DNA of 64,000 nucleotides from assembly GCA_028223895.1 (NCBI GenBank), contig JAOIVE010000004.1, positions 380 to 64,379 on the forward strand, read 5' to 3'. Below, in pieces: positions 1-64,000 of the stretch; positions within the stretch are counted from its first letter, which is position 1, and the number at the start of each line of letters is the position of its first letter. Below the pieces are notes generated by a model that saw only the letters and a list, made by a program, of their open reading frames with translations, had not been told where the DNA came from and ran no database searches. The stretch comes from Rickettsiales bacterium (lineage in GTDB: Bacteria; Pseudomonadota; Alphaproteobacteria; Rickettsiales; UBA6187). A program made the position numbers and the translations under genes.

Positions 1-829
1 CAATGATGAGATGGCAAGCTTTGTTCTGTTTAAGGCCGGAGATGAAACTCCTAAAGTTATTCCTCTTGAATTAATATCAAGACTTGAAGAAATAGATGTA
101 AAAGAAATAGAATATTCAAACGGCTCTGCGGTTATACAATATCGCAATGATCTTATGCGCTTATGTAAAATTGATCCTAATTATGAAATTCCAGAAAATG
201 GCATACAAGAGCTTTTAGTATTTACAGATAACTCCAAAATGATGGGGTTAATGGTAGGCGAGATACAAGATATCGTAAAAGCCAAGATGATTAGTAAATT
301 AAAATCCTCAAATGATGGATTTATCGGCTCTATAGTCATTAATAATCGCACCTGTGATGTTATTGACGCCAGCTATTATTTTAATAAAACATTTAATGAT
401 ATAGAAGAAGAATCAGCATCATCAAAAGCAAGATCAAATTCTACAGCAAATAACAGAGTTTTGCTGGTTGATGATAGCCCATTCTTCCGCAAATTCATAC
501 CGCCTGAGCTAGAAGCCGGAGGCTTTAGAGTTGTAACTGCAAAAGATGCTATTGATGCTCTAAATATCTTAAAAGAAGATAAGAATTTTCTGATTATAGT
601 TACTGATATGAATATGCCAAAAATGAGCGGACAGGAATTTGTTGACGCCTGTAAAGATGATGAGAGCTTGAAACACATACCTTTTGTAGCCCTATCATCT
701 CACTGTAGTGATGATGGAATATTTAATGAAGGTGATTTTCATGGATTTGAGAAGTTCGTTTCAAAAACAAATCATGCAGATCTGACTCAGGCGATCAAAG
801 ATTTAGTTGAAAATAAAGAGGTTGCATAA
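1..829 (+). CDS. cheA: Chemotaxis histidine kinase CheA, C-terminal fragment (CheW-like P5 domain fused to a receiver domain); 5' end lies outside the window
   Basis: Frame is open from nt 2 to the window edge. CheW-like segment (FVLFKAGDETPKVIPLELISRLEEI...) is followed by a REC domain (RVLLVDDSPFFRK...IIVTDMNMPKMSG). It heads the cheW-cheY-cheB-cheR run. Confidence 0.7.
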   Translation, partial: NDEMASFVLFKAGDETPKVIPLELISRLEEIDVKEIEYSNGSAVIQYRNDLMRLCKIDPNYEIPENGIQELLVFTDNSKMMGLMVGEIQDIVKAKMISKLKSSNDGFIGSIVINNRTCDVIDASYYFNKTFNDIEEESASSKARSNSTANNRVLLVDDSPFFRKFIPPELEAGGFRVVTAKDAIDALNILKEDKNFLIIVTDMNMPKMSGQEFVDACKDDESLKHIPFVALSSHCSDDGIFNEGDFHGFEKFVSKTNHADLTQAIKDLVENKEVA

Positions 830-1309
830 ATGACAACACAGGAAGCTTCAGATATAAACTATGATATAGAAAGTAAAAATGCGCACAGATATGTTTCAAT
901 GCGTATAGATAGCCAGCTATTTGGCATGAAGGTAGAAAAAATAGAAGATATTTTAATGCCTCAGGAAATAACCCCTATACCACTGTCTGGAGAGGAAATA
1001 ATTGGGTCATTAAATTTACGTGGAAGAATAGTAACTGCTATAGATCTAAGAGTGGTTTTGGGGATTCCAAAATTAGAAGAGCGAAAAGATTACAGATCAA
1101 TAGTGATTATTTGTAATAATGAGTTATACAGCCTCGTTGTAGATTCTGTTTCTGAAGTATTTAACATACCTTCTTCAGCGATATCCAAAAATCCGGAAAA
1201 TTTATCCGATAAGTGGAAAGAAATCTGCAATGGAGTTTATTCAGTAAAAGACGAACTGATGATAATATTAGATCCAACTAAATTACTAAAAGTAGAAAGT
1301 GATGAATGA
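830..1309 (+). CDS. cheW: Chemotaxis coupling protein CheW
   Basis: 159 aa single CheW-like domain (YVSMRIDSQLFGMKVEKIEDIL...LNLRGRIVTAIDLR). Its start abuts the cheA stop. Confidence 0.85.
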   Translation: MTTQEASDINYDIESKNAHRYVSMRIDSQLFGMKVEKIEDILMPQEITPIPLSGEEIIGSLNLRGRIVTAIDLRVVLGIPKLEERKDYRSIVIICNNELYSLVVDSVSEVFNIPSSAISKNPENLSDKWKEICNGVYSVKDELMIILDPTKLLKVESDE

Positions 1310-1680
1310 TGGAAAATAAAACCTGCTTAGTAGTAGATGATTCTAGCGTTGTGCGAAAAATATGCAGGCCCATTATGGAAAATTTAGGGTTTACTGTAAA
1401 TGAAGCAGCTGATGGAAAAGAGGCACTGGAATCATGCAACAAAATAATGCCTTCTGTTATTTTACTGGATTGGAACATGCCGGTCATGGATGGCCTTGCA
1501 TTCTTAAAAGCATTTTTTGAGGATAAACAAAAAAACGGGGTAAAGGTCATATTTTGCACTACAGAAAACGACATGGCAAAAATCATGGAAGCAATGGCAG
1601 CCGGTGCTGATGAATATATAATGAAACCATTTGACGCTGATATTATAGAAAATAAATTACGTCAAATGGGAATCATTTAA
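1306..1680 (+). CDS. cheY: Chemotaxis response regulator CheY (single receiver domain)
   Basis: 124 aa with LVVDDSSVVRK...LLDWNMPVMDG...KPF. There is a 4-nt overlap with cheW. Confidence 0.9.
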   Translation: MMENKTCLVVDDSSVVRKICRPIMENLGFTVNEAADGKEALESCNKIMPSVILLDWNMPVMDGLAFLKAFFEDKQKNGVKVIFCTTENDMAKIMEAMAAGADEYIMKPFDADIIENKLRQMGII

Positions 1681-1711
1681 TAAATAAAATATCCAATTTC
1701 AAGGGTCTTTT

Positions 1712-2776
1712 GTGAATAACGATGAAGCAAAATACAGAGTAATGATAGTTGAAGATTCTTCGGTTGTAAGGAATTTACTCGGCAAGATAATTAATGAAAC
1801 CAGCGATCTAAATCTAATAGAAACTGCTGAAAATGGCCGGGATGCTATTGATAAAATAACAAATGCAAGACCAGATATATTACTGCTTGATGTAGAAATG
1901 CCGGTTATGGATGGTCTTACTGCTTTACCAGTTCTTTTGAATAAATCTCCTGATACTAAAATAATAATGGTTTCTACTCTAACATCTCATAACGCGCGTA
2001 TTAGCATTACAGCATTAGAAAAAGGAGCATCGGACTATCTGCAAAAGCCATCTTCAAATACAGTTTTAGATGAATTTAAGAAGGAACTTTTACAAAAAAT
2101 ATATGCAATTGCACGAAAGAAACCAATTGATATTTCTTATCAAAGTAAAGTCGAACAAAATGATATAGAAGATAATTTTAAACCAGAAGTATTAGCAATT
2201 GGTAGTTCTACAGGTGGCCCTCAGGCACTGGCAACTTTATTTAGAGGGTTACCGCATAGTTTCAATAATGTTCCTATTTTTCTAACTCAGCATATGCCAC
2301 CTAAATTTACTACATTTTTAGCAAGCAGTATTGAAAACTCTTCTGGCAGAACCTGCATAGAGGCAAAAGACGGCGAACATGTAAAAAACGGCAATATCTA
2401 TATCGCACCCGGCGATTATCATATGCTCATAAAGGGGAAAAAAGATGATCTTATAATTAATCTCACTCAGACAGATCCGGAAAACTTCTGCCGCCCATCA
2501 GTTGATCCAATGCTTCGCAGCCTTGTTGATATATATGGCAGTAATATTTTAACTGTAATACTAACCGGAATGGGGCAAGATGGGCTTCTTGGATCTAAAA
2601 AAGTTGTTGAAAATGGCGGAAGGGTAATAATTCAGGATGAGGCTACAAGCGTTGTCTGGGGTATGCCAGGCGCAATTGCTAAAGCTGGCATTTACCATAA
2701 AATGCTTCCAATAAACCAAATCGCATCAAAGATAGTAGAAATTTTTGCAAAAGGAGGCATCAAGGATGGCTCTTAG
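1712..2776 (+). CDS. cheB: Protein-glutamate methylesterase/glutaminase CheB
   Basis: N-terminal REC domain (MIVEDSSVVRN...LLDVEMPVMDG) plus a CheB methylesterase domain (GSSTGGPQAL, HMPPKFT, GMGQDG). GTG start. Confidence 0.9.
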   Translation: MNNDEAKYRVMIVEDSSVVRNLLGKIINETSDLNLIETAENGRDAIDKITNARPDILLLDVEMPVMDGLTALPVLLNKSPDTKIIMVSTLTSHNARISITALEKGASDYLQKPSSNTVLDEFKKELLQKIYAIARKKPIDISYQSKVEQNDIEDNFKPEVLAIGSSTGGPQALATLFRGLPHSFNNVPIFLTQHMPPKFTTFLASSIENSSGRTCIEAKDGEHVKNGNIYIAPGDYHMLIKGKKDDLIINLTQTDPENFCRPSVDPMLRSLVDIYGSNILTVILTGMGQDGLLGSKKVVENGGRVIIQDEATSVVWGMPGAIAKAGIYHKMLPINQIASKIVEIFAKGGIKDGS

Positions 2777-3578
2777 TCCAAAGGTTTATACTGCAATAGT
2801 TAACATCGTAAAAAATAAATCAGGCATAGCCCTTGGTGATAATAAGGAATATCTCATAGAAAGCCGCCTGATGCCTATAGCAAAAAAATATGAATTGCCA
2901 ACATTAGATGCTCTTGTAAATCTAATGAACTCACAAATGAATGACCAGCTGCTAAATGATATAATAGAGGCAATGACAACAAATGAGTCTTTCTTCTTCA
3001 GAGATATAAAACCATTTGATAATTTAAGAGATCATGCAATACCTTATTTACTAAAAAATAACCCTGGCAAGAAGGATATAAACATATGGAGCGCGGCCTG
3101 CTCTACAGGTCAGGAGCCTTATTCAATAGCAATGACGCTTGAAGAACTACCGCAATTAAAAGATATAAAATATAAAATCACCGCTACAGATCTCGATACA
3201 AAAGTACTAAAAAAAGCCAAAGAGGGAATATATACTCAGTTTGAAGTTCAGCGCGGCATGCCAATTTCTCTATTGATTAAATATTTTACCCAGAAAAAAG
3301 AAAGATGGCTGATAAAAGATATATTAAAAGAACCTATTACATTTGAACCATTTAATCTTATGGATAACCCTGTTTCATTGGGAAATTTTGATATAGTATT
3401 TTGCCGCAACGTCTTGATATATTTTGATAATATAACGAAAGAAAAAGTACTTAAGAACCTCGCCGATAGAATGCCAAAGGGTAGCTTATTATTTTTGGGC
3501 GCTGCCGAAAATTTTGTAGATATCAAAGTTCCTTTTGAGTCTTTTGATAGCATTCCTGGTATTTATAAGCGCATTTAG
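2766..3578 (+). CDS. cheR: Chemotaxis protein methyltransferase CheR
   Basis: SAM-binding motif IWSAACSTGQEPYSIAM. The ATG at 2766 is preceded by AAGGAGG and preferred over the TTG at 2745; it overlaps the cheB stop. Confidence 0.9.
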   Translation: MALSPKVYTAIVNIVKNKSGIALGDNKEYLIESRLMPIAKKYELPTLDALVNLMNSQMNDQLLNDIIEAMTTNESFFFRDIKPFDNLRDHAIPYLLKNNPGKKDINIWSAACSTGQEPYSIAMTLEELPQLKDIKYKITATDLDTKVLKKAKEGIYTQFEVQRGMPISLLIKYFTQKKERWLIKDILKEPITFEPFNLMDNPVSLGNFDIVFCRNVLIYFDNITKEKVLKNLADRMPKGSLLFLGAAENFVDIKVPFESFDSIPGIYKRI

Positions 3579-3699
3579 CATTATACAAAACTTCCAACAG
3601 CAGCATAAAGGAAAATCAAGGGGAATATATGCGTATTTCTTGACCATATAGTGCAAATAAGTATTATGGCATTTTTGCAAGTACCAAAGGAGTAACATT

Positions 3700-5094
3700 A
3701 TGAGTCAAGTGCGCATTGAAACTGATAGTTTTGGAGAGTTAGAAGTCCCATCTGATAAATATTGGGGCGCGCAAACTCAACGCTCTTTGGGAAATTTTAA
3801 AATTAGCGGTGAGAAAATGGCTCCGCCTCTTGTTCGCGCATTGGGTATTTTAAAAAAATCTGCCGCAATTGTTAATATGGAATATGGCATTCTTGATAAA
3901 AAGATTGGAGATGCTTTAGTTCAGGCTGCTGATGAAGTTATTTCACTAAAATTGCTAGATAATTTTCCATTAGTTGTTTGGCAAACCGGGTCTGGAACTC
4001 AGACAAATATGAATAGTAATGAAGTAATTGCCAATCGCGCGATTGAAATACTTGGCGGAAAAATGGGTAGCAAAGACCCCGTTCACCCTAATGATCACGT
4101 TAATATGGGACAGTCATCAAATGATACATTCCCAACAGCTATGCATATTGCAGCAGCTGAGCAAATAAATCACTCTCTTATTCCATCTCTTGAAAAATTA
4201 GGAGCTGCACTAAAAAGTAAGTCAGAAGAATATAAAGATATAATAAAAATTGGCCGCACACATTTACAAGATGCAACACCTCTTACTTTGGGTCAGGAAT
4301 TTTCAGGATACGCTACTCAAATTGAATATGGCATAGAGCGTGTTAAAGCAACATTACCAAGACTTTACATGCTTGCTCAAGGAGGAACAGCCGTTGGAAC
4401 AGGTCTTAATTCTAAAAAGGGTTTTGATGTAAAATTTGCCTCTGAGGTTACAAAAATAACTGGTCTTCCGTTTATAACAGCACCAAATAAATTTGAAGCT
4501 CTTGCTGCTCATGATGCCATAGTTGAAGCCAGCGGCGCGTTAAATGTTTTAGCTGCAAGTCTTATGAAAATTGCCAACGATATAAGGCTTCTTGGATCTG
4601 GCCCGCGCTGTGGGCTTGGCGAAATAAGCCTGCCTGAGAATGAGCCTGGCTCCTCTATTATGCCCGGTAAAGTTAATCCTACTCAATGTGAAGCGATGAC
4701 TATGCTTTGCGCACAAGTTATGGGTAATAATGTTGCTATAACAGTAGGTGGATCAAATGGTCATTTTGAACTTAATGTATTTAAGCCAATGATGATTCAC
4801 AATCTTTTGCAGTCTATCCGCCTTATAAGCGATGGCTGCCAAAGCTTTACCGATAATTGTGTTTCTGGAATTACAGCAAATAAAGAGCGCATTGAATCAC
4901 TACGCGATGAATCACTTATGCTGGTTACTGCTCTTAATCCGCATATTGGCTATGATAATAGTACAAAAATTGCTAAAAAAGCTCATAAAGATGGAACAAG
5001 GTTGATAGATGCGGCTTTAGAGCTTGGTCTTTTAACTGAAGAGAATTTCTCACAATGGGTGCGTCCTGAAGATATGATTGGCCCTAAAGAGTAA
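3700..5094 (+). CDS. fumC: Class II fumarate hydratase
   Basis: 464 aa with the fumarate lyase signature [16 protein letters not shown] and an N-terminus ([25 protein letters not shown]) typical of FumC. Confidence 0.95.
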
Positions 5095-5115
5095 CTTTTT
5101 TTCTTTATTATATAT

Positions 5116-5179
5116 TATCGCTACCCAATGCTTGTGACGTGAAACTTTTATATTGTCCAATAGGTTGCAGGTAGCGATA
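5116..5179. terminator. 10-bp perfect inverted repeat (TATCGCTACC ... GGTAGCGATA) with a 44-nt spacer between convergent fumC and the giant pilin-like gene; possible bidirectional terminator or small element
   Basis: Arms read directly at 5116-5125 and 5170-5179. The spacer is long for a classical terminator. Confidence 0.3.
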
Positions 5180-5185
5180 AAAACC

Positions 5186-8100
5186 CTATTCAACAGTATT
5201 AAGCTCAATACTCCACTTCTTAGCCAGATATTTCTCTATTTTTCTGCGCTCTCCTGCATCCAAAGCACGATCATAAATTATTACCTCATGTATATCACCG
5301 CTAAAATCCTGCGTATCTGAAGAGCTTGAACCAAGAGATATAACGGTATCTGATATATTTGCTGAAGTATTTACTCCGTCAACCCCTTTTCTGCCATCTA
5401 AATATATTTCATGCACATGGCTTCCTGAAACTCCCTTATATATTCCTGTTACTATATGCCATGAATTAAGAACATAACCGCCTTGAGTATATGCAGCAGT
5501 GCCTTCAATATCAAATTTGAAAATATTTCCCAACAATTCGCCTGAAATATCGCTAACATAGAGCTGAGCCCTGCCATTGGCAACAGAATTATTTCCTACC
5601 ACCATAGCCATAGGAGTCCCGGAGCCACTTGTTGGCTTTGCAACTAAAAAGAAAGTTTTTGCATTTGCTCCTGTAGTCAAACCAGATGTTGAAGTATCCT
5701 TCATCAAACTCGAAGAAAATGTCAGATGATTATCTCCTGAATCATATGTTGGCCCTGTTCCTGTAGGCGTTAAGTCATTTGCATTAATTGACTTATCTTT
5801 TATACATTCAACCGTACCGCCATTTGCAACGGTTGCTCCAGAACAATTAGTTTCAAGAATTGTGCTTGCATCACTAACATCATACCAGGCCGCAAGGCTA
5901 TCAACGATTCCTGCCGGCCCAAGTCCCCATTTATAGGCTAAAGCACGGCTAAGCTTACGCCTTTCATTTGCTGACATCACACGATTATAAATTGCTATTT
6001 CTGCAATATCCACATTGGCAAAATTTGCTCCTGTATGATCGGCTCCAAGGAATATTTCAGATACCATATCTGCAGTTGTAATTGTTTGTGTAGCGCCAAT
6101 CTGCTTTTCATTTACATATGACAAACCATTTGAACCACTTCTTTCAAAAGTTGCTAAATATGCTTGCGTGTTAAATGAAGAAGATGGTCGGTTAAACCAT
6201 GTTGTCGTACTTGAGAATACATATGGGTTACCTGAATTTGCTGTAGATCCGGTACTACTTGCATTCCAATACCAACCATCACCACTTCCGTCATGATGGT
6301 AAAAAACCCTTCCATCAGAATCTGTTAAACTTTTTGAGACCATAAAAAAGCTAAAATCTCCTGAAAGTGTTAATTCCGAAGAAGAAGCCATCGTTTCAGC
6401 AGTGCCATCAAAGGTTATAACAACTCTGCCATTTAATGTATTTCTTCTATCAGGCTGATTTGCATCAGTTGCCTGATAAAGATTTTTTGCAGCTGCAACA
6501 TCATTCCATTGTGTTACGTCAGCATCAGCATCGGCCACATTGGCATCATCAGTAGCTATAGTATTTGGATTACTTGCATCAAGCCAGAATACTAAGCCAG
6601 AAAATTCATTTGCATCAGGATCCGGAAGAGCAATTTTCCATTTATTTGATAGATACTCCTCTACATCTCTCATTTGATATAAATCAAGCGTAGCATTATA
6701 AACTATTATTTCACCAATATTTCCCTGATAATATTTAGTGTCAAAACCATTTCCAATATTACCGTTATTTGCAGTGGTTAAACCTGTAGTATTTCCACCA
6801 TATGCATCATAAAGAACGCCGTCCTTATAAGTCCTTATATAGTGCCCATAACCTGTACCAAACTTTGCCGTTACGATATTAGGAGTTGGAGATGTTGCAT
6901 AAGAAGGAATTGTAGTAATATCAATATCATTACCCCATTGCGCAAGCGATAGCCATGGAGTGCCAAAGTTCCTGTAACCTATATGAAGACTTACATTTGC
7001 ACTGCCACCACCATCATTTCCCAGAAAATATGCTTCATGTTTATCGGCAGTTCTATCTTCTACAACAAAAATTGTATATGCGCTGCTGCCAGCAAGAAAC
7101 GTCAAATCCACATCAAGGTGATCATTTGATCCATCAAAACCTAAAGCAGGAAGCCCGCCCACAACATTTGTCGCATATGTAGGCTGGTTATCTTCGGTGG
7201 CATGAGATGCATCTCTGCCATTTCCAGATTTATCTTTCCACTTACTAACTTTTGAACCATTAAGAATTACTGTCTGACAATCATTTGCATCTACCCATAG
7301 CTGCATATTTGTACGTGATGGCGGGTCAGTATAGTCTGGCGCTTCTCTGGTTTTTACGCAATTTCCAACCGATCTTGCACCAAAATAACATGCGTTGCTT
7401 ACACTTGTAGCACTATGATCTACAATTTCATAGCCATCAGGGCAATGACATGCTCCAACCGGATCAAGATCTGTACGGCGGAACTTCATTCCCGACGGAC
7501 ATGACTGCTCATTATCGTCACCTAATTTTATACCCCATTTTTCTGATAAATATCTTTCAACATTGCGCATGTATTTTTGGCTTAAAGCTTTATTATAAAT
7601 TATAATTTCACCAATATTTCCCTGATAATATTTAGTGTCAAAGCCGTTAGCCACATTACCATTATTTGCTGAAATTAAAGCTGTTGTATTAGTATTTGAT
7701 GCTTCATACACAACTCCATCTTTGTGTGTTCTTATATAATGCCCAACACTTGTATCTAACTTTGCAGTTACGATGTTAGGAGTTGGAGATGCCGTGTAAG
7801 ATGGTATATTATCTATATCAAGATCATTACCCCACTGACCAAGCGACAACCAGGGAGTACCAAAATTTCTATATCCTATGTGAAGACTTAAATTTGAACC
7901 GCCGCCGCCATCATTTCCTATAAAATATGCTTCGTGCTTATCAGCAGTTCGGTCCTCTACAGCAAATATAGTATATGCAGAACCTGCAAGAAATGATAAA
8001 TCAACATCCATATGATCATTCGATCCGTCAAAACCTAATACTGGCAGGCCATTAATAACATTTGTTCCATATAGAGGCTGAAAACTTGCGCTTGATTGAG

Positions 8101-9193
8101 TGGCGTTTCTAGCATTGCCACTTTTATCTTTCCAGCAACCAACAGCATTAGTATTTGCCGGAATTGAGATAGTTGTACAATCATCATTGGTATATAAAGT
8201 ATTAATATCCGCTGAATCCAGCCACACCTGCAAACCAGAAATACTAGATGGATTATTAGATTGTACCGGCTGGCTATCGCAATATTTCAATAGATTTGTA
8301 GCAGCGCTATATATCGCATCAGCCTGAGAGCTATCACCATCATCGGTTGCAGCATATGAATCAAGTGAACTACGTTTAGCATCGTAAACGCTGCGTGCAT
8401 TGCGGCATGTCACAGCATCAAATTTATAATCAGCTACATTATTTTTAGGAATAATGATTTTGGTTTTAGTTGCATAAACAACAATATCGTCAAAATTATT
8501 AGTCTTTTTATTTTTTACATAGGTTTTAACAGTATGGTCAAGATTTTGCTTCTCAAAACCTACCGCAGACGCAGCCCCCGGAGGAGTTGTAGTGTCATTT
8601 CTTCTCCACGCAACATTATAACCATTATTTCCATGGCTAATAATAACATAAACTGCCCCTTGATTATCAGGAATTGTAGCGTCAATTTCTGTTAAATTAG
8701 TACCTGCAATATCTGATATTCTTATATCGCCATTATTATTTGTATCGTTAAAGTCGGTGCTATTTCCCATCCAATCTGCTACGCGATATGTAAATTTACG
8801 CTCCCAGCCATCATAGGCATATTCATCGGACAGGCCTAATGTACGCACAGGAACCATACCGGTTTCATTACTTATTGTTCCGGCATCACATTTATGATCT
8901 GTAGTTCCATCATAGGCAGTTGCCACCCCAAAATTGGTATTAGTTTCAAGATAAGAAGGCACAGCAGGGCAAGGAATATAATTTTTGGTGCGAATAAAAG
9001 CTTCCAGAGCTCTTTGTATCACCTCCAGATTATTTTCTGTTTGGCGAACTGCAACGGCCTCATTGCGTTTTTGTAATACGGAAAGTCCTCCAACTGCCAA
9101 CATTGCTATAATGCTGGTAGAAATTGATAGCTCAGCAAGTGAATATCCACCGTTTGCCTTAATCAAATTTTTTAGTCGCTTTAACCAGTTCAT
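5186..9193 (-). CDS. Giant modular type IV pilin/pseudopilin-like protein: prepilin N-terminal cleavage/methylation signal, pilin-like core and four LamG/concanavalin-A-like lectin modules
   Basis: N-terminus MNWLKRLKNLIKANGG/YSLAELSISTSIIAMLAVGG has a Gly cleavage site, Glu at +5 and a hydrophobic helix. Four modules each begin W(L/V/Y)D... and end GDI/GNIGE(I/V)IIY(N/D)..L....R..E.YL..KW. Approximate module positions are 7530-8234, 6640-7306, 5925-6600 and 5189-5900. Confidence 0.75.
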   Translation of the reverse strand: MNWLKRLKNLIKANGGYSLAELSISTSIIAMLAVGGLSVLQKRNEAVAVRQTENNLEVIQRALEAFIRTKNYIPCPAVPSYLETNTNFGVATAYDGTTDHKCDAGTISNETGMVPVRTLGLSDEYAYDGWERKFTYRVADWMGNSTDFNDTNNNGDIRISDIAGTNLTEIDATIPDNQGAVYVIISHGNNGYNVAWRRNDTTTPPGAASAVGFEKQNLDHTVKTYVKNKKTNNFDDIVVYATKTKIIIPKNNVADYKFDAVTCRNARSVYDAKRSSLDSYAATDDGDSSQADAIYSAATNLLKYCDSQPVQSNNPSSISGLQVWLDSADINTLYTNDDCTTISIPANTNAVGCWKDKSGNARNATQSSASFQPLYGTNVINGLPVLGFDGSNDHMDVDLSFLAGSAYTIFAVEDRTADKHEAYFIGNDGGGGSNLSLHIGYRNFGTPWLSLGQWGNDLDIDNIPSYTASPTPNIVTAKLDTSVGHYIRTHKDGVVYEASNTNTTALISANNGNVANGFDTKYYQGNIGEIIIYNKALSQKYMRNVERYLSEKWGIKLGDDNEQSCPSGMKFRRTDLDPVGACHCPDGYEIVDHSATSVSNACYFGARSVGNCVKTREAPDYTDPPSRTNMQLWVDANDCQTVILNGSKVSKWKDKSGNGRDASHATEDNQPTYATNVVGGLPALGFDGSNDHLDVDLTFLAGSSAYTIFVVEDRTADKHEAYFLGNDGGGSANVSLHIGYRNFGTPWLSLAQWGNDIDITTIPSYATSPTPNIVTAKFGTGYGHYIRTYKDGVLYDAYGGNTTGLTTANNGNIGNGFDTKYYQGNIGEIIVYNATLDLYQMRDVEEYLSNKWKIALPDPDANEFSGLVFWLDASNPNTIATDDANVADADADVTQWNDVAAAKNLYQATDANQPDRRNTLNGRVVITFDGTAETMASSSELTLSGDFSFFMVSKSLTDSDGRVFYHHDGSGDGWYWNASSTGSTANSGNPYVFSSTTTWFNRPSSSFNTQAYLATFERSGSNGLSYVNEKQIGATQTITTADMVSEIFLGADHTGANFANVDIAEIAIYNRVMSANERRKLSRALAYKWGLGPAGIVDSLAAWYDVSDASTILETNCSGATVANGGTVECIKDKSINANDLTPTGTGPTYDSGDNHLTFSSSLMKDTSTSGLTTGANAKTFFLVAKPTSGSGTPMAMVVGNNSVANGRAQLYVSDISGELLGNIFKFDIEGTAAYTQGGYVLNSWHIVTGIYKGVSGSHVHEIYLDGRKGVDGVNTSANISDTVISLGSSSSDTQDFSGDIHEVIIYDRALDAGERRKIEKYLAKKWSIELNTVE
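6640..8234 (-). repeat. Intragenic tandem duplication of a LamG module plus linker (period 897-927 nt) inside the giant pilin-like gene
   Basis: An identical 35-nt run occurs at 6711-6745 and 7608-7642. Long shared peptide runs include GFDGSNDH, VEDRTADKHEAYF, LHIGYRNFGTPWLSL, TPNIVTAK and GFDTKYYQGNIGEII. Confidence 0.85.
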
Positions 9194-9202
9194 TTTTTTA
9201 CC

Positions 9203-11116
9203 TTATGGGAGAGTAACTCCCCATTTCTTTGACAAATAATCTTCTATATTAGTTCTTTCAACAGATGATAATGCCCTATCGTAAATTATCAGCTCTGCAA
9301 GATCACCATTATAATAATCAGTGCCAGAACGACTAAATCCTCTTCCAATGCTTCCATTGCTCCCAAACAGCATAGGATTTTTATCCGCATTACTATTGCT
9401 TGCAACAACCCCCGCTCTGACTGACCTTATTGAATGACCTGAACTCATATCAAATAAGGCTGTAATAATTCTAGCCTGATTTGTAGTATTTGATATGGCA
9501 GCATCAATATCATTGTTCCACTGCGCTAACGTAAAACCAGTATCAGTACGATAACCTATATGAAGAGCATTATTATCACTTCCATTATTAATGGTGCCCA
9601 TAACCATCATAGTGCCTGTAGTATTTCTTTTTTCTACAAAGATTATGGTATAATTATTATCAACGATAAAAGTCAGGTCAATATCCATAAAATCATTACT
9701 GCCATCAAAGCGCACAACTTCCCTATCTGTATTTATAATATTGGTTTTATATAATGGCATGCGGTCACTATCATTTTGAATAGCATGGTTATTACGACCG
9801 CTTTTATCCTTCCAGCAGGCAACTGAATTGCCATCAGCCGTTACTAATTTATCCGCAGCACATGTCGGATCTGTGTATAATGTGCTTGTATCATTACCAT
9901 CAAGCCAAAGTCTTAAGCCATATGTAGGAAGACCAACTGACGACCAGTCAACCGCACATGATCCATCCCAGTTATTTGCCGCACAGCTACATGAGCCTGT
10001 AGGGGCATGATAAGTACTTGAATTATCAGCACTAACTCCGGGGCAGCGCGGACCATTCCAGCCAGAAGTAACTCCCGTTACTAATCCATAATATTTTACA
10101 CATACTTTTTGCATTGCCAGCATAAGACTAAGAGCAACCGCATCACCCTTATTTTCAATATAATCTCCACTACCTAATTGCTGCGAAGTTATTTGCGCAC
10201 GCATATCTACAAATTCTGCCGCTGTGAAATTACGCAACATTTGAGAGTTAGCATTACATTCTGCTGCTGTTAATAAATAAGAGCCTTTTGTAGATGTTAC
10301 TGATTCAATTTGTTGCTTAGTTCTAAAATAAATAATATCATCATATGCAGAGCTGTAATCAGCCTTATAGTATGTAGTGTCTGCATCGCCATTTTCCTGC
10401 TCATTAGCTCCACCATCATTAGCAAGCTGAGCACCGCTTGCAAGATATGCACCCTTGCCGTTTGAACCGTGGCTGACAACTACATATGCCGCACCTTTAG
10501 TAATTGTACCAGATGGGTTATTAACTGTTATATTTCCTGCATTATTTGCATAATCAAGCTCAGTACATCCTTCAAGCTCGCTCATTGCCTGAGTGTAATT
10601 TCCTGTTACGTTTAAATCTGTTCCACACAAAGTATCGCTCACATGATATGTAAATCGCCTTCCCCACCCATCATACATATAGCTTGCATCAAGACCTAAA
10701 GACTTTGCCGGCACTGAACCTAGAGAATTTGGACAGTCAACGCCATAAGTTGTAAGAGAGTTTATTGTTGAGCTACTGGTATCTAAATCTTCGGTACCAT
10801 AGTCATTATCATAAAAATTTGTACTCGAAGCCATTGTATTATCTTCACGCAAGAGCTTGTTAGCAGGACAAGGAAGTCTGTTTCTTTGCACTCTAAAGGC
10901 TTCAATTGCAGAGGCAATTTCAGAAATTTTTCTTTGTGTTTCAATCGAATTAACCGCATCACTAGTGGTATTAGGCCGCGTCCATGCCAAATAGCCAACC
11001 GCAATAGTTGCAGCAACGCTTATAACGACCGATAACTCAATAAGGCTAAAACCTCCTTGCTGAGAACTTACATTTAAGCGTTTGAATAGATTTCTTAAGT
11101 ACTTAAAAGGCCTCAT
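9203..11116 (-). CDS. Modular type IV pilin/pseudopilin-like protein with Cys-rich middle region and one C-terminal LamG-like module (paralog of the downstream giant gene)
   Basis: MRPFKYLRNLFKRLNVSSQQGG/FSLIELSVVISVAATIAVGYLAW is a prepilin signal. The core shared with its neighbour includes LPCPA..., VPAKSLGL...YDGWGRRFTYHV and VVVSHGSNG. C-terminal module: LWLDGND...CWKDKSG...FDGSNDFMDIDL...GDLAELIIYDRALS...YLSKKWG. Start chosen at the Met 14 codons inside the ORF (11116); 11158 is also possible. Confidence 0.7.
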   Translation of the reverse strand: MRPFKYLRNLFKRLNVSSQQGGFSLIELSVVISVAATIAVGYLAWTRPNTTSDAVNSIETQRKISEIASAIEAFRVQRNRLPCPANKLLREDNTMASSTNFYDNDYGTEDLDTSSSTINSLTTYGVDCPNSLGSVPAKSLGLDASYMYDGWGRRFTYHVSDTLCGTDLNVTGNYTQAMSELEGCTELDYANNAGNITVNNPSGTITKGAAYVVVSHGSNGKGAYLASGAQLANDGGANEQENGDADTTYYKADYSSAYDDIIYFRTKQQIESVTSTKGSYLLTAAECNANSQMLRNFTAAEFVDMRAQITSQQLGSGDYIENKGDAVALSLMLAMQKVCVKYYGLVTGVTSGWNGPRCPGVSADNSSTYHAPTGSCSCAANNWDGSCAVDWSSVGLPTYGLRLWLDGNDTSTLYTDPTCAADKLVTADGNSVACWKDKSGRNNHAIQNDSDRMPLYKTNIINTDREVVRFDGSNDFMDIDLTFIVDNNYTIIFVEKRNTTGTMMVMGTINNGSDNNALHIGYRTDTGFTLAQWNNDIDAAISNTTNQARIITALFDMSSGHSIRSVRAGVVASNSNADKNPMLFGSNGSIGRGFSRSGTDYYNGDLAELIIYDRALSSVERTNIEDYLSKKWGVTLP

Positions 11117-11296
11117 AACCCCTATATCCTTATAAGAATAGGTTAAAATAACGGCCAATCCATTGTATCATAAAACTCTTGCAGCATCACTAATTTTTAT
11201 ACAAAAAGACCCAAATGATTGAAATAATCTCAAGCAAAAGAAACTATATATGAATTAACAAACTTTCATTTACTATATTACTTTATTTTTCAGCAA

Positions 11297-13198
11297 CTAA
11301 AACCTTAAAGTAACAGTACCATATACAGACCTGCCTGCGCGTGATTCCATTGCATTAACGATAGCTGCATTTTGCGGCTGGGAAGTGCTTATATCCTCAT
11401 TTAGCAAGTTAAAACCATATATGGAAATATCCATATTTTTTGGCATTGATGAAACAAATTTATATGGCTCAATAATAATGCTAGTTGTAAGCAAATGATA
11501 GCTTTCAGGCTTTGGGTTGCGCGCAGCATTTTCTGTATAGGTTGCCCCCTCACCAACATATCTGTCAAAAACGTCCCACTTAATGCCATCTATGCCAGTA
11601 TAAGTGAATCCGGCCTTAGCAACCCAGTTTGGCGATGCAATAACATCCTTAGTACCAGAAATGTCCTCATTGGCCTGATACGTGTATGAACCTTGCAAAT
11701 GCCAATCCTTATATAATTTTGCCTTACCTTCAAAAGTGAAGCCTTTTGAATCAATATCCGATCCATTAACATAACGAGTACTAATAATGCTTATCTTATT
11801 ACTGTAAGTGCTTTTAAACAGTGTAAGAGCCCAGCTATAAGCTTGATCCTTATAGGATAATTGCGCATCGTATGTTTTGACAGTTTCAGGCCGCAGCCCC
11901 TCATCTCCTACAGCGACACCCGGAATGTTAATAAATTGCTCAGCCGGATAAGGAGAGCGAAATGCTTCACTATAGAGCAATTTTGCACTCCAGTTTGTAT
12001 TAAATGTTAAGATAGAACCTGCACGCGGTGAAAAATCTCTTTTGCCCCCTTCAGTTTTGTTAACCTGAACCCCGGCAATAAGTTTTAGCCAATCTAATGG
12101 TCTATAATCAAGCTGTGTATAACCACCAAATCTTTTTGAACTATAATTAGTTGAAAGCAGTAAATTCTCACCTTTTAATAATTTATAGGTACCACCCACC
12201 AGCAGACTGATTTTATCTGTTATTTTTCCATCTAAAAGCAATTCAGCGTCAGAGCTGTCCACATCATAATTGGCTACGCCGCTATATAACGCTTTTATAT
12301 TTGTAAATGACCCATTGAAAGTAGCCTTCCAATTATCGGAAATATTATGGCTATATCCAAGATCTACAAAGTTCTGCCGCTGCCACCCTTTTTTAAATGG
12401 ATATGCATAAGGCAATGAGAACATATCCTGATTTAAATAGCTGCTCATAGCATTTAGGGTAAGATCTTTATAGTTGGCTCGCACCACATAACTTGTATCG
12501 GTTGAGCGCCTGTTATCAGAACTATTGACGGAAGAAAAGTCTAAACCATGAATTTTATAACCTTCGGTCTTTCCTAATAAAGCCGCCGAATAAATATTAT
12601 AATCTTCACCAGCTGAACCAAAACTTAATTCTGTTCCTCGACTATTATAAGTCCCATAACTTGCAGAAACCTGCCCTTCAGCCTTTGAAGAGGCCTGCTT
12701 GGTAATTATATTCACAACTGCACTAACAGCATTTGTACCGTAAAGCACAGAACCCGGGCCGCGAATAAGCTCAATATTTTCAATAGCGCTCAGAGGAAAA
12801 TTCCTTAAGATGTTCATATCATTCCCACCGGTGAAAGGATCACGCACCGGACGACCATTTATGAGCAATAATGTGTGATAGTTGCCAGTTGCAGATTTAT
12901 CTCCTCTAAGTGCAACAGCATGTTCACCGGTAAATGCATTTTTACTGCCAAATACACCTGGCATACGCTCCAGCAACTCAAATACACTCCTTGCACCTGA
13001 AGTTATTATTTCATCATTAGTCAAAACATTAACTATACCAGGTGCCTCAGATATTTTTTCATCGCGCTTGGAGGCAACTGAAACGGTTAGCTCTTCTAAA
13101 TCAAGGCTAAAAAGCTCATCAATCTCTTCATTACCGGCATGTGCAGACTGCGCCATAAACGCCATAATACATAAAAAAACACCCAATTTAATATTCAC
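11297..13198 (-). CDS. TonB-dependent outer-membrane receptor (substrate unknown)
   Basis: Signal peptide ...AQSAHA/GNEE, TonB-box-like ELTVSVAS, a plug domain (PGIVNVLTNDEI...RMPGV), beta-barrel repeats and a C-terminal aromatic residue (TVTLRF). Confidence 0.85.
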   Translation of the reverse strand: MNIKLGVFLCIMAFMAQSAHAGNEEIDELFSLDLEELTVSVASKRDEKISEAPGIVNVLTNDEIITSGARSVFELLERMPGVFGSKNAFTGEHAVALRGDKSATGNYHTLLLINGRPVRDPFTGGNDMNILRNFPLSAIENIELIRGPGSVLYGTNAVSAVVNIITKQASSKAEGQVSASYGTYNSRGTELSFGSAGEDYNIYSAALLGKTEGYKIHGLDFSSVNSSDNRRSTDTSYVVRANYKDLTLNAMSSYLNQDMFSLPYAYPFKKGWQRQNFVDLGYSHNISDNWKATFNGSFTNIKALYSGVANYDVDSSDAELLLDGKITDKISLLVGGTYKLLKGENLLLSTNYSSKRFGGYTQLDYRPLDWLKLIAGVQVNKTEGGKRDFSPRAGSILTFNTNWSAKLLYSEAFRSPYPAEQFINIPGVAVGDEGLRPETVKTYDAQLSYKDQAYSWALTLFKSTYSNKISIISTRYVNGSDIDSKGFTFEGKAKLYKDWHLQGSYTYQANEDISGTKDVIASPNWVAKAGFTYTGIDGIKWDVFDRYVGEGATYTENAARNPKPESYHLLTTSIIIEPYKFVSSMPKNMDISIYGFNLLNEDISTSQPQNAAIVNAMESRAGRSVYGTVTLRF

Positions 13199-13407
13199 GA
13201 CACCCCCTTAAAACCTCAGCAACCAAACTTAATTAAAAATCGCACAGACCAATCTTAATTCAATCTATGGTTACAGAACGTTTATGGCAACAATAAAATT
13301 CTACTGTATATAAGGTGTCTGGTTGGTTACAAAAAAATTTTATAGGAATGCGGCGATTTATTATTAACTTTTGACGTAAGAAAAGAATTTCATATAGATG
13401 ATAAAGA

Positions 13408-13484
13408 TGGTAGGGGTAGAGGGACTTGAACCCCCGACAAAGACGTTATGAGCGTCCTGCTCTAACCAACTGAGCTATACCCCT
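13408..13484 (-). tRNA. tRNA with CAT anticodon: elongator tRNA-Met, or tRNA-Ile2 if C34 is lysidinylated; not an initiator
   Basis: I folded the 77-nt cloverleaf by hand: acceptor AGGGGTA/TACCCCT, D-arm GCTC-AGTTGGTTA-GAGC, anticodon stem GGACG/CGTCT with loop CTCATAA, T-arm GGGGG-TTCAAGT-CCCTC, and an encoded ACCA. Positions 1 and 72 are paired, which argues against fMet. Confidence 0.85.
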
Positions 13485-13571
13485 ACGATAAGCGGTAAAG
13501 GATTTATATAGTCCTTTACAAAAAAGTCGAGAAAAATCTATACTATATTTAGAAATTTATAGGAACATCTT

Positions 13572-15074
13572 ATGAAAAGATCATATATTTTACCGTTAAT
13601 AATATTTTCAATCGCATCAATTGCCAATGCTGCCGACAAAACCAGCATTACCATATATAGCAAATCATCGCCAGGTTCTATAAACCCGCAATCTTATAGA
13701 CCAACTCCCGGCAGAACTGCCAATTATAACATTCCAGGATATGCAATAGTAAAAGAAATCCGCCAGATATCTTTACCAAAGCGCGATAGTGAGGTTAAAT
13801 TTTCTGATGTTGCTGCATATATAGACCCCACAACCGTATCTTTTAAATCTTTAACCGATCCAAGAGGAACATCCGTTTTAGAGCAAAATTATCATTTTGA
13901 TTTAGTAAACAGGGAAAAGTTACTACAAAAATATATTGGCAGCCAAATAGAGGTTGAACAAATTCAGGGCAGTGATATAGAAAAAATATCGGGAAAATTA
14001 TTAAGCAGCTATGGCGGCATAACCTTAGAAAACGATTCAGGCAATGTTATTGTTCTAAGTAATTATGCTAATTTAAAATTTCCTTCATTACCAGGCGGCC
14101 TTATTACCAAACCGACTCTCATATGGGATGTTCAGACAGGCAAAACCGGCATTCATGATATAGAAGTTAGCTATCAGACTGATGGTGTAAGCTGGTGGGC
14201 GGACTATAACGGAACTTTTAGCAATGGAAATGATGAAAATAGTGGCTATCTTGATCTTGGGGCATGGGTTAGCATATTAAATAAATCCGGTACAACATAT
14301 AATAACGCTAAATTAAAACTTATCGCAGGAGAAGTAAACAGGGTGCAGCAAAACCAGGTGCAGCAAATGGACTATATGCGCAAAAGCGAAGGAATAATGG
14401 CAGCTCAAGCTGGCTTTACTGAAAAGTCTTTTTTTGAATTTCATCTTTATACTCTGGGAAAAAACACAACAATTCCTGATAATTCAACAAAACAGGTAGA
14501 ATTATTTAATAAAGTTACCAATATCCCTGTTAGAAAAAAATATATATATCAGGCTTCAACTGCACGTTTTTACGGTGTAAGCAATTATCATAAATCATAT
14601 GGAAGTGATTCGGGCAGCAATGTCGAAGTATATTTAGAATTTAAAAATGATAGCAGGTATAATTTGGGCATGCCTCTTCCTGCAGGAAGATTAAGAATTA
14701 ACAAAATTGATTCTGATGATGACTCACTTGAATTTATTGGTGAAGATGTGATTGGCCATACGCCGAAAGATGAGGATATAAAAATTAAACTTGGCAAAGC
14801 ATTTGATATATTAGGCTCACGCAAGCAGCTATCTTTCAAAACCGACAAACAAAACCGCGTAACCGAAGAAACAATAGAGATAACCTTAAGATCGCATAAA
14901 GAATCTCCTGTTAGCATCAATGTAATTGAAAATTTATATAGAGGGCCAAACTGGAAAATTTCTAACGCAACTATTTCTCATAAAGAAATAGACGCCAATA
15001 TCATTGAATATGTTGTTAATTTGCAGGCCGACCAGGAAAAGAAAATCCGCTATACAGTTACATATAATTGGTAA
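13572..15074 (+). CDS. Secreted/periplasmic protein of unknown function, possibly DUF4139-like
   Basis: 500 aa with a clear signal peptide (IFSIASIANA/ADK) and beta-rich composition. The family assignment is from memory of DUF4139-type proteins and is unverified. Confidence 0.45.
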   Translation: MKRSYILPLIIFSIASIANAADKTSITIYSKSSPGSINPQSYRPTPGRTANYNIPGYAIVKEIRQISLPKRDSEVKFSDVAAYIDPTTVSFKSLTDPRGTSVLEQNYHFDLVNREKLLQKYIGSQIEVEQIQGSDIEKISGKLLSSYGGITLENDSGNVIVLSNYANLKFPSLPGGLITKPTLIWDVQTGKTGIHDIEVSYQTDGVSWWADYNGTFSNGNDENSGYLDLGAWVSILNKSGTTYNNAKLKLIAGEVNRVQQNQVQQMDYMRKSEGIMAAQAGFTEKSFFEFHLYTLGKNTTIPDNSTKQVELFNKVTNIPVRKKYIYQASTARFYGVSNYHKSYGSDSGSNVEVYLEFKNDSRYNLGMPLPAGRLRINKIDSDDDSLEFIGEDVIGHTPKDEDIKIKLGKAFDILGSRKQLSFKTDKQNRVTEETIEITLRSHKESPVSINVIENLYRGPNWKISNATISHKEIDANIIEYVVNLQADQEKKIRYTVTYNW

Positions 15075-15175
15075 ATTATAATAAAATTTATAAAAAACAA
15101 ATTTTGTAACAAAATATTTATATTTCTGCATTATACAATCTCAACGGGCGGTTGCTATATATTTATAGGAATATA

Positions 15176-15448
15176 ATGACAACAGATATAGACATAGTTA
15201 AAAATGCCTTAGATGCAAAGGGTTATGTAATCAGGCTAATAATGAGTAAAAATGACTCTGGTCGTGATATTTTTACCTATGCGCTTTTCAACAAGAAGCT
15301 TCTTAAAGAAATAACATCAAAACTTGGAGCAGATTCTCTGGACGTAGAAAGACATGGATCTATTCTGCTTCAGGGTAGAGGAATACCTACATTAAAACAT
15401 GCAGAAAAGGCCCTAAGAGTTTTTGAAGAAGAATTTTTGGTAGTATAA
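15176..15448 (+). CDS. Hypothetical small protein (90 aa)
   Basis: ORF with an ATG at 15176 and no recognised motif. Confidence 0.35.
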   Translation: MTTDIDIVKNALDAKGYVIRLIMSKNDSGRDIFTYALFNKKLLKEITSKLGADSLDVERHGSILLQGRGIPTLKHAEKALRVFEEEFLVV

Positions 15449-15477
15449 AATATTAGTCCTAAAAAAGCTTCCAAGAC

Positions 15478-17319
15478 TTATAAGGAATTTTCCTGACCAT
15501 CATGGGGAGGAAAAATTAATTTAACTGTAGTTCCCACATCTTCTTTACTGTCAATCTCAACTCTACCGCCATGTAGCTTTAATATATCTACAGTTATTGC
15601 CACGCCCAGACCTGTTCCACCACCTTCTGCTTTATGAACATTTTTTGCCTGACCAAAACGCGTCATTATATTTTTGATATCATCCTGAGCTATTCCTGCT
15701 CCATAATCCTGCACCTCTATAACAAATTCATCATTTTTGGCAAATGCCCTTATATAAACATTTGAACCATCTTTTGAATATTTAATAGAATTTGAAAGAA
15801 TATTAACGCATGCCTGTATAATTTTTATTTTATCACAATAAATATCTGCAAAACTTTTATCTAGCTGTTTTTCTATAGTAATATTTCTTTTAGCAGCATT
15901 ACTGGTAACGCTTTTTATAGCAGAGTTTATAATTTTTGCCGTATTTTCTTTCTTTATATATGCTTTCATCATTCCAGCTTCATATTTTGAAGCGTCCAGA
16001 ACCTGCTCAATTAAGGCCAGTAAATATTTACCTTGAGCGTGTATATCATCAACATATTCAGAATATTTATCATTTAGATCGCCAAATAACTTTTGCTGCA
16101 TTACCTCAGAAAAACCAATTACTGCATTTAAAGGGGTTCTTAGCTCATGACTCATATTAGATAAAAACGCACTTTTAATATTTAATGCATTTTCGAGTTC
16201 TTTTTGCATCTGATTTAATTCTTTTATGAAAATGGCAACTTTTCCCAGCTGCTCTGCTAATGCATTATACTCATAAATATTGGTTTTAGGCATAACAACA
16301 TCTGTGTCACCTTTTGATAACTTAATTGCAGCATTAAAAAGATCTGTAACCGGGGTAATAATTTTACGCTTAAAGAAATAAAGCAACAAAACTATGAAAA
16401 TAAATCCCATATATATGCTGCTTTCAACTCTTAATGCTACAGTTTCTCTAAATTCTTTATCAAGAACATGCTGCTCATCACCAATTAAAATAGTAAATGG
16501 ATATTTATAATTTAAGCGATAAAAACTATATCTGATATTACCAATTTTAATTGGCTCCCTTAATAAGTCAGCATCTTTGCTTTCATATTTTATATAGTTT
16601 AATTTCTCTTTCAGACTTTTTTTATCTATGTATTTTTTATTATTTAAAGAGGCTATCTGAACCTCAAAATCTTTATCCAATATAATAAAGCTTGTACCTT
16701 GCTGTGATAATGATTTTTCCAATTTGCGAGCCAGTTTACCTGTATTAATACCCATTGATATTATGCCCAGAAAATTATTCTGCTTATCTGTAACACCAAA
16801 ACCAACGGGAATAATTTTTTCTCCGCTGAGCATTCCTATATCTACTTTTGATAAATGAACCTTCCATGGCTTTTTGGGCGCATCGGTCATCCAGCTGCGT
16901 TTATCTTTTGGTATTTGCTTTGGATTCTTAATCACACCGTGGGCGCTACTTGCAATCATAAACCCTTCAGGATCTATAAAATCAAAAAATGTCCATGTAA
17001 AAATATCCTGACCATTTCTATCAATGTTAATTTTATAAGATAACAGAACATCAGCTGCGGTTTGCGCATCATTAACACCTTTATTGGATATTTTTTCCCC
17101 AAAAAAGTGCATAAAATTTTCTATATAGCCAAAAGTCTCCTCTAAAGAGCCAACTATCCTGTCACCTTCCTGACCATAACGAAACTCTCTATCTTTTTGC
17201 AAAGTTTGATAGTTCGACCAGGTTCTCCAGCCCGATATTATAATCACTATAATAATCGCAACAAATGTAAAAAGAAAATAATCCCTTGATAATTTATGCT
17301 CTGTTGGCAGTATTTTCAT
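15478..17319 (-). CDS. Membrane sensor histidine kinase with a periplasmic Cache-like sensor domain
   Basis: Two TM segments flank a roughly 270-aa extracytoplasmic region. H-box FLSNMSHELRTPLNAVIGFSE; ATPase boxes NILSNSIKYS, VQDYGAGI and GGTGLGVAI. Confidence 0.85.
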   Translation of the reverse strand: MKILPTEHKLSRDYFLFTFVAIIIVIIISGWRTWSNYQTLQKDREFRYGQEGDRIVGSLEETFGYIENFMHFFGEKISNKGVNDAQTAADVLLSYKINIDRNGQDIFTWTFFDFIDPEGFMIASSAHGVIKNPKQIPKDKRSWMTDAPKKPWKVHLSKVDIGMLSGEKIIPVGFGVTDKQNNFLGIISMGINTGKLARKLEKSLSQQGTSFIILDKDFEVQIASLNNKKYIDKKSLKEKLNYIKYESKDADLLREPIKIGNIRYSFYRLNYKYPFTILIGDEQHVLDKEFRETVALRVESSIYMGFIFIVLLLYFFKRKIITPVTDLFNAAIKLSKGDTDVVMPKTNIYEYNALAEQLGKVAIFIKELNQMQKELENALNIKSAFLSNMSHELRTPLNAVIGFSEVMQQKLFGDLNDKYSEYVDDIHAQGKYLLALIEQVLDASKYEAGMMKAYIKKENTAKIINSAIKSVTSNAAKRNITIEKQLDKSFADIYCDKIKIIQACVNILSNSIKYSKDGSNVYIRAFAKNDEFVIEVQDYGAGIAQDDIKNIMTRFGQAKNVHKAEGGGTGLGVAITVDILKLHGGRVEIDSKEDVGTTVKLIFPPHDGQENSL

Positions 17320-17483
17320 AAAATTAATACTTTAAACTCTATTTAGATAAGCATACACTTATATTATTTATAATTTATTAGCAAATTAGTAAATTTATCT
17401 GATATCCTTAGACAAACATGGTTTGTTTGACATATAACACATATAAGTTAGAAGTTCATTTATTATAAAATTAAATTACATAT

Positions 17484-17804
17484 ATGTTTGGTATATCATT
17501 TACAGAGTTTTTTATTATTGCAACCGTCGCCCTACTAGTTATAGACCCTAAAGACCTGCCTAAAGTTGTTAAAACAATAAAGAAGTGGATAAAAGAGATA
17601 AAATCAATATCTGAGCAAATGCTGTCATTAGCCTCCGATGATAAAAATCTGGGTGACTTAAAATCCGAAGCTAAAAAGATAAATCAGGACATCAGAACCA
17701 TAATTGACCTTGATGGCATCCCAAGAGAAGCTTATGATATAGATGATATAATGCCAGAATTAAATAAATCTTCAAAAAATAAAAATAATGACCACGAAAT
17801 ATAA
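17484..17804 (+). CDS. tatB: Twin-arginine translocase TatA/TatB-family protein (TatB-like)
   Basis: MFGISFTEFFIIATVALLVIDPKDLPKVVKTIKKW matches the TatA/B TM and hinge pattern, followed by an amphipathic and then acidic tail. Confidence 0.65.
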   Translation: MFGISFTEFFIIATVALLVIDPKDLPKVVKTIKKWIKEIKSISEQMLSLASDDKNLGDLKSEAKKINQDIRTIIDLDGIPREAYDIDDIMPELNKSSKNKNNDHEI

Positions 17805-18246
17805 AAATATAGATTTAAATAACACAGAACATATATCTTCTATAAAGAGTATGCTCTGCGACTATTTTGGTGAAATAGGAATATCTTTAGATGACCCAAA
17901 AACAAATTTTGTAAAACATATAGAAAAAATATATCAACCACCCAATTATATATTAGCTGCTTTTGATGGGCAAAAAATTATTGGATTTGTATTTTTAAAA
18001 TCTATTGGTGAAAATATTGGAGAAATACAGCAATTATATGTATCAAATCAACAAAGAGGAAAAAAAATAGGACAATTACTTTTAGAAAACATAATAAAGA
18101 CTGGGTTAAAAGAATTTAATGCTTTGCGGTTAGATTCTAAATATGATTTAGTTCAGGCCATAGCTCTTTATCGCAAATTGGGGTTTTATGAAATTGAGCG
18201 CTATAATGACAATCCCCATGCTCAGATATTTTTTGAAATTAGTTAA
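17788..18246 (+). CDS. GNAT family N-acetyltransferase
   Basis: Acetyl-CoA motif A QLYVSNQQRGKKIGQLLLE and C-terminal YRKLGFYEI. It overlaps the tatB-like 3' end by 17 nt. Confidence 0.75.
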   Translation: MTTKYKNIDLNNTEHISSIKSMLCDYFGEIGISLDDPKTNFVKHIEKIYQPPNYILAAFDGQKIIGFVFLKSIGENIGEIQQLYVSNQQRGKKIGQLLLENIIKTGLKEFNALRLDSKYDLVQAIALYRKLGFYEIERYNDNPHAQIFFEIS

Positions 18247-18264
18247 TATTACAAGGAGGAATAA

Positions 18265-18726
18265 ATGACTGATAGCATGATCGGCAAAAAAGCACCGGAA
18301 TTTAACTTGCCTACGGATGGGGATGGCTCTGCAAGCCTTGCAGACTTTAAAGGCAAAAAGCTTGTTATATATTTTTATCCAAAAGACGACACTCCTGGCT
18401 GCACTCAGGAATCAAAAGATTTCCGCGATGAAGTTAAATCATTTGAGGCGGCAAATACGGTAATTTTAGGAGTTTCAAAAGATTCTGTTAAAAAGCATGA
18501 CAAATTTAAGGAAAAATACTGCCTGCCTTTTAAGCTTATTTCCGATGAAGAAACAAAAATGATCCAGGATTATGGTGTATGGAAAGAAAAATCCATGTAT
18601 GGAAAAATATATATGGGTATAGAGCGCTCCACATTTGTAATAGATGAAAATGGTGTAATTACTAATGTCTGGCGCAACGTAAAGGTTGGTGGGCATGTTA
18701 AAGAAGTGTTAGATGCTGTAAAATAA
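18265..18726 (+). CDS. bcp: Thioredoxin-dependent thiol peroxidase (peroxiredoxin Bcp)
   Basis: GKKLVIYFYPKDDTPGCTQE carries the peroxidatic Cys motif. The 153-aa length fits. Confidence 0.9.
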   Translation: MTDSMIGKKAPEFNLPTDGDGSASLADFKGKKLVIYFYPKDDTPGCTQESKDFRDEVKSFEAANTVILGVSKDSVKKHDKFKEKYCLPFKLISDEETKMIQDYGVWKEKSMYGKIYMGIERSTFVIDENGVITNVWRNVKVGGHVKEVLDAVK

Positions 18727-18861
18727 CATCAATTTTATACCAATAAGCGGTGCATAAACGCAAATATAAGGTTTTTATCCGATAAATATAACTTTTATCT
18801 TGTATGAGCGCTAGTTTTAGCTATTTATTAAGCTAACTGCTTAACTTTAAAGAGAATATTT

Positions 18862-19083
18862 ATGGCTAAAGAAGAACTAATAGAATTTGAAGGAGTTGTT
18901 TTAGAACTGCTTCCAAATGCTATGTTTCGTATAAAATTAGAAAATGATCACGAGGTTTTGGGTCACACATCCGGACGCATGCGTAAAAACCGTATCCGCG
19001 TTTTGGTTGGAGATAAAGTTACTGTTGAAATGACTCCTTACGACCTTACTAAAGCACGCGTTGTTCGTCGCCATAAAGATTAG
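18862..19083 (+). CDS. infA: Translation initiation factor IF-1
   Basis: 73 aa: [53 protein letters not shown]. Confidence 0.95.
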
Positions 19084-19215
19084 AAAATAAAATTCTTGAA
19101 ATTATGTAACATTAGGGCTATAAGTCCTCTCCCTTTTTATAAGGTTGGCTTTAGTTGGCTATTGGCATGCCTTCAAGCCGTAAAAGTTTTTAAACAATAA
19201 TTTAGCGAGGGAAAA

Positions 19216-19416
19216 ATGCCAAAGCTCAAGACCAAGGGTAGCGTTAAGAAGCGCTTCAAACTTACAGGAACAGGCAAAATCATGCACAAGCCAGCAGGCA
19301 AGAAGCATGGTATGCGTAAACGTTCTAAAGCTTTCATTCGTAATCAACGTGCCATGACTACTCTATGTGATGCAGATGCAAACATAGTTAGACAGTTCAT
19401 TGGTAAAAAGAAATAA
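19216..19416 (+). CDS. rpmI: 50S ribosomal protein L35
   Basis: [22 protein letters not shown]..., 66 aa. Confidence 0.95.
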
Positions 19417-19428
19417 GGGAGAAAGACT

Positions 19429-19803
19429 ATGACACGTGCTGTAAAAGGAACTGTTTCTAAGAAACGCCATAAAAAAGTACTCAAACTAGCCAAAGGCTAT
19501 AGAGGCCGTTCAAAAAATTGTTTTCGCGTTGCTATTCAACGTGTAGAGAAAGCTCTGCAATATGCTTATCGCGATCGTCGCAACAAAAAGCGTGATTTTC
19601 GTAAATTATGGATTCAGCGTATTAATGCGGCAGCAAGACTTAGCGGCTTAACTTACTCACAATTTATCAACGGCATTAAACTTGCTGGCATTGAAATTGA
19701 CCGCAAAGTTTTAGCTGAACTAGCGGTAAGTGAGCCAGATTCATTTGCGCAAATTGCTCAAAAAGCTGTTGCAGCTATTGAGGCCAATAAGAAGGCTGCG
19801 TAA
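19429..19803 (+). CDS. rplT: 50S ribosomal protein L20
   Basis: [33 protein letters not shown]..., 124 aa. Confidence 0.95.
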
Positions 19804-19833
19804 TTCTTGCCAAAAAGGTTATATTTTTATAAA

Positions 19834-19870
19834 AAGGGCATGCGGCTTTATTGGTTGCCTGCCCTTTTTT
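19834..19870 (+). terminator. Rho-independent terminator after rplT
   Basis: GGGCA(19836-40)/TGCCC(19860-64) plus GGC/GCC pairing, followed by T6 and preceded by A5. Confidence 0.55.
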
Positions 19871-19970
19871 AATTTATGGCATTTTGCTTTTCATTTATGT
19901 TAGAAAATTGTATTTAAAAGGCACAAATGAGAATAAACAATACCACATTTATCAGTTACATAGGAATAAA

Positions 19971-21002
19971 ATGCTAGAACAAATTAACAAAGAAGGATGC
20001 GCCGAAATTAAACAGGCGGAGAATCTTGAGAATCTTGAAAAACTACGCGTTGAATATTTAGGAAAAAAGGGCAAAGTAACCTCTTTAATGAAGCAGCTGG
20101 GGCAGATGGAGGCTGATAAGCGCAAAGAGTTTGGCGCACAGGTTAATAAAGTAAAGCAAGAGCTTACAAATCTTATCGATGAAAAAAAGGCGAAGCTTGA
20201 AACTATAGCCTTAAATAAGCAGCTAGAGTCCCAGTGGCTTGATGTAACCTTGCCTGTAAGACCAGAAAATGAGGGTCGAATCCACCCAATATCTTATGTG
20301 ATTGATGAAATTATAGATATTTTTGCCAAAATGGGTTTCCAGAGTAAGGAAGGGCCAGAAATTGAAGATGACTTCCATAATTTTACTGCATTAAATATTC
20401 CTGAAAACCACCCTGCCCGTCAAATGCAGGATACTTTTTATTTTCCGGCTAATGACGACGATAAAATTCCGTCAGTTTTGCGTACTCACACCTCATCTGT
20501 GCAGATACGAACCATGGAAGGCGGCAAACCTCCATTTAAGTTTATCGCTCCTGGGCGCGTATATCGAAGCGATTACGATATGACTCACACGCCAATGTTT
20601 CATCAGGTTGAAGGCTTATATATTGATAAAGACATAAATTTTGGTCATTTGAAGGGCTGCTTATATCAGTTTTTAAAGACATTTTTTGAACTTGATGAAG
20701 TTCCTTTGCGTTTTCGTCCATCATTTTTTCCTTTTACTGAACCTTCAGCCGAGGTTGATATAGGATGCGCTAAAGGCAAGGACGAACTTAAAATCGGTGC
20801 TGGCGATGACTGGCTGGAGATTTTAGGCTGCGGGATGGTTCACCCTAATGTTTTAAAGAATGTTGGTATAGATCCGCAGGAATATCAAGGCTTTGCCTTT
20901 GGCGTTGGCGTTGAGCGCATGGCTATGCTTAAATATGGCGCGCCTGACTTAAGAGCATTTTTCGACTCTGACATTCGCTGGCTTAATCATTATGGGTTTT
21001 AG
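19971..21002 (+). CDS. pheS: Phenylalanine--tRNA ligase alpha subunit
   Basis: Class II aaRS motifs ([34 protein letters not shown]). Start set at Met41 of the ORF because the upstream extension covers the rplT terminator. Confidence 0.9.
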
Positions 21003-21017
21003 GTAGATACTTTTTCT

Positions 21018-21130
21018 CCTTCTACCCTAAGGGGAGAAGGTTGGGATGAGGGGTTTTATTATTATATATATTTTAACTTTAGCAAAATTACCTATTACCC
21101 TTACCCTACCCCTCTACCAGAGGAAGAGGG
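21018..21130. repeat. REP-like GC-rich palindromic elements in the pheS-pheT spacer
   Basis: Hairpin CCTTCTACCC-TAA-GGGGAGAAGG followed by TTGGGATGAGGGG (21018-21053). Its reverse complement matches 55655-55687. A second hairpin CCTCT-ACC-AGAGG lies near 21112-21124. Confidence 0.7.
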
Positions 21131-21158
21131 TATAAAAAACAACGGAGACTATAAAAAA

Positions 21159-23540
21159 ATGAAAACTACATTATCATGGATAAAAAAATATTTAGATACA
21201 GATGCATCTATCGATCAAATATCTGAAAAATTAACTGCTATTGGCCTTGAAGTTGAAGAAGTAATAGATCGCTCTGAAGAATTATCCAGCTTTAAAATTG
21301 CTCAGATTATTGATGCAAAACCCCACCCTGATGCTGATAAATTATCTATATGTAAAGTTGATACTGGCACAGAGCAGTTACAAATAGTTTGCGGCGCGCC
21401 AAATGCACGCTCTGGGATCAATGTAGTTTTAGCCCCTGTTGGCAGTATAATTCCAACAAATGGCATGAAAATTAAAGCCTCAAAAATTCGCGGCGTTGAA
21501 AGTAATGGCATGCTTTGCTCTGCTGCTGAATTAGGCGTTGGCGAAGATGAAGGCGGTATAATAGAAATGCCTGCCTGCAACGATAATATTGCTCAGAATT
21601 TTGCCAACTATGCCGGGCTAAATGACCCTGTAATTGATATAGCCATAACTCCTAATCGCGGTGATTGCCTTGGTGCTTACGGAATTGCTCGCGATCTTGC
21701 TGCCTCTGGTATTGGAAAATTAAAAAAAATAGATGTCAAAAACATAGAAGGCAAATTCAAATCACCTATTAATATAAAATTAGAGGCTGAAGAGTCCTGC
21801 CCTTATTTTATTGGCCGCTATTTTAAAGATGTAAAAAACACAGAATCTCCAAAATGGCTTAAGCAAAAGCTTGAATCTGTCGGACTGCGACCAATTTCAG
21901 CCTTAGTTGATATAACTAACTATATAGCTTACGAATTTGGCCGCCCTTTGCATGTATATGATGCTGCAAAAATAAATGGCGATTTAACTGCAAGATTTGC
22001 CCAAAAAGGCGAAGAATTTACATCTTTGGATGAAAAAACATATAGGCTTGATGAAGATATTGCCGTAATAGCAGATGATAATGGCGCCCAAGCCATATCA
22101 GGTGTCATTGGCGGACTAAATAGCGGATGCGATGAAAATACTACAGATGTATTTTTAGAAGTTGCCTGGTTTGATCCAATAAAGGTTTCTACATCAGGAC
22201 GAAAATTTGATATTATAACTGATTCTCGCTATAGATTTGAACGCTATGTTGATCCTGATTTTATGTTAGATGCCGCTCAGATAGCCTCACAAATGATTAT
22301 TGATTTATGTAAAGGCAAGCCAAGTGAACTTGTTATTGCAGGAAAAAGCCCGGCAAAGGAACGTAAATTATCCTTTAACAGAGAAAAAATATCGCAATTA
22401 GGCGGCATAGAAATAGATCGCAAAGCAAGCGATAAAATCCTCAACGATCTTGGATTTGATACAAAAGAAGCAGATTTTGTAAAAATACCATCATGGCGTC
22501 CTGATATTGAAGGCGAAGCTGATCTGGTCGAAGAAATTGTAAGAATTTTTGGCTATGATAATGTGCCTACTATACCATTACCTCAATCTGAAAATATAGC
22601 AAAATCTCTGCTTACTCCTGAGCAAGAAAGAGTGTCAAACATCAGGAAAGAGCTGGCAAAGCGTGGCATGACTGAAGCTATAAGCTGGTCTTTCATGCAT
22701 GAAGATAAGGCAAAATTATTTGGATATAATAACTCTGCCTTGAAATTGCAGAACCCTATAAGTTCAGACTTAAACGTCATGCGTCCATCAATTTTACCTA
22801 ATTTAATTGATGCAATTGGTCGCAATAATGCTCGCGATTTTAAAAATATTTCTTTATTTGAAATTGGCCTGATATTTGAAGGCATAAAACCCAAAGAACA
22901 AAAGCAATTTATATCAGCCGTTCGCAGCGGTCAGGCAGTAGTGAAAAATGCCTATGATGCCGCACGCAATGTTGATATTTTTGATATTAAAGCCGATCTT
23001 TTAGCGGCATTAAAGATTGCTGGCATTCCTGTAGAAAACTTAAAAACAAATCGCAATGCACCCGGTTATTATCACCCAGGGCGCTCAGCATCTTTAAGTT
23101 TGGGTAAAAATATTCTTGGATATTTTGGAGAAATACATCCTGCAATTTTAAAGGAAATGGATGTAAAAGGCCCTATAGCTGGATTTGAAATTGATATAAG
23201 CGCATTTCCTCCGGTAAGAGCTAAGAAAACTACTTCTAAAAAGCGCCTTGAAATCTCTGACTATCAAGGCTCGGTGCGTGATTTTGCATTTATTATGGAT
23301 GAAAAATATCCGGTTGGTGACTTACTACAATCAGTTAAAAACACTGATAAAAATCTTATAGAATCAGTTTCACTATTTGATATATATCAGGGCAAGGGAG
23401 TTGATGAAGGCAAAAAATCTGTAGCAATATCTGTAAATATACAACCTCAGGATAAAACATTAAGCGACAAAGAACTTGAGGAATTAAGCAACAAGATAAT
23501 CACGCTGGTTGAAAAGGCTGGCGGGGTTTTAAGAGGATAA
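21159..23540 (+). CDS. pheT: Phenylalanine--tRNA ligase beta subunit
   Basis: 793 aa with an N-terminal tRNA-binding domain (KPHPDADKLSICKVDTG), B3/4 and B5 regions, and a C-terminal FDX-ACB domain. Confidence 0.95.
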   Translation: MKTTLSWIKKYLDTDASIDQISEKLTAIGLEVEEVIDRSEELSSFKIAQIIDAKPHPDADKLSICKVDTGTEQLQIVCGAPNARSGINVVLAPVGSIIPTNGMKIKASKIRGVESNGMLCSAAELGVGEDEGGIIEMPACNDNIAQNFANYAGLNDPVIDIAITPNRGDCLGAYGIARDLAASGIGKLKKIDVKNIEGKFKSPINIKLEAEESCPYFIGRYFKDVKNTESPKWLKQKLESVGLRPISALVDITNYIAYEFGRPLHVYDAAKINGDLTARFAQKGEEFTSLDEKTYRLDEDIAVIADDNGAQAISGVIGGLNSGCDENTTDVFLEVAWFDPIKVSTSGRKFDIITDSRYRFERYVDPDFMLDAAQIASQMIIDLCKGKPSELVIAGKSPAKERKLSFNREKISQLGGIEIDRKASDKILNDLGFDTKEADFVKIPSWRPDIEGEADLVEEIVRIFGYDNVPTIPLPQSENIAKSLLTPEQERVSNIRKELAKRGMTEAISWSFMHEDKAKLFGYNNSALKLQNPISSDLNVMRPSILPNLIDAIGRNNARDFKNISLFEIGLIFEGIKPKEQKQFISAVRSGQAVVKNAYDAARNVDIFDIKADLLAALKIAGIPVENLKTNRNAPGYYHPGRSASLSLGKNILGYFGEIHPAILKEMDVKGPIAGFEIDISAFPPVRAKKTTSKKRLEISDYQGSVRDFAFIMDEKYPVGDLLQSVKNTDKNLIESVSLFDIYQGKGVDEGKKSVAISVNIQPQDKTLSDKELEELSNKIITLVEKAGGVLRG

Positions 23541-23546
23541 AACTAA

Positions 23547-25349
23547 ATGAAAAAAATATCTAATATCCGTAATTTTGCTATTATCGCTCATATCGATCAT
23601 GGAAAATCTACTCTTGCCGATCGTCTGATACAGGATTGTGGAGGGCTTGAAGAGCGCGAAATGAGCTCTCAGGTGCTTGATAATATGGATATTGAGCAGG
23701 AGCGCGGCATCACAATCAAGGCTCAAACTGTACGCCTTGACTATACGGCAAAAGATGGAAATACATATATCATCAACCTTATGGATACGCCCGGACATGT
23801 GGATTTTTCCTATGAAGTAAGCCGCTCTCTTGCAGCTTGTGAGGGATCTTTGCTGGTAGTTGATTCATCGCAAGGAGTTGAAGCGCAAACCCTTGCAAAT
23901 GTTTATCAGGCAATTGAAAATAATCATGAAATAATTCCTATATTAAATAAAATTGACCTGCCTTCTGCAGATCCTGAGCGGGTAAAGCAGCAAATTGAGG
24001 ATGTTATTGGCCTTGATACTTCAGGTGCAATTGAAGTATCTGCAAAAACCGGGCAAGGAATTGCCCAAACTCTGGAGGCTTTGGTTACGGTACTTCCTCC
24101 ACCGGAAGGAGATGTTGATGCTCCGCTAAAAGCTTTGCTTGTCGATAGCTGGTACGATCCATATTTGGGAGTTGTTATACTTATAAGAGTAATAGATGGG
24201 GTTATTAAAAAAGGCCAGAAAATACGCATGGTACAAGCAAAAGCAACTTATAATGTTGATAATGTTGGATATTTTACTCCTAAAAAAGTTATGTGTGGCC
24301 AGTTAAAGGCTGGTGAAATGGGTTTTTTTACCGCCTCAATAAAACAGGTGGCAGATTGCAAGGTTGGAGATACAGTAACAGATGAAAAAAATCCATGCGC
24401 TAAAAATTTACCCGGATTTAAACCTAATTTACCTGTAGTTTTCTGCGGATTATTCCCTATTGATTCATCAGAATATGACCATTTACGCGATTCTTTAGGA
24501 AAGTTACGCTTAAATGATGCAAGTTTTGAGTATGAGGCTGAAACCTCAACTGCCCTTGGTCTTGGATTTCGTTGTGGATTTTTAGGATTACTACATCTTG
24601 AAATAATACAGGAACGCCTTGAGCGCGAATTTAACCTTGACCTTATAACTACTGCGCCAAGTGTTGTGTATCGCCTGCATATGAAAAAAGGTGAAATTAT
24701 AGAATTACATAATCCGGCAGATTATCCTGATCCGGTTAAAATTGATAAAATAGAAGAGCCATGGATTTTAGCGACAATAATGGTGCCTGATGATTATTTA
24801 GGCAATGTTTTAACGCTATGTACAGAAAAACGCGGAGTGCAAAAAGACCTGACCTATGTTGGTAATCGTGCTATGGTAGTTTATCGCCTGCCTTTAAACG
24901 AGATAGTTTTTGATTTTTATGATCGCTTAAAATCATGCACAAAAGGTTATGCCAGCTTTGAGTGGGAAATTGATGGCTATGAAGAGGGCGATCTTGTAAA
25001 AGTAGCTATTTTAGTAAACGGTGAACCAGTTGACGCTCTGGCATTGATGGTGCACCGCGCACGCGCAGAAAGCCGTGGACGCGAATTATGCAAACGCCTC
25101 AAGGATTTAATACCACGTCAATTATTCAAAATAGCTATTCAGGCGGCAATTGGCGGCAATGTAATAGCTCGTGAAACAGTTAGTGCGATGCGTAAGGACG
25201 TTACTGCAAAATGCTATGGTGGTGATATTAGCCGTAAGCGTAAATTGCTTGATAAGCAGAAAAAGGGTAAGAAAAAAATGCGTACTGTTGGTAATGTAGA
25301 AATTCCACAAAGTGCATTTATTGCTGCTTTAAAAGTGGGTGACGATTAA
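23547..25349 (+). CDS. lepA: Elongation factor 4 (LepA)
   Basis: [27 protein letters not shown] and NKIDL GTPase motifs, plus the LepA C-terminal domain. Confidence 0.95.
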
Positions 25350-25389
25350 AAACATGGCGCTTAATCTGTTTAGAAAATAGAGCTTATAT

Positions 25390-28290
25390 ATGAATATATA
25401 TAACATAAATTCTGACATCCCTTTTTTAAAATCTCTGGTACAGGGAATATTGGCGCGCTATGGCGACAACCTACTGGATCTATCCAGCATAAAAATATTA
25501 CTTCCTAACAGACGTTCATGCAGGGCTTTGCGCGATAGATTCTTAGTTGAAACCAACGGTAAGCCGCTTTTATTGCCATCAATGCACCCAATTGGCGACC
25601 TTGGTGAAGATGAGTTTTTAACCAATATCAGCCTTGGTAAAGAAATTGCTGATATGCCACCAATTATGCCAGTAACTCAAAGAAGGCTAATTCTTGCGCG
25701 CCTGATAAAAGAATGGCATGGCAATGAACATATAAATACAATCCAGGCGACAAATCTTGCAGTAGAATTATCATTATTGCTCGATGAAATTCAAATTGAG
25801 CAGCTCCCTCTTGAGGGCCTTGTAAATATAGTACCTGATGATTTAGCAAATCACTGGCAAATAACTTTGGAATTTCTAAAAATATTAATTGATAAATGGC
25901 CGGAAGTTCTGCAAAAAGAACAAAAAAACGACCCCATAACTCATCGTAATAACATATTATCAATGCAGGCTAAATACTGGCAGGAATCTCCGCCTGACTA
26001 TCCGGTTATTATTGCAGGATCAACCGGATCAACTCCAGCAACAAGGCAGTTAATAAAAGCAGTTGCATCAATGAAGCAAGGCTCTGTTATATTGCCGGGA
26101 ATAGATGAAAATATTGATGAAAAAAGCTGGGAATACATAACCCCAACTCACCCGCAATATATACTAAAACAACTATTGGGCCATCTGAAAATAGAGCGCA
26201 AAAATATCAGACCATGGCATGATAAAACCTGCAGAACTTCAAATCGTGAAGAATTATTTTCCGAAATTATGCGTCCGGCAGAAACCTCTGATGACTGGCA
26301 ATATATAGAAAATATTCCTGAATATAAATCTGCAATGCAAAATATTGAGTTAATCGAAGCTGCATCTTCTCAGGAAGAGGCAGCAATAATCGCACTGAAT
26401 CTAAGATATGCTTTACAGGAAAAGGGTAAAACCGCATCGCTTGTCACTCCTGACCGCGCTTTAGCAAGAAGGGTTATAAGCATAATGAAACGCTGGAATG
26501 TAAATCTTGATGATTCAGCCGGAACTCCTTTATCGCAAACTCCTCCTGCAATATTTATGCTTTTAGTTGCCCAAATGATAGAGAGTCGTTTTTCACCCGT
26601 TTCCCTTCTTAATTGTCTGAAGCATCCACTTGCCGCAGCCGGAGAAAGCCCTGTTTCATGCCGTAAAAAAATTCGCAATCTTGAAAAAGCACATTTAAGA
26701 GGCATGCGCAATGAGTCAGGACTAGAATATCTGATAAATAAATCTGATAAGAAAATATCTTTATGGTTAAAAAATTTATTGAATATAACAAAGCCATTTA
26801 CAGAGCTTCTAAAGCAAAAGCAGGTTTCTTTAAGGGAGTTAGTCAAAATTCATATAGAAGTTGCTGAGAACCTTGCTAAAACTGATTTAAACACAGGTTC
26901 AGAACGTTTATGGAGTAAAGATGAGGGAATTGAGTTAAAAGCCTTTTTTGACCAGCTATACGAATCATCAGCAAGCTTTGGGCATATTGACCCATCAGAA
27001 TATGGCGGAGTTTTGTCAGCATTGATGGCAGGAAGCATTTTTAGGCCAAAATATGGTTCTCATCCCAGAATATCCATATTAAGTCCTCTTGAGGCGCGTT
27101 TACAGAATTTTGACCTGATAATTTTAGGTGGCCTAAATGAACAAATATGGCCGCAAAGCATATCTGCTGATCCATGGATGAATCAATCAATGCGCAGCGA
27201 ATATGGATTAAAATTAAACGATCAGCGTATTGGGCAGTCCGCTCATGACTTTGTACAAATGTTTAATACAAAAAATGTTATCCTTACCCGATGCCTGAAA
27301 TCACAAGGCAGTCAAACCATACCAAGTCGCTGGCTGCAAAGAATTCAGATAATATTAAAATCAATAAATTCGCAGCAGGCATTAAACTCTAAACATCCAT
27401 GGAATATATGGGCAAAATCATTTATTGAACCCGAATATATAAAAAATATATCACCCCCCTGCCCCAAACCCGAATTAAAATACAGGCCAAAAAAATTATC
27501 TGTAACTCAAATTGAGAAGCTCATACGCGATCCATATTCTGTATATGCCAATAAAATTCTTAAATTAAAGCCTTTGGACTTACTTGATCAGGATCCCGGC
27601 CCTGCTGAATTTGGTAATTTTATCCATAATGCATTAGAAAATTTTGTTAAAAAATATGATGATATCGCAGATAATCAGTATGAATCATTCCTACTGCAAT
27701 GCGGACAGCAGGCTTTTGAAGATGATAATCTCAATATTGCCTTAAAATCAATATGGTGGCCACGTTTTGAAAATATAACCAAATGGTTTGTAGAAAATGA
27801 GAAATCCCGCCGGAGCGAGATAAATTTCAGGATATTAGCTGAAGAATGGGGCGAATATAAGTTTGAAACCACATATGGTAATTTTACTCTTGTAGCTAAA
27901 GCCGATCGCATAGAAAGTACGAAAGATGGTATCTCTATTATTGATTATAAAACCGGCACTGTTCCAAAAGAAAAAGACGTAAAACTTGGCCTCTCACCGC
28001 AAATAATATTAGAAGGACTCATTGTTCAGGCCGGTGGATTTGCATTAAAAGGAATTATAAAAGAAGCCGGTTTCTGGAAATTATCCGGCGCCGGAAAGAC
28101 TCCGGTTGATATAAGCAAATATGATGGTGAGAAATTACAATTAATTATTGAAAATGCACAAACCGGGCTGAAAAATCTTATTGAATATTTCAATAACGAA
28201 AATACTCCTTATTATTCATGCCCTTCATCTGAAATAGCCCCACGCTATAATGATTATGCCCATTTAGCCAGAATTAAAGAATGGGAGTAA
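25390..28290 (+). CDS. addB: Double-strand break repair protein AddB (alphaproteobacterial type)
   Basis: 966 aa with N-terminal ILLPNRRSCRALRDRF and a C-terminal PD-(D/E)XK nuclease motif VAKADRIES...ISIIDYKTG. Confidence 0.8.
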   Translation: MNIYNINSDIPFLKSLVQGILARYGDNLLDLSSIKILLPNRRSCRALRDRFLVETNGKPLLLPSMHPIGDLGEDEFLTNISLGKEIADMPPIMPVTQRRLILARLIKEWHGNEHINTIQATNLAVELSLLLDEIQIEQLPLEGLVNIVPDDLANHWQITLEFLKILIDKWPEVLQKEQKNDPITHRNNILSMQAKYWQESPPDYPVIIAGSTGSTPATRQLIKAVASMKQGSVILPGIDENIDEKSWEYITPTHPQYILKQLLGHLKIERKNIRPWHDKTCRTSNREELFSEIMRPAETSDDWQYIENIPEYKSAMQNIELIEAASSQEEAAIIALNLRYALQEKGKTASLVTPDRALARRVISIMKRWNVNLDDSAGTPLSQTPPAIFMLLVAQMIESRFSPVSLLNCLKHPLAAAGESPVSCRKKIRNLEKAHLRGMRNESGLEYLINKSDKKISLWLKNLLNITKPFTELLKQKQVSLRELVKIHIEVAENLAKTDLNTGSERLWSKDEGIELKAFFDQLYESSASFGHIDPSEYGGVLSALMAGSIFRPKYGSHPRISILSPLEARLQNFDLIILGGLNEQIWPQSISADPWMNQSMRSEYGLKLNDQRIGQSAHDFVQMFNTKNVILTRCLKSQGSQTIPSRWLQRIQIILKSINSQQALNSKHPWNIWAKSFIEPEYIKNISPPCPKPELKYRPKKLSVTQIEKLIRDPYSVYANKILKLKPLDLLDQDPGPAEFGNFIHNALENFVKKYDDIADNQYESFLLQCGQQAFEDDNLNIALKSIWWPRFENITKWFVENEKSRRSEINFRILAEEWGEYKFETTYGNFTLVAKADRIESTKDGISIIDYKTGTVPKEKDVKLGLSPQIILEGLIVQAGGFALKGIIKEAGFWKLSGAGKTPVDISKYDGEKLQLIIENAQTGLKNLIEYFNNENTPYYSCPSSEIAPRYNDYAHLARIKEWE

Positions 28291-29368
28291 TATCGTAAAA
28301 TTCGGCTATATCATCGCCAATTTTTATAGATTTTGTGATTTTTAGATTTATAGAATTTTCTAACAAATCTATATCAATATCACCAATAGCAGCCTTTGCA
28401 TCATTGCCTAATATTTTTGGCGCCTTTATCCATATTAACCTGTCAACCAAGCCATTTTTTATAAATGACGTAGCCAGCTTACTTCCACCTTCAACCAATA
28501 ATCGGGTTATACCTTTTTCAGCCAATATGCCCAATATATATTGCAAATCTAAGCCATCTTCTTTTTTGGGTGCAGCTATGGATTCAATAAACCGGGGTTT
28601 AACAGGCAACATATTTTCGGAAAAAACCCAAACAGGATTTTCTTTTGTAGCAGTTTTTAGCAAATTACTATCGGCAGAAATTTGACCATTACTATCTATT
28701 ACAACTCTGACCGGGCTTTGCTCTTTAAGCCCATCTATACGACAATCAAGGGTGGGATTATCCGCTAAGACCGTACCTATGCCAACCATTATTGCATCAC
28801 TCTGCGCTCTTAAAATATGTGAAAATTTACGCGCATCTTCAGATGTAATCCATTTACTCTGGCCTTTAGAAGTTGCAATTTTTCCATCTAAACTTGTGGC
28901 AATTTTTAAAGTTATAAGAGGCCTGTTTGATGTTTTATTAAGAAAGAAACCAGCATTTAACCTCTTTGCCTCTTCTTCACAAACACCGGTAATTACCTCT
29001 ATACCCTTATTTTTGAGCCTTTCTATGCCTTGCCCATTTACATCCGGGTTAGGATCAACACATGCAATAACAACTTTTTTAACACCTGATTTTATTACTG
29101 CATCACAACATGGTGATGTTTTCCCTATATGCGAACATGGCTCCAAAGTTACATATAAAACAGCGCCTTTTGCCATATCACCTGCCTGATTTAATGCTAT
29201 CTTCTCAGCATGTGGTCGTCCGCCTTTGGCAGTCACTGCGGCTGCAACAACCTGACCATCTCTTACAATCACGCAGCCAACTGAAGGATTTGGAGCAGTT
29301 ACTCCCAAATTACGACGCGCATAAGAAAGCGCCATTTTCATAAAGCGTATGTCAGATGTTTTATGCAT
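28274..29368 (-). CDS. ribD: Bifunctional riboflavin biosynthesis protein RibD (deaminase/reductase)
   Basis: Deaminase zinc motif HAEKIAL...TLEPCSHIGKTSPC and a C-terminal reductase domain. Its 3' end overlaps the addB 3' end by 17 nt, in convergent orientation. Confidence 0.9.
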   Translation of the reverse strand: MHKTSDIRFMKMALSYARRNLGVTAPNPSVGCVIVRDGQVVAAAVTAKGGRPHAEKIALNQAGDMAKGAVLYVTLEPCSHIGKTSPCCDAVIKSGVKKVVIACVDPNPDVNGQGIERLKNKGIEVITGVCEEEAKRLNAGFFLNKTSNRPLITLKIATSLDGKIATSKGQSKWITSEDARKFSHILRAQSDAIMVGIGTVLADNPTLDCRIDGLKEQSPVRVVIDSNGQISADSNLLKTATKENPVWVFSENMLPVKPRFIESIAAPKKEDGLDLQYILGILAEKGITRLLVEGGSKLATSFIKNGLVDRLIWIKAPKILGNDAKAAIGDIDIDLLENSINLKITKSIKIGDDIAEFYDITPIL

Positions 29369-29401
29369 AAAAATATATAATTTATGTTAAAAGCTAACAC
29401 T

Positions 29402-29860
29402 TTAAGAGGTTTGAATATTGATATTATCAATAAAATCTTCAAAATCCTGAGCTTCACGAAATTCTCTATATACCGAAGCAAATCTCACATAAGCAACAGG
29501 GTCTAAACCAGCAAGAACCTCCATAACCGCCTCACCTATTAAATCGGAAGTTATATCAGTCTCACCCAGACTCTCCAGCTTGCGTACTATAGAATTTACA
29601 CTCTGCTCAACCTGATCAGTAGTAACTGGCCGCTTGCGTACAGCAATATTTAAAGATCTTACAAGCTTTTCCCTATCAAATGGCTTGCGCTTTCCATCCT
29701 TCTTAACAACAGTAAGTTCACGCAACTGTATACGCTCAAATGTTGTAAATCTTGAATCACACTCAGGACAAAAACGTCTTCTGCGTATGGCTGCGCCCTC
29801 TTCTGAAGGTCTTGAATCCTTTACTTGCGTATCGCTATATCCACAAAACGGGCAATGCAT
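29402..29860 (-). CDS. nrdR: Transcriptional repressor NrdR
   Basis: [42 protein letters not shown] zinc ribbon plus an ATP-cone. Confidence 0.95.
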
Positions 29861-29880
29861 AACGGCCTCTTACTTAACAG

Positions 29881-31230
29881 TTAAAGAGTCCCATAAATCG
29901 GGAACTTTTTACATAAAGCTTCAACTTCTTTACGAACCTGCTGCTCAACCTCAGCGTTATCTTCACTGTTTTTTGCCAAACCGTCAAGAACATCTCCTAT
30001 CAAGTGACCAACTTTCTTGAATTCTTCAATTCCAAATCCACGAGTTGTACCAGCCGGAGTTCCCAAACGCACACCTGAAGTTACAAAAGGAGGAGCAGGA
30101 TCAAACGGTATAGCATTCTTATTGCATGTAAGGCCAGCGCGCTCTAAAGACTCTTCTGTAAGCTTTCCAGTCACATTCTTTGGACGCAAATCTACTAAAA
30201 CAACATGACTATCTGTTCCGCCACTAACTATGTCAACACCGCGCTCGATCAAAACTTCAGCTAAAGCGCGAGCATTATCGATTACATCCTGTCCATATTT
30301 TTTAAATTCGTCGCTTTTGGCTTCTTTAAGAGCTACGGCCTTTGCAGCAATAACATGCATTAAAGGACCACCTTGCAGACCTGGGAATATAGATGAATTA
30401 ATAGCCGCTCCCAAAGTTATTTCTTTACCGGAATTAGTAGTTCTAACCACAAGATTTTCATTATTTGATAATATCAAACCTCCGCGTGGACCACGCAAAG
30501 TTTTGTGAGTAGTTGTAGTTACTACATCAGCATGAGGTAATGGACTTGGATATGTTCCTGCTGCAACCAAACCTGCAACATGCGCCATATCAACCATCAA
30601 ATAAGCACCAACCTTATCAGCTATTTGACGGAACCTTGCCCAATCAATAACTCTTGGATATGCAGAACAGCCAGCAATTATCAGTTTTGGCTTATTCTCA
30701 ACAGCTAAGCGCTCCACCTCATCATAATCTATCAAAGCATCGCTTTCTTTAACTCCATATTGCACTGAGTTAAACCATTTTCCAGACATATTAGGAGCAG
30801 CACCATGTGTCAAATGGCCACCAGATGCCAGAGAAAGCCCTAAAATAGTATCACCAGGCTGCAATAAGGCTAAAAATATACCCTGATTTGCTTGCGAACC
30901 AGAATTCGGCTGAACATTAGCATAGCTACAATTAAACAAAGCTTTAGCACGATCAATCGCCAACTGCTCAGTTTTATCAACCGCTTCACAGCCCCCATAA
31001 TAACGCTTGCCGGGATATCCTTCAGCATATTTATTAGTTAAAACAGTGCCTTGAGCCTGTATTACTGCCAAACTGGTTATATTTTCAGATGCAATTAGCT
31101 CAATTTGATTTTGTTGACGATCCAGCTCTTCTGTAAGAGTTGAATATAGTTCTGGATCTGTATCTTTAACATTTCCCTGAAAAAAAGATGTGTTTGGCAT
31201 TGATATTTTCTCCGCTAAATTTGATGACAT
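29881..31230 (-). CDS. glyA: Serine hydroxymethyltransferase
   Basis: [10 protein letters not shown] and the PLP-lysine region [16 protein letters not shown]. Confidence 0.95.
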
Positions 31231-31239
31231 GAAATTCTC

Positions 31240-31677
31240 CTAAATATTTCCTAATTTTTCTACGCGCTTTATATGCCTTCCGGCTTCAAAATCTGTATCT
31301 ATAAATGTTTTTAAACACTCAATTGCTGTTTTTTCATCTACAATTCTTGAGCCAAGCACCAATATATTTGCATCATTATGCTGCCTTGATAATTTTGCAA
31401 TTTCAGCATTATGGCACAAAGCTGCGCGTATTTTGGGATTTCTGTTAGCAGCTATGCTAATACCAATGCCACTGCCACAGATTAAAACGCCACAATCGGC
31501 CTGCTTTTTTGCAACAACATCCCCTACTTTCTTTGCAAAATCAGGATAATCAACCGACTCCTCACTATCTGTGCCTAAATCTTGACATTCATAACCCTCA
31601 GCTTTTAAGAAAACTTTTAGCTTTTCTTTTAGAAGATAGCCTGCATGATCGGACGCTATAGCAATGGTTTTTATCAT
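31240..31677 (-). CDS. rpiB: Ribose 5-phosphate isomerase B
   Basis: 145 aa with IAIASDHAGY...GVLICGSGIGISIAANR. Confidence 0.9.
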   Translation of the reverse strand: MIKTIAIASDHAGYLLKEKLKVFLKAEGYECQDLGTDSEESVDYPDFAKKVGDVVAKKQADCGVLICGSGIGISIAANRNPKIRAALCHNAEIAKLSRQHNDANILVLGSRIVDEKTAIECLKTFIDTDFEAGRHIKRVEKLGNI

Positions 31678-31875
31678 TAATTTTGCGGATAAAAGTTATA
31701 TTTTCGAGCCAAAACATAACAAAAAAACCCTATATTACAATAAAATAATCGATCTATTTCCTTAAATATTCATATATTTATTGTTAATATGTTAATTTTT
31801 AACTTGGAATGGGTGATTCTATTATATATAATCCTTCGCGCATTATTTTAATATATAAGAGGTTATATAGATAAT

Positions 31876-32094
31876 ATGGCTAAAATATTGGCACAGGAAG
31901 TATTAGGAATAACAAGCAGCTCAGCATTAACTGGCAGCGAAATTATGAAAAGACAAGCAGAAATGAAACTTGTTGCTAACGACAATGCCGAAAACAGCCA
32001 GGAGATAGCCCTGCTCTCCAACGGCGGCAGTCAATTCAATACATGGGTAGACAGAGCCTCTACAATAAATTCTGGTTATTTACGAGAAATATAG
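31876..32094 (+). CDS. Hypothetical small protein (72 aa)
   Basis: Isolated ORF with no recognisable motif; may not be expressed. Confidence 0.25.
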   Translation: MAKILAQEVLGITSSSALTGSEIMKRQAEMKLVANDNAENSQEIALLSNGGSQFNTWVDRASTINSGYLREI

Positions 32095-32127
32095 CAACTA
32101 TAAATATATGGTTTGCAAGTAAACCGC

Positions 32128-32158
32128 CCTGCTTACACATATTCAAATGGTAAGCAGG
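32128..32158. terminator. Hairpin between convergent genes (probable terminator for the NAD-GDH gene)
   Basis: CCTGCTTAC (32128-36) pairs with GTAAGCAGG (32150-58) across a 13-nt loop. Confidence 0.45.
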
Positions 32159-32179
32159 CAATTTACAGAAACATCCACC

Positions 32180-35100
32180 CTAACAGGAACAAATATCCCT
32201 GACCTTATGAGCTCCAACTGAAATCATCGCAAAATCTGGCTCTTCATAAGATTTCAACTCAATCAAATAATGCATATATCTGCTGATTTGGCTGTCATTT
32301 TTCTCTTTCCAGAAGGCAAATGCATTTGCCGCTGAAACACCATTGCTACCTATGCTTTTGGCAACCTCATATGTAAGCCTTTGCTGCTGCTCATATAAAT
32401 CATCCAGTAGCGAATTTATTGACAGTCTCTGCCAATATGATGCTGTAGGTAATTTACCCAAGGCTTTGCGCATCCAACCAAGACTCAGCTGATCTTCAAG
32501 TTCAAAATATATTTTACCTACTATAAATACATCAAGCTTGGTTCTTTGCCCAACCTGTACTATATCGCAGGCAGAAGCCATCATTCCCATGCCAGCTATT
32601 TTCTCTGCAATTGGCTTCGGAACGCCATTTTTTATAAATTTATCAATATTATAATTAAGATCCTGCTTTAAAGATAACGGCAGTATACTAGATAATTTCT
32701 TCGACAAAGTTCCTATTCCAGGAAGGAAATTTTCTACCTCTTTATATATTTTAAATTTATTATTTCTGCGCCTTAAAAACCATAATGCTCCGCGCTCTAT
32801 CAGCTTTCTTACCACTATAAATAGCTCAACCTGATTCTTAACCTCAATTTTTCCATCAAGACTTTCTATATCTTCCCATATATCACGAAGCTGATAGACA
32901 TCTCTTATTATCGTATAAGCCCTTGCAATATCAGCTGTTGGCGCGCTTGTCTCTTCAAGCAATCGATAATATAAGGATGTGCCAAGGCGATTAATAATAC
33001 TATTAGTAATGGAAGTTGCAATTATCTCCTTACGCAAGGCATGTGAATCTATTTGCTTGGCAAATTTTGTATGCATTTCTTTTGGGAAATACATCATTAA
33101 ATCATTTATATAGTAAGGGTCATTAGGCAGATCACTATTTAAAACCTCCTCATAAACAGAAAGCTTACTATATGCAAGCAAAACACTTAGCTCCGGACGA
33201 GTAAGACCATTACCACTACCCTCACGCATGGCTATATCATCATTATTTGGCAGGAACTCCACCTCTCTGTCTAAAAGACCTTTCTTCTCAAGGAATTTCA
33301 TAAAGCGAGACTGCTCCTCAAGCATGCTATGATTGCGCAATTGAGCAATAGTTATTGCCTGGGTCTGCAATATATTATCCCTCAAAACAAGATCTGAAAC
33401 AGTGTCAGTCATCTTTTCTAGCAAAATATTTCTATCTTGCAATGTAAGACGACCACTTTCCATTGCTTCACCCAAAGCTATTTTAATATTAACCTCATGG
33501 TCAGAACAATCAACTCCAGCAGAATTATCAATAGCATCAGTATTAAGCCTGCCGCCTACTTTTGCGTACTCAATTCTTCCTAATTGTGTACAGCCCAGAT
33601 TTCCGCCCTCACCTATTACTTTTACACGCAGCTGATTACCATTAACCCTTACCGCATCATTAGTCTTATCTCCGGCATCATCATTGCTTTCAGAGGCTGC
33701 TTTAATATAAGTACCAATACCGCCATTCCACAATAAATCTACTGGCGAAAGCAATATAGTTTTTATTAGCTCATCAGGCGTCAAATTGCTCTTACTTACA
33801 CCAAGAGCTTCTTGCGCTTCTTTGGATAATTTTATATTTTTTGCACTTCGCTCAAATATTCCACCACCTTTTGAAATAAGCTTTGGATTATAATTCATCC
33901 AGCTTGATCTTGGTAATTTAAATAACCTTTTACGCTCTTTATATGAAACTGCAGAGTCAGGGTTAGGATCCAAAAATATATGCATGTGATTAAATGCCGC
34001 TACAAGACGTATATGCTTTGATAATAACATACCATTACCAAATACATCACCTGCCATATCGCCAATTCCAACAACAGTAAAGTCCTGCTTTTGGACGTCA
34101 ACTCCCATCTCTCTAAAGTGACGCTGAACAGAAATCCACGCGCCTTTTGCTGTAATTCCCATTTTTTTATGGTCATATCCGGCAGATCCACCTGATGCAA
34201 AAGCATCACCAAGCCAAAACCCATATTCATTAGCCACTGAATTTGCAATATCTGAGAAAGTGGCCGTCCCTTTATCGGCAGCTACAACCAGATATGGGTC
34301 ATCATCATCATGCCTTACAACATTTTTTGGAGGCACTACATTACCTGAAACTATATTATCGGTAATATCAAGCAGCCCTCTTAAGAATGTCTTATAACAT
34401 TCAATGCCCTCTTGTATGAAAGCCTCCCTTCCACCCTCTACTGGCGGCTTCTTTAAAATAAAACCACCTTTAGAACCAACAGGAATAATAACAGAGTTTT
34501 TAGTCATTTGGGCTTTTACCAGTCCCAGAATCTCTGTCCTGAAATCCTCCCTGCGATCTGACCATCTAAGCCCGCCTCTTGCTACCTTACCTCCGCGCAA
34601 ATGCACCCCTTCCATCCTTGGCGAATATACAAAAATCTCCGCATATGGACGCGGCTTTGGTATATATTGAATGTTTTTAGGACTAAATTTTAAAGAGATA
34701 TAGGATTTTATATTCCCAGCCTCATCCTCCTGAAAATAATTGGTTCTAACAGTGGCCATAATAAGGTCAATAAATCCTCTTATAACTTTATCTTCAGCAA
34801 GATTAGATACACGACTTAAGATTTTTTCTATGTCTTTCTTTATTTGCTCGGCGTTATTCTTTCTATCTTTTTTCAATGAAGGATCAAAACGAGCATAAAA
34901 TAAAGCTATAATTTTACTTACCAGATTTGGATGAGAAGCCAGAGCCTCCTCTATATAACCCTGACCATAATGGAAGCCAATCTGTTTGAAATATTTGGTA
35001 TAAGCCCTTAATAAAACTACATCTCTCCAATTAAGGCTGGCATATAAAATTAATTTATTAAGGCCATCACTCTGAGTTTCTCCGCGCCATATTTTATCTA

Positions 35101-37015
35101 TTGCAATTTCAAATTTAGATTTAATATCTCTTAGCTTATAACGCCCACCACCAGTTACTAAAAAGCGGAATCTATGTATCCATATTTCCTTATATTTTTC
35201 AGGATTACATACATAAGTGTGCTCATCTAAAGTCTTCAAACCCATATTTTCAAGCATAGGCATTATCATAGATAATGTTACCTGCGACTGAGGACTATAA
35301 ACTTTAAACTCAAAAATATCATCTTCACCATTCGTAGGTTCGTAAAAATCAAAAGCGATATCATTTGTTGCCATAACCTTGTTAAGCTGCTTTATATCAT
35401 AATATGCATCTTCGGCAGAAAAACGGCTTTTATAGCTTACAGAAAAAGCATTTTCATAAATATTATAAATATTTCCAGCCTCGCGCTCCCCTAGCCTTCC
35501 TAAAAGCTCTTCATACAAGTCTTCTGACCACAACCTTGTTATTTGCGCGATCTTATCTTCTATTTTTTTTACATCATAGGCAGGAATTTTCCCTGGATTT
35601 GTTTTTACAATAACCTGCAATCTTGCAAGATGCGATTCTGTAATCTGAGTATAGTGATTTGATATAGTTCCATCAAAATCTTCCATCAATATCTTTTCTA
35701 TATTGATTCTTAGATTTGTACTCATCCTATCACGAGGAATATAAATCAAACAACTTACAAAGCGCCCAAACTCATCTTCTCTGACAAACAACCTAACCCT
35801 GAAATTAATTGCCAAATCAACTGTTCCCATTGCAGTTTCAAACAACTCTTCCTTAGATGTCTGAAATAATTCTCCACGTGGAAAATCCTCCAAAATAGCC
35901 GCAAGAGCCTTACCACTATGCCCTCCTTCGGGAAATTTTGACTTTTTCTGCACCCACGCAATTTTATTGCGGACTATAGGAATATTTTTTGCACTTTGAT
36001 AATAAACTATGGATGTAAAAAGACCTAAAATCCTATGCTCGCCAATAATATTAGCATTATCATCGAACATCGGTATTATTATATAATCCATATGAACATT
36101 TCTATGAACCATCGACTTCTTATTAGCCTTGGTTATCTTAAGCAAAGATAGGTTTTTCTTGTCAAATACAGGCTTTGGCATTTCCGGCTCAAGCTTGGAA
36201 TCTTTAAGCTTGAAAATTCCCAACTCCGAACCACGTGTCATAGCTGGATTTTTACTCTTAAAATTATAATTTACATAGCCAAGAAATATAAAATTATTTG
36301 CCTTCAGCCACTCAATAAATTCTGTTATCTCACTAACATGAGATCTTAGGCGACCAGATTCTTTTGCATTTAAATCAACGGATAAAAGACTCGTTGCAGC
36401 ACTTAACTCCATTGGTATATGACTTACTTTATTTAAAATATCCTTCCAATCACTAACACAGTTAGAAACCGCACCCAATACATAAACTATATCTTTATGC
36501 AGCTGATCTATATCCTTTTTGTTCCATATATATGGTATATGAAGGCGCATAATTGACTCCATATTCTTAGAGCCTTCACCATTTTTATTTTCTATTGATT
36601 CTATTTTTCCAGCATCATCGCGCGCAACCATCAAAACCGGATGCAATAATTGAGAAATAACATAGCCCTTGCTGTTTATCTCTTCGGTTACAGAGTCCAC
36701 CAGAAACGGCATATCATCATTTACTATATCAATTACAGTATATTGATTACTCCACTGACTATCTTTTTGCTCAAGATTATAAATCCTAACCAGAGATTTA
36801 CCTTTTTTTCTTACAGAAATGGTCTTAAAAGTTTCTAAGGCAGAAAAGGCAAGCTCATCAATTTCATATTTTTCTGAGTCTTCTGCAGAAAGACTTCCAT
36901 ATAAATTACGGATAAAAACTTCAAGATTTTTATCTAATTTATTGTTATTCAGGGATTTTACTCCCTTTAAAATTTCCTGTAGAACCTTGTCAGTTACTTG
37001 CTCATTCTTAACCAT
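32180..37015 (-). CDS. gdhB: Large NAD-specific glutamate dehydrogenase (about 1600 aa, Bac_GDH family)
   Basis: The 1611-1627 aa size class and internal regions are characteristic of the large NAD-GDH (KANKKSMVHRNVHMDYI, GGLRWSDRREDFRTEILGLVKAQMTKN, VAAADKGTATFSD). Start placed at the Met 16 codons inside the ORF. Confidence 0.9.
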   Translation of the reverse strand: MVKNEQVTDKVLQEILKGVKSLNNNKLDKNLEVFIRNLYGSLSAEDSEKYEIDELAFSALETFKTISVRKKGKSLVRIYNLEQKDSQWSNQYTVIDIVNDDMPFLVDSVTEEINSKGYVISQLLHPVLMVARDDAGKIESIENKNGEGSKNMESIMRLHIPYIWNKKDIDQLHKDIVYVLGAVSNCVSDWKDILNKVSHIPMELSAATSLLSVDLNAKESGRLRSHVSEITEFIEWLKANNFIFLGYVNYNFKSKNPAMTRGSELGIFKLKDSKLEPEMPKPVFDKKNLSLLKITKANKKSMVHRNVHMDYIIIPMFDDNANIIGEHRILGLFTSIVYYQSAKNIPIVRNKIAWVQKKSKFPEGGHSGKALAAILEDFPRGELFQTSKEELFETAMGTVDLAINFRVRLFVREDEFGRFVSCLIYIPRDRMSTNLRINIEKILMEDFDGTISNHYTQITESHLARLQVIVKTNPGKIPAYDVKKIEDKIAQITRLWSEDLYEELLGRLGEREAGNIYNIYENAFSVSYKSRFSAEDAYYDIKQLNKVMATNDIAFDFYEPTNGEDDIFEFKVYSPQSQVTLSMIMPMLENMGLKTLDEHTYVCNPEKYKEIWIHRFRFLVTGGGRYKLRDIKSKFEIAIDKIWRGETQSDGLNKLILYASLNWRDVVLLRAYTKYFKQIGFHYGQGYIEEALASHPNLVSKIIALFYARFDPSLKKDRKNNAEQIKKDIEKILSRVSNLAEDKVIRGFIDLIMATVRTNYFQEDEAGNIKSYISLKFSPKNIQYIPKPRPYAEIFVYSPRMEGVHLRGGKVARGGLRWSDRREDFRTEILGLVKAQMTKNSVIIPVGSKGGFILKKPPVEGGREAFIQEGIECYKTFLRGLLDITDNIVSGNVVPPKNVVRHDDDDPYLVVAADKGTATFSDIANSVANEYGFWLGDAFASGGSAGYDHKKMGITAKGAWISVQRHFREMGVDVQKQDFTVVGIGDMAGDVFGNGMLLSKHIRLVAAFNHMHIFLDPNPDSAVSYKERKRLFKLPRSSWMNYNPKLISKGGGIFERSAKNIKLSKEAQEALGVSKSNLTPDELIKTILLSPVDLLWNGGIGTYIKAASESNDDAGDKTNDAVRVNGNQLRVKVIGEGGNLGCTQLGRIEYAKVGGRLNTDAIDNSAGVDCSDHEVNIKIALGEAMESGRLTLQDRNILLEKMTDTVSDLVLRDNILQTQAITIAQLRNHSMLEEQSRFMKFLEKKGLLDREVEFLPNNDDIAMREGSGNGLTRPELSVLLAYSKLSVYEEVLNSDLPNDPYYINDLMMYFPKEMHTKFAKQIDSHALRKEIIATSITNSIINRLGTSLYYRLLEETSAPTADIARAYTIIRDVYQLRDIWEDIESLDGKIEVKNQVELFIVVRKLIERGALWFLRRRNNKFKIYKEVENFLPGIGTLSKKLSSILPLSLKQDLNYNIDKFIKNGVPKPIAEKIAGMGMMASACDIVQVGQRTKLDVFIVGKIYFELEDQLSLGWMRKALGKLPTASYWQRLSINSLLDDLYEQQQRLTYEVAKSIGSNGVSAANAFAFWKEKNDSQISRYMHYLIELKSYEEPDFAMISVGAHKVRDICSC

Positions 37016-37146
37016 GACACTCCTATATATTATGCTACATGCCAGAAAATCGAGGTATAGCATTTTATTATACTATTGTGTATATAAAATTGTAAGTTTT
37101 TGACAGTTATGGTAATCAACCTTCTGCAAAATAACAAGGACACTTT

Positions 37147-38478
37147 ATGGAAACAATTTATGCCCCAGCAACAGCAATTGCCAAATCTGGCGTTTGTGTA
37201 ATCCGTGTATCCGGACAAAAGGCAAAAGATTGCGTTGAAATATTAAGTAAAAAACCTCTGCCAAAAGCTCGCTATACATCACTAAGAGACATATTTAATC
37301 CAAAAACTAATGAACTTATTGATAGCGCATTGATAATTTATTTTTCCTCACCAAATAGTTTTACCGGCGAAGATGTTGTAGAATTTCATACACATGGGAG
37401 TAGGGCGGTTGTAAACTCTCTGCTTGAAGCATTAAGTGAAATTAAAGACTTCCGGCTGGCCGAGCCAGGGGAATTTTCTAAACGGGCTTTTGAAAATTCA
37501 AAAATGAACCTTGTTGAAGCAGAAGGCCTGTCTGATCTAATAAACGCCGAAACAAAATCACAGGCGCAATTAGCGTTACGCCAAATGCAAGGATCACTTT
37601 CTGAACTATATAATCAATGGAGACAGGAGATTCTACAAATCAGATCACTGGTTGAAGCATATATAGATTTTCCAGATGAAGAAATTCCACAAAACATTAT
37701 CGAGCAAACTAATCTACAGATTGAGAATTTAAAAACTAATATCCGCAACCACCTTGATGACAATAATAGAGGAGAGAAACTTCGTGATGGAATATATATA
37801 ACTCTCATAGGCGAACCAAATGTAGGCAAATCCTCTCTTTTAAATAACTTATCTAAAAGAGATATGGCAATGGTTTCAGATATAGAGGGCACAACTCGCG
37901 ACATAATAGAAGTACCGATGGATATAGGTGGCTTTTCCGTTACAATATCAGATACCGCCGGAATAAGAAATAGTAGCGATATTCTTGAAATACAAGGCAT
38001 ATCAAGGACTTTGGACAGATCAAAAAACTCTGACTTAAAAATTGCCATATTGGACTGCTCAAAAAACCTTGAATTTCCCGCCACCATAAAAAAAGAAATT
38101 GATAACAAAACCATAATAGTCATCAATAAATGTGATATTAAAAAAGATATCAAAGAGACAGGCTTTATAAAAGATGCAAATCCCATATATATTTCTGTCA
38201 AAACAGGGCAGGGCGTAGACAAGCTTCTCAACGAGATTGAATCTCGAGTAAAAGATATTTTTTATGATATGTCGTCACCATTAGTAACTCGCAACAGACA
38301 TAGAGAATTATCATCTAAGGCACTGGAATACCTTAATAATACTGACCTTAGTGATCCTCCGGAAATGTCAGCAGAACATCTAAGAGGAGCATCAACAGAG
38401 ATAGGGAAAATTATTGGCGCCATCAACACAGACGAGGTGCTTGGCCACATATTTGGACAATTTTGCATTGGAAAGTAA
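37147..38478 (+). CDS. mnmE: tRNA modification GTPase MnmE
   Basis: TIYAPATA...IRVSG N-terminus, G-domain GEPNVGKSSLLN and DTAGIR, and a C-terminal FCIGK. Confidence 0.95.
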   Translation: METIYAPATAIAKSGVCVIRVSGQKAKDCVEILSKKPLPKARYTSLRDIFNPKTNELIDSALIIYFSSPNSFTGEDVVEFHTHGSRAVVNSLLEALSEIKDFRLAEPGEFSKRAFENSKMNLVEAEGLSDLINAETKSQAQLALRQMQGSLSELYNQWRQEILQIRSLVEAYIDFPDEEIPQNIIEQTNLQIENLKTNIRNHLDDNNRGEKLRDGIYITLIGEPNVGKSSLLNNLSKRDMAMVSDIEGTTRDIIEVPMDIGGFSVTISDTAGIRNSSDILEIQGISRTLDRSKNSDLKIAILDCSKNLEFPATIKKEIDNKTIIVINKCDIKKDIKETGFIKDANPIYISVKTGQGVDKLLNEIESRVKDIFYDMSSPLVTRNRHRELSSKALEYLNNTDLSDPPEMSAEHLRGASTEIGKIIGAINTDEVLGHIFGQFCIGK

Positions 38479-38521
38479 TGATGTTGCAACATATATTATT
38501 TTTGTGTATATTACGCGGCAC

Positions 38522-38540
38522 CAATGTTTCACGTGAAACA
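38522..38540. repeat. Copy 1 of an exact 19-nt repeat CAATGTTTCACGTGAAACA (contains the 16-bp perfect palindrome TGTTTCACGTGAAACA) in the mnmE-mnmG spacer
   Basis: Read directly; identical to 40489-40507. Confidence 0.9.
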
Positions 38541-38556
38541 ATAGGGGAGAATTATC

Positions 38557-40431
38557 TTGGACTCATATGATGTAATTGTAATTGGAGCAGGTCATGCAGG
38601 CTGTGAGGCCGCATCAGCATCAGCTAGGGCTGGCGCAAAAACTCTTCTTATTACAAAAAAGCCAGAAAATATTGGAGAAATGTCGTGCAATCCAGCGATT
38701 GGCGGAGTTGCAAAAGGCACAATCGTTCGTGAAATCGATGCCCTTGGCGGCCTTATGGGCAAGGCGATAGATAAATCTGGCATTCATTTTCGTATGTTAA
38801 ATTCCAGCAAAGGCCCCGCAGTTTGGGGACCTCGTGCACAAGCTGACAGAAAACTTTATCGGCAAAACATGTTTTCTTTGATTAATAATCACGAAAATTT
38901 AGATGTAAAATATGCGTCAGTTGAAGATATAGCTATTTCTTCAGAATCTGTATCAGGAATCATAACCAGTGATGGAGAAAAAATTGAATCTAAAAATATA
39001 ATCCTTACAACGGGAACTTTCTTAAACGGCCTTATACATATTGGCGATCAAATGACCCCAGCCGGAAGAGTAGGGGAGCAGCCATCAATTGGATTATCTA
39101 AAACTTTATATGGCCTTGGACTACAAATGGGAAGGTTAAAAACCGGAACTCCCGCCCGAATAGATAGAAACTCAATCAACTGGGACAAAACTGAAGAGCA
39201 GGCAGGGGATGAAATCCCAACCCCATTTTCATATTTAAATAAAAGAATAGATGTAAAGCAAATATCTTGCTATATGACAAAAACATCTGCAGATACAAAA
39301 AAAATAATTGAAGATAATATACATAAATCCGCAATGTATTCAGGAAATATAAAAAGTAGCGGACCAAGATATTGTCCATCAATAGAAGATAAAATAAATC
39401 GCTTTCCTCACAATCCTTCACATCAGGTTTTCCTTGAACCAGAAGGTTTGGATAGTGATTTAGTATATCCAAATGGAATTTCTACATCTCTTCCTGCCGA
39501 AGTTCAGGAGCAATTTATAAAAAGCATTCCTGGATTAGAAAACGCAAAAATTATTAAACCAGGATATGCTATTGAATATGACTATGTCGATCCAAGAGAA
39601 TTATATCCCTCTTTGGAAACAAAAAAAATATCTGGCCTTTTCCTTGCCGGGCAAATTAATGGGACTACCGGATATGAAGAAGCTGGCGGGCAAGGTCTCG
39701 TTGCAGGAGCAAACGCCGCCTTAAAATCTCTTAATAAAGAAGCATTTATTTTAATGAGATCTGATTCTTACATCGGCGTAATGATTGATGATCTTATCAC
39801 ACTTGGAACTAGCGAACCTTATCGTATGTTTACATCAAGAGCTGAATATAGACTTTCTTTGCGTGCTGACAATGCTGACCTAAGACTAACTGAAAGGGGA
39901 GCAGAATTTGGAATAGTAAGTGATGAGCGCCTAGAAAAAGTACTTCAAAAAAAGGATTCTATTAATTCATGGAAAGAAAAATTACAGAGATATTCATTAA
40001 TACCTTCACAGGCAAATAAGCTTGGAATAAAAATGTCTCAAGATGGAGTAAAAAGAACAGCTCTGGATTTATTATCTTATGATGAAGTGAATTTTACAAG
40101 TTTAGAAAAAATATGGCCTGATATCAACTCGATTGATAAAGAGGTCAGCCAACAGATTGAAATTAATCAATTATATAAGTCATTTTTAGAAAAACAGAAG
40201 ACAGAAATTGACTCATTTAAAAAAGATGAGTCAATAAAAATACCTAGCGATATTGATTATAACTCTACAGCAATCAGCCTATCTAATGAAGTGAGGGCAA
40301 AGTTATCACAGGCGAGACCCGTCACTTTAGGAGCAGCTGGCAGAATTCCGGGAATTACTCCGGCAGCCATTGCTGCGATTTTAGTTTATATAAGAAAGAG
40401 CGAATCTTCATCTAAAAAAGACGCGGCCTAA
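38557..40431 (+). CDS. mnmG: tRNA uridine 5-carboxymethylaminomethyl modification enzyme MnmG
   Basis: [19 protein letters not shown] motif; 624 aa; TTG start. Confidence 0.95.
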
Positions 40432-40462
40432 AATATAACCACATTTTCGAAGGAAGGATTCC

Positions 40463-41065
40463 ATGAAAAATATCTTACCTGAACATTACAATGTTTCACG
40501 TGAAACATCCGAGAAGCTAAATCAATATTGTCAGGAGTTATTAAAGTGGAATAAGCGCATAAATTTAATTAGCCCATCGACGGAAAATAATATCTGGGAA
40601 CGCCACATATTAGACAGCGCTCGCTTAGTTACTCTAATACCAGATAACACAAAATTAATAGTAGACCTAGGAAGCGGAGCAGGGCTTCCTGGAGCTATAA
40701 TTGCAATTTTGACAAATATAAAAACCACTCTTATAGAAAGCGATCAAAGAAAATGTGCGTTCTTACAGCATATAGCTGCAACCATCTCTCCTAATATAAA
40801 AGTCATTAATGATCGCATTGAAAACATTAAAGATCTGCGCCCAGACATAATAACCGCAAGGGCTCTGGCTCCTTTGCCAAAATTAATTGATCTTGCAAAA
40901 CCGCTATTTCATCCAGGGTGTAAATGCCTTTTTTTAAAAGGAGAAAATATTACTAAAGAAATAAAATCTGCATCTGCTTCTTGGGACTTGACCTATGAAA
41001 TTATAAAAGATAAGAATAATGATGTCGGAGATATTTTATCTATTTCTAAAATAGTGGGTAAGTAA
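40463..41065 (+). CDS. rsmG: 16S rRNA (guanine527-N7)-methyltransferase RsmG
   Basis: VSRET...L..W..K.NL N-terminus and the SAM motif DLGSGAGLPG. Confidence 0.9.
   Translation: MKNILPEHYNVSRETSEKLNQYCQELLKWNKRINLISPSTENNIWERHILDSARLVTLIPDNTKLIVDLGSGAGLPGAIIAILTNIKTTLIESDQRKCAFLQHIAATISPNIKVINDRIENIKDLRPDIITARALAPLPKLIDLAKPLFHPGCKCLFLKGENITKEIKSASASWDLTYEIIKDKNNDVGDILSISKIVGK
40489..40507. repeat. Copy 2 of the 19-nt repeat/palindrome, inside the rsmG 5' coding region (encodes NVSRET)
   Basis: Read directly; identical to 38522-38540. Confidence 0.9.
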
Positions 41066-41887
41066 ATGTCAGCAGAAAATCATCATGCAAAAGTCATCGC
41101 TCTAACTAATCAAAAAGGCGGCGTAGGAAAGACAACCACGGCGGTTAATCTTGCCGCTGCCTTGTCGGCGATAAAAAAGAAAGTTCTTTTAATAGATCTA
41201 GATCCGCAAGGCAATGCCAGTAGTGGCGTTGGAATTGATGCTTCTAAGAGAAGTATAACTATATATGATGTTTTGTCAGAAAATGCCCTGATAGAAAGCG
41301 CAATATTAAAAACTCAGCTGCCAAGTCTCTTTGTCATTCCATCTACCGTTGATTTATCGGCGGCGGATATTGAATTTGCATCTTTAGAAAATAGAGAAAA
41401 AAGGCTTAAATCGGTAATATCTCAAATAAGCAATCAGTTTGATTATATAATAATAGACTGCCCGCCATCATTAGGCTTGCTAACATTAAATGCTTTAGTA
41501 GCATCAAACTCTCTGATAATACCTTTACAATGTGAGTTTTATGCCCTGGAAGGTTTGAGTCATTTATTGAGAACTGTTGAATTGGTCCGCAAACATTTGA
41601 ACCCAAACCTTTCTATAGAGGGCATTGTTCTTACTATGTATGACAACCGAAATCGCCTTACAAGACAGGTAGAAAATGATGTAAGAGGGTATTTTAAAGA
41701 TGTGGTTTACGAGACTGTAATTCCAAGAAATATCCGTATATCTGAAGCTCCATCTCATGGAAAGCCAGCAATTATATATGACCATCGCTGCACTGGTTCA
41801 TTGGCATATATACATCTGGCAAAAGAGATGCTCAAAAAAGAAAGAGAATTTGAAAAAGAACGTGCTGCCGAAACGCAAAGTGCTTAA
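41066..41887 (+). CDS. parA: Chromosome partitioning ATPase ParA
   Basis: Deviant Walker A NQKGGVGKTTTAVNLA. Confidence 0.95.
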   Translation: MSAENHHAKVIALTNQKGGVGKTTTAVNLAAALSAIKKKVLLIDLDPQGNASSGVGIDASKRSITIYDVLSENALIESAILKTQLPSLFVIPSTVDLSAADIEFASLENREKRLKSVISQISNQFDYIIIDCPPSLGLLTLNALVASNSLIIPLQCEFYALEGLSHLLRTVELVRKHLNPNLSIEGIVLTMYDNRNRLTRQVENDVRGYFKDVVYETVIPRNIRISEAPSHGKPAIIYDHRCTGSLAYIHLAKEMLKKEREFEKERAAETQSA

Positions 41888-41901
41888 AAAAGGAGAATAT
41901 T

Positions 41902-42891
41902 ATGTCTGGTAATGTTTTAGGAAAAGGTCTTTCAGCCTTAATAGGCGATATAGATAATAGCGCGCCAAAGGCAGTTGGTAATAAAAAAAATAAAGTTGTA
42001 GCAAATCAAGATGTCAAAGATGATGACAACAGACTTAAAGCCGTTTATCTTGATGTAACTAATTTGACTCCAGGTGAGTTCCAACCTCGCAGCCACTTTA
42101 ATGATGAAGCGCTCGCAGAATTAGCCGATTCCATAAAGCAAAATGGGGTATTACAGCCAATAATAGTTCGCCCACAAGCAGACGGCAAATATCAGATAAT
42201 CGCAGGTGAACGCAGATGGCGCGCTTGCAAACTTCTAAAAAAAGATGAAATCCCGGCAATAGTTAAAGACTTTGATGACAAAACAGCTCTGGAAGTTGCT
42301 TTGATAGAAAATATTCAGCGCCAGAGTCTTTCTCCTATTGAAGAAGCTGAGGGCTATCAGCGTCTCTTAAGTGAATTTTCATATACTCAGGCCCAGCTTT
42401 CAAAAGGTCTGGGAAAAAGCCGCAGCCATATAGCTAACATGCTCCGCCTTACTCAACTACCAAAAGATGTTAAAAATTTGGTTGAAGAGGGAAAATTGAC
42501 TATGGGTCATGCAAGAGCATTAGTAAATCAGGAAGATGCTTCTAACATTGCTCTGGAGATTGTTGAAAAAGGCTTAAGCGTAAGAGAAGCAGAAAAGTTT
42601 GCAGCAAAATATGGCACATATTCAACAAAAGAAAAACCCGCAAAAGATTCAGAGCCTGCTGCAGAAAATACAACAAAGATTGTAAAAACTCAAAAAAGCC
42701 CGCAAAAATCAGCAAATAATAACAAAGCTGATGCAGAAAAAGATGAAGATCTGATAGCTCTTGAGATTGCGCTAAGTAATAATCTGGGGCTAAAGGTAAA
42801 TGTTGAAGACTCAGATGAGGGCGGAAGGGTGTCTGTATTCTTTAATAACCTGTCTGAACTGGATATAATTTTACAACGCCTGGGAGCTTAA
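41902..42891 (+). CDS. parB: Chromosome partitioning protein ParB
   Basis: ParB box GVLQPIIVRP....YQIIAGERRWRA and an HTH region. Confidence 0.95.
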   Translation: MSGNVLGKGLSALIGDIDNSAPKAVGNKKNKVVANQDVKDDDNRLKAVYLDVTNLTPGEFQPRSHFNDEALAELADSIKQNGVLQPIIVRPQADGKYQIIAGERRWRACKLLKKDEIPAIVKDFDDKTALEVALIENIQRQSLSPIEEAEGYQRLLSEFSYTQAQLSKGLGKSRSHIANMLRLTQLPKDVKNLVEEGKLTMGHARALVNQEDASNIALEIVEKGLSVREAEKFAAKYGTYSTKEKPAKDSEPAAENTTKIVKTQKSPQKSANNNKADAEKDEDLIALEIALSNNLGLKVNVEDSDEGGRVSVFFNNLSELDIILQRLGA

Positions 42892-42893
42892 TT

Positions 42894-44066
42894 TTGACAA
42901 AATATACTATAGAAAAATTAAATAGACAATTATCAGGCTACGATCCTCAATATATGATCGATGGAAATAATCAGCCAATAGATCCAAATGATTATGATAC
43001 ATCATCTTTTACAGAAGATGAGATACTAAAAGCCAAACTAATTGAAATGAATTTTCATGATAAAACCGCAGAAGGTGCTGAAAAAATAGAGTTTCTTGTT
43101 GGGGAAGGCGCGCCTGTTAATGCTCGCATTATGTCATATGGATTAGGAATTAGGGACGAGTCATTATTTGTTGCCAGCCTGCAGGCACAATTACGCGTTG
43201 AAGATGGCAAGGCCATTTCCCTTGAAGAAATAAAAGAGCAAGCAGAAGAAAGCTCCGACACGACTCAAGAGGATTTAATTAAAGAAATTGTAGCCAGAAA
43301 TATGGCAAAGTCGCAAGATGACTATAAGAATCACTCCGAAGATATTGGCAGTTATACAGCAACTGCCCATAAAGTTTTTGCGGCATTAAACTCTAAAGAT
43401 GCAAATATTAAAGAAATTCCTGTTTTGCAAAAATATGCGGACATGATTCTGGAAGCCCCTCATATGAAACGCTACCCTCCTTTTGATTCAAATGGCTCAA
43501 TGATTATCGCTGTTGGCTTAAAAGATGCAGATCTTATAAATATTTTATCAGATAAATCAAAAGATCAAAAGGAATTTGATAGCTCAAATGACGGAGCCAG
43601 CCCTTCATTTGCAGGTTATTTTAATGACAATGCTATTTCCTGGGCGGTCATTATGCTAGAACCTGAATTAGTCGATCAGCAATTGATTTTACTGGATAAA
43701 GATTTTGAACCAGAGCGCAAGAGTGTAGCCGGCACCACATTAATGCATTGGTTAGTGGGCACAGCTATTATATATGCTGAAAACCCTGATGTTATTAAAT
43801 ATGACGAGGCGCAGAAAAATATTTTAAAAATTGCAGAGATGCTTATTGAAAAAGGCGTACCAGTTGACATGGCAAATGATTTAGGAATTACGCCTTTGGA
43901 ATATGCAAAAGCTTATAAAATTGAAAACTTAGTAGAGTTATTTGAGAAAAATTTACAGCAAGGTAAAGAGCAATCAACATCTGCTGCAAATCGTTATGGC
44001 ATAGAGCCAGGGAAAATAAGCCCTGAAAATATAGGTGCAAGCAAAGAGCAGCTCAAAAGAGCTTAA
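42894..44066 (+). CDS. Hypothetical protein with degenerate ankyrin-like repeats, appended to the parAB operon
   Basis: TTG start 3 nt after the parB stop. C-terminal repeats GTTLMHWLV...MLIEKGVPVDMANDLGITPLEYAKAY resemble the ankyrin consensus (G.TpLh.A...g....v..Ll..Ga). Confidence 0.5.
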   Translation: MTKYTIEKLNRQLSGYDPQYMIDGNNQPIDPNDYDTSSFTEDEILKAKLIEMNFHDKTAEGAEKIEFLVGEGAPVNARIMSYGLGIRDESLFVASLQAQLRVEDGKAISLEEIKEQAEESSDTTQEDLIKEIVARNMAKSQDDYKNHSEDIGSYTATAHKVFAALNSKDANIKEIPVLQKYADMILEAPHMKRYPPFDSNGSMIIAVGLKDADLINILSDKSKDQKEFDSSNDGASPSFAGYFNDNAISWAVIMLEPELVDQQLILLDKDFEPERKSVAGTTLMHWLVGTAIIYAENPDVIKYDEAQKNILKIAEMLIEKGVPVDMANDLGITPLEYAKAYKIENLVELFEKNLQQGKEQSTSAANRYGIEPGKISPENIGASKEQLKRA

Positions 44067-44734
44067 CAAGCCATATCTTTATTACAAATTTTCGATAGCA
44101 ACTTATATAAAATATAGGCGGTAATATACAAAAATACGCCTGAAAATATTACATCACTAAAAAAGTGAGCACCCTGTATCACGCGAGTTGCTCCTAAAAT
44201 AGTGCCAAGTCCAAAACTTGCAGCATAGGCAATAAACTTACGCCTTAATATAAAACACCAGGCAAATAAGCTAAACCCAACCGATGGATCGCCAGAAGTA
44301 AATGAACAATTCCCTTCACATTGATCGGATATAATAAAAGCCGGAGTAAAAATCTTATCGCCACCAAAATTTTCTGTCTGTAAAGGGCGGGCGCGACCCC
44401 AATTTTCTTTAAAAACACCATTTACAATAAGACCAGCACCTATTGTCAGCACCAAAAAAGCATAAATATAATATTTACGCTCAATATTAAATAATGGCTT
44501 TTTTGTAAAATAGGGCAGGGCAGCACCCAGAATATATATAACCCCTAAAGATATAGCAATTATGCGCGTCAAATCATGAATAGCGGTAAATATGGGGTGT
44601 CTATTTAAGTAAAAGCCTCTTTCCTGACTATAAAAAAGACCCGATATAAACAAATCAATTTGTGGAAAAAGAACAAATAAAATTGCCACCAATGTTGCAA
44701 TAACAAGAAATAATATCTGCTTATTTAGTGCCAT
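44063..44734 (-). CDS. PAP2-family membrane phosphatase (LpxE/LpxF/PgpB-like lipid phosphatase)
   Basis: Polytopic. KX6RP motif (KENWGRARP) and SRX5HX3D-like motif (TRVIQGAHFFSD). The middle motif reads SFTSGD instead of PSGH. Confidence 0.7.
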   Translation of the reverse strand: MALNKQILFLVIATLVAILFVLFPQIDLFISGLFYSQERGFYLNRHPIFTAIHDLTRIIAISLGVIYILGAALPYFTKKPLFNIERKYYIYAFLVLTIGAGLIVNGVFKENWGRARPLQTENFGGDKIFTPAFIISDQCEGNCSFTSGDPSVGFSLFAWCFILRRKFIAYAASFGLGTILGATRVIQGAHFFSDVIFSGVFLYITAYILYKLLSKICNKDMAC

Positions 44735-46235
44735 ATCCCCTAAATCCTTTGAGCATAAATATATAATAATGACGCTTAAAATCAGGATATAAATCTACCA
44801 CCACCTCATCAATAAGGCGTGAAGATTGAAAATATAGCGGAATATCTTTTAACACATCCAAATCATATTGGGTTACAAAAAGGAAGTCCTTACCCTCATA
44901 TTCATTCAAATTGCCTGTCATATCATAATGGTCAGTAAGACGCTCTTGTGGATTCCATTTAACAATAATTTGTGGATGTGGGCGAACATAATATAACAAT
45001 TCAGCGTGAGTTTTGCGGGTATATGTTAAAATGCCAGCCTCAGGATATTGAGCTTTAATCTGGCTAACCTTCTGACCTAATTGCTCCCAGCCCATAAGAC
45101 GACGAAATGGATCTTTAATTATATTTTCAGATATCTGAGTCTTTCTGCCATATAATTTCAGCCCCAGCGAGTCAATTAATGGATAAAATGCTGAAATTAT
45201 TGCCAATATCAATAGATGCAATATCAGCGACACATAAATTAATTTACAAAATTTTGAATTATATAAAACCGAAACAACCAATATAACAGCAGATATATAA
45301 GCAGGAGCTGCCCAGTTTGCATGCGCTCTTGAGGTAAGGCTGATAGATGTGATTAGCAAAAACATCGGCAGAAAAAAGCATAATAACATTTTCTGAGCCT
45401 TATCAAGCTGAATGCGCCTTGTAGCTGTAAGAAATAATATTATCAGTAATGATATAAATAATATTGGGCCAAAAACACCATTCTGGCTGGCTATAAATTC
45501 AAGCATATTGGGCAAGGAAATTGACATACCTTCGCCTTTTGCATTATCTTGAGTATGCAAAAAGCTGGCAAAATCATTCTGCCAATTCCACCAGATATTA
45601 GGTACAAATATCACAGCCGCTATTAATATTGCAGACCAAAATTTCTTGCTGATAAAAACTTTACGATATTGAGGAATAAAAAAGCAGAAAGAACATACTG
45701 AAACTAAGAATATAAGCATGTTATATTTGCTCATCATGCCTAACCCGGAAAATATACCGGCCAATATCCAATATCGCCATTTATCATCTTTTAATGCCGC
45801 AATAAACGCCCATAAACTCAAAGCCCAGAAACATAAAAGAGCTGGATCGGTTGAAACAAACATTGATGAAATAGTAACTGCCGGCAGAGTTAGATAAGTA
45901 ACAGAAGATAAAAGCGCAATTTTCTCCTCAAATACCAGCTTTGTAAGAGAAAATATCGCCCATGAGGTTATTATGTGCAAAATCGGAGAGCTTAAACGCA
46001 CACACCAAGTCTCATCGCTGCAAATTCCTGTTGTTAAGCCAATCATCCACGCAACAACTGGCGGCTTGGAATAATAGCCAAATTCAAATGATTTCGACCA
46101 TCCCCAATATTGGGCTTCATCATAAAATAAATCAAATGGCGAGTTATAAAGCAAGCCCATACGCAAAGACAATATCACAAGCGCAAATAGCCAGAAATAT
46201 TGATCTGCTGATAATAAATTTCTTTTATTCGTCAT
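44721..46235 (-). CDS. GT39/GT-C family glycosyltransferase (ArnT/PMT-like, lipid-linked sugar donor)
   Basis: N-terminal loop motif LFYDEAQYWGWSKSFEFGYYSKPPVVAWMIGL, about 11 TM helices and a soluble C-terminal domain. It overlaps the PAP2 start by 14 nt. Confidence 0.75.
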   Translation of the reverse strand: MTNKRNLLSADQYFWLFALVILSLRMGLLYNSPFDLFYDEAQYWGWSKSFEFGYYSKPPVVAWMIGLTTGICSDETWCVRLSSPILHIITSWAIFSLTKLVFEEKIALLSSVTYLTLPAVTISSMFVSTDPALLCFWALSLWAFIAALKDDKWRYWILAGIFSGLGMMSKYNMLIFLVSVCSFCFFIPQYRKVFISKKFWSAILIAAVIFVPNIWWNWQNDFASFLHTQDNAKGEGMSISLPNMLEFIASQNGVFGPILFISLLIILFLTATRRIQLDKAQKMLLCFFLPMFLLITSISLTSRAHANWAAPAYISAVILVVSVLYNSKFCKLIYVSLILHLLILAIISAFYPLIDSLGLKLYGRKTQISENIIKDPFRRLMGWEQLGQKVSQIKAQYPEAGILTYTRKTHAELLYYVRPHPQIIVKWNPQERLTDHYDMTGNLNEYEGKDFLFVTQYDLDVLKDIPLYFQSSRLIDEVVVDLYPDFKRHYYIFMLKGFRGYGTK

Positions 46236-46244
46236 TACACGCCC

Positions 46245-47024
46245 TTAAGAGCCAACCATACCAATAGTAGGAGAAGATGGCGAAGCATAACTCTGCTTTT
46301 CCATCCTACCGGCCAAATATGCCAAACGACCAGCCTCTACACCTAATTTCATAGCACGCGCCATAGCTATAGGATCTTTTGCCTTAGCAATTGCAGTATT
46401 TAACAAAACACCATCGCAGCCCAATTCCATTGCCATAGCCACATCAGATGCCGTTCCAACGCCAGCATCAACTAAAACCGGAACATTAGCATTTTCAACT
46501 ATAATCTGGATGTTAAGCGGATTTTGTATGCCTAAACCAGAACCAATTGGCGCGGCTAATGGCATTATAGCAACGCAGCCAATCTCCTCCAACTGCTTGG
46601 CAAATATTGGATCATCTGAACAATATACCATTATATCAAACCCTTCTTTAACAAGGATTTTAGCGGCATCTATTGTTTCAGACATATTTGGATATAAAGT
46701 TTTTTTATCCCCCAAAACTTCTAGTTTTACAAGTTTTTTGCCGCTTGCTTCGCGCGCTAAGCGCAAAGTACGCACAGCCTCATCAGTGCTATAGCAACCA
46801 GCAGTATTTGGCAGATATGTATATTCTTCTGGAGATAAATAATCCTGCAAAGACTTCCCCGCCTCATTTATCAATGCCCTGCGCACAGCAACGGTTACAA
46901 TCTCAGCTCCGCTTGCCTCTATAGCTTTCTGAGTTTGCTCCAAACTTTCATATTTTCCTGTTCCAACCAGCAATCTTGAATTATATTCTTTACCAGCAAT
47001 AACCAGCTTATCATCTTTAGTCAT
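46245..47024 (-). CDS. thiG: Thiazole synthase ThiG
   Basis: LVGTGKY...TVAVRR...LPNTAGC...MPL.APIGSG.G. ATG placed immediately after the thiS stop. Confidence 0.95.
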
Positions 47025-47025
47025 A

Positions 47026-47226
47026 TCAACCACCACCTACAAATTCTACTATTTCTAACTTATCGGAATCTTCTAACTTTACCTGACTATATGTCGAGCA
47101 TGGAACTATCTGCAAATTACGCTCTATTGCAACTTTGCGAGTGTCAATTTTAAGATTTTCTACAAGCTGCAAAAGCGTGATTCCATCATCTACAATATGC
47201 TCTTGTGCATTTATGATTAATTTCAT
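47026..47226 (-). CDS. thiS: Sulfur carrier protein ThiS
   Basis: 66 aa ubiquitin-like protein ending ...VEFVGGG. Confidence 0.9.
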
Positions 47227-47298
47227 TCTTTTACTTTAAAATAATGTCATGTTATAAATTCCTGTGGGTATGTATATACAATTTAATCGAGGCATTCA

Positions 47299-47733
47299 AT
47301 GGGTAAAGACGTACTAATCCTTAATGGTCCAAATCTTAACATGCTAGGAAAGCGTGAGCCGGAGATATATGGCTCTGAAACTTTAAGCGATATTGAGAAA
47401 TTATGTAACATTCACGCAAAATCTTTAAAAACAAAAATAGATTTCCGCCAAAGCAACCATGAGGGCGAATTAGTTGAGTGGATACAAACTGCATCGGAAA
47501 ATTTTCGCTCTATAATTATAAATGCCGGAGCATATACTCACACATCCATTGCTATACGCGATGCGCTTTTGGCATGCGGACTGCCAGTTATAGAGCTGCA
47601 TATGTCAAATATATATAAGCGTGAGGAATTCAGGCAAATTTCTTATATATCAGATATAGCCCAAGGTGTAATTTGTGGTTTTGGCTCAAAAGGCTACATA
47701 ATGGCCATTGATGCGAGCAAATTATATGTCTAA
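47299..47733 (+). CDS. aroQ: Type II 3-dehydroquinate dehydratase
   Basis: LILNGPNLNMLGKREPEIYG...INAGAYTHTSIAIRDAL...IELHMSNI. Confidence 0.95.
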   Translation: MGKDVLILNGPNLNMLGKREPEIYGSETLSDIEKLCNIHAKSLKTKIDFRQSNHEGELVEWIQTASENFRSIIINAGAYTHTSIAIRDALLACGLPVIELHMSNIYKREEFRQISYISDIAQGVICGFGSKGYIMAIDASKLYV

Positions 47734-48694
47734 GACCAAGACTAGTGCCAAGAAAAAGAAATTACTGTCAATTATAGCTCCAATATATAACGAGGCAGAA
47801 AATCTTGAGGCATTTTTTGACAATGTAATAGAAAAGCTAAAGGCCACAAATCTTGATTGGGAAATTATCTGCATTAATGACTCAAGTACCGACAATAGTC
47901 TGGAGTTATTGCATACTTTCCGAAAAAAAAACTCTAAAATTAAAATTATCAGCTTTTCGCGTAATTTTGGCAAGGAAGCAGCCTTAACTGCAGGCTTAAA
48001 ATATGCAAATGGCGATGCTGCGATACCAATTGATACAGATTTGCAGGATCCTCCTGACATAATAATAGAATTGGTAAAAAAATGGCAGGAAGGCTTTAAG
48101 GTAGTAAATGCAAAACGCAAATCACGCAATCAGGAAAGCTGGTTAAAAAGAAGCAGCGCCGATTGTTTTTATAAATTCATCAGTGGAATAGCATCGGTTA
48201 AAATACCTAGCAATGTTGGCGATTTCAGACTTATCGACCGCAAAGTAATTGACGTAATCAACAAAATGCCTGAAAGAACACGCTTTATGAAGGGTATTTT
48301 TGCGTGGCCCGGCTTTGATAGCGCAACTATAGAATATGAGCGTCCGCAGCGCCATAAAGGCAATAGTTCATGGAATTATTGGAAATTATGGCAATTTGCC
48401 CTTGATGGAATTATCTCGTTTAGCACCTTACCATTGAAAATATGGACATATATAGGAACAATAATCTCTGCAATAGCCCTTATATATGCAAGCATATTGG
48501 TCGCAAGAACATTAGTTTTTGGCATTGATGTACCAGGATATGCTTCAATCATGACTGCAGTATTATTTATAGGCGGCATACAGCTAATAGGGCTTGGTGT
48601 TATTGGCGAATATGTGGGACGTATATATAAGGAAACAAAGCATCGCCCCATATATGTAATAGAAGAACAGGTTGGTTTTGATAATGAGAAATAG
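47726..48694 (+). CDS. GT2 family polyprenyl-phosphate glycosyltransferase (ArnC/GtrB-like)
   Basis: LSIIAPIYNE...INDSSTDNS...IPIDTDLQDPP (the DxD region) and two C-terminal TM helices typical of ArnC/GtrB. Its start overlaps the aroQ stop. Confidence 0.8.
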   Translation: MSKTKTSAKKKKLLSIIAPIYNEAENLEAFFDNVIEKLKATNLDWEIICINDSSTDNSLELLHTFRKKNSKIKIISFSRNFGKEAALTAGLKYANGDAAIPIDTDLQDPPDIIIELVKKWQEGFKVVNAKRKSRNQESWLKRSSADCFYKFISGIASVKIPSNVGDFRLIDRKVIDVINKMPERTRFMKGIFAWPGFDSATIEYERPQRHKGNSSWNYWKLWQFALDGIISFSTLPLKIWTYIGTIISAIALIYASILVARTLVFGIDVPGYASIMTAVLFIGGIQLIGLGVIGEYVGRIYKETKHRPIYVIEEQVGFDNEK

Positions 48695-50138
48695 AGAATT
48701 TCAATATCTGCCAAACCCATTTATCAGCATGACATTTATCATTGCTTTGATATTTTACTATTTTCAGGCATTACCTTTATTTTCATTTCCTGACGTTGGC
48801 TGGCATTTAATGGCAGGCAAACAGATTGTTAATAGCGGGCATATTCCAACTACTGACTCATGGTCATATAGCGCTAATGGCTATTATTGGTATAACATCG
48901 CATGGCTTTGGGATATTGCGATATATTACATCAATAAATCGATTGGCTCTGATGGCCTATTTTTTGTTGTGTGCTGCTTATTTTCTCTATTGCTGGCACT
49001 TTTATGCAATAATTTGTTACATCGCAAAGAAATTACCAAAGAAGTTGTAGTTGTGGTTTTATTTATAGTTTTACTGGGACTAAAAGATTTTGTATCAGCC
49101 AGAGCTTATATTCCCAGCCTGTTTATAATAATAGCATATCACGCAATATTACATAAAAGCCGCAATAACTTAAAAATATTATTATGGCTGCCTATTCTGA
49201 TGGTTCCATGGGTCAATACTCATGGGAGTTTTTTAGGCGGGTTTGTAATTATCGGCGCATATATTATTGAAGCATATTTAAATAAAAATACAAAATGGCT
49301 GTTCTGGCTCATTTTAATATCGCTATTATGCGCCTTAGCAACGATTATTAATCCTTATGGCATATATATCTATGAGGCTACATATCGCACCTTACAGGGC
49401 ACTATAGAGCCATATATCAATGAATGGTCACCATTTACATTTTCTTCAAATTTAGGCGTAACTTTATTTGTAAGTGTGTTTTTATTGGTATCAGGCCTAA
49501 ATCGCAAAGATATTCCTTTAGCCGAAAAAATTATCGCCTATTCTTGGCTGTTTGTATCTTTATATTCAAAGCGCCATTTTCCAACAGCTATGCTATTATC
49601 GGCTCCATATTTAGCAATATGCCTCAAAGATATGGGTAAGCCGCGCCCACTACCAGATTTATCTGATAAAATCTTACGTCTTAAAATTTTCACTTTTGCT
49701 TCAATATGCCTGATATTAATGAGCACAGCCCCAATCAGGCAGTATATTGCAGGAAAAAGCCGCGTTACAAATCCAGATACAATAGAAGTTGCAACTATAA
49801 ACTATATGCAGGCTAATCTTTTTGATAAGCGCATATTAAATGATTACGATTATGGCGGAATAATCATATATTATTCAGATGGCAACCTACCTGTATTTAT
49901 CGATGGAAGGGCGTCCACTGCATATCCAAAAGAAGTAATAGAAGAGACTATAAATATCTTCACTTTGGATGAAGACTGGCTAAAAATAATTGAAAAATAT
50001 AATATTCAGGCAGCTGTATTTTCTAACATGTCACCAATCACAAAATTTTATGAATCGGGACAGCTAAAAAACAACTGGAAGCGTGTATATAAAGGCAAAA
50101 ATGCCAGCGTGTTTACTATAGGCCAAGATAAGAAATAA
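48684..50138 (+). CDS. Polytopic membrane protein, possible GT-C-type glycosyltransferase partner of the GT2 enzyme
   Basis: More than 10 hydrophobic helices, an early loop FPDVGWHLMAGKQIV...DSWSY, and a soluble C-terminal domain. Its start overlaps the GT2 stop, suggesting translational coupling. The function is inferred from context only. Confidence 0.4.
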   Translation: MRNREFQYLPNPFISMTFIIALIFYYFQALPLFSFPDVGWHLMAGKQIVNSGHIPTTDSWSYSANGYYWYNIAWLWDIAIYYINKSIGSDGLFFVVCCLFSLLLALLCNNLLHRKEITKEVVVVVLFIVLLGLKDFVSARAYIPSLFIIIAYHAILHKSRNNLKILLWLPILMVPWVNTHGSFLGGFVIIGAYIIEAYLNKNTKWLFWLILISLLCALATIINPYGIYIYEATYRTLQGTIEPYINEWSPFTFSSNLGVTLFVSVFLLVSGLNRKDIPLAEKIIAYSWLFVSLYSKRHFPTAMLLSAPYLAICLKDMGKPRPLPDLSDKILRLKIFTFASICLILMSTAPIRQYIAGKSRVTNPDTIEVATINYMQANLFDKRILNDYDYGGIIIYYSDGNLPVFIDGRASTAYPKEVIEETINIFTLDEDWLKIIEKYNIQAAVFSNMSPITKFYESGQLKNNWKRVYKGKNASVFTIGQDKK

Positions 50139-50175
50139 TTTTATCAGGCTATCTTTACATAAAAGGAAAACATAA

Positions 50176-50319
50176 ATGAAGCCAAGAATTAGCATGATTA
50201 CGCTTGGTGTTAATGATTTAAAAAAATCAATCTCTTTTTATGAGCAAGGACTCGGATTTCCACGTATGGAATCGCCTCCTGAGGCGGCTTTGAAACTATA
50301 TTGGATTTGTAACATATAA
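50176..50319 (+). pseudogene. Truncated N-terminal remnant of a VOC/glyoxalase-family gene
   Basis: MKPRISMITLGVNDLKKSISFYEQGLGFPRMESPPE matches the usual VOC N-terminus. The reading frame stops after 47 codons, whereas such proteins are typically about 120-130 aa. Confidence 0.6.
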
Positions 50320-50449
50320 AAATAAACCTATGAATGTAATATAACTGCAATATTTCTTGTTTAAGAAGTAGAGTAAATTGTGATCAACATCTCTTTAATA
50401 GGTGATTTTGAGCATAATATTATATCAATTTTTTAAAAAGGAATAAAAT

Positions 50450-50923
50450 ATGTCTTCTGGTAAATTATTAGTTGAAACAGCTAGGAAAATTGCTTCTAGA
50501 ACCACAGTCAAAAAAATTTTATCAAATGAAGTTGTGACAGAAGGAGAAAAAGAGGAGCTTTTCTGGAATGGAAGCGTTTTCGCAGGAGCAGTCGCAGGAG
50601 GTTACGCTGGGAAAAAAATTGCAGAAAAAGCAGTTGAGAATGCTGAAGAAAGAGATGGCGTTCAAAGATCTGACTTAGAAAAAAATGCAACAGCACTCTC
50701 AGGCGCAGCCTTAGTTGCAGGGGCGGGCGCAGTAGGAGCCGGCGTTTTTGCTATAAGTGCGACTAGAGCACCTACTCAAACCGCTGTTGCTGTAACAGCA
50801 GTCGCGGCCTTTGCAACCGTGATTTCTACTGTTGCGCCACGCGAGGAAGAATCTCAAGTTGAAAAACTTCAAAAACAAGAACAATCAAAAAATAGTGGCG
50901 CAGATAAAGGTAGAAGAAGTTAA
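50450..50923 (+). CDS. Hypothetical Gly/Ala-rich protein with glycine-zipper-like hydrophobic segments
   Basis: GSVFAGAVAGGYAGKK and LSGAALVAGAGAVGAGVFAISA, then a charged C-terminal tail. An RBS-like AAAGGAAT lies upstream. Confidence 0.5.
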   Translation: MSSGKLLVETARKIASRTTVKKILSNEVVTEGEKEELFWNGSVFAGAVAGGYAGKKIAEKAVENAEERDGVQRSDLEKNATALSGAALVAGAGAVGAGVFAISATRAPTQTAVAVTAVAAFATVISTVAPREEESQVEKLQKQEQSKNSGADKGRRS

Positions 50924-50933
50924 TATATAAAAT

Positions 50934-50959
50934 ATGATGGGGGTTTTTACCCCCGTCAT
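50934..50959 (+). terminator. Hairpin downstream of the Gly/Ala-rich ORF
   Basis: ATGATGGGGG-TTTTTA-CCCCCGTCAT: 10-bp stem with one G-T pair and no strong T-tract. Confidence 0.4.
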
Positions 50960-51156
50960 TATCTAAAAGCTAATATCCTTATAAAAAGCAACCATCTTAT
51001 CAGGACATGCCTCCTCGAAGGTTTCGGTCATGCAAAAAAAGCTAATATTATAGGCTAAAAACGACTTTGCACAGAGGCTTAAAGTGCTATAAAAAATCAT
51101 AAATGTAATTAATGTGTGTTTAATTATAATTTTAAAATATTAATTTGTGTTATTAT

Positions 51157-51669
51157 ATGAGCAGTACAAAAGAAGATATAGATTCTATTTCGGAGTTTAG
51201 GATTTTATTTAAAGAAGAAGGGCAAAATAGTTTAATAAACCTGGCTCAGTCTGATAACATTAATGATAGATTTATTGTTATAGAAGCTCTTTGGGTTATG
51301 AGCAATAGATTTAGAGGCGGCAGTAAAGTTCGTTTTCTAGAATTATTTAAAGCACTTGAGGAAAGAAACCTTATAGACTCATTAGAAGAAGATCTTCCTG
51401 AACAGCATAAATTTAAGCTAGTTGATATCCGTAAGAGATATGATATATTCAAAGAGGAGCAAGGCACATTAGCTTGTTTATATAATCCAGAGACAATTTC
51501 TCTTAGTGACCTTATTGAAAATACCGCAACTTGTGAAGCTATTAATAAGAGAATCTGTGCTAATACAGAAGATGTAATTCAATTAGGTGCAAATAGTGCT
51601 CAATCCTTCATTCATCATCCTGAAATTATAGATATTCTTAAATTAATAAAGCACACGAGCTTGCTTTGA
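51157..51669 (+). CDS. Hypothetical protein (170 aa); possibly the N-terminal part of a split ankyrin protein
   Basis: No recognised motif. Its stop codon overlaps the TTG start of the next ORF (TTGA). Confidence 0.45.
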   Translation: MSSTKEDIDSISEFRILFKEEGQNSLINLAQSDNINDRFIVIEALWVMSNRFRGGSKVRFLELFKALEERNLIDSLEEDLPEQHKFKLVDIRKRYDIFKEEQGTLACLYNPETISLSDLIENTATCEAINKRICANTEDVIQLGANSAQSFIHHPEIIDILKLIKHTSLL

Positions 51670-52151
51670 GCGATGAGCTTCTAAAGAGCCTTATCGCTTA
51701 TTCTGCGATGTTTAATTATGGTGAAGTTTGTAAATATTTACTTAGTGATTTTGTTACGCAAGAGAACAAAGACTATCTATTGTCTTCAACAAATATAATA
51801 AATCAAGGAAAAGGAGTAAATACAACAGCCCTAATAGCTGCTTGCAATAATGGAAATACAGAAATAGCCAAAGCATTAATAAAAGCAGGGGCCGATGTTA
51901 ATCTAGCTGATAATTACGGCAATATCGCCTTAATTATTGCTTGCCAGAATGGCTATACAGAAACAGTCAAAGCATTAATAGAAGCAAAGGCTGATGTTAA
52001 TCTAACTGATAGTGATGGCGATACCGCCTTAATGGTTGCAACTAGTAAAGATGTAGTAGATAAAACTAATAATCCTAAACCAATTACATCAAGCAATGAA
52101 AACTGGCAGAATTATATCAGTGGAAGAACATCCTGTTGCCGTAAACTATAA
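51666..52151 (+). CDS. Ankyrin-repeat protein with Cys-rich C-terminus
   Basis: Canonical ankyrin repeats (NTTALIAACNNGNTEIAKALIKAGADVN, YGNIALIIACQNGYTETVKALIEAKADVN, DGDTALMVA). The protein ends ...SGRTSCCRKL. Confidence 0.75.
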   Translation: MSDELLKSLIAYSAMFNYGEVCKYLLSDFVTQENKDYLLSSTNIINQGKGVNTTALIAACNNGNTEIAKALIKAGADVNLADNYGNIALIIACQNGYTETVKALIEAKADVNLTDSDGDTALMVATSKDVVDKTNNPKPITSSNENWQNYISGRTSCCRKL

Positions 52152-52245
52152 CCTATAGTAATACGCCTAATTATTGCAGCCCTCATTCGCCTATAATCGC
52201 ACTTCGCCAAGCTATGTACGACTTACGGCTTTGTAGGCATCCTAC

Positions 52246-52260
52246 GGCGTAGGATGGTGC
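52246..52260. repeat. Distal copy of the 15-nt direct repeat GGCGTAGGATGGTGC (second copy abuts tRNA-Leu)
   Basis: Exact match to 53842-53856. Looser flanking similarity (AGCTAT...CGA...TTACGG/GTAAGG). It is embedded in the hairpin CATCCTAC-GGC-GTAGGATG (52238-52256). Confidence 0.6.
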
Positions 52261-52363
52261 TATCTAGGCAACGTTATCAGAACCTGTAAGGAGTTTAGAC
52301 TTTTATAATTCAGATGCCAGATCTACTTTTCAAATCTATACAGACAAAAATTAATGAGTATAC

Positions 52364-52444
52364 ATAGATTCAATTAAGTTTAATATTGAACCTATCATAT
52401 CATTACTATAATATAGGTTCAATTAAGTTTAATATTGAACCTAT
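52364..52444 (+). promoter_or_regulatory. Duplicated 32-nt operator-like palindrome with embedded promoter-like hexamers upstream of the Fic gene
   Basis: ATAG(A/G)TTCAAT-TAAGTTTAAT-ATTGAACCTAT occurs at 52364-52395 and 52413-52444, with one mismatch between copies. The second copy has perfect 11-nt arms. TTGAAC at 52386-91 and TATAAT at 52407-12 are spaced by 15 nt. Confidence 0.55.
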
Positions 52445-53801
52445 GGACATCGAAATGCCAGAAGAAATATATAAAATACAAAATATTAAAAATATGTCTC
52501 TTCCAAGTGAGGATATAGATCTGGAAAAGCTTTTAGCGGACGAAGAGGTACAAAATGCTATCAAAAAAGCACAGGAACTATATCTACCATGGCAAGAATT
52601 TAGACTAAAATCCTGGGTGCCTGGAAATAAAGAACATGTGTGGTATTTAGTAGCCCTACAAAGACGTTTTAGCTTCACACAAACTCCTATTCGAGACCAG
52701 AGTGGAAATTTTTACACATTTAATCCACGCAGTCATGTTCAATTTTTACACGAAGTAGATCTTGAGTTAGGTGGAAACTTTATAGGTGTTCCAGATTTTA
52801 GTCAGGGAGATCGCAGGCAAATCATACGCAGAAATTTAATTGAGGAATCGATAGCTTCCTCAAAACTCGAAGGAGCAAACACCTCGCGTGAGGTCGCACG
52901 AAAAATGCTCAAAGAAGGAAGAAAGCCGCGCACTAAAGACGAGCAAATGATCGTAAATAACCATAAAGCAATGAGAATAATTGAGGAGGAGCTAAAAAAT
53001 GAACCACTTTCAATAAACATACTTAAAGACTTACATCGAGAAGTTACAAAGGGTACATTGAGGGATGCCAATTTGGAAGGCAGCCTGCGTGAAACGTTTG
53101 ATGAGAATGGCAATAGACTTAAAATCATGCCGTGGGACGAAAAAACGGTAGCATATGTAACTCCTGACCGCGAGTTTGTAGAAGAAGAACTGTCAAAGCT
53201 TATTAGATTTGCCAATGACCATGATAACAATGTGTTTATTCATCCACTCACCAAAGCAATAATGCTACATTTCTGGGTTGGATTGCTACATCCTTTTGAA
53301 GATGGTAATGGCCGACTAGCAAGAATTTTATTCTACTGGTATATGCTAAAAAAAGGATATTGGGCATTTGCTTATCTTTCACTTTCGGAGTGCATTATTA
53401 AGTCCCCAAAGCAATATGCTATGGCGTATATTTATTCAGAACAGGATCATTATGACTTAAATTATTTTATCCATTACAATATGACCAAGTTAAAACTTGC
53501 AAGGCAACAATTTCAAAAATATCTAAAAGAAAAAATATCTGAAAATAAGCAGGCAGTAAAGATTATACAAAGCGGATATAATTTTAATCTACGTCAATTA
53601 AAGCTTTTGCAGTATTTAGCCAAAGACGAACAGCGTTATACCACCGTAAAAGCCTATCACGCCGATAATAGTGATATAGGCAACGTAACGGCCATTTCCG
53701 ATCTAAAAAAACTTATAACAGAAGGTTTTCTTATTAAAGTACGTAGTGGAAAAAATGTTTACTATTACCCTACTTCAAAAATACAAAACATTATACAATA
53801 G
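52443..53801 (+). CDS. Fic-family protein (probable AMPylase; Fic_N plus Fic core plus C-terminal winged-helix-like domain)
   Basis: Fic motif HPFEDGNGRLARILFYWYML. Upstream inhibitory-helix-like motif SSKLEG fits (S/T)xxxE(G/N). Start chosen at the ATG at 52443; 52386 (TTG) or 52455 are alternatives. Confidence 0.85.
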   Translation: MDIEMPEEIYKIQNIKNMSLPSEDIDLEKLLADEEVQNAIKKAQELYLPWQEFRLKSWVPGNKEHVWYLVALQRRFSFTQTPIRDQSGNFYTFNPRSHVQFLHEVDLELGGNFIGVPDFSQGDRRQIIRRNLIEESIASSKLEGANTSREVARKMLKEGRKPRTKDEQMIVNNHKAMRIIEEELKNEPLSINILKDLHREVTKGTLRDANLEGSLRETFDENGNRLKIMPWDEKTVAYVTPDREFVEEELSKLIRFANDHDNNVFIHPLTKAIMLHFWVGLLHPFEDGNGRLARILFYWYMLKKGYWAFAYLSLSECIIKSPKQYAMAYIYSEQDHYDLNYFIHYNMTKLKLARQQFQKYLKEKISENKQAVKIIQSGYNFNLRQLKLLQYLAKDEQRYTTVKAYHADNSDIGNVTAISDLKKLITEGFLIKVRSGKNVYYYPTSKIQNIIQ

Positions 53802-53841
53802 CTATTTTGATTACTGACGTGAGCTATCCGAAGCCCGTAAG

Positions 53842-53856
53842 GGCGTAGGATGGTGC
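53842..53856. repeat. Proximal copy of the 15-nt direct repeat, spanning 9 nt downstream of tRNA-Leu plus its last 6 nt
   Basis: GGCGTAGGATGGTGC; 53851-53856 is the complement of GCACCA, the tRNA 3' end. Confidence 0.6.
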
Positions 53857-53939
53857 GGCCGAGAAGACTCGAACTTCCACGGGCAAAATAGCCCACAGCG
53901 ACCTCAACGCTGCGCGTCTACCAGTTCCGCCACGGCCGC
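53851..53939 (-). tRNA. tRNA-Leu (anticodon GAG)
   Basis: 89-nt class II tRNA: GCGGCCG-TG-GCGGAACTGGTAGACGC..., anticodon stem CAGCG/CGCTG with loop TTGAGGT, a long variable arm, T-arm GGAAG-TTCGAGT-CTTCT, and acceptor CGGCCGC-A-CCA. Confidence 0.9.
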
Positions 53940-54022
53940 ACATATTTACATTACAAAAAATATAATGTAATAGGTAGGTCGTCGCTTTAGTAACAACTTT
54001 AATGCTAAGGATCAAGCAGTAA

Positions 54023-54652
54023 ATGACGATAGAGTGGAAAAATAGCAGCAAATTAGTTCCCTACACACAAGCAATAGGCTTTATGGAAGAAAGGGTAAGA
54101 GAGATATATGAAGGCAAAGCAGATGAATGCGTATGGATGGTAGAGCATCCGCCACTATATACAGCTGGAACAAGTGCAAAACAGGATGACTTGATAGATA
54201 AAACCCGCTTTCCTGTCTATGAAACAGGCAGAGGAGGGGAGTTTACATATCATGGCCCCGGCCAAAGGGTAGTATATGTAATGCTAAACCTCAAAGAACG
54301 CAAAGCTATGGATATACGCAAATATGTATGCAATCTCGAGCAATGGATAATTAATATATTAGCCCATTTTGACATAGATGGTCAACGCAGGCAGGGCAGA
54401 ATTGGCATATGGGTAGAAGATGGCGTTTCAGAGTCAAAAATAGCAGCCCTTGGCATAAGAGTCCGGCGCTGGGTGACTTTTCACGGCATAGCAATCAATA
54501 TATCACCAGATTTATCACATTTTGGTGGGATAGTACCATGCGGAATATCAGAATATGGAGTTACATCAATGCAAAAACAGGGCGTAACTGCAAGTTTTGA
54601 AGAAGTTGACGCTGTATTAAAATCAGAATTTGAGAAGATTTTTGGTTCTTAA
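54023..54652 (+). CDS. lipB: Octanoyltransferase LipB
   Basis: [47 protein letters not shown] and VPCGI. Confidence 0.9.
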
Positions 54653-54660
54653 AAAATCTA

Positions 54661-55512
54661 TCAGACAATACAACTTTGCAGCCCTTCTTTATAGCTTGGG
54701 TATTTTAGCTCTACACCCAGCTCATCCTTAATTTTCTTATTGGAAACGCGACGGTTACCCATATAAAAACTGCGCGCCATGGGCGATAAATTAGCATCTT
54801 CAAAATCTACCAAATCAGGCGCCTTAACATCAAGTAAATTTGCAGCATAGAAAACCACTTCCTCCTGCGCTGCAGGCATATCATCTGCAACATTATATAT
54901 ATCAATAATTCCTATATTATTCATCGAAGCAATTAAAGTAGTTGCTATATCATCAACATGAATCCGCGAGAAAAATTGACCCGGTTTGCTAATTCTTCTT
55001 GCAGTTCCAGCCTTTAAATTATCTATCGCACTACGATTTGGCCCATAAATGCCTGATAAACGGAATATATTCACCGGCAGTGAACTATTGCTCCAATCCT
55101 CTTCAGCCTCCACCCTGCGCTTAAGGCGATCATTATTTGGCCTTAGCTGCGACTTTTCATCTACCCATTGACCATTATGGTCACCATATACACCTGTCGT
55201 TGATAAATATCCTACCCACTGCAAATCTGGCAGATTCTTTAAATCTTCAAGATGATATTTATAAACAATATCGCCTTCTTTTTCATCGGGGGGAATAGAT
55301 ATTAATATATGCGTAACGCTCGACAGATCCCACGGATTTTGCAATGGCAAATCAATATCAAAAATATACGGAGTAATGCCCAAAGGCCTTAATGATTCGC
55401 TTTTTTCTTCTGACCTGCATGTACCACTGACGCGCCAGCCATCATCAAGCAGGCGCTTTGCAAGATGGGTTGCCGTATAGCCAAGGCCAAATATGAATAT
55501 ATGCTTCTGCAT
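54661..55512 (-). CDS. SDR-family NAD(P)-binding protein (epimerase/dehydratase-like)
   Basis: N-terminal Rossmann motif IFIFGLGYTATHLAKRL, and later STTGVYGD and RLSGIYGPNR. Confidence 0.65.
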   Translation of the reverse strand: MQKHIFIFGLGYTATHLAKRLLDDGWRVSGTCRSEEKSESLRPLGITPYIFDIDLPLQNPWDLSSVTHILISIPPDEKEGDIVYKYHLEDLKNLPDLQWVGYLSTTGVYGDHNGQWVDEKSQLRPNNDRLKRRVEAEEDWSNSSLPVNIFRLSGIYGPNRSAIDNLKAGTARRISKPGQFFSRIHVDDIATTLIASMNNIGIIDIYNVADDMPAAQEEVVFYAANLLDVKAPDLVDFEDANLSPMARSFYMGNRRVSNKKIKDELGVELKYPSYKEGLQSCIV

Positions 55513-55546
55513 TTAGATTTCCTTTTGATTGCCATGTAATAATAAT

Positions 55547-55723
55547 CCTCTCCCTCGTGGGAGAGGCAAGATTTCTTAAGTTTTACAATGAGGAAAACTT
55601 ATTAGAAATCTGGTGAGGGCCAATAATTTGCCATAATGAAATGACAGTAAAGAACCCTCATCCTAACCTTCTCCCCAAGGGAGAAGGAACTTAAGAGAGT
55701 GTTACTCCCTTCACGGGAATAAC
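55547..55723. repeat. Cluster of REP-like GC-rich hairpins in the 222-nt spacer between the SDR gene and gatB
   Basis: CCTCTCCC-TCGT-GGGAGAGG (55547-66); AGATTTCTTAAGTTTT...AAAACTTATTAGAAATCT (55570-55612); CCTCATCCTAA+CCTTCTCCC-CAA-GGGAGAAGG (55655-87, same family as 21018-21053 inverted); GTTACTCCC-TTCA-CGGGAATAAC (55701-23). Confidence 0.7.
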
Positions 55724-55734
55724 AATAGTTTTTA

Positions 55735-57189
55735 CTATCCCAGCTTTTTCTTCAACAAGTCGTTAACTGCCTTTGGATTAGCCTTACCTTGAGAAATTTT
55801 CATCACCTGGCCTACAAAGAAACCAAATAATTTATCTTTTCCACCACGATATTGTTCAACCTTATCTTCATTTGCAGCTATAACTTCATCAATGATTTTT
55901 TCAATAGCGCCTGTATCAGTAACCTGTTTTAAGCCTTTTTTCTCAACTATTTTATCAGCATCATCACCAGTTTCAAACATATCATCAAAAACCTGCTTAG
56001 CAATTTTACCAGAAATAGTATCATCCTTTATCAAACCAAGAAGGCCGCTTAGCTGCTCCGCCTTAACTGGCGACTCTTCAATTGATTTACCAGCCTTATT
56101 CAAACGCCCAAATAATTCACCCATAACCCAGTTGGCAGCCATCTTAGGATCCTGACCATCAGCTACAGTCTCAAAATATTGAGCAGTTGTTTTATCTGCA
56201 ACTAAAACACTGGCATCATATGCCGGCAGCCCCATATGGATGATATAACGCTCCTTCTTTTCATCAGGTAACTCTGGAAGGCTGGAGCGTATATTATCAA
56301 TATATTCATCGCTTAAAACCAATGGCAATAAGTCAGGATCAGGAAAATAGCGATAATCATGAGCATCTTCCTTTGAACGCATAGTGCGGGTTTCGCCATT
56401 ATTGCTATCAAAAAGGCGAGTTTCCTGATCTATAGTGCCGCCAGTTTCATATATTTCAACATGACGATTGGCCTCAAAAATTATTGCCTGCTGCAGGAAT
56501 TTCATAGAGTTAAGATTCTTAATCTCACAACGCGTGCGCAGCTCATCACTACCAACAGGGCGCACAGAAATATTAGCATCACAACGCATTGAACCCTTTT
56601 CCATATCGCCATCGCAAGTACCCAAATAACGCACAATAGAGCGCAATTTACGCATATATTCCGCAGCCTCTTCAGGTGAGCGCATATCAGGCTTTGAAAC
56701 TATCTCCATCAATGCAATGCCAGAGCGATTTAAATCAATAAAAGAGCTGTCAGGTGACTGATCATGCATAGATTTACCAGCATCCTGCTCCATATGAATG
56801 CGCTCAATTCCAACAGTTCTGGAGCTTCCATCTTTCATATCAAGAATTAATGTTCCCTCACCAACTATCGGGTCAGAAAATTGTGAAATCTGATATGATT
56901 GCGGCAAGTCTGCATAAAAATAATTTTTTCTATCAAATATGGAATGTTTGTTGATTTTAGCCTTTATTCCCAGCCCTGTACGCACAGCCTGCTCAACACA
57001 ATATTCATTTAAAACCGGAAGCATTCCAGGCATAGCAGCATCAACAAGCGAAACCTGACTGTTAGCCTCAGCGCCAAATTCGGTAGAGGAACCAGAAAAT
57101 AATTTCGAGTTAGATGTAATCTGCGCATGTACCTCCAGGCCTATAACAACTTCCCAATCGCCTGTATTACCTTTTATTATATATGTCAT
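55735..57189 (-). CDS. gatB: Asp/Glu-tRNA amidotransferase subunit B
   Basis: [13 protein letters not shown]...[12 protein letters not shown]... and a C-terminal GatB/YqeY domain. Confidence 0.95.
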
Positions 57190-57269
57190 ATTTTTTCCTT
57201 TTTATTTCCATCACAAAGCTGGCATTCGTCATCCTTTGGGTGGCGAAAACATCCAGCAGAGTGCAAAAC

Positions 57270-58754
57270 CTACGGGTTACAGCTAAAGCCTGCTGATTTT
57301 TCTATTTTATCTGCAACTTTAAACATTGTAACTTCGTCAAATGCCTTGCCTATTATCTGCAATCCCAAAGGTAATCCATCTGAAGAAATGCCCGCAGGAA
57401 CAGAAATACCAGGCAAACCAGCCAAGCTTGCAGGAACTGTGAATATATCATTTAAATATGTAGTCACAGGATCCATCTTTTCACCGGCAGCAAAAGCAGC
57501 AGTTGGTGCAGTTGGAGTTAATATTGCATCAACATTTTTAAATGCTTCACTAAAGTCGCGCGCTATTAATGTACGAACGCTCTGAGCCTTTTTATAGTAA
57601 GCATCATAATAGCCAGCCGACAGAACATAAGTTCCCATCATAATACGACGCTTAACCTCATCGCCAAAACCTTCCTGACGAGTTAATTCATACATCTCAT
57701 CAAGTGAACAACCTTCAGGCTGAACACGCAAACCATAACGCACCCCATCATAACGCGCCAAATTCGAAGAAGCCTCAGCAGGAGCGATGATATAATAAGT
57801 AGGAAGTGCGTATTTTGTATGAGGAAGAGATATATCAACAATCTGAGCACCAGCTTCTTCTAGCCATTTGCGCCCTTGCTGCCATAAATCTTCTATTTCT
57901 TTTGACATTCCATCTTTATGATATTCTTTAGGAATGCCTATTTTCATCCCCTTAACATCACTACCTATTGCATCACTAAATTTAGGATTTTCAATATTTG
58001 CTGACGTAGAATCTTTTGCATCATATCCACAAATAGACTCAAGAATTAATGCAGCATCCTCAACATTATGCGCAAATGCTCCAGCCTGATCCAAAGAGCT
58101 TGCAAATGCAATAATACCCCAGCGCGAGCAACGGCCATATGTTGGCTTAACCCCAACAGTTCCGGTAAATGAAGCTGGCTGACGCACAGAACCACCCGTA
58201 TCAGTTCCAAGGGAGCCTGCACATAATTTTGCTGCAACAGCAGCCGCAGAACCACCAGAGGAACCACCAGGAACCACTTCTGTGCCATCTTTGCGCTTAT
58301 ATGGATTTTTTGCCTGCCCATAAAAACTATTAGAGTTAGCAGAACCCATAGCAAACTCATCCATGTTGGTTTTACCAAGCATAACCGCGCCTTGAGCAAA
58401 TAAATTTGCAGTTACCGTAGATTCATATGTTGGAGTAAAACCGCTCAAAATATTTGAGCAAGCAGTGGTTAAAACACCTTTGTTACAAAAAATATCTTTA
58501 ATAGCAAGAGGAACGCCCTCAAGTAGGCCTATATCGCCACCGGCACGCTTTTTATCGGACTTTGCTGCCATATCAAGGGCAAGGTCAGAAGTAACCGTTA
58601 CAAAGGCATTTAAATCCTTTTGAGCCTGTATTTCTTTTAAATAATCCTGTGTTAGCTCAACTGAACTAAATTTTTTAGCCGCAAGGCCATCTAATATTTG
58701 CCTTATTGTCAGACTTCTTGTTTCACTCATATTTTCTATACTCGTTTGTTTCAT
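57270..58754 (-). CDS. gatA: Glutamyl-tRNA(Gln) amidotransferase subunit A
   Basis: Amidase signature [13 protein letters not shown]...[12 protein letters not shown]. The start may instead be the Met at 58730. Confidence 0.95.
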
Positions 58755-58781
58755 TTTGTTTTTCCCTTTTATTTCAGGAAT

Positions 58782-59069
58782 TTATTCAACAACCTTAGGA
58801 ACTACAAAGCACCCATAGGAACTTTTAGGAGAATTTGCCAGAACCTGATCCTGAATACCGCCATCATTAACTTTATCCTCGCGCAATGGCTGGCTTGAAT
58901 CTGTAACCGAGGTCATACGCGGCACGTTATCTGTATTTACCTCCTGCAGTAATTCAACCCAATCTATTACACCCGAAAGCTCACCTTGAAACCTGGTGAT
59001 TTCTTCATCGCTTAATTTTATGCGCGAAAGCCTGGCTATTTTACGAACTTCTTTTTCACTTAGTGACAT
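58782..59069 (-). CDS. gatC: Asp/Glu-tRNA amidotransferase subunit C
   Basis: 95 aa, VRKIARLSRIKLSDEE..., located upstream of gatA. Confidence 0.9.
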   Translation of the reverse strand: MSLSEKEVRKIARLSRIKLSDEEITRFQGELSGVIDWVELLQEVNTDNVPRMTSVTDSSQPLREDKVNDGGIQDQVLANSPKSSYGCFVVPKVVE

Positions 59070-59136
59070 GTTGATTCCCTATATCTATACTGTACCGACA
59101 AATTAACAATAAATCACACAAAGGCAAGTATAGATT

Positions 59137-59592
59137 ATGCTTTTTGAACAGTTAGAAGATTTTAAAGAAAATATCGGGCAAAATAAACGCCTTATGGGAA
59201 TAGATTTCGGCCAGGCGCGTATAGGAATAGCCTTTAGCGATGAAGGCGGCATGATCTCAACTCCCTTTGAAACATATAATCGCCAAAATATAAATAAAGA
59301 TTTAGGATATATAAATCGCCTTATAAAAGAGCGCAATTTATCGGGCATAGTAATAGGCCTGCCATTAGAACTTGATGGCACTGAAAGTCAAAATTGTCAG
59401 ATAATACGTGATTTTGTAAAGAAACTGCAAAAAAAGACATATATAGCTATCTTCTTGCAAGATGAGCGTATGTCAACAGCCGCCGTAACAAGAGTGTTAA
59501 TGCAAACTGATATGACCCGTAAAAAACGCCAGAGCGTTGACGATAAACTGGCTGCCAGCTACATTTTGCAAGGAGTATTAGATAGAATGTAA
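59137..59592 (+). CDS. ruvX: Holliday junction resolvase-like protein RuvX/YqgF
   Basis: LMGIDFGQARIGIAFSDE...IVIGLPLELDGTES...DERMSTAAV. Confidence 0.85.
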   Translation: MLFEQLEDFKENIGQNKRLMGIDFGQARIGIAFSDEGGMISTPFETYNRQNINKDLGYINRLIKERNLSGIVIGLPLELDGTESQNCQIIRDFVKKLQKKTYIAIFLQDERMSTAAVTRVLMQTDMTRKKRQSVDDKLAASYILQGVLDRM

Positions 59593-59605
59593 CAGGTAGA
59601 GGTAT

Positions 59606-61027
59606 ATGTCAAAAATTACGCTGCAAAAGTCAAAAAAACAAGAACTCAAACCTTCTCTTCCAAAAGAAATATGTATTACAGCATCCGAAAGCCATATACT
59701 AAATACAGATACAAAAGGGGCTAAGGCTAAACAAATTTATATTTTAAATGGCGACTCACATCATATAAAAGGAGGCAGTAAATCTTCCTTTGTTAAAAAT
59801 ACTCATAGCAACGAATGGACTGCTCTAGAAATTTTAGCGGCAAAATTTGCATCTCTAACTGGAATTACTGTTCCAGAAACATTATTTGGAGAATATTTTG
59901 AACGTAGCAATGAAACACTTAAAAAAGCAACATTAAATCGTAAAGACAAAGAAAAAACATCCCACCCATTCTTTGTAAATTCTAAAAGATTAAAAGGATA
60001 TAGAGATATATCAACCCTAATAGATTACATAGATCAAGCAAAAGAAATAATCTTTGAAGAATCTGAAAAAAAAGCAGAATTTGTTGAAAAATACAAAGCA
60101 CATAAAAAGTTCGTAAATAGTGATAATAAAAACATGAACCCTGCAGAAAGAAAAATGATCAACCGGGACAACTTGACAGAATTATTTTTAATGCTCCCGA
60201 CAGAATTTACTGATCAATTTGATAGGCTACATGCTATTTCAATCTGGCTAGGAAATTGGGATTTGCTTAATTTTGATCTGGAAAATTGCGGTGTAACTAT
60301 TATGCATTTTAATAATCATATAGAAATAGAGGCAGCAATGGTTGATTTTGGTAATTGCTTATTTGCCGGCTTTGGTGGAAAACATAAGTCAGATAGCTTC
60401 CAAAGTGCTAATCGTGAAGCAAAAATTCCCGCAACACACCCAAACTCCTTTGATCCAAGAATATTGGCTATGCCAGATATTTCAATATCATATTATGATG
60501 ATGAGACAGAAAGCTTAATAGAGGATGACTTTGAAGAAACTTCAAAAAACAATAAAGGAGACATACCAAAAGAGGTGGCAAAATTCTCTAAAGAATGTGA
60601 AATGATCGGCTCTGGAACAATGCCTCGACGCCTGCCATTTGAAAAATTAATAGAAAAAAATTCCCAACAAATGGATATAATGGAAAGCGGAGATGCTAGC
60701 TTTTCCAAAGGCTTTATGTATGGCATATATAGCATTGCCTGCATTTCTGATGAAGCAATTGAAGGAACTACAAAAAAATGGTTTAAACTTAGCAAAGATG
60801 GGCCGGTTAATTTTTGCTATGACCGTGAATATACAGCAGAAGATATTATAGACATAATGAAATCACGCCGCGACCACTTACAAGATTTATTTTCAGCATA
60901 TATTGATAAATATAAACAAGAAAACCCAGAAGATGCAAAACATATAGAGCAGCAAGCAAATATGGACAAATTCACCGCAAAAGGCATATTACGCTTTGAA
61001 AGTTGCGGAAAAATAAGAAGCGCCTAA
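59606..61027 (+). CDS. Orphan protein with PI3/4-kinase-like or protein-kinase-like catalytic motifs (candidate secreted effector)
   Basis: LHAISIWLGNWDLLNFDLENCGV resembles a kinase catalytic loop (the G.DRH..N / NTDRGNDNW type), and AAMVDFGNCLFAGFGG resembles a DFG/activation segment. An upstream Lys-containing strand (HHIKGG) is present. No signal peptide; the tail is low-complexity and acidic. Confidence 0.4.
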   Translation: MSKITLQKSKKQELKPSLPKEICITASESHILNTDTKGAKAKQIYILNGDSHHIKGGSKSSFVKNTHSNEWTALEILAAKFASLTGITVPETLFGEYFERSNETLKKATLNRKDKEKTSHPFFVNSKRLKGYRDISTLIDYIDQAKEIIFEESEKKAEFVEKYKAHKKFVNSDNKNMNPAERKMINRDNLTELFLMLPTEFTDQFDRLHAISIWLGNWDLLNFDLENCGVTIMHFNNHIEIEAAMVDFGNCLFAGFGGKHKSDSFQSANREAKIPATHPNSFDPRILAMPDISISYYDDETESLIEDDFEETSKNNKGDIPKEVAKFSKECEMIGSGTMPRRLPFEKLIEKNSQQMDIMESGDASFSKGFMYGIYSIACISDEAIEGTTKKWFKLSKDGPVNFCYDREYTAEDIIDIMKSRRDHLQDLFSAYIDKYKQENPEDAKHIEQQANMDKFTAKGILRFESCGKIRSA

Positions 61028-61030
61028 AAT

Positions 61031-61846
61031 CTAACCAAAAATACTCTGCCAGAAAAAATCATAAGTTTCAGGATATATAACCGCCAGCAATAAATAAGCT
61101 GACATTATAACTCCCAATCGTAAAGAACGGCGATGAATAATATTCCATAATATTATTGTAAAACCTGCAATAGCCAGATAAATGATAAAATATTCAAATT
61201 TTATCCATACACCAACTACTGCCAAAAACTTTACATAATCAAAATATGGCCCCTTAAACCTGTCTTCCTGCTGCCAGACAGTATAATCAATTGCAATATC
61301 GCGCTGACCTTTTGCTGAAAAATATATATAGCGGATAAATACTCCGGCCAAACCTCCGACTATAGCGCCATATAGCGCCCAATAAAATGTTCCATCGACA
61401 AATGTCCTATAAACCGCACCTATCAGAAGAAGCGATATTAAAATTTTTGCTGGAATCTTCTTATGCTCAGCCTCAATAACACCCAGCATAACCGCCCCTA
61501 CAATTAGGCCAGTTACCAACACAAACTCATCACCAAAGCCATATTTTAAGTAATAAAGCATAAATAATGTAGTGATCGCAATTTCAGTGACAAAATAGCT
61601 GTAATTACACTCATATTTACCACCACAATAACGACATTTACCTCTTAACAAAAAGAACGATAATATCGCAAAATAATCTATTATATTTAATGTATGCTTG
61701 CACATAAAACAGCGCGGACGATCGCCAATCCACGGCATATCACGAGGAAGCCTGTATATTGCAGTAGTTGCAAAACCTCCCCAGCCAAGCCCCATAATAA
61801 GAACAATTATTATACCAAATATAAAATCTACCTCTGATGCCGGCAT
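61031..61846 (-). CDS. Divergent prepilin peptidase-like (A24 family) membrane protein
   Basis: N-terminal zinc-ribbon pattern RPRCFMCKHTLNIIDYFAILSFFLLRGKCRYCGG as in PilD. Polytopic. IEAEHKKIP occupies the position of the PilD IDxDxxxLPD motif. FDYVKFLAVVGVW occupies the position of GxGDxKLLAxLGAW. Confidence 0.6.
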   Translation of the reverse strand: MPASEVDFIFGIIIVLIMGLGWGGFATTAIYRLPRDMPWIGDRPRCFMCKHTLNIIDYFAILSFFLLRGKCRYCGGKYECNYSYFVTEIAITTLFMLYYLKYGFGDEFVLVTGLIVGAVMLGVIEAEHKKIPAKILISLLLIGAVYRTFVDGTFYWALYGAIVGGLAGVFIRYIYFSAKGQRDIAIDYTVWQQEDRFKGPYFDYVKFLAVVGVWIKFEYFIIYLAIAGFTIILWNIIHRRSLRLGVIMSAYLLLAVIYPETYDFFWQSIFG

Positions 61847-61859
61847 ATTTTACAAACCT

Positions 61860-62150
61860 CTAACTTTGATGACGCGAAAGCGTAAATAAAAAACGATCCA
61901 AACTAGTCTCACCATGGCCAAATTTCTGACTATATTCCCAGGCATCCTCCCAGGAAACAAATCCTGCGCGGGAAAATGCTTTTGGCAAAATATCGTCATT
62001 CTCTGCAATAAACAAATCCTGCTCTTTAGATTGAGTAGTTTCCTTAACACTCATGCAATTTACAAGAGAGCCATCTTTCATCACAGACCTATAAGCATTT
62101 CTATATTTATCATTCATTTCTTTAAGGAAAATCGATACTGCAGCAGGCAT
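61860..62150 (-). CDS. Hypothetical protein (96 aa) immediately upstream of the peptidase-like gene
   Basis: ORF on the same strand as its neighbours, with no motif recognised. A competing + strand ORF (61914-62162) looks less protein-like. Confidence 0.3.
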   Translation of the reverse strand: MPAAVSIFLKEMNDKYRNAYRSVMKDGSLVNCMSVKETTQSKEQDLFIAENDDILPKAFSRAGFVSWEDAWEYSQKFGHGETSLDRFLFTLSRHQS

Positions 62151-62301
62151 AGCACCCCTTAACTATATTTAGTTATATTAAAACTTAAGAGGGACTATAC
62201 TGAGGATAATGCAAACAGCAATTGCTTTTTGGACGATTAATTTCGCCTGACAAAAAAGTAGCTTAATTTCAATAACATAGTAATGAAAAAAATTATTTGC
62301 C

Positions 62302-62709
62302 TTAATGGCTAGTTTTTACGCAATTTAACAAAGCCTGAGATATTTCCAGCTCTTCTTTGGCTTTGTTATTATCTTTGTCTTTAGATTTTTCAACAGCCTT
62401 TAAAGCACTATCAAACCTTGCTTGCGCAACTTTCTCAGAAATATCAGCAATATCTATTGCTTCTTTAGCAAGAACAGTGCAACGCTCTTTTGTGACCTCT
62501 ACAAAACCACCAGAAACAAATATGGATCTATTTTTAGAAGCGCTTTCTTCAATGATAACCAAACCCGGGCGCAACAATGAAATTAATGGCGCATGATCTG
62601 GCAATACACCGAAATCTCCCTCTATACCAGGAACTTCTACAAAGCCCACCTCAGAAGAAAAAAACAATTTTTCAGGAGTTACAAGCTCTACATTTACATG
62701 ACCAGACAT
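62302..62709 (-). CDS. atpC: F0F1 ATP synthase subunit epsilon
   Basis: VELVTPEKLFFSSEV..VEVPGIEGDFGVLPDHAPLISLLRPG. Confidence 0.9.
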   Translation of the reverse strand: MSGHVNVELVTPEKLFFSSEVGFVEVPGIEGDFGVLPDHAPLISLLRPGLVIIEESASKNRSIFVSGGFVEVTKERCTVLAKEAIDIADISEKVAQARFDSALKAVEKSKDKDNNKAKEELEISQALLNCVKTSH

Positions 62710-62793
62710 ATTTATTCTCTATTATAGTTCCAGTTGCATTAGATAAAATTCTCGCCATATCAAATTTTTAATATGACGAGAATTAAAAAATAA

Positions 62794-64000
<1,207 letters not shown>

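Follow-up and report, generated by a model that had tools for sequence, protein, structure and literature searches.

Two large genes, here called A and B, lie in tandem in a 64,000-nucleotide stretch of DNA (the window) from an uncultured deep-branching Rickettsiales-like bacterium, and both combine a class III prepilin signal with LamG modules. The locus raises the question whether such proteins are subunits of a type IV filament, and of which kind, or envelope proteins that use the signal as a membrane anchor.

The A-B locus and its LamG modules

Genes A and B are co-directional, with A upstream of B and 9 nt between the A stop and the B start (Table 1). The A ORF opens with a TTG at 11158 and has an ATG at 11116, the latter giving the 637 aa annotated at NCBI. 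A is an exact match to MDB2414400.1 (‘prepilin-type N-terminal cleavage/methylation domain-containing protein’), and B is MDB2414399.1 (‘LamG domain-containing protein’). The ORF listing agreed with the preliminary description of this DNA on the sizes and common strand of the two ORFs, the strand being minus, and on their position between fumC and a TonB-dependent receptor gene. The cores of A and B, which comprise about 250 aa, are 32% identical over an alignment of about 290 aa (BLASTP, E 5e-30), and a paralogous origin of the tandem pair is supported at the sequence level. The motifs that had been read as common to both proteins, LPCPA/IPCPA, VP..LGL....YDGW.R.FTY.V and VV(V/I)SHG.NG, do align in A and B and are invariant or nearly so in 42 family members.

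Table 1 Features of the A-B locus and of the candidate peptidase gene in the window.
Feature	Position	Strand	Description
fumC	3700-5094	+	Identified by reading the ORF translation, without a family-library scan
Gene B	5186-9193	-	1335 aa, carrier and 4 LamG modules; Laminin_G_3 in 4 stretches, head HMM E 3.4e-23
B LamG block	5189-8242	-	Four modules, L1-L4
B L4	5189-5905	-	Residues 1097-1335
B L3	5915-6607	-	Residues 863-1093
B L2	6620-7321	-	Residues 625-858
B L1	7520-8242	-	Residues 318-558
B leader, alpha1 and head	8408-9193	-	Residues 1-262; 16-aa leader ending ...NGG, then YSLAELSISTSIIAMLAVGG, alpha1 helix, head domain
Gene A	9203-11116	-	637 aa, carrier and 1 LamG module; TIGR02532 20.6 bits (cutoff 16.3), Laminin_G_3 28.5 bits
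A LamG module	9206-9925	-	Residues 398-637; PF13385, AF2 beta-sandwich
A tail subdomain	9932-10318	-	Residues 267-395; helical, Cys-rich C.C..G.WD..C end
A head domain	10319-10882	-	Residues 79-266; invariant columns, pLDDT mostly above 85, head-only HMM
A leader and alpha1 helix	10883-11116	-	22-aa basic leader ending in Gly, FSLIE..., helix residues 23-78, then RLPCPA turn
TonB-dependent receptor	11297-13198	-	Pfam scan
A24 prepilin-peptidase-like gene	61031-61846	-	271 aa; A24_N_bact E 5e-17

The LamG/concanavalin-A-like modules, one in A and four in B, were confirmed with the Pfam model Laminin_G_3, which matched A once and B in four stretches (E 1.4e-13, 51.7 bits, cutoff 27.6), and for A also with AF2 and Foldseek, the matches of the latter including Streptococcus sanguinis PilC (7oa7, E 7e-8), lectin domains of trans-sialidases and the tailspike of a cyanophage (9vyh, E 1.5e-9). 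In B a Cys-rich linker (residues 559-624) separates L1 and L2, and the identity between these two modules is 69% at the protein and 73% at the DNA level, compared with 27-33% for every other LamG module pair. The B orthologues end after L3, so L4 was added in this lineage. The tail subdomain is confined to A-type proteins (a tail-only HMM matched A-type orthologues alone); its cysteines C287, C339 and C358 do not vary, and C376 and C387 hardly do. The many invariant cysteines in head and tail are consistent with disulfide bonds outside the cytoplasm, and the proteins are likely to be exported.

The class III signal, the alpha1 helix and the head domain

The N-termini read ...SSQQG/FSLIELSVVISVAATIAVGYLAW in A and ...KANGG/YSLAELSISTSIIAMLAVGGLSV in B, the slash marking the end of the leader. 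In a six-frame scan of the 64 kb the prepilin motif stood in an N-terminal context in A and B alone; the other two pattern matches were a TatA-like N-terminus and an internal segment of GatB. Residues F23, S24, L25, E27 and L28 of A (F+1, S+2, L+3, E+5, L+6) are invariant in 42 sequences, G-1 is conserved to at least 90% in 42 homologues, and in the turn after the helix P82-C83-P84-A85 is invariant, with L81 close to it. An HMM of the head, from which the N-terminus had been left out, matched 89 distinct ORFs in the fetched loci, and 81 of these have the class III motif G/A(-1), F/Y(+1), E(+5) at a median of 58 residues upstream. Position -1 is G in 77 of them and A in 4, and position +1 is F in 65 and Y in 15. 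The B orthologues at loci L001, L003 and L005 share G/Y(S/T)L.EL(S/A)ISTSI(I/L)A(M/L)LAVG, and a few paralogues elsewhere lack Glu5, a point against filament subunits. It is clear that the class III signal, originally read from the letters of A and B, is real and conserved.

The N_methyl HMM search that had been suggested as a check gave a divided answer: A scored above the TIGR02532 cutoff and under the Pfam N_methyl cutoff, and B had no N_methyl HMM match. All ten shorter relatives tested were over the Pfam cutoff. The scores of A and B could be taken to mean a chance resemblance or mis-annotation of ordinary Sec-type or cytoplasmic LamG proteins, which we regard as exceedingly improbable, since the motif does not vary among dozens of orthologues that are 35-45% identical, occurs with the independently defined head in the 81 ORFs mentioned above, and is part of a leader and alpha1 segment that aligns with real GspG sequences over 63 columns (hhalign 96%, E 3e-9). 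A fortuitous N-terminal motif is effectively refuted by these three observations. The alpha1 of A is predicted by AF2 as a helix of about 54 residues (25-78), and the PDB profile matches were pilins (geopilin, PilA, MshA, PilE1), all restricted to the N-terminal segment. The leaders of 16-22 aa are longer than typical type IVa or T2SS leaders, which counts against the filament-subunit reading.

The head is a separate matter. Its invariant columns in A include G133/P136/L140, D149-W151-Y157, the pair C164/C184 and S215-G217-G220-G222, and the head HMM match in B spans residues 73-242. There is no Pfam model for this domain, PF08334 (T2SSG) matched neither A nor B, and TIGR01710 gave 12.5 bits against a cutoff of 88.85, and thus no GspG-head HMM match. 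A Foldseek search of the core model against solved structures returned nothing significant, pilins appearing solely at E > 3, and in sequence as in fold the head has no significant match among solved pilins. DGWG..Y and SHG.NG do align with DPWG and S.G.DG of GspG in the same order, and with E values of 0.0094 and 0.19 and probabilities <5% these collinear resemblances are not significant. The pilin/GspG-type core proposed in the preliminary description is accordingly weakly supported, standing for the leader and alpha1 and not for the head, and the structure prediction proposed as a test for a pilin fold recovered the LamG jelly roll and left the head unmatched.

Family, filament machinery and possible role of the pair

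A and B are not a one-off. Their core family, which is large and unnamed yet already annotated, counts about 1,100 clusters at E<=1e-30, mostly from Rickettsiales-like MAGs and often as tandem arrays of 2-4 paralogues per locus. The cargo on the core varies between none, one or two LamG, NHL/SGL, RCC1, WD40, FG-GAP and a PF14870 BNR-type domain; several relatives are named ‘pseudopilin PulG’ by JGI, and one has a weak TadF match. An A-type gene directly followed by a B-type gene was found in at least nine other MAG species (L001, L003/L018, L005, L014, L015, L016, L017, L019, L020), with flanking genes that differ from locus to locus. Seven other MAG species have B orthologues with three LamG modules and a length of ~1,100-1,180 aa, and the largest relative found has ~1,460 aa (L026), so that placing B far outside the usual architecture was an overstatement.

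Pilus machinery had been said to be missing near the pair. Within the 64 kb this holds: when nearly all ORFs of >=120 aa were scanned with Pfam, none showed a T2SSE, T2SSF, secretin or PilMNOP domain, and no ATPase, platform protein or secretin was found in the window or within 10 kb of the examined A-B pairs. The picture was incomplete, since members in relatives adjoin type IV filament genes and type IV pilus genes are reported for the family of UBA6187. In MAGs of Betaproteobacteria an operon for a secretin, a TPR protein, an MshE-type ATPase and T2SSF ends with a member of 245-254 aa; at L034 a complete Tad locus begins 1.3 kb away from three members in tandem; and at L023, on a contig from the same MAG as the A-B pair locus L017, a secretin and an A24 peptidase are divergently oriented to two members. 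UBA6187 has an A-B pair (L018) and an orthologue of the window A24 gene (L064). For its family, the Athabascaceae, genes for type IV pili, flagella and chemotaxis are reported (PMC9352585), and components of type IV pili and of type II secretion are discussed jointly, as widespread among basal Rickettsiales, in PMC10847448. Because these links span different filament types (MSHA-like, Tad), they single out no one partner system.

As anticipated, the A24 gene at 61 kb is supported as the only candidate processing enzyme within the window, although a divergent one: Peptidase_A24 gave 16.5 bits, under the cutoff of 26.5, and Glu occupies the first catalytic Asp position (IEAEHKKIP), with DAE/DAT in 10 of 10 close orthologues.

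Taken together, we lean slightly towards A and B being a conserved pair of modular subunits of a type IV filament, of the minor-pilin or pseudopilin type; a pilus machine with its genes elsewhere would most likely display them as adhesins. Both proteins would use the class III signal to insert into the inner membrane, where an A24 prepilin peptidase would cut after the leader Gly and perhaps N-methylate the new N-terminus. A type IV pilus or type II-like machine elsewhere in the genome would then extract the protein by its hydrophobic Glu5-bearing alpha1, and we assume that a 140-kDa subunit can pass through the secretin. The bulky C-terminal cargo suggests a location at or near the filament tip, where an A-B heterodimer, with its 1+4 LamG lectin-type modules, might act as a multivalent adhesin that binds glycans on host, prey or particle surfaces.

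The same proteins may instead be membrane-anchored in the envelope and never polymerised, with the signal as a cleaved or uncleaved inner-membrane anchor. The LamG modules, held in the periplasm or at the cell surface, would then serve to sense or capture glycans or to organise the envelope, and the proteins would resemble the many orphan N_methyl proteins of some phyla. We hold this to be unlikely but a serious candidate: in none of about ten loci does the A-B cassette adjoin filament machinery, no pilin fold matches the head significantly, the first catalytic residue of the window A24 protein is non-canonical, the A24-like gene at L023 apparently misses both Asp residues, and 2-4 paralogues per locus exceed typical minor-pilin sets. 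However, the strong family-wide purifying selection on Glu5 and on the Gly-Phe/Tyr junction is hard to explain for a simple anchor, alpha1 is homologous to the polymerisation helix of GspG, and some members lie within or beside filament operons.

If A and B do enter a filament, it could also be a type II secretion-like or Tad-like piston, with the two proteins as tip pseudopilins (cf. GspK or TadE/F) whose LamG modules would have secreted substrates or envelope polysaccharide, and not external targets, as their ligands. GspG as best profile match, the JGI name, the Tad locus at L034, the TadF match and the components widespread in basal Rickettsiales (PMC10847448) all point this way, but the GspG-head model failed to match, the signal is of the F/Y+1, E+5 type and not of the Flp/TadE type, the betaproteobacterial link is to an MSHA-like pilus operon, and a periplasmic piston is poorly suited to five adhesin-type modules. 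Such a role instead of one in a surface type IVa pilus seems to us distinctly improbable.

Comparison with known modular pilins and tip adhesins

The combination of prepilin and LamG has been published as one architecture of modular pilins (IPR012902 + PF13385; Raynaud et al. 2021, PMC8179133), and A and B follow the same domain logic as the InterPro-defined proteins of that survey, which covers more than 1,200 proteins in 264 architectures with PF13385 among the 15 most frequent extra domains. The survey extreme is 860 aa, compared with 1335 aa for B, and neither the head family nor the A-B pairing appears in it. B has no detectable IPR012902/PF07963 match, so a survey of this type would miss it.

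PilC of S. sanguinis, whose structure 7oa7 was matched by the A model, likewise has a class III signal, a pilin helix and a C-terminal LamG-type lectin module (PMC8179133, PMC9934059). As outlined in PMC9934059, PilC and another minor pilin, PilA, were characterised together as a complex that binds glycans, which parallels the conserved A-B pairing. The pilin module of PilC is small and canonical, while the carrier in A and B has about 250-390 aa with an unmatched head, to which A adds the helical Cys-rich subdomain; PilC has one lectin module and the present proteins up to four; and the A-B genes lie outside any pilus operon in a diderm alphaproteobacterium. With GspG/PulG (PF08334, TIGR01710) the pair shares a homologous leader, alpha1 and following turn (RLPCPA vs RYPT), and the motifs D.WG..(F/Y).Y and S.G.(D/N)G are collinear between them. 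In contrast to GspG, A and B have a head of about double the length, into which segments with Cys are inserted, as well as C-terminal cargo and no gsp operon context, and they do not reach the GspG family models.

LamG-like domains are probably also present in MshQ. The tips of type IVa and MSHA pili present large adhesins that are not pilins, PilY1/PilC and MshQ, of about 1,000-1,200 aa, a likeness in size to B, and MshQ (about 1,200 residues) comes after the minor pilin genes mshDOP in the MSHA locus (PMC13533445); distant members of the present family sit in MSHA-like operons as well. No PilY1 domain was found. According to PMC13533445, a C-terminal beta-strand docks PilY1 and MshQ onto a complex of minor pilins, whereas A and B have a prepilin signal of their own.

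The A-B gene pair and its prepilin signals

The genes for A and B, two prepilin-type proteins with one and four LamG modules respectively, are co-directional and only 9 nt separate the stop of A from the start of B; the two are therefore almost certainly co-transcribed. A scan for promoters and terminators between positions 4900 and 11500 gave counts at the level of shuffled sequence. The GC content of the A-B region (0.38-0.39) equals that of the rest of the window, so nothing suggests recent acquisition by horizontal transfer. The TonB-dependent receptor and fumC genes on either side were dropped as functional partners, because the flanking genes differ in every relative examined. Elsewhere in the window we found chemotaxis genes, an ankyrin-repeat gene whose product has Legionella Dot/Icm Ank effectors as its best matches, and a Fic-domain gene. 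Ankyrin-repeat and Fic-domain genes are typical of host-interacting bacteria; with the chemotaxis genes in addition, the gene content suggests that the organism is motile and interacts with eukaryotes.

Coordinates of features in the window and in fetched loci of relatives (L numbers)
Feature	Locus	Position	Strand	Details
Chemotaxis genes	window	1-3578		cheW, cheY, cheB; cheR by reading of the translation
fumC	window	3700-5094	+	read from translation; converges on B
Gene B	window	9193 down to 5186	-	1335 aa; NCBI MDB2414399.1
LamG modules L1/L2 of B	window	6620-8242	-	
Gene A	window	TTG 11158 or ATG 11116 to stop 9203-9205	-	637 aa from the ATG, as used in NCBI MDB2414400.1
TonB-dependent receptor	window	11297-13198	-	upstream of A
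Ankyrin-repeat and Fic-domain genes	window	51666-53801	+	about 230 nt apart
Lys/Glu-rich protein	window	59606-61027	+	473 aa; adjoins the A24 gene
A24 peptidase-like gene	window	61031-61846	-	271 aa; A24_N_bact E 5e-17; peptidase domain 16.5 bits, under cutoff
DUF2610 (PF11020) gene	L001	9574-9852		also in L016, L017, L022
DUF2610 (PF11020) gene	L005	9681-10001		
Paralogue without Glu5	L030	4695-8445		
Paralogue without Glu5	L027	4392-5192		
Paralogue without Glu5	L020	11057-12586		
Four head-domain genes	L026	8071-19337		Rickettsiales MAG JBGTBD010000002.1; 632, 635, 265 and 1464 aa
Two members with NHL-repeat cargo	L013	10001-13721		Rubrivivax sp. MAG JAHCKS010000002.1
Complete Tad locus and three tandem members	L034	31-13861		Alphaproteobacteria MAG JBNKRZ010000011.1; CpaC, CpaD, CpaE, CpaF, TadB, TadC
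A24-like gene	L023	359-2628		Rickettsiaceae MAG JAJONM010000112.1

A class III signal consists of a short basic leader ending in Gly, a hydrophobic residue at +1 (usually Phe), Glu at +5 and about 20 hydrophobic residues. This motif is visible in A, where the leader MRPFKYLRNLFKRLNVSSQQG precedes the mature start FSLIELSVVISVAATIAVGYLAW, as well as in B, with leader MNWLKRLKNLIKANGG and mature start YSLAELSISTSIIAMLAVGGLSV. In a six-frame scan of the window A and B were the only proteins carrying it at the N-terminus; two other pattern matches were a TatA-like start and an internal GatB segment. The prepilin signals claimed in the preliminary description were only partly recognized by the profile models: A scored 20.6 bits with TIGR02532, above the cutoff of 16.3, but stayed below the Pfam N_methyl threshold (17.5 vs 21.2 bits), and B matched neither model. 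All ten shorter relatives tested passed the Pfam N_methyl cutoff, with 21.5-33.6 bits. Across 42 homologues (32-48% identity) the residues F+1, S+2, L+3, E+5 and L+6 never vary, conservation of G-1 is at least 90%, and the three B orthologues with N-termini read have the start G-Y(S/T)L.EL(S/A)ISTSI... in common. A head-only HMM, built from A residues 79-266 with the N-terminus left out, was searched against all ORFs of the fetched loci and matched 89 distinct ORFs; the class III motif was present in 81 of these, a median of 58 residues upstream, with G (77) or A (4) at position -1 and mostly F (65) or Y (15) at +1. We take the signal to be real, its conservation outweighing the HMM scores as an argument, and a chance origin is effectively excluded. 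Several paralogues carry Ser, Val or Asp in place of Glu5 (GYSLIS..., GFALIV..., GYTMID...). Glu5 is the residue usually needed for pilin assembly, and the substitutions suggest that some family members have lost it.

The carrier and its LamG cargo

A and B are alike over about 290 N-terminal residues (32% identity, E 5e-30). The motifs of the shared core that had been listed earlier are all found in this alignment and are invariant in the whole family: LPCPA; G133/P136/L140; D149-W151-Y157; C164 and C184; S215-G217-G220-G222. The AlphaFold2 model of A, made from a 42-sequence alignment, had a mean pLDDT of 81. It has a helix over residues 25-78, then a beta-rich head whose strands are predicted with high pLDDT (mostly above 85); further on come a helical subdomain (267-343) and a beta-sandwich (400-637). 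In a pilin fold, a long N-terminal alpha1 helix is packed on an antiparallel beta-sheet head. Since the Foldseek matches of the full model were dominated by LamG, a model of the core only (pLDDT 74) was made. It gave no significant match among solved structures, and four pilin or pseudopilin structures (1ay2, 3s0t, 3g20 and 5vxx) appeared among its matches at E 3-10.

The GspG-likeness ascribed to the core in the preliminary description was compared with a GspG profile built from six annotated gspG genes of a plasmid collection. With hhalign the carrier profile matched it at 96% (E 3e-9) over columns 10-76 only, comprising the leader, alpha1 and the following turn (RLPCPA vs RYPT), and in a PDB profile search pilins matched the N-terminal segment only. 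On these profile comparisons we assign alpha1 to the pilin/GspG type. When the head alone was aligned to the GspG profile, the two best local alignments were the motifs noted earlier, in GspG order: DgWgrrftYHV vs DpWg.py (E 0.0094) and aAyVlvShG.NG vs ..di.S.g.Dg (E 0.19), each with a probability below 5%. PF08334 (T2SSG) had no match at E<=1 in A or B, and TIGR01710 (GspG) reached 12.5 bits against a cutoff of 88.85, with the N-terminal helix alone. The likeness thus stands for the helix and for the collinearity of the motifs, but it does not extend to a GspG family match, and the head may be a much-inserted GspG-like head, a relationship that we do not regard as established. Between head and LamG module A has an additional helical tail (residues 267-395) with a Cys-rich motif at its end, and an HMM of this tail matched A orthologues only among the fetched loci. 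The Cys-rich linker before the L2 module of B resembles the end of the A tail.

With Pfam Laminin_G_3 (PF13385, cutoff 27.6) B scored 51.7 bits in four stretches and A 28.5 bits in one, in agreement with the module counts first read from the sequence. Foldseek of the A model returned 252 PDB matches at E<=1e-3, and those listed are lectin-type jelly-rolls (concanavalin-A-like): the cyanophage tailspike 9vyh, trans-sialidase lectin domains, clostridial neurotoxin HCN domains, the arabinan-binding domain 5hon and Streptococcus sanguinis PilC (7oa7, E 7e-8). The tailspike is the best structural match of the module, and a viral connection of this LamG subtype is possible. The nearest LamG relatives outside the pilin-type proteins (P0044, P0047, P0076, P0087 and P0095 from the homology search) are about 1,000 aa long, have no signal and start straight away with a LamG module.

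The number of modules varies between relatives. B orthologues recovered from the fetched loci have exactly three LamG modules in seven other MAG species (L001/2, L003/18, L005, L015, L016, L017); since these orthologues end after three modules and align collinearly with residues 3-1091 of B, its fourth module (1097-1335) is an addition in this lineage. A orthologues carry no, one or two modules (about 380, 640 and 900 aa), and one A-type carrier (P0030) has PF14870 (PSII_BNR) instead of LamG. Within B, the modules L1 and L2 share 69% protein and 73% DNA identity while the remaining pairs share 27-33%, pointing to a recent within-gene duplication or gene conversion.

An unnamed family and its conserved gene pair

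For a census of the family, the core profile was searched exhaustively with HMMER against 1.84 billion cluster representatives, giving 10,411 matches at E<=1e-3, 7,020 at E<=1e-10 and 1,102 at E<=1e-30. Many of these are stand-alone proteins of 235-330 aa covering profile positions 10-260; longer members carry NHL/SGL, RCC1, WD40 or FG-GAP/VCBS cargo. A scan of GTDB species representatives with an 8-sequence alignment found 48 loci, mostly in MAGs labelled Rickettsiales, Rickettsiaceae or Alphaproteobacteria, and also in Micavibrio and Midichloriaceae; the betaproteobacterial matches were distant and mostly confined to the N-terminus. The locus thus points to a large unnamed family of about 1,100 clusters at E<=1e-30, which has its own head, interchangeable cargo and a conserved two-gene layout, and is concentrated in uncultured lineages at the base of the Rickettsiales. 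Members like B, which escape signature-based surveys, would also be recovered with a profile of the head domain.

Tandem arrays of two to four members are common (e.g. L024, L026-L030, L032-L034 and L038-L041), and the L026 array includes a member of about 1,460 aa that exceeds B in size. An A-type gene directly followed by a B-type gene occurs in the window and in at least nine other species, with flanks that vary by locus. Directly upstream of the A-type gene, six relatives have a small and highly conserved DUF2610 gene with 70-85% identity; it is absent from the window, L003, L015, L019 and L020, and we regard it as a syntenic neighbour only and not as a third gene of the cassette. In L013 the two members lie in a region with genes for TrwC and MobA relaxases, TraG, an integrase, a toxin-antitoxin system and an H-NS-like protein; the family can apparently travel on integrative or conjugative elements.

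Filament machinery, proposed role and known systems

We consider it on balance probable that A and B, a conserved pair, act as modular minor pilins or pseudopilins. What the analysis shows of this directly is the signal, the alpha1 helix, the family, the folds and the pairing. The class III signal would direct insertion and processing of both proteins, and a type IV filament machine with its genes elsewhere in the genome would incorporate them; being bulky, they would be placed at or near the filament tip, where A and B would interact and the 1+4 lectin-type modules would be displayed as a multivalent, presumably glycan-binding adhesin.

The preliminary description had reported no pilus machinery in the 64 kb, and Pfam scans covering almost every ORF of 120 aa or more bore this out: no ATPase, platform protein, secretin or alignment-complex domain was found, and the A24 gene at 61 kb is the only related gene. 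Searches with T2SS proteins and the machinery of L034 and L042 likewise found none within 10 kb of any A-B pair. The A24 protein is indeed divergent, since Glu replaces the first catalytic Asp (IEAEHKKIP); ten of ten orthologues (51-61% identity) have Asp at this position, (V/I)DAEHKKIP, and GPGFDYVKL is common to them. The Glu may be a genuine conservative substitution, may mean that activity has been lost, or may stem from an error in the assembly, and an additional prepilin peptidase elsewhere in the genome is possible. In this clade, 16 residues are inserted ahead of the second Asp motif (GPGFDYVKL). Neither Pfam nor NCBIfam matched the 473-aa protein next to the A24 gene, and none of the fetched loci contains a sequence similar to it. 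We rejected it as a secretin because it does not resemble those of L023, L042 or pO103, and the orthologous region of UBA6187 has a different 544-aa gene at its position.

The missing linkage between machinery and A-B, the head without a match and the odd A24 peptidase are what would be expected if A and B were non-polymerised envelope proteins that use the signal as an anchor. We regard this main rival as somewhat unlikely, and set beside it three loci (L042/L043, L034 and L023) that tie the family to filament systems. In L042 and L043, both from Betaproteobacteria MAGs, a member of 245-254 aa (head HMM E 8.6e-8 and 7.6e-10) closes an operon whose other products are a secretin, a TPR protein, an MshE-type ATPase, T2SSF and four unknown proteins. 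In L034 three tandem members (442, 826 and 456 aa) start 1.3 kb past a complete Tad locus, an arrangement that raises the question whether some members work on Tad-type machines. In L023 a secretin gene and an A24-like gene are divergent from two tandem members, and the contig belongs to the same Rickettsiaceae MAG as L017, which carries an A-B pair. The A24-like gene lies between the secretin gene and the tandem members and seems to have neither canonical Asp (Thr at the first position, 'IEVKF' at the second); judged by these residues it may be a pseudo-peptidase keeping only the N-terminal Zn-finger domain. A variant of the minor pilin reading, in which A and B belong to the pseudopilus of a T2SS-like or Tad-like system, appears quite improbable to us.

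The MAG UBA6187 provides one more link, through published work. Its contig DITJ01000004.1 (L018) carries an A-B pair, and it has an orthologue of the window A24 gene (L064); RuvX and GatCAB lie near this orthologue as they lie near the A24 gene in the window, but gene orientation differs. UBA6187 is named an Athabascaceae MAG by Schön et al. (PMC9352585), who report that type IV pili, flagella and chemotaxis are encoded by members of Mitibacteraceae and Athabascaceae. Published reconstructions have proposed a type IV pilus for early attachment to eukaryotic hosts in Rickettsiales, and A and B are plausible candidates for its adhesive end. It is tempting, but in our view rather unlikely, to go further and see in the ~190-aa head, for which there is no Pfam model and no significant solved-structure match, a new pilin-type carrier that serves deep-branching Rickettsiales and relatives as a general display platform, swapping LamG, NHL, RCC1, WD40 and BNR-type modules, with A-B as the heterodimeric tip adhesin of an ancestral Rickettsiales type IV pilus. 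If true, the pair would give the origin of host association in Rickettsiales a concrete molecular candidate.

Modular pilins, which combine an N-terminal pilin signal or module with a C-terminal domain that is not pilus-specific, were defined by Raynaud et al. (PMC8179133), who found more than 1,200 of them with 264 architectures; PF13385 is among the 15 commonest added domains, and an 860-aa protein is cited as the extreme. They are the current explanation for new binding functions of simple type IV filaments, but only a few have been studied; the papers cited here name cases from two cultured bacteria, Streptococcus sanguinis and enterotoxigenic E. coli. PilC of S. sanguinis is the studied lectin-bearing example and was characterised with PilA as a glycan-binding complex of minor pilins (PMC9934059). 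A and B combine a class III signal with Laminin_G_3, the A model matches the PilC lectin module (7oa7), and the locus follows the same logic as PilC-type modular pilins. It extends known biology and does not overturn it, because the architecture is published and the NCBI annotation of A and B is already correct in outline. PilY1 and MshQ are large non-pilin tip adhesins (PMC13533445); the PilY1/PilC type of tip adhesin has a C-terminal PilY1 beta-propeller and no prepilin signal, whereas A and B have their own class III signal and no PilY1-type Pfam match. From the known modular pilins A and B differ in their carrier family, which is unnamed and unusually large, in the number of modules and in size, in their conservation as a pair, in the missing operon linkage, and in their concentration in basal Rickettsiales.
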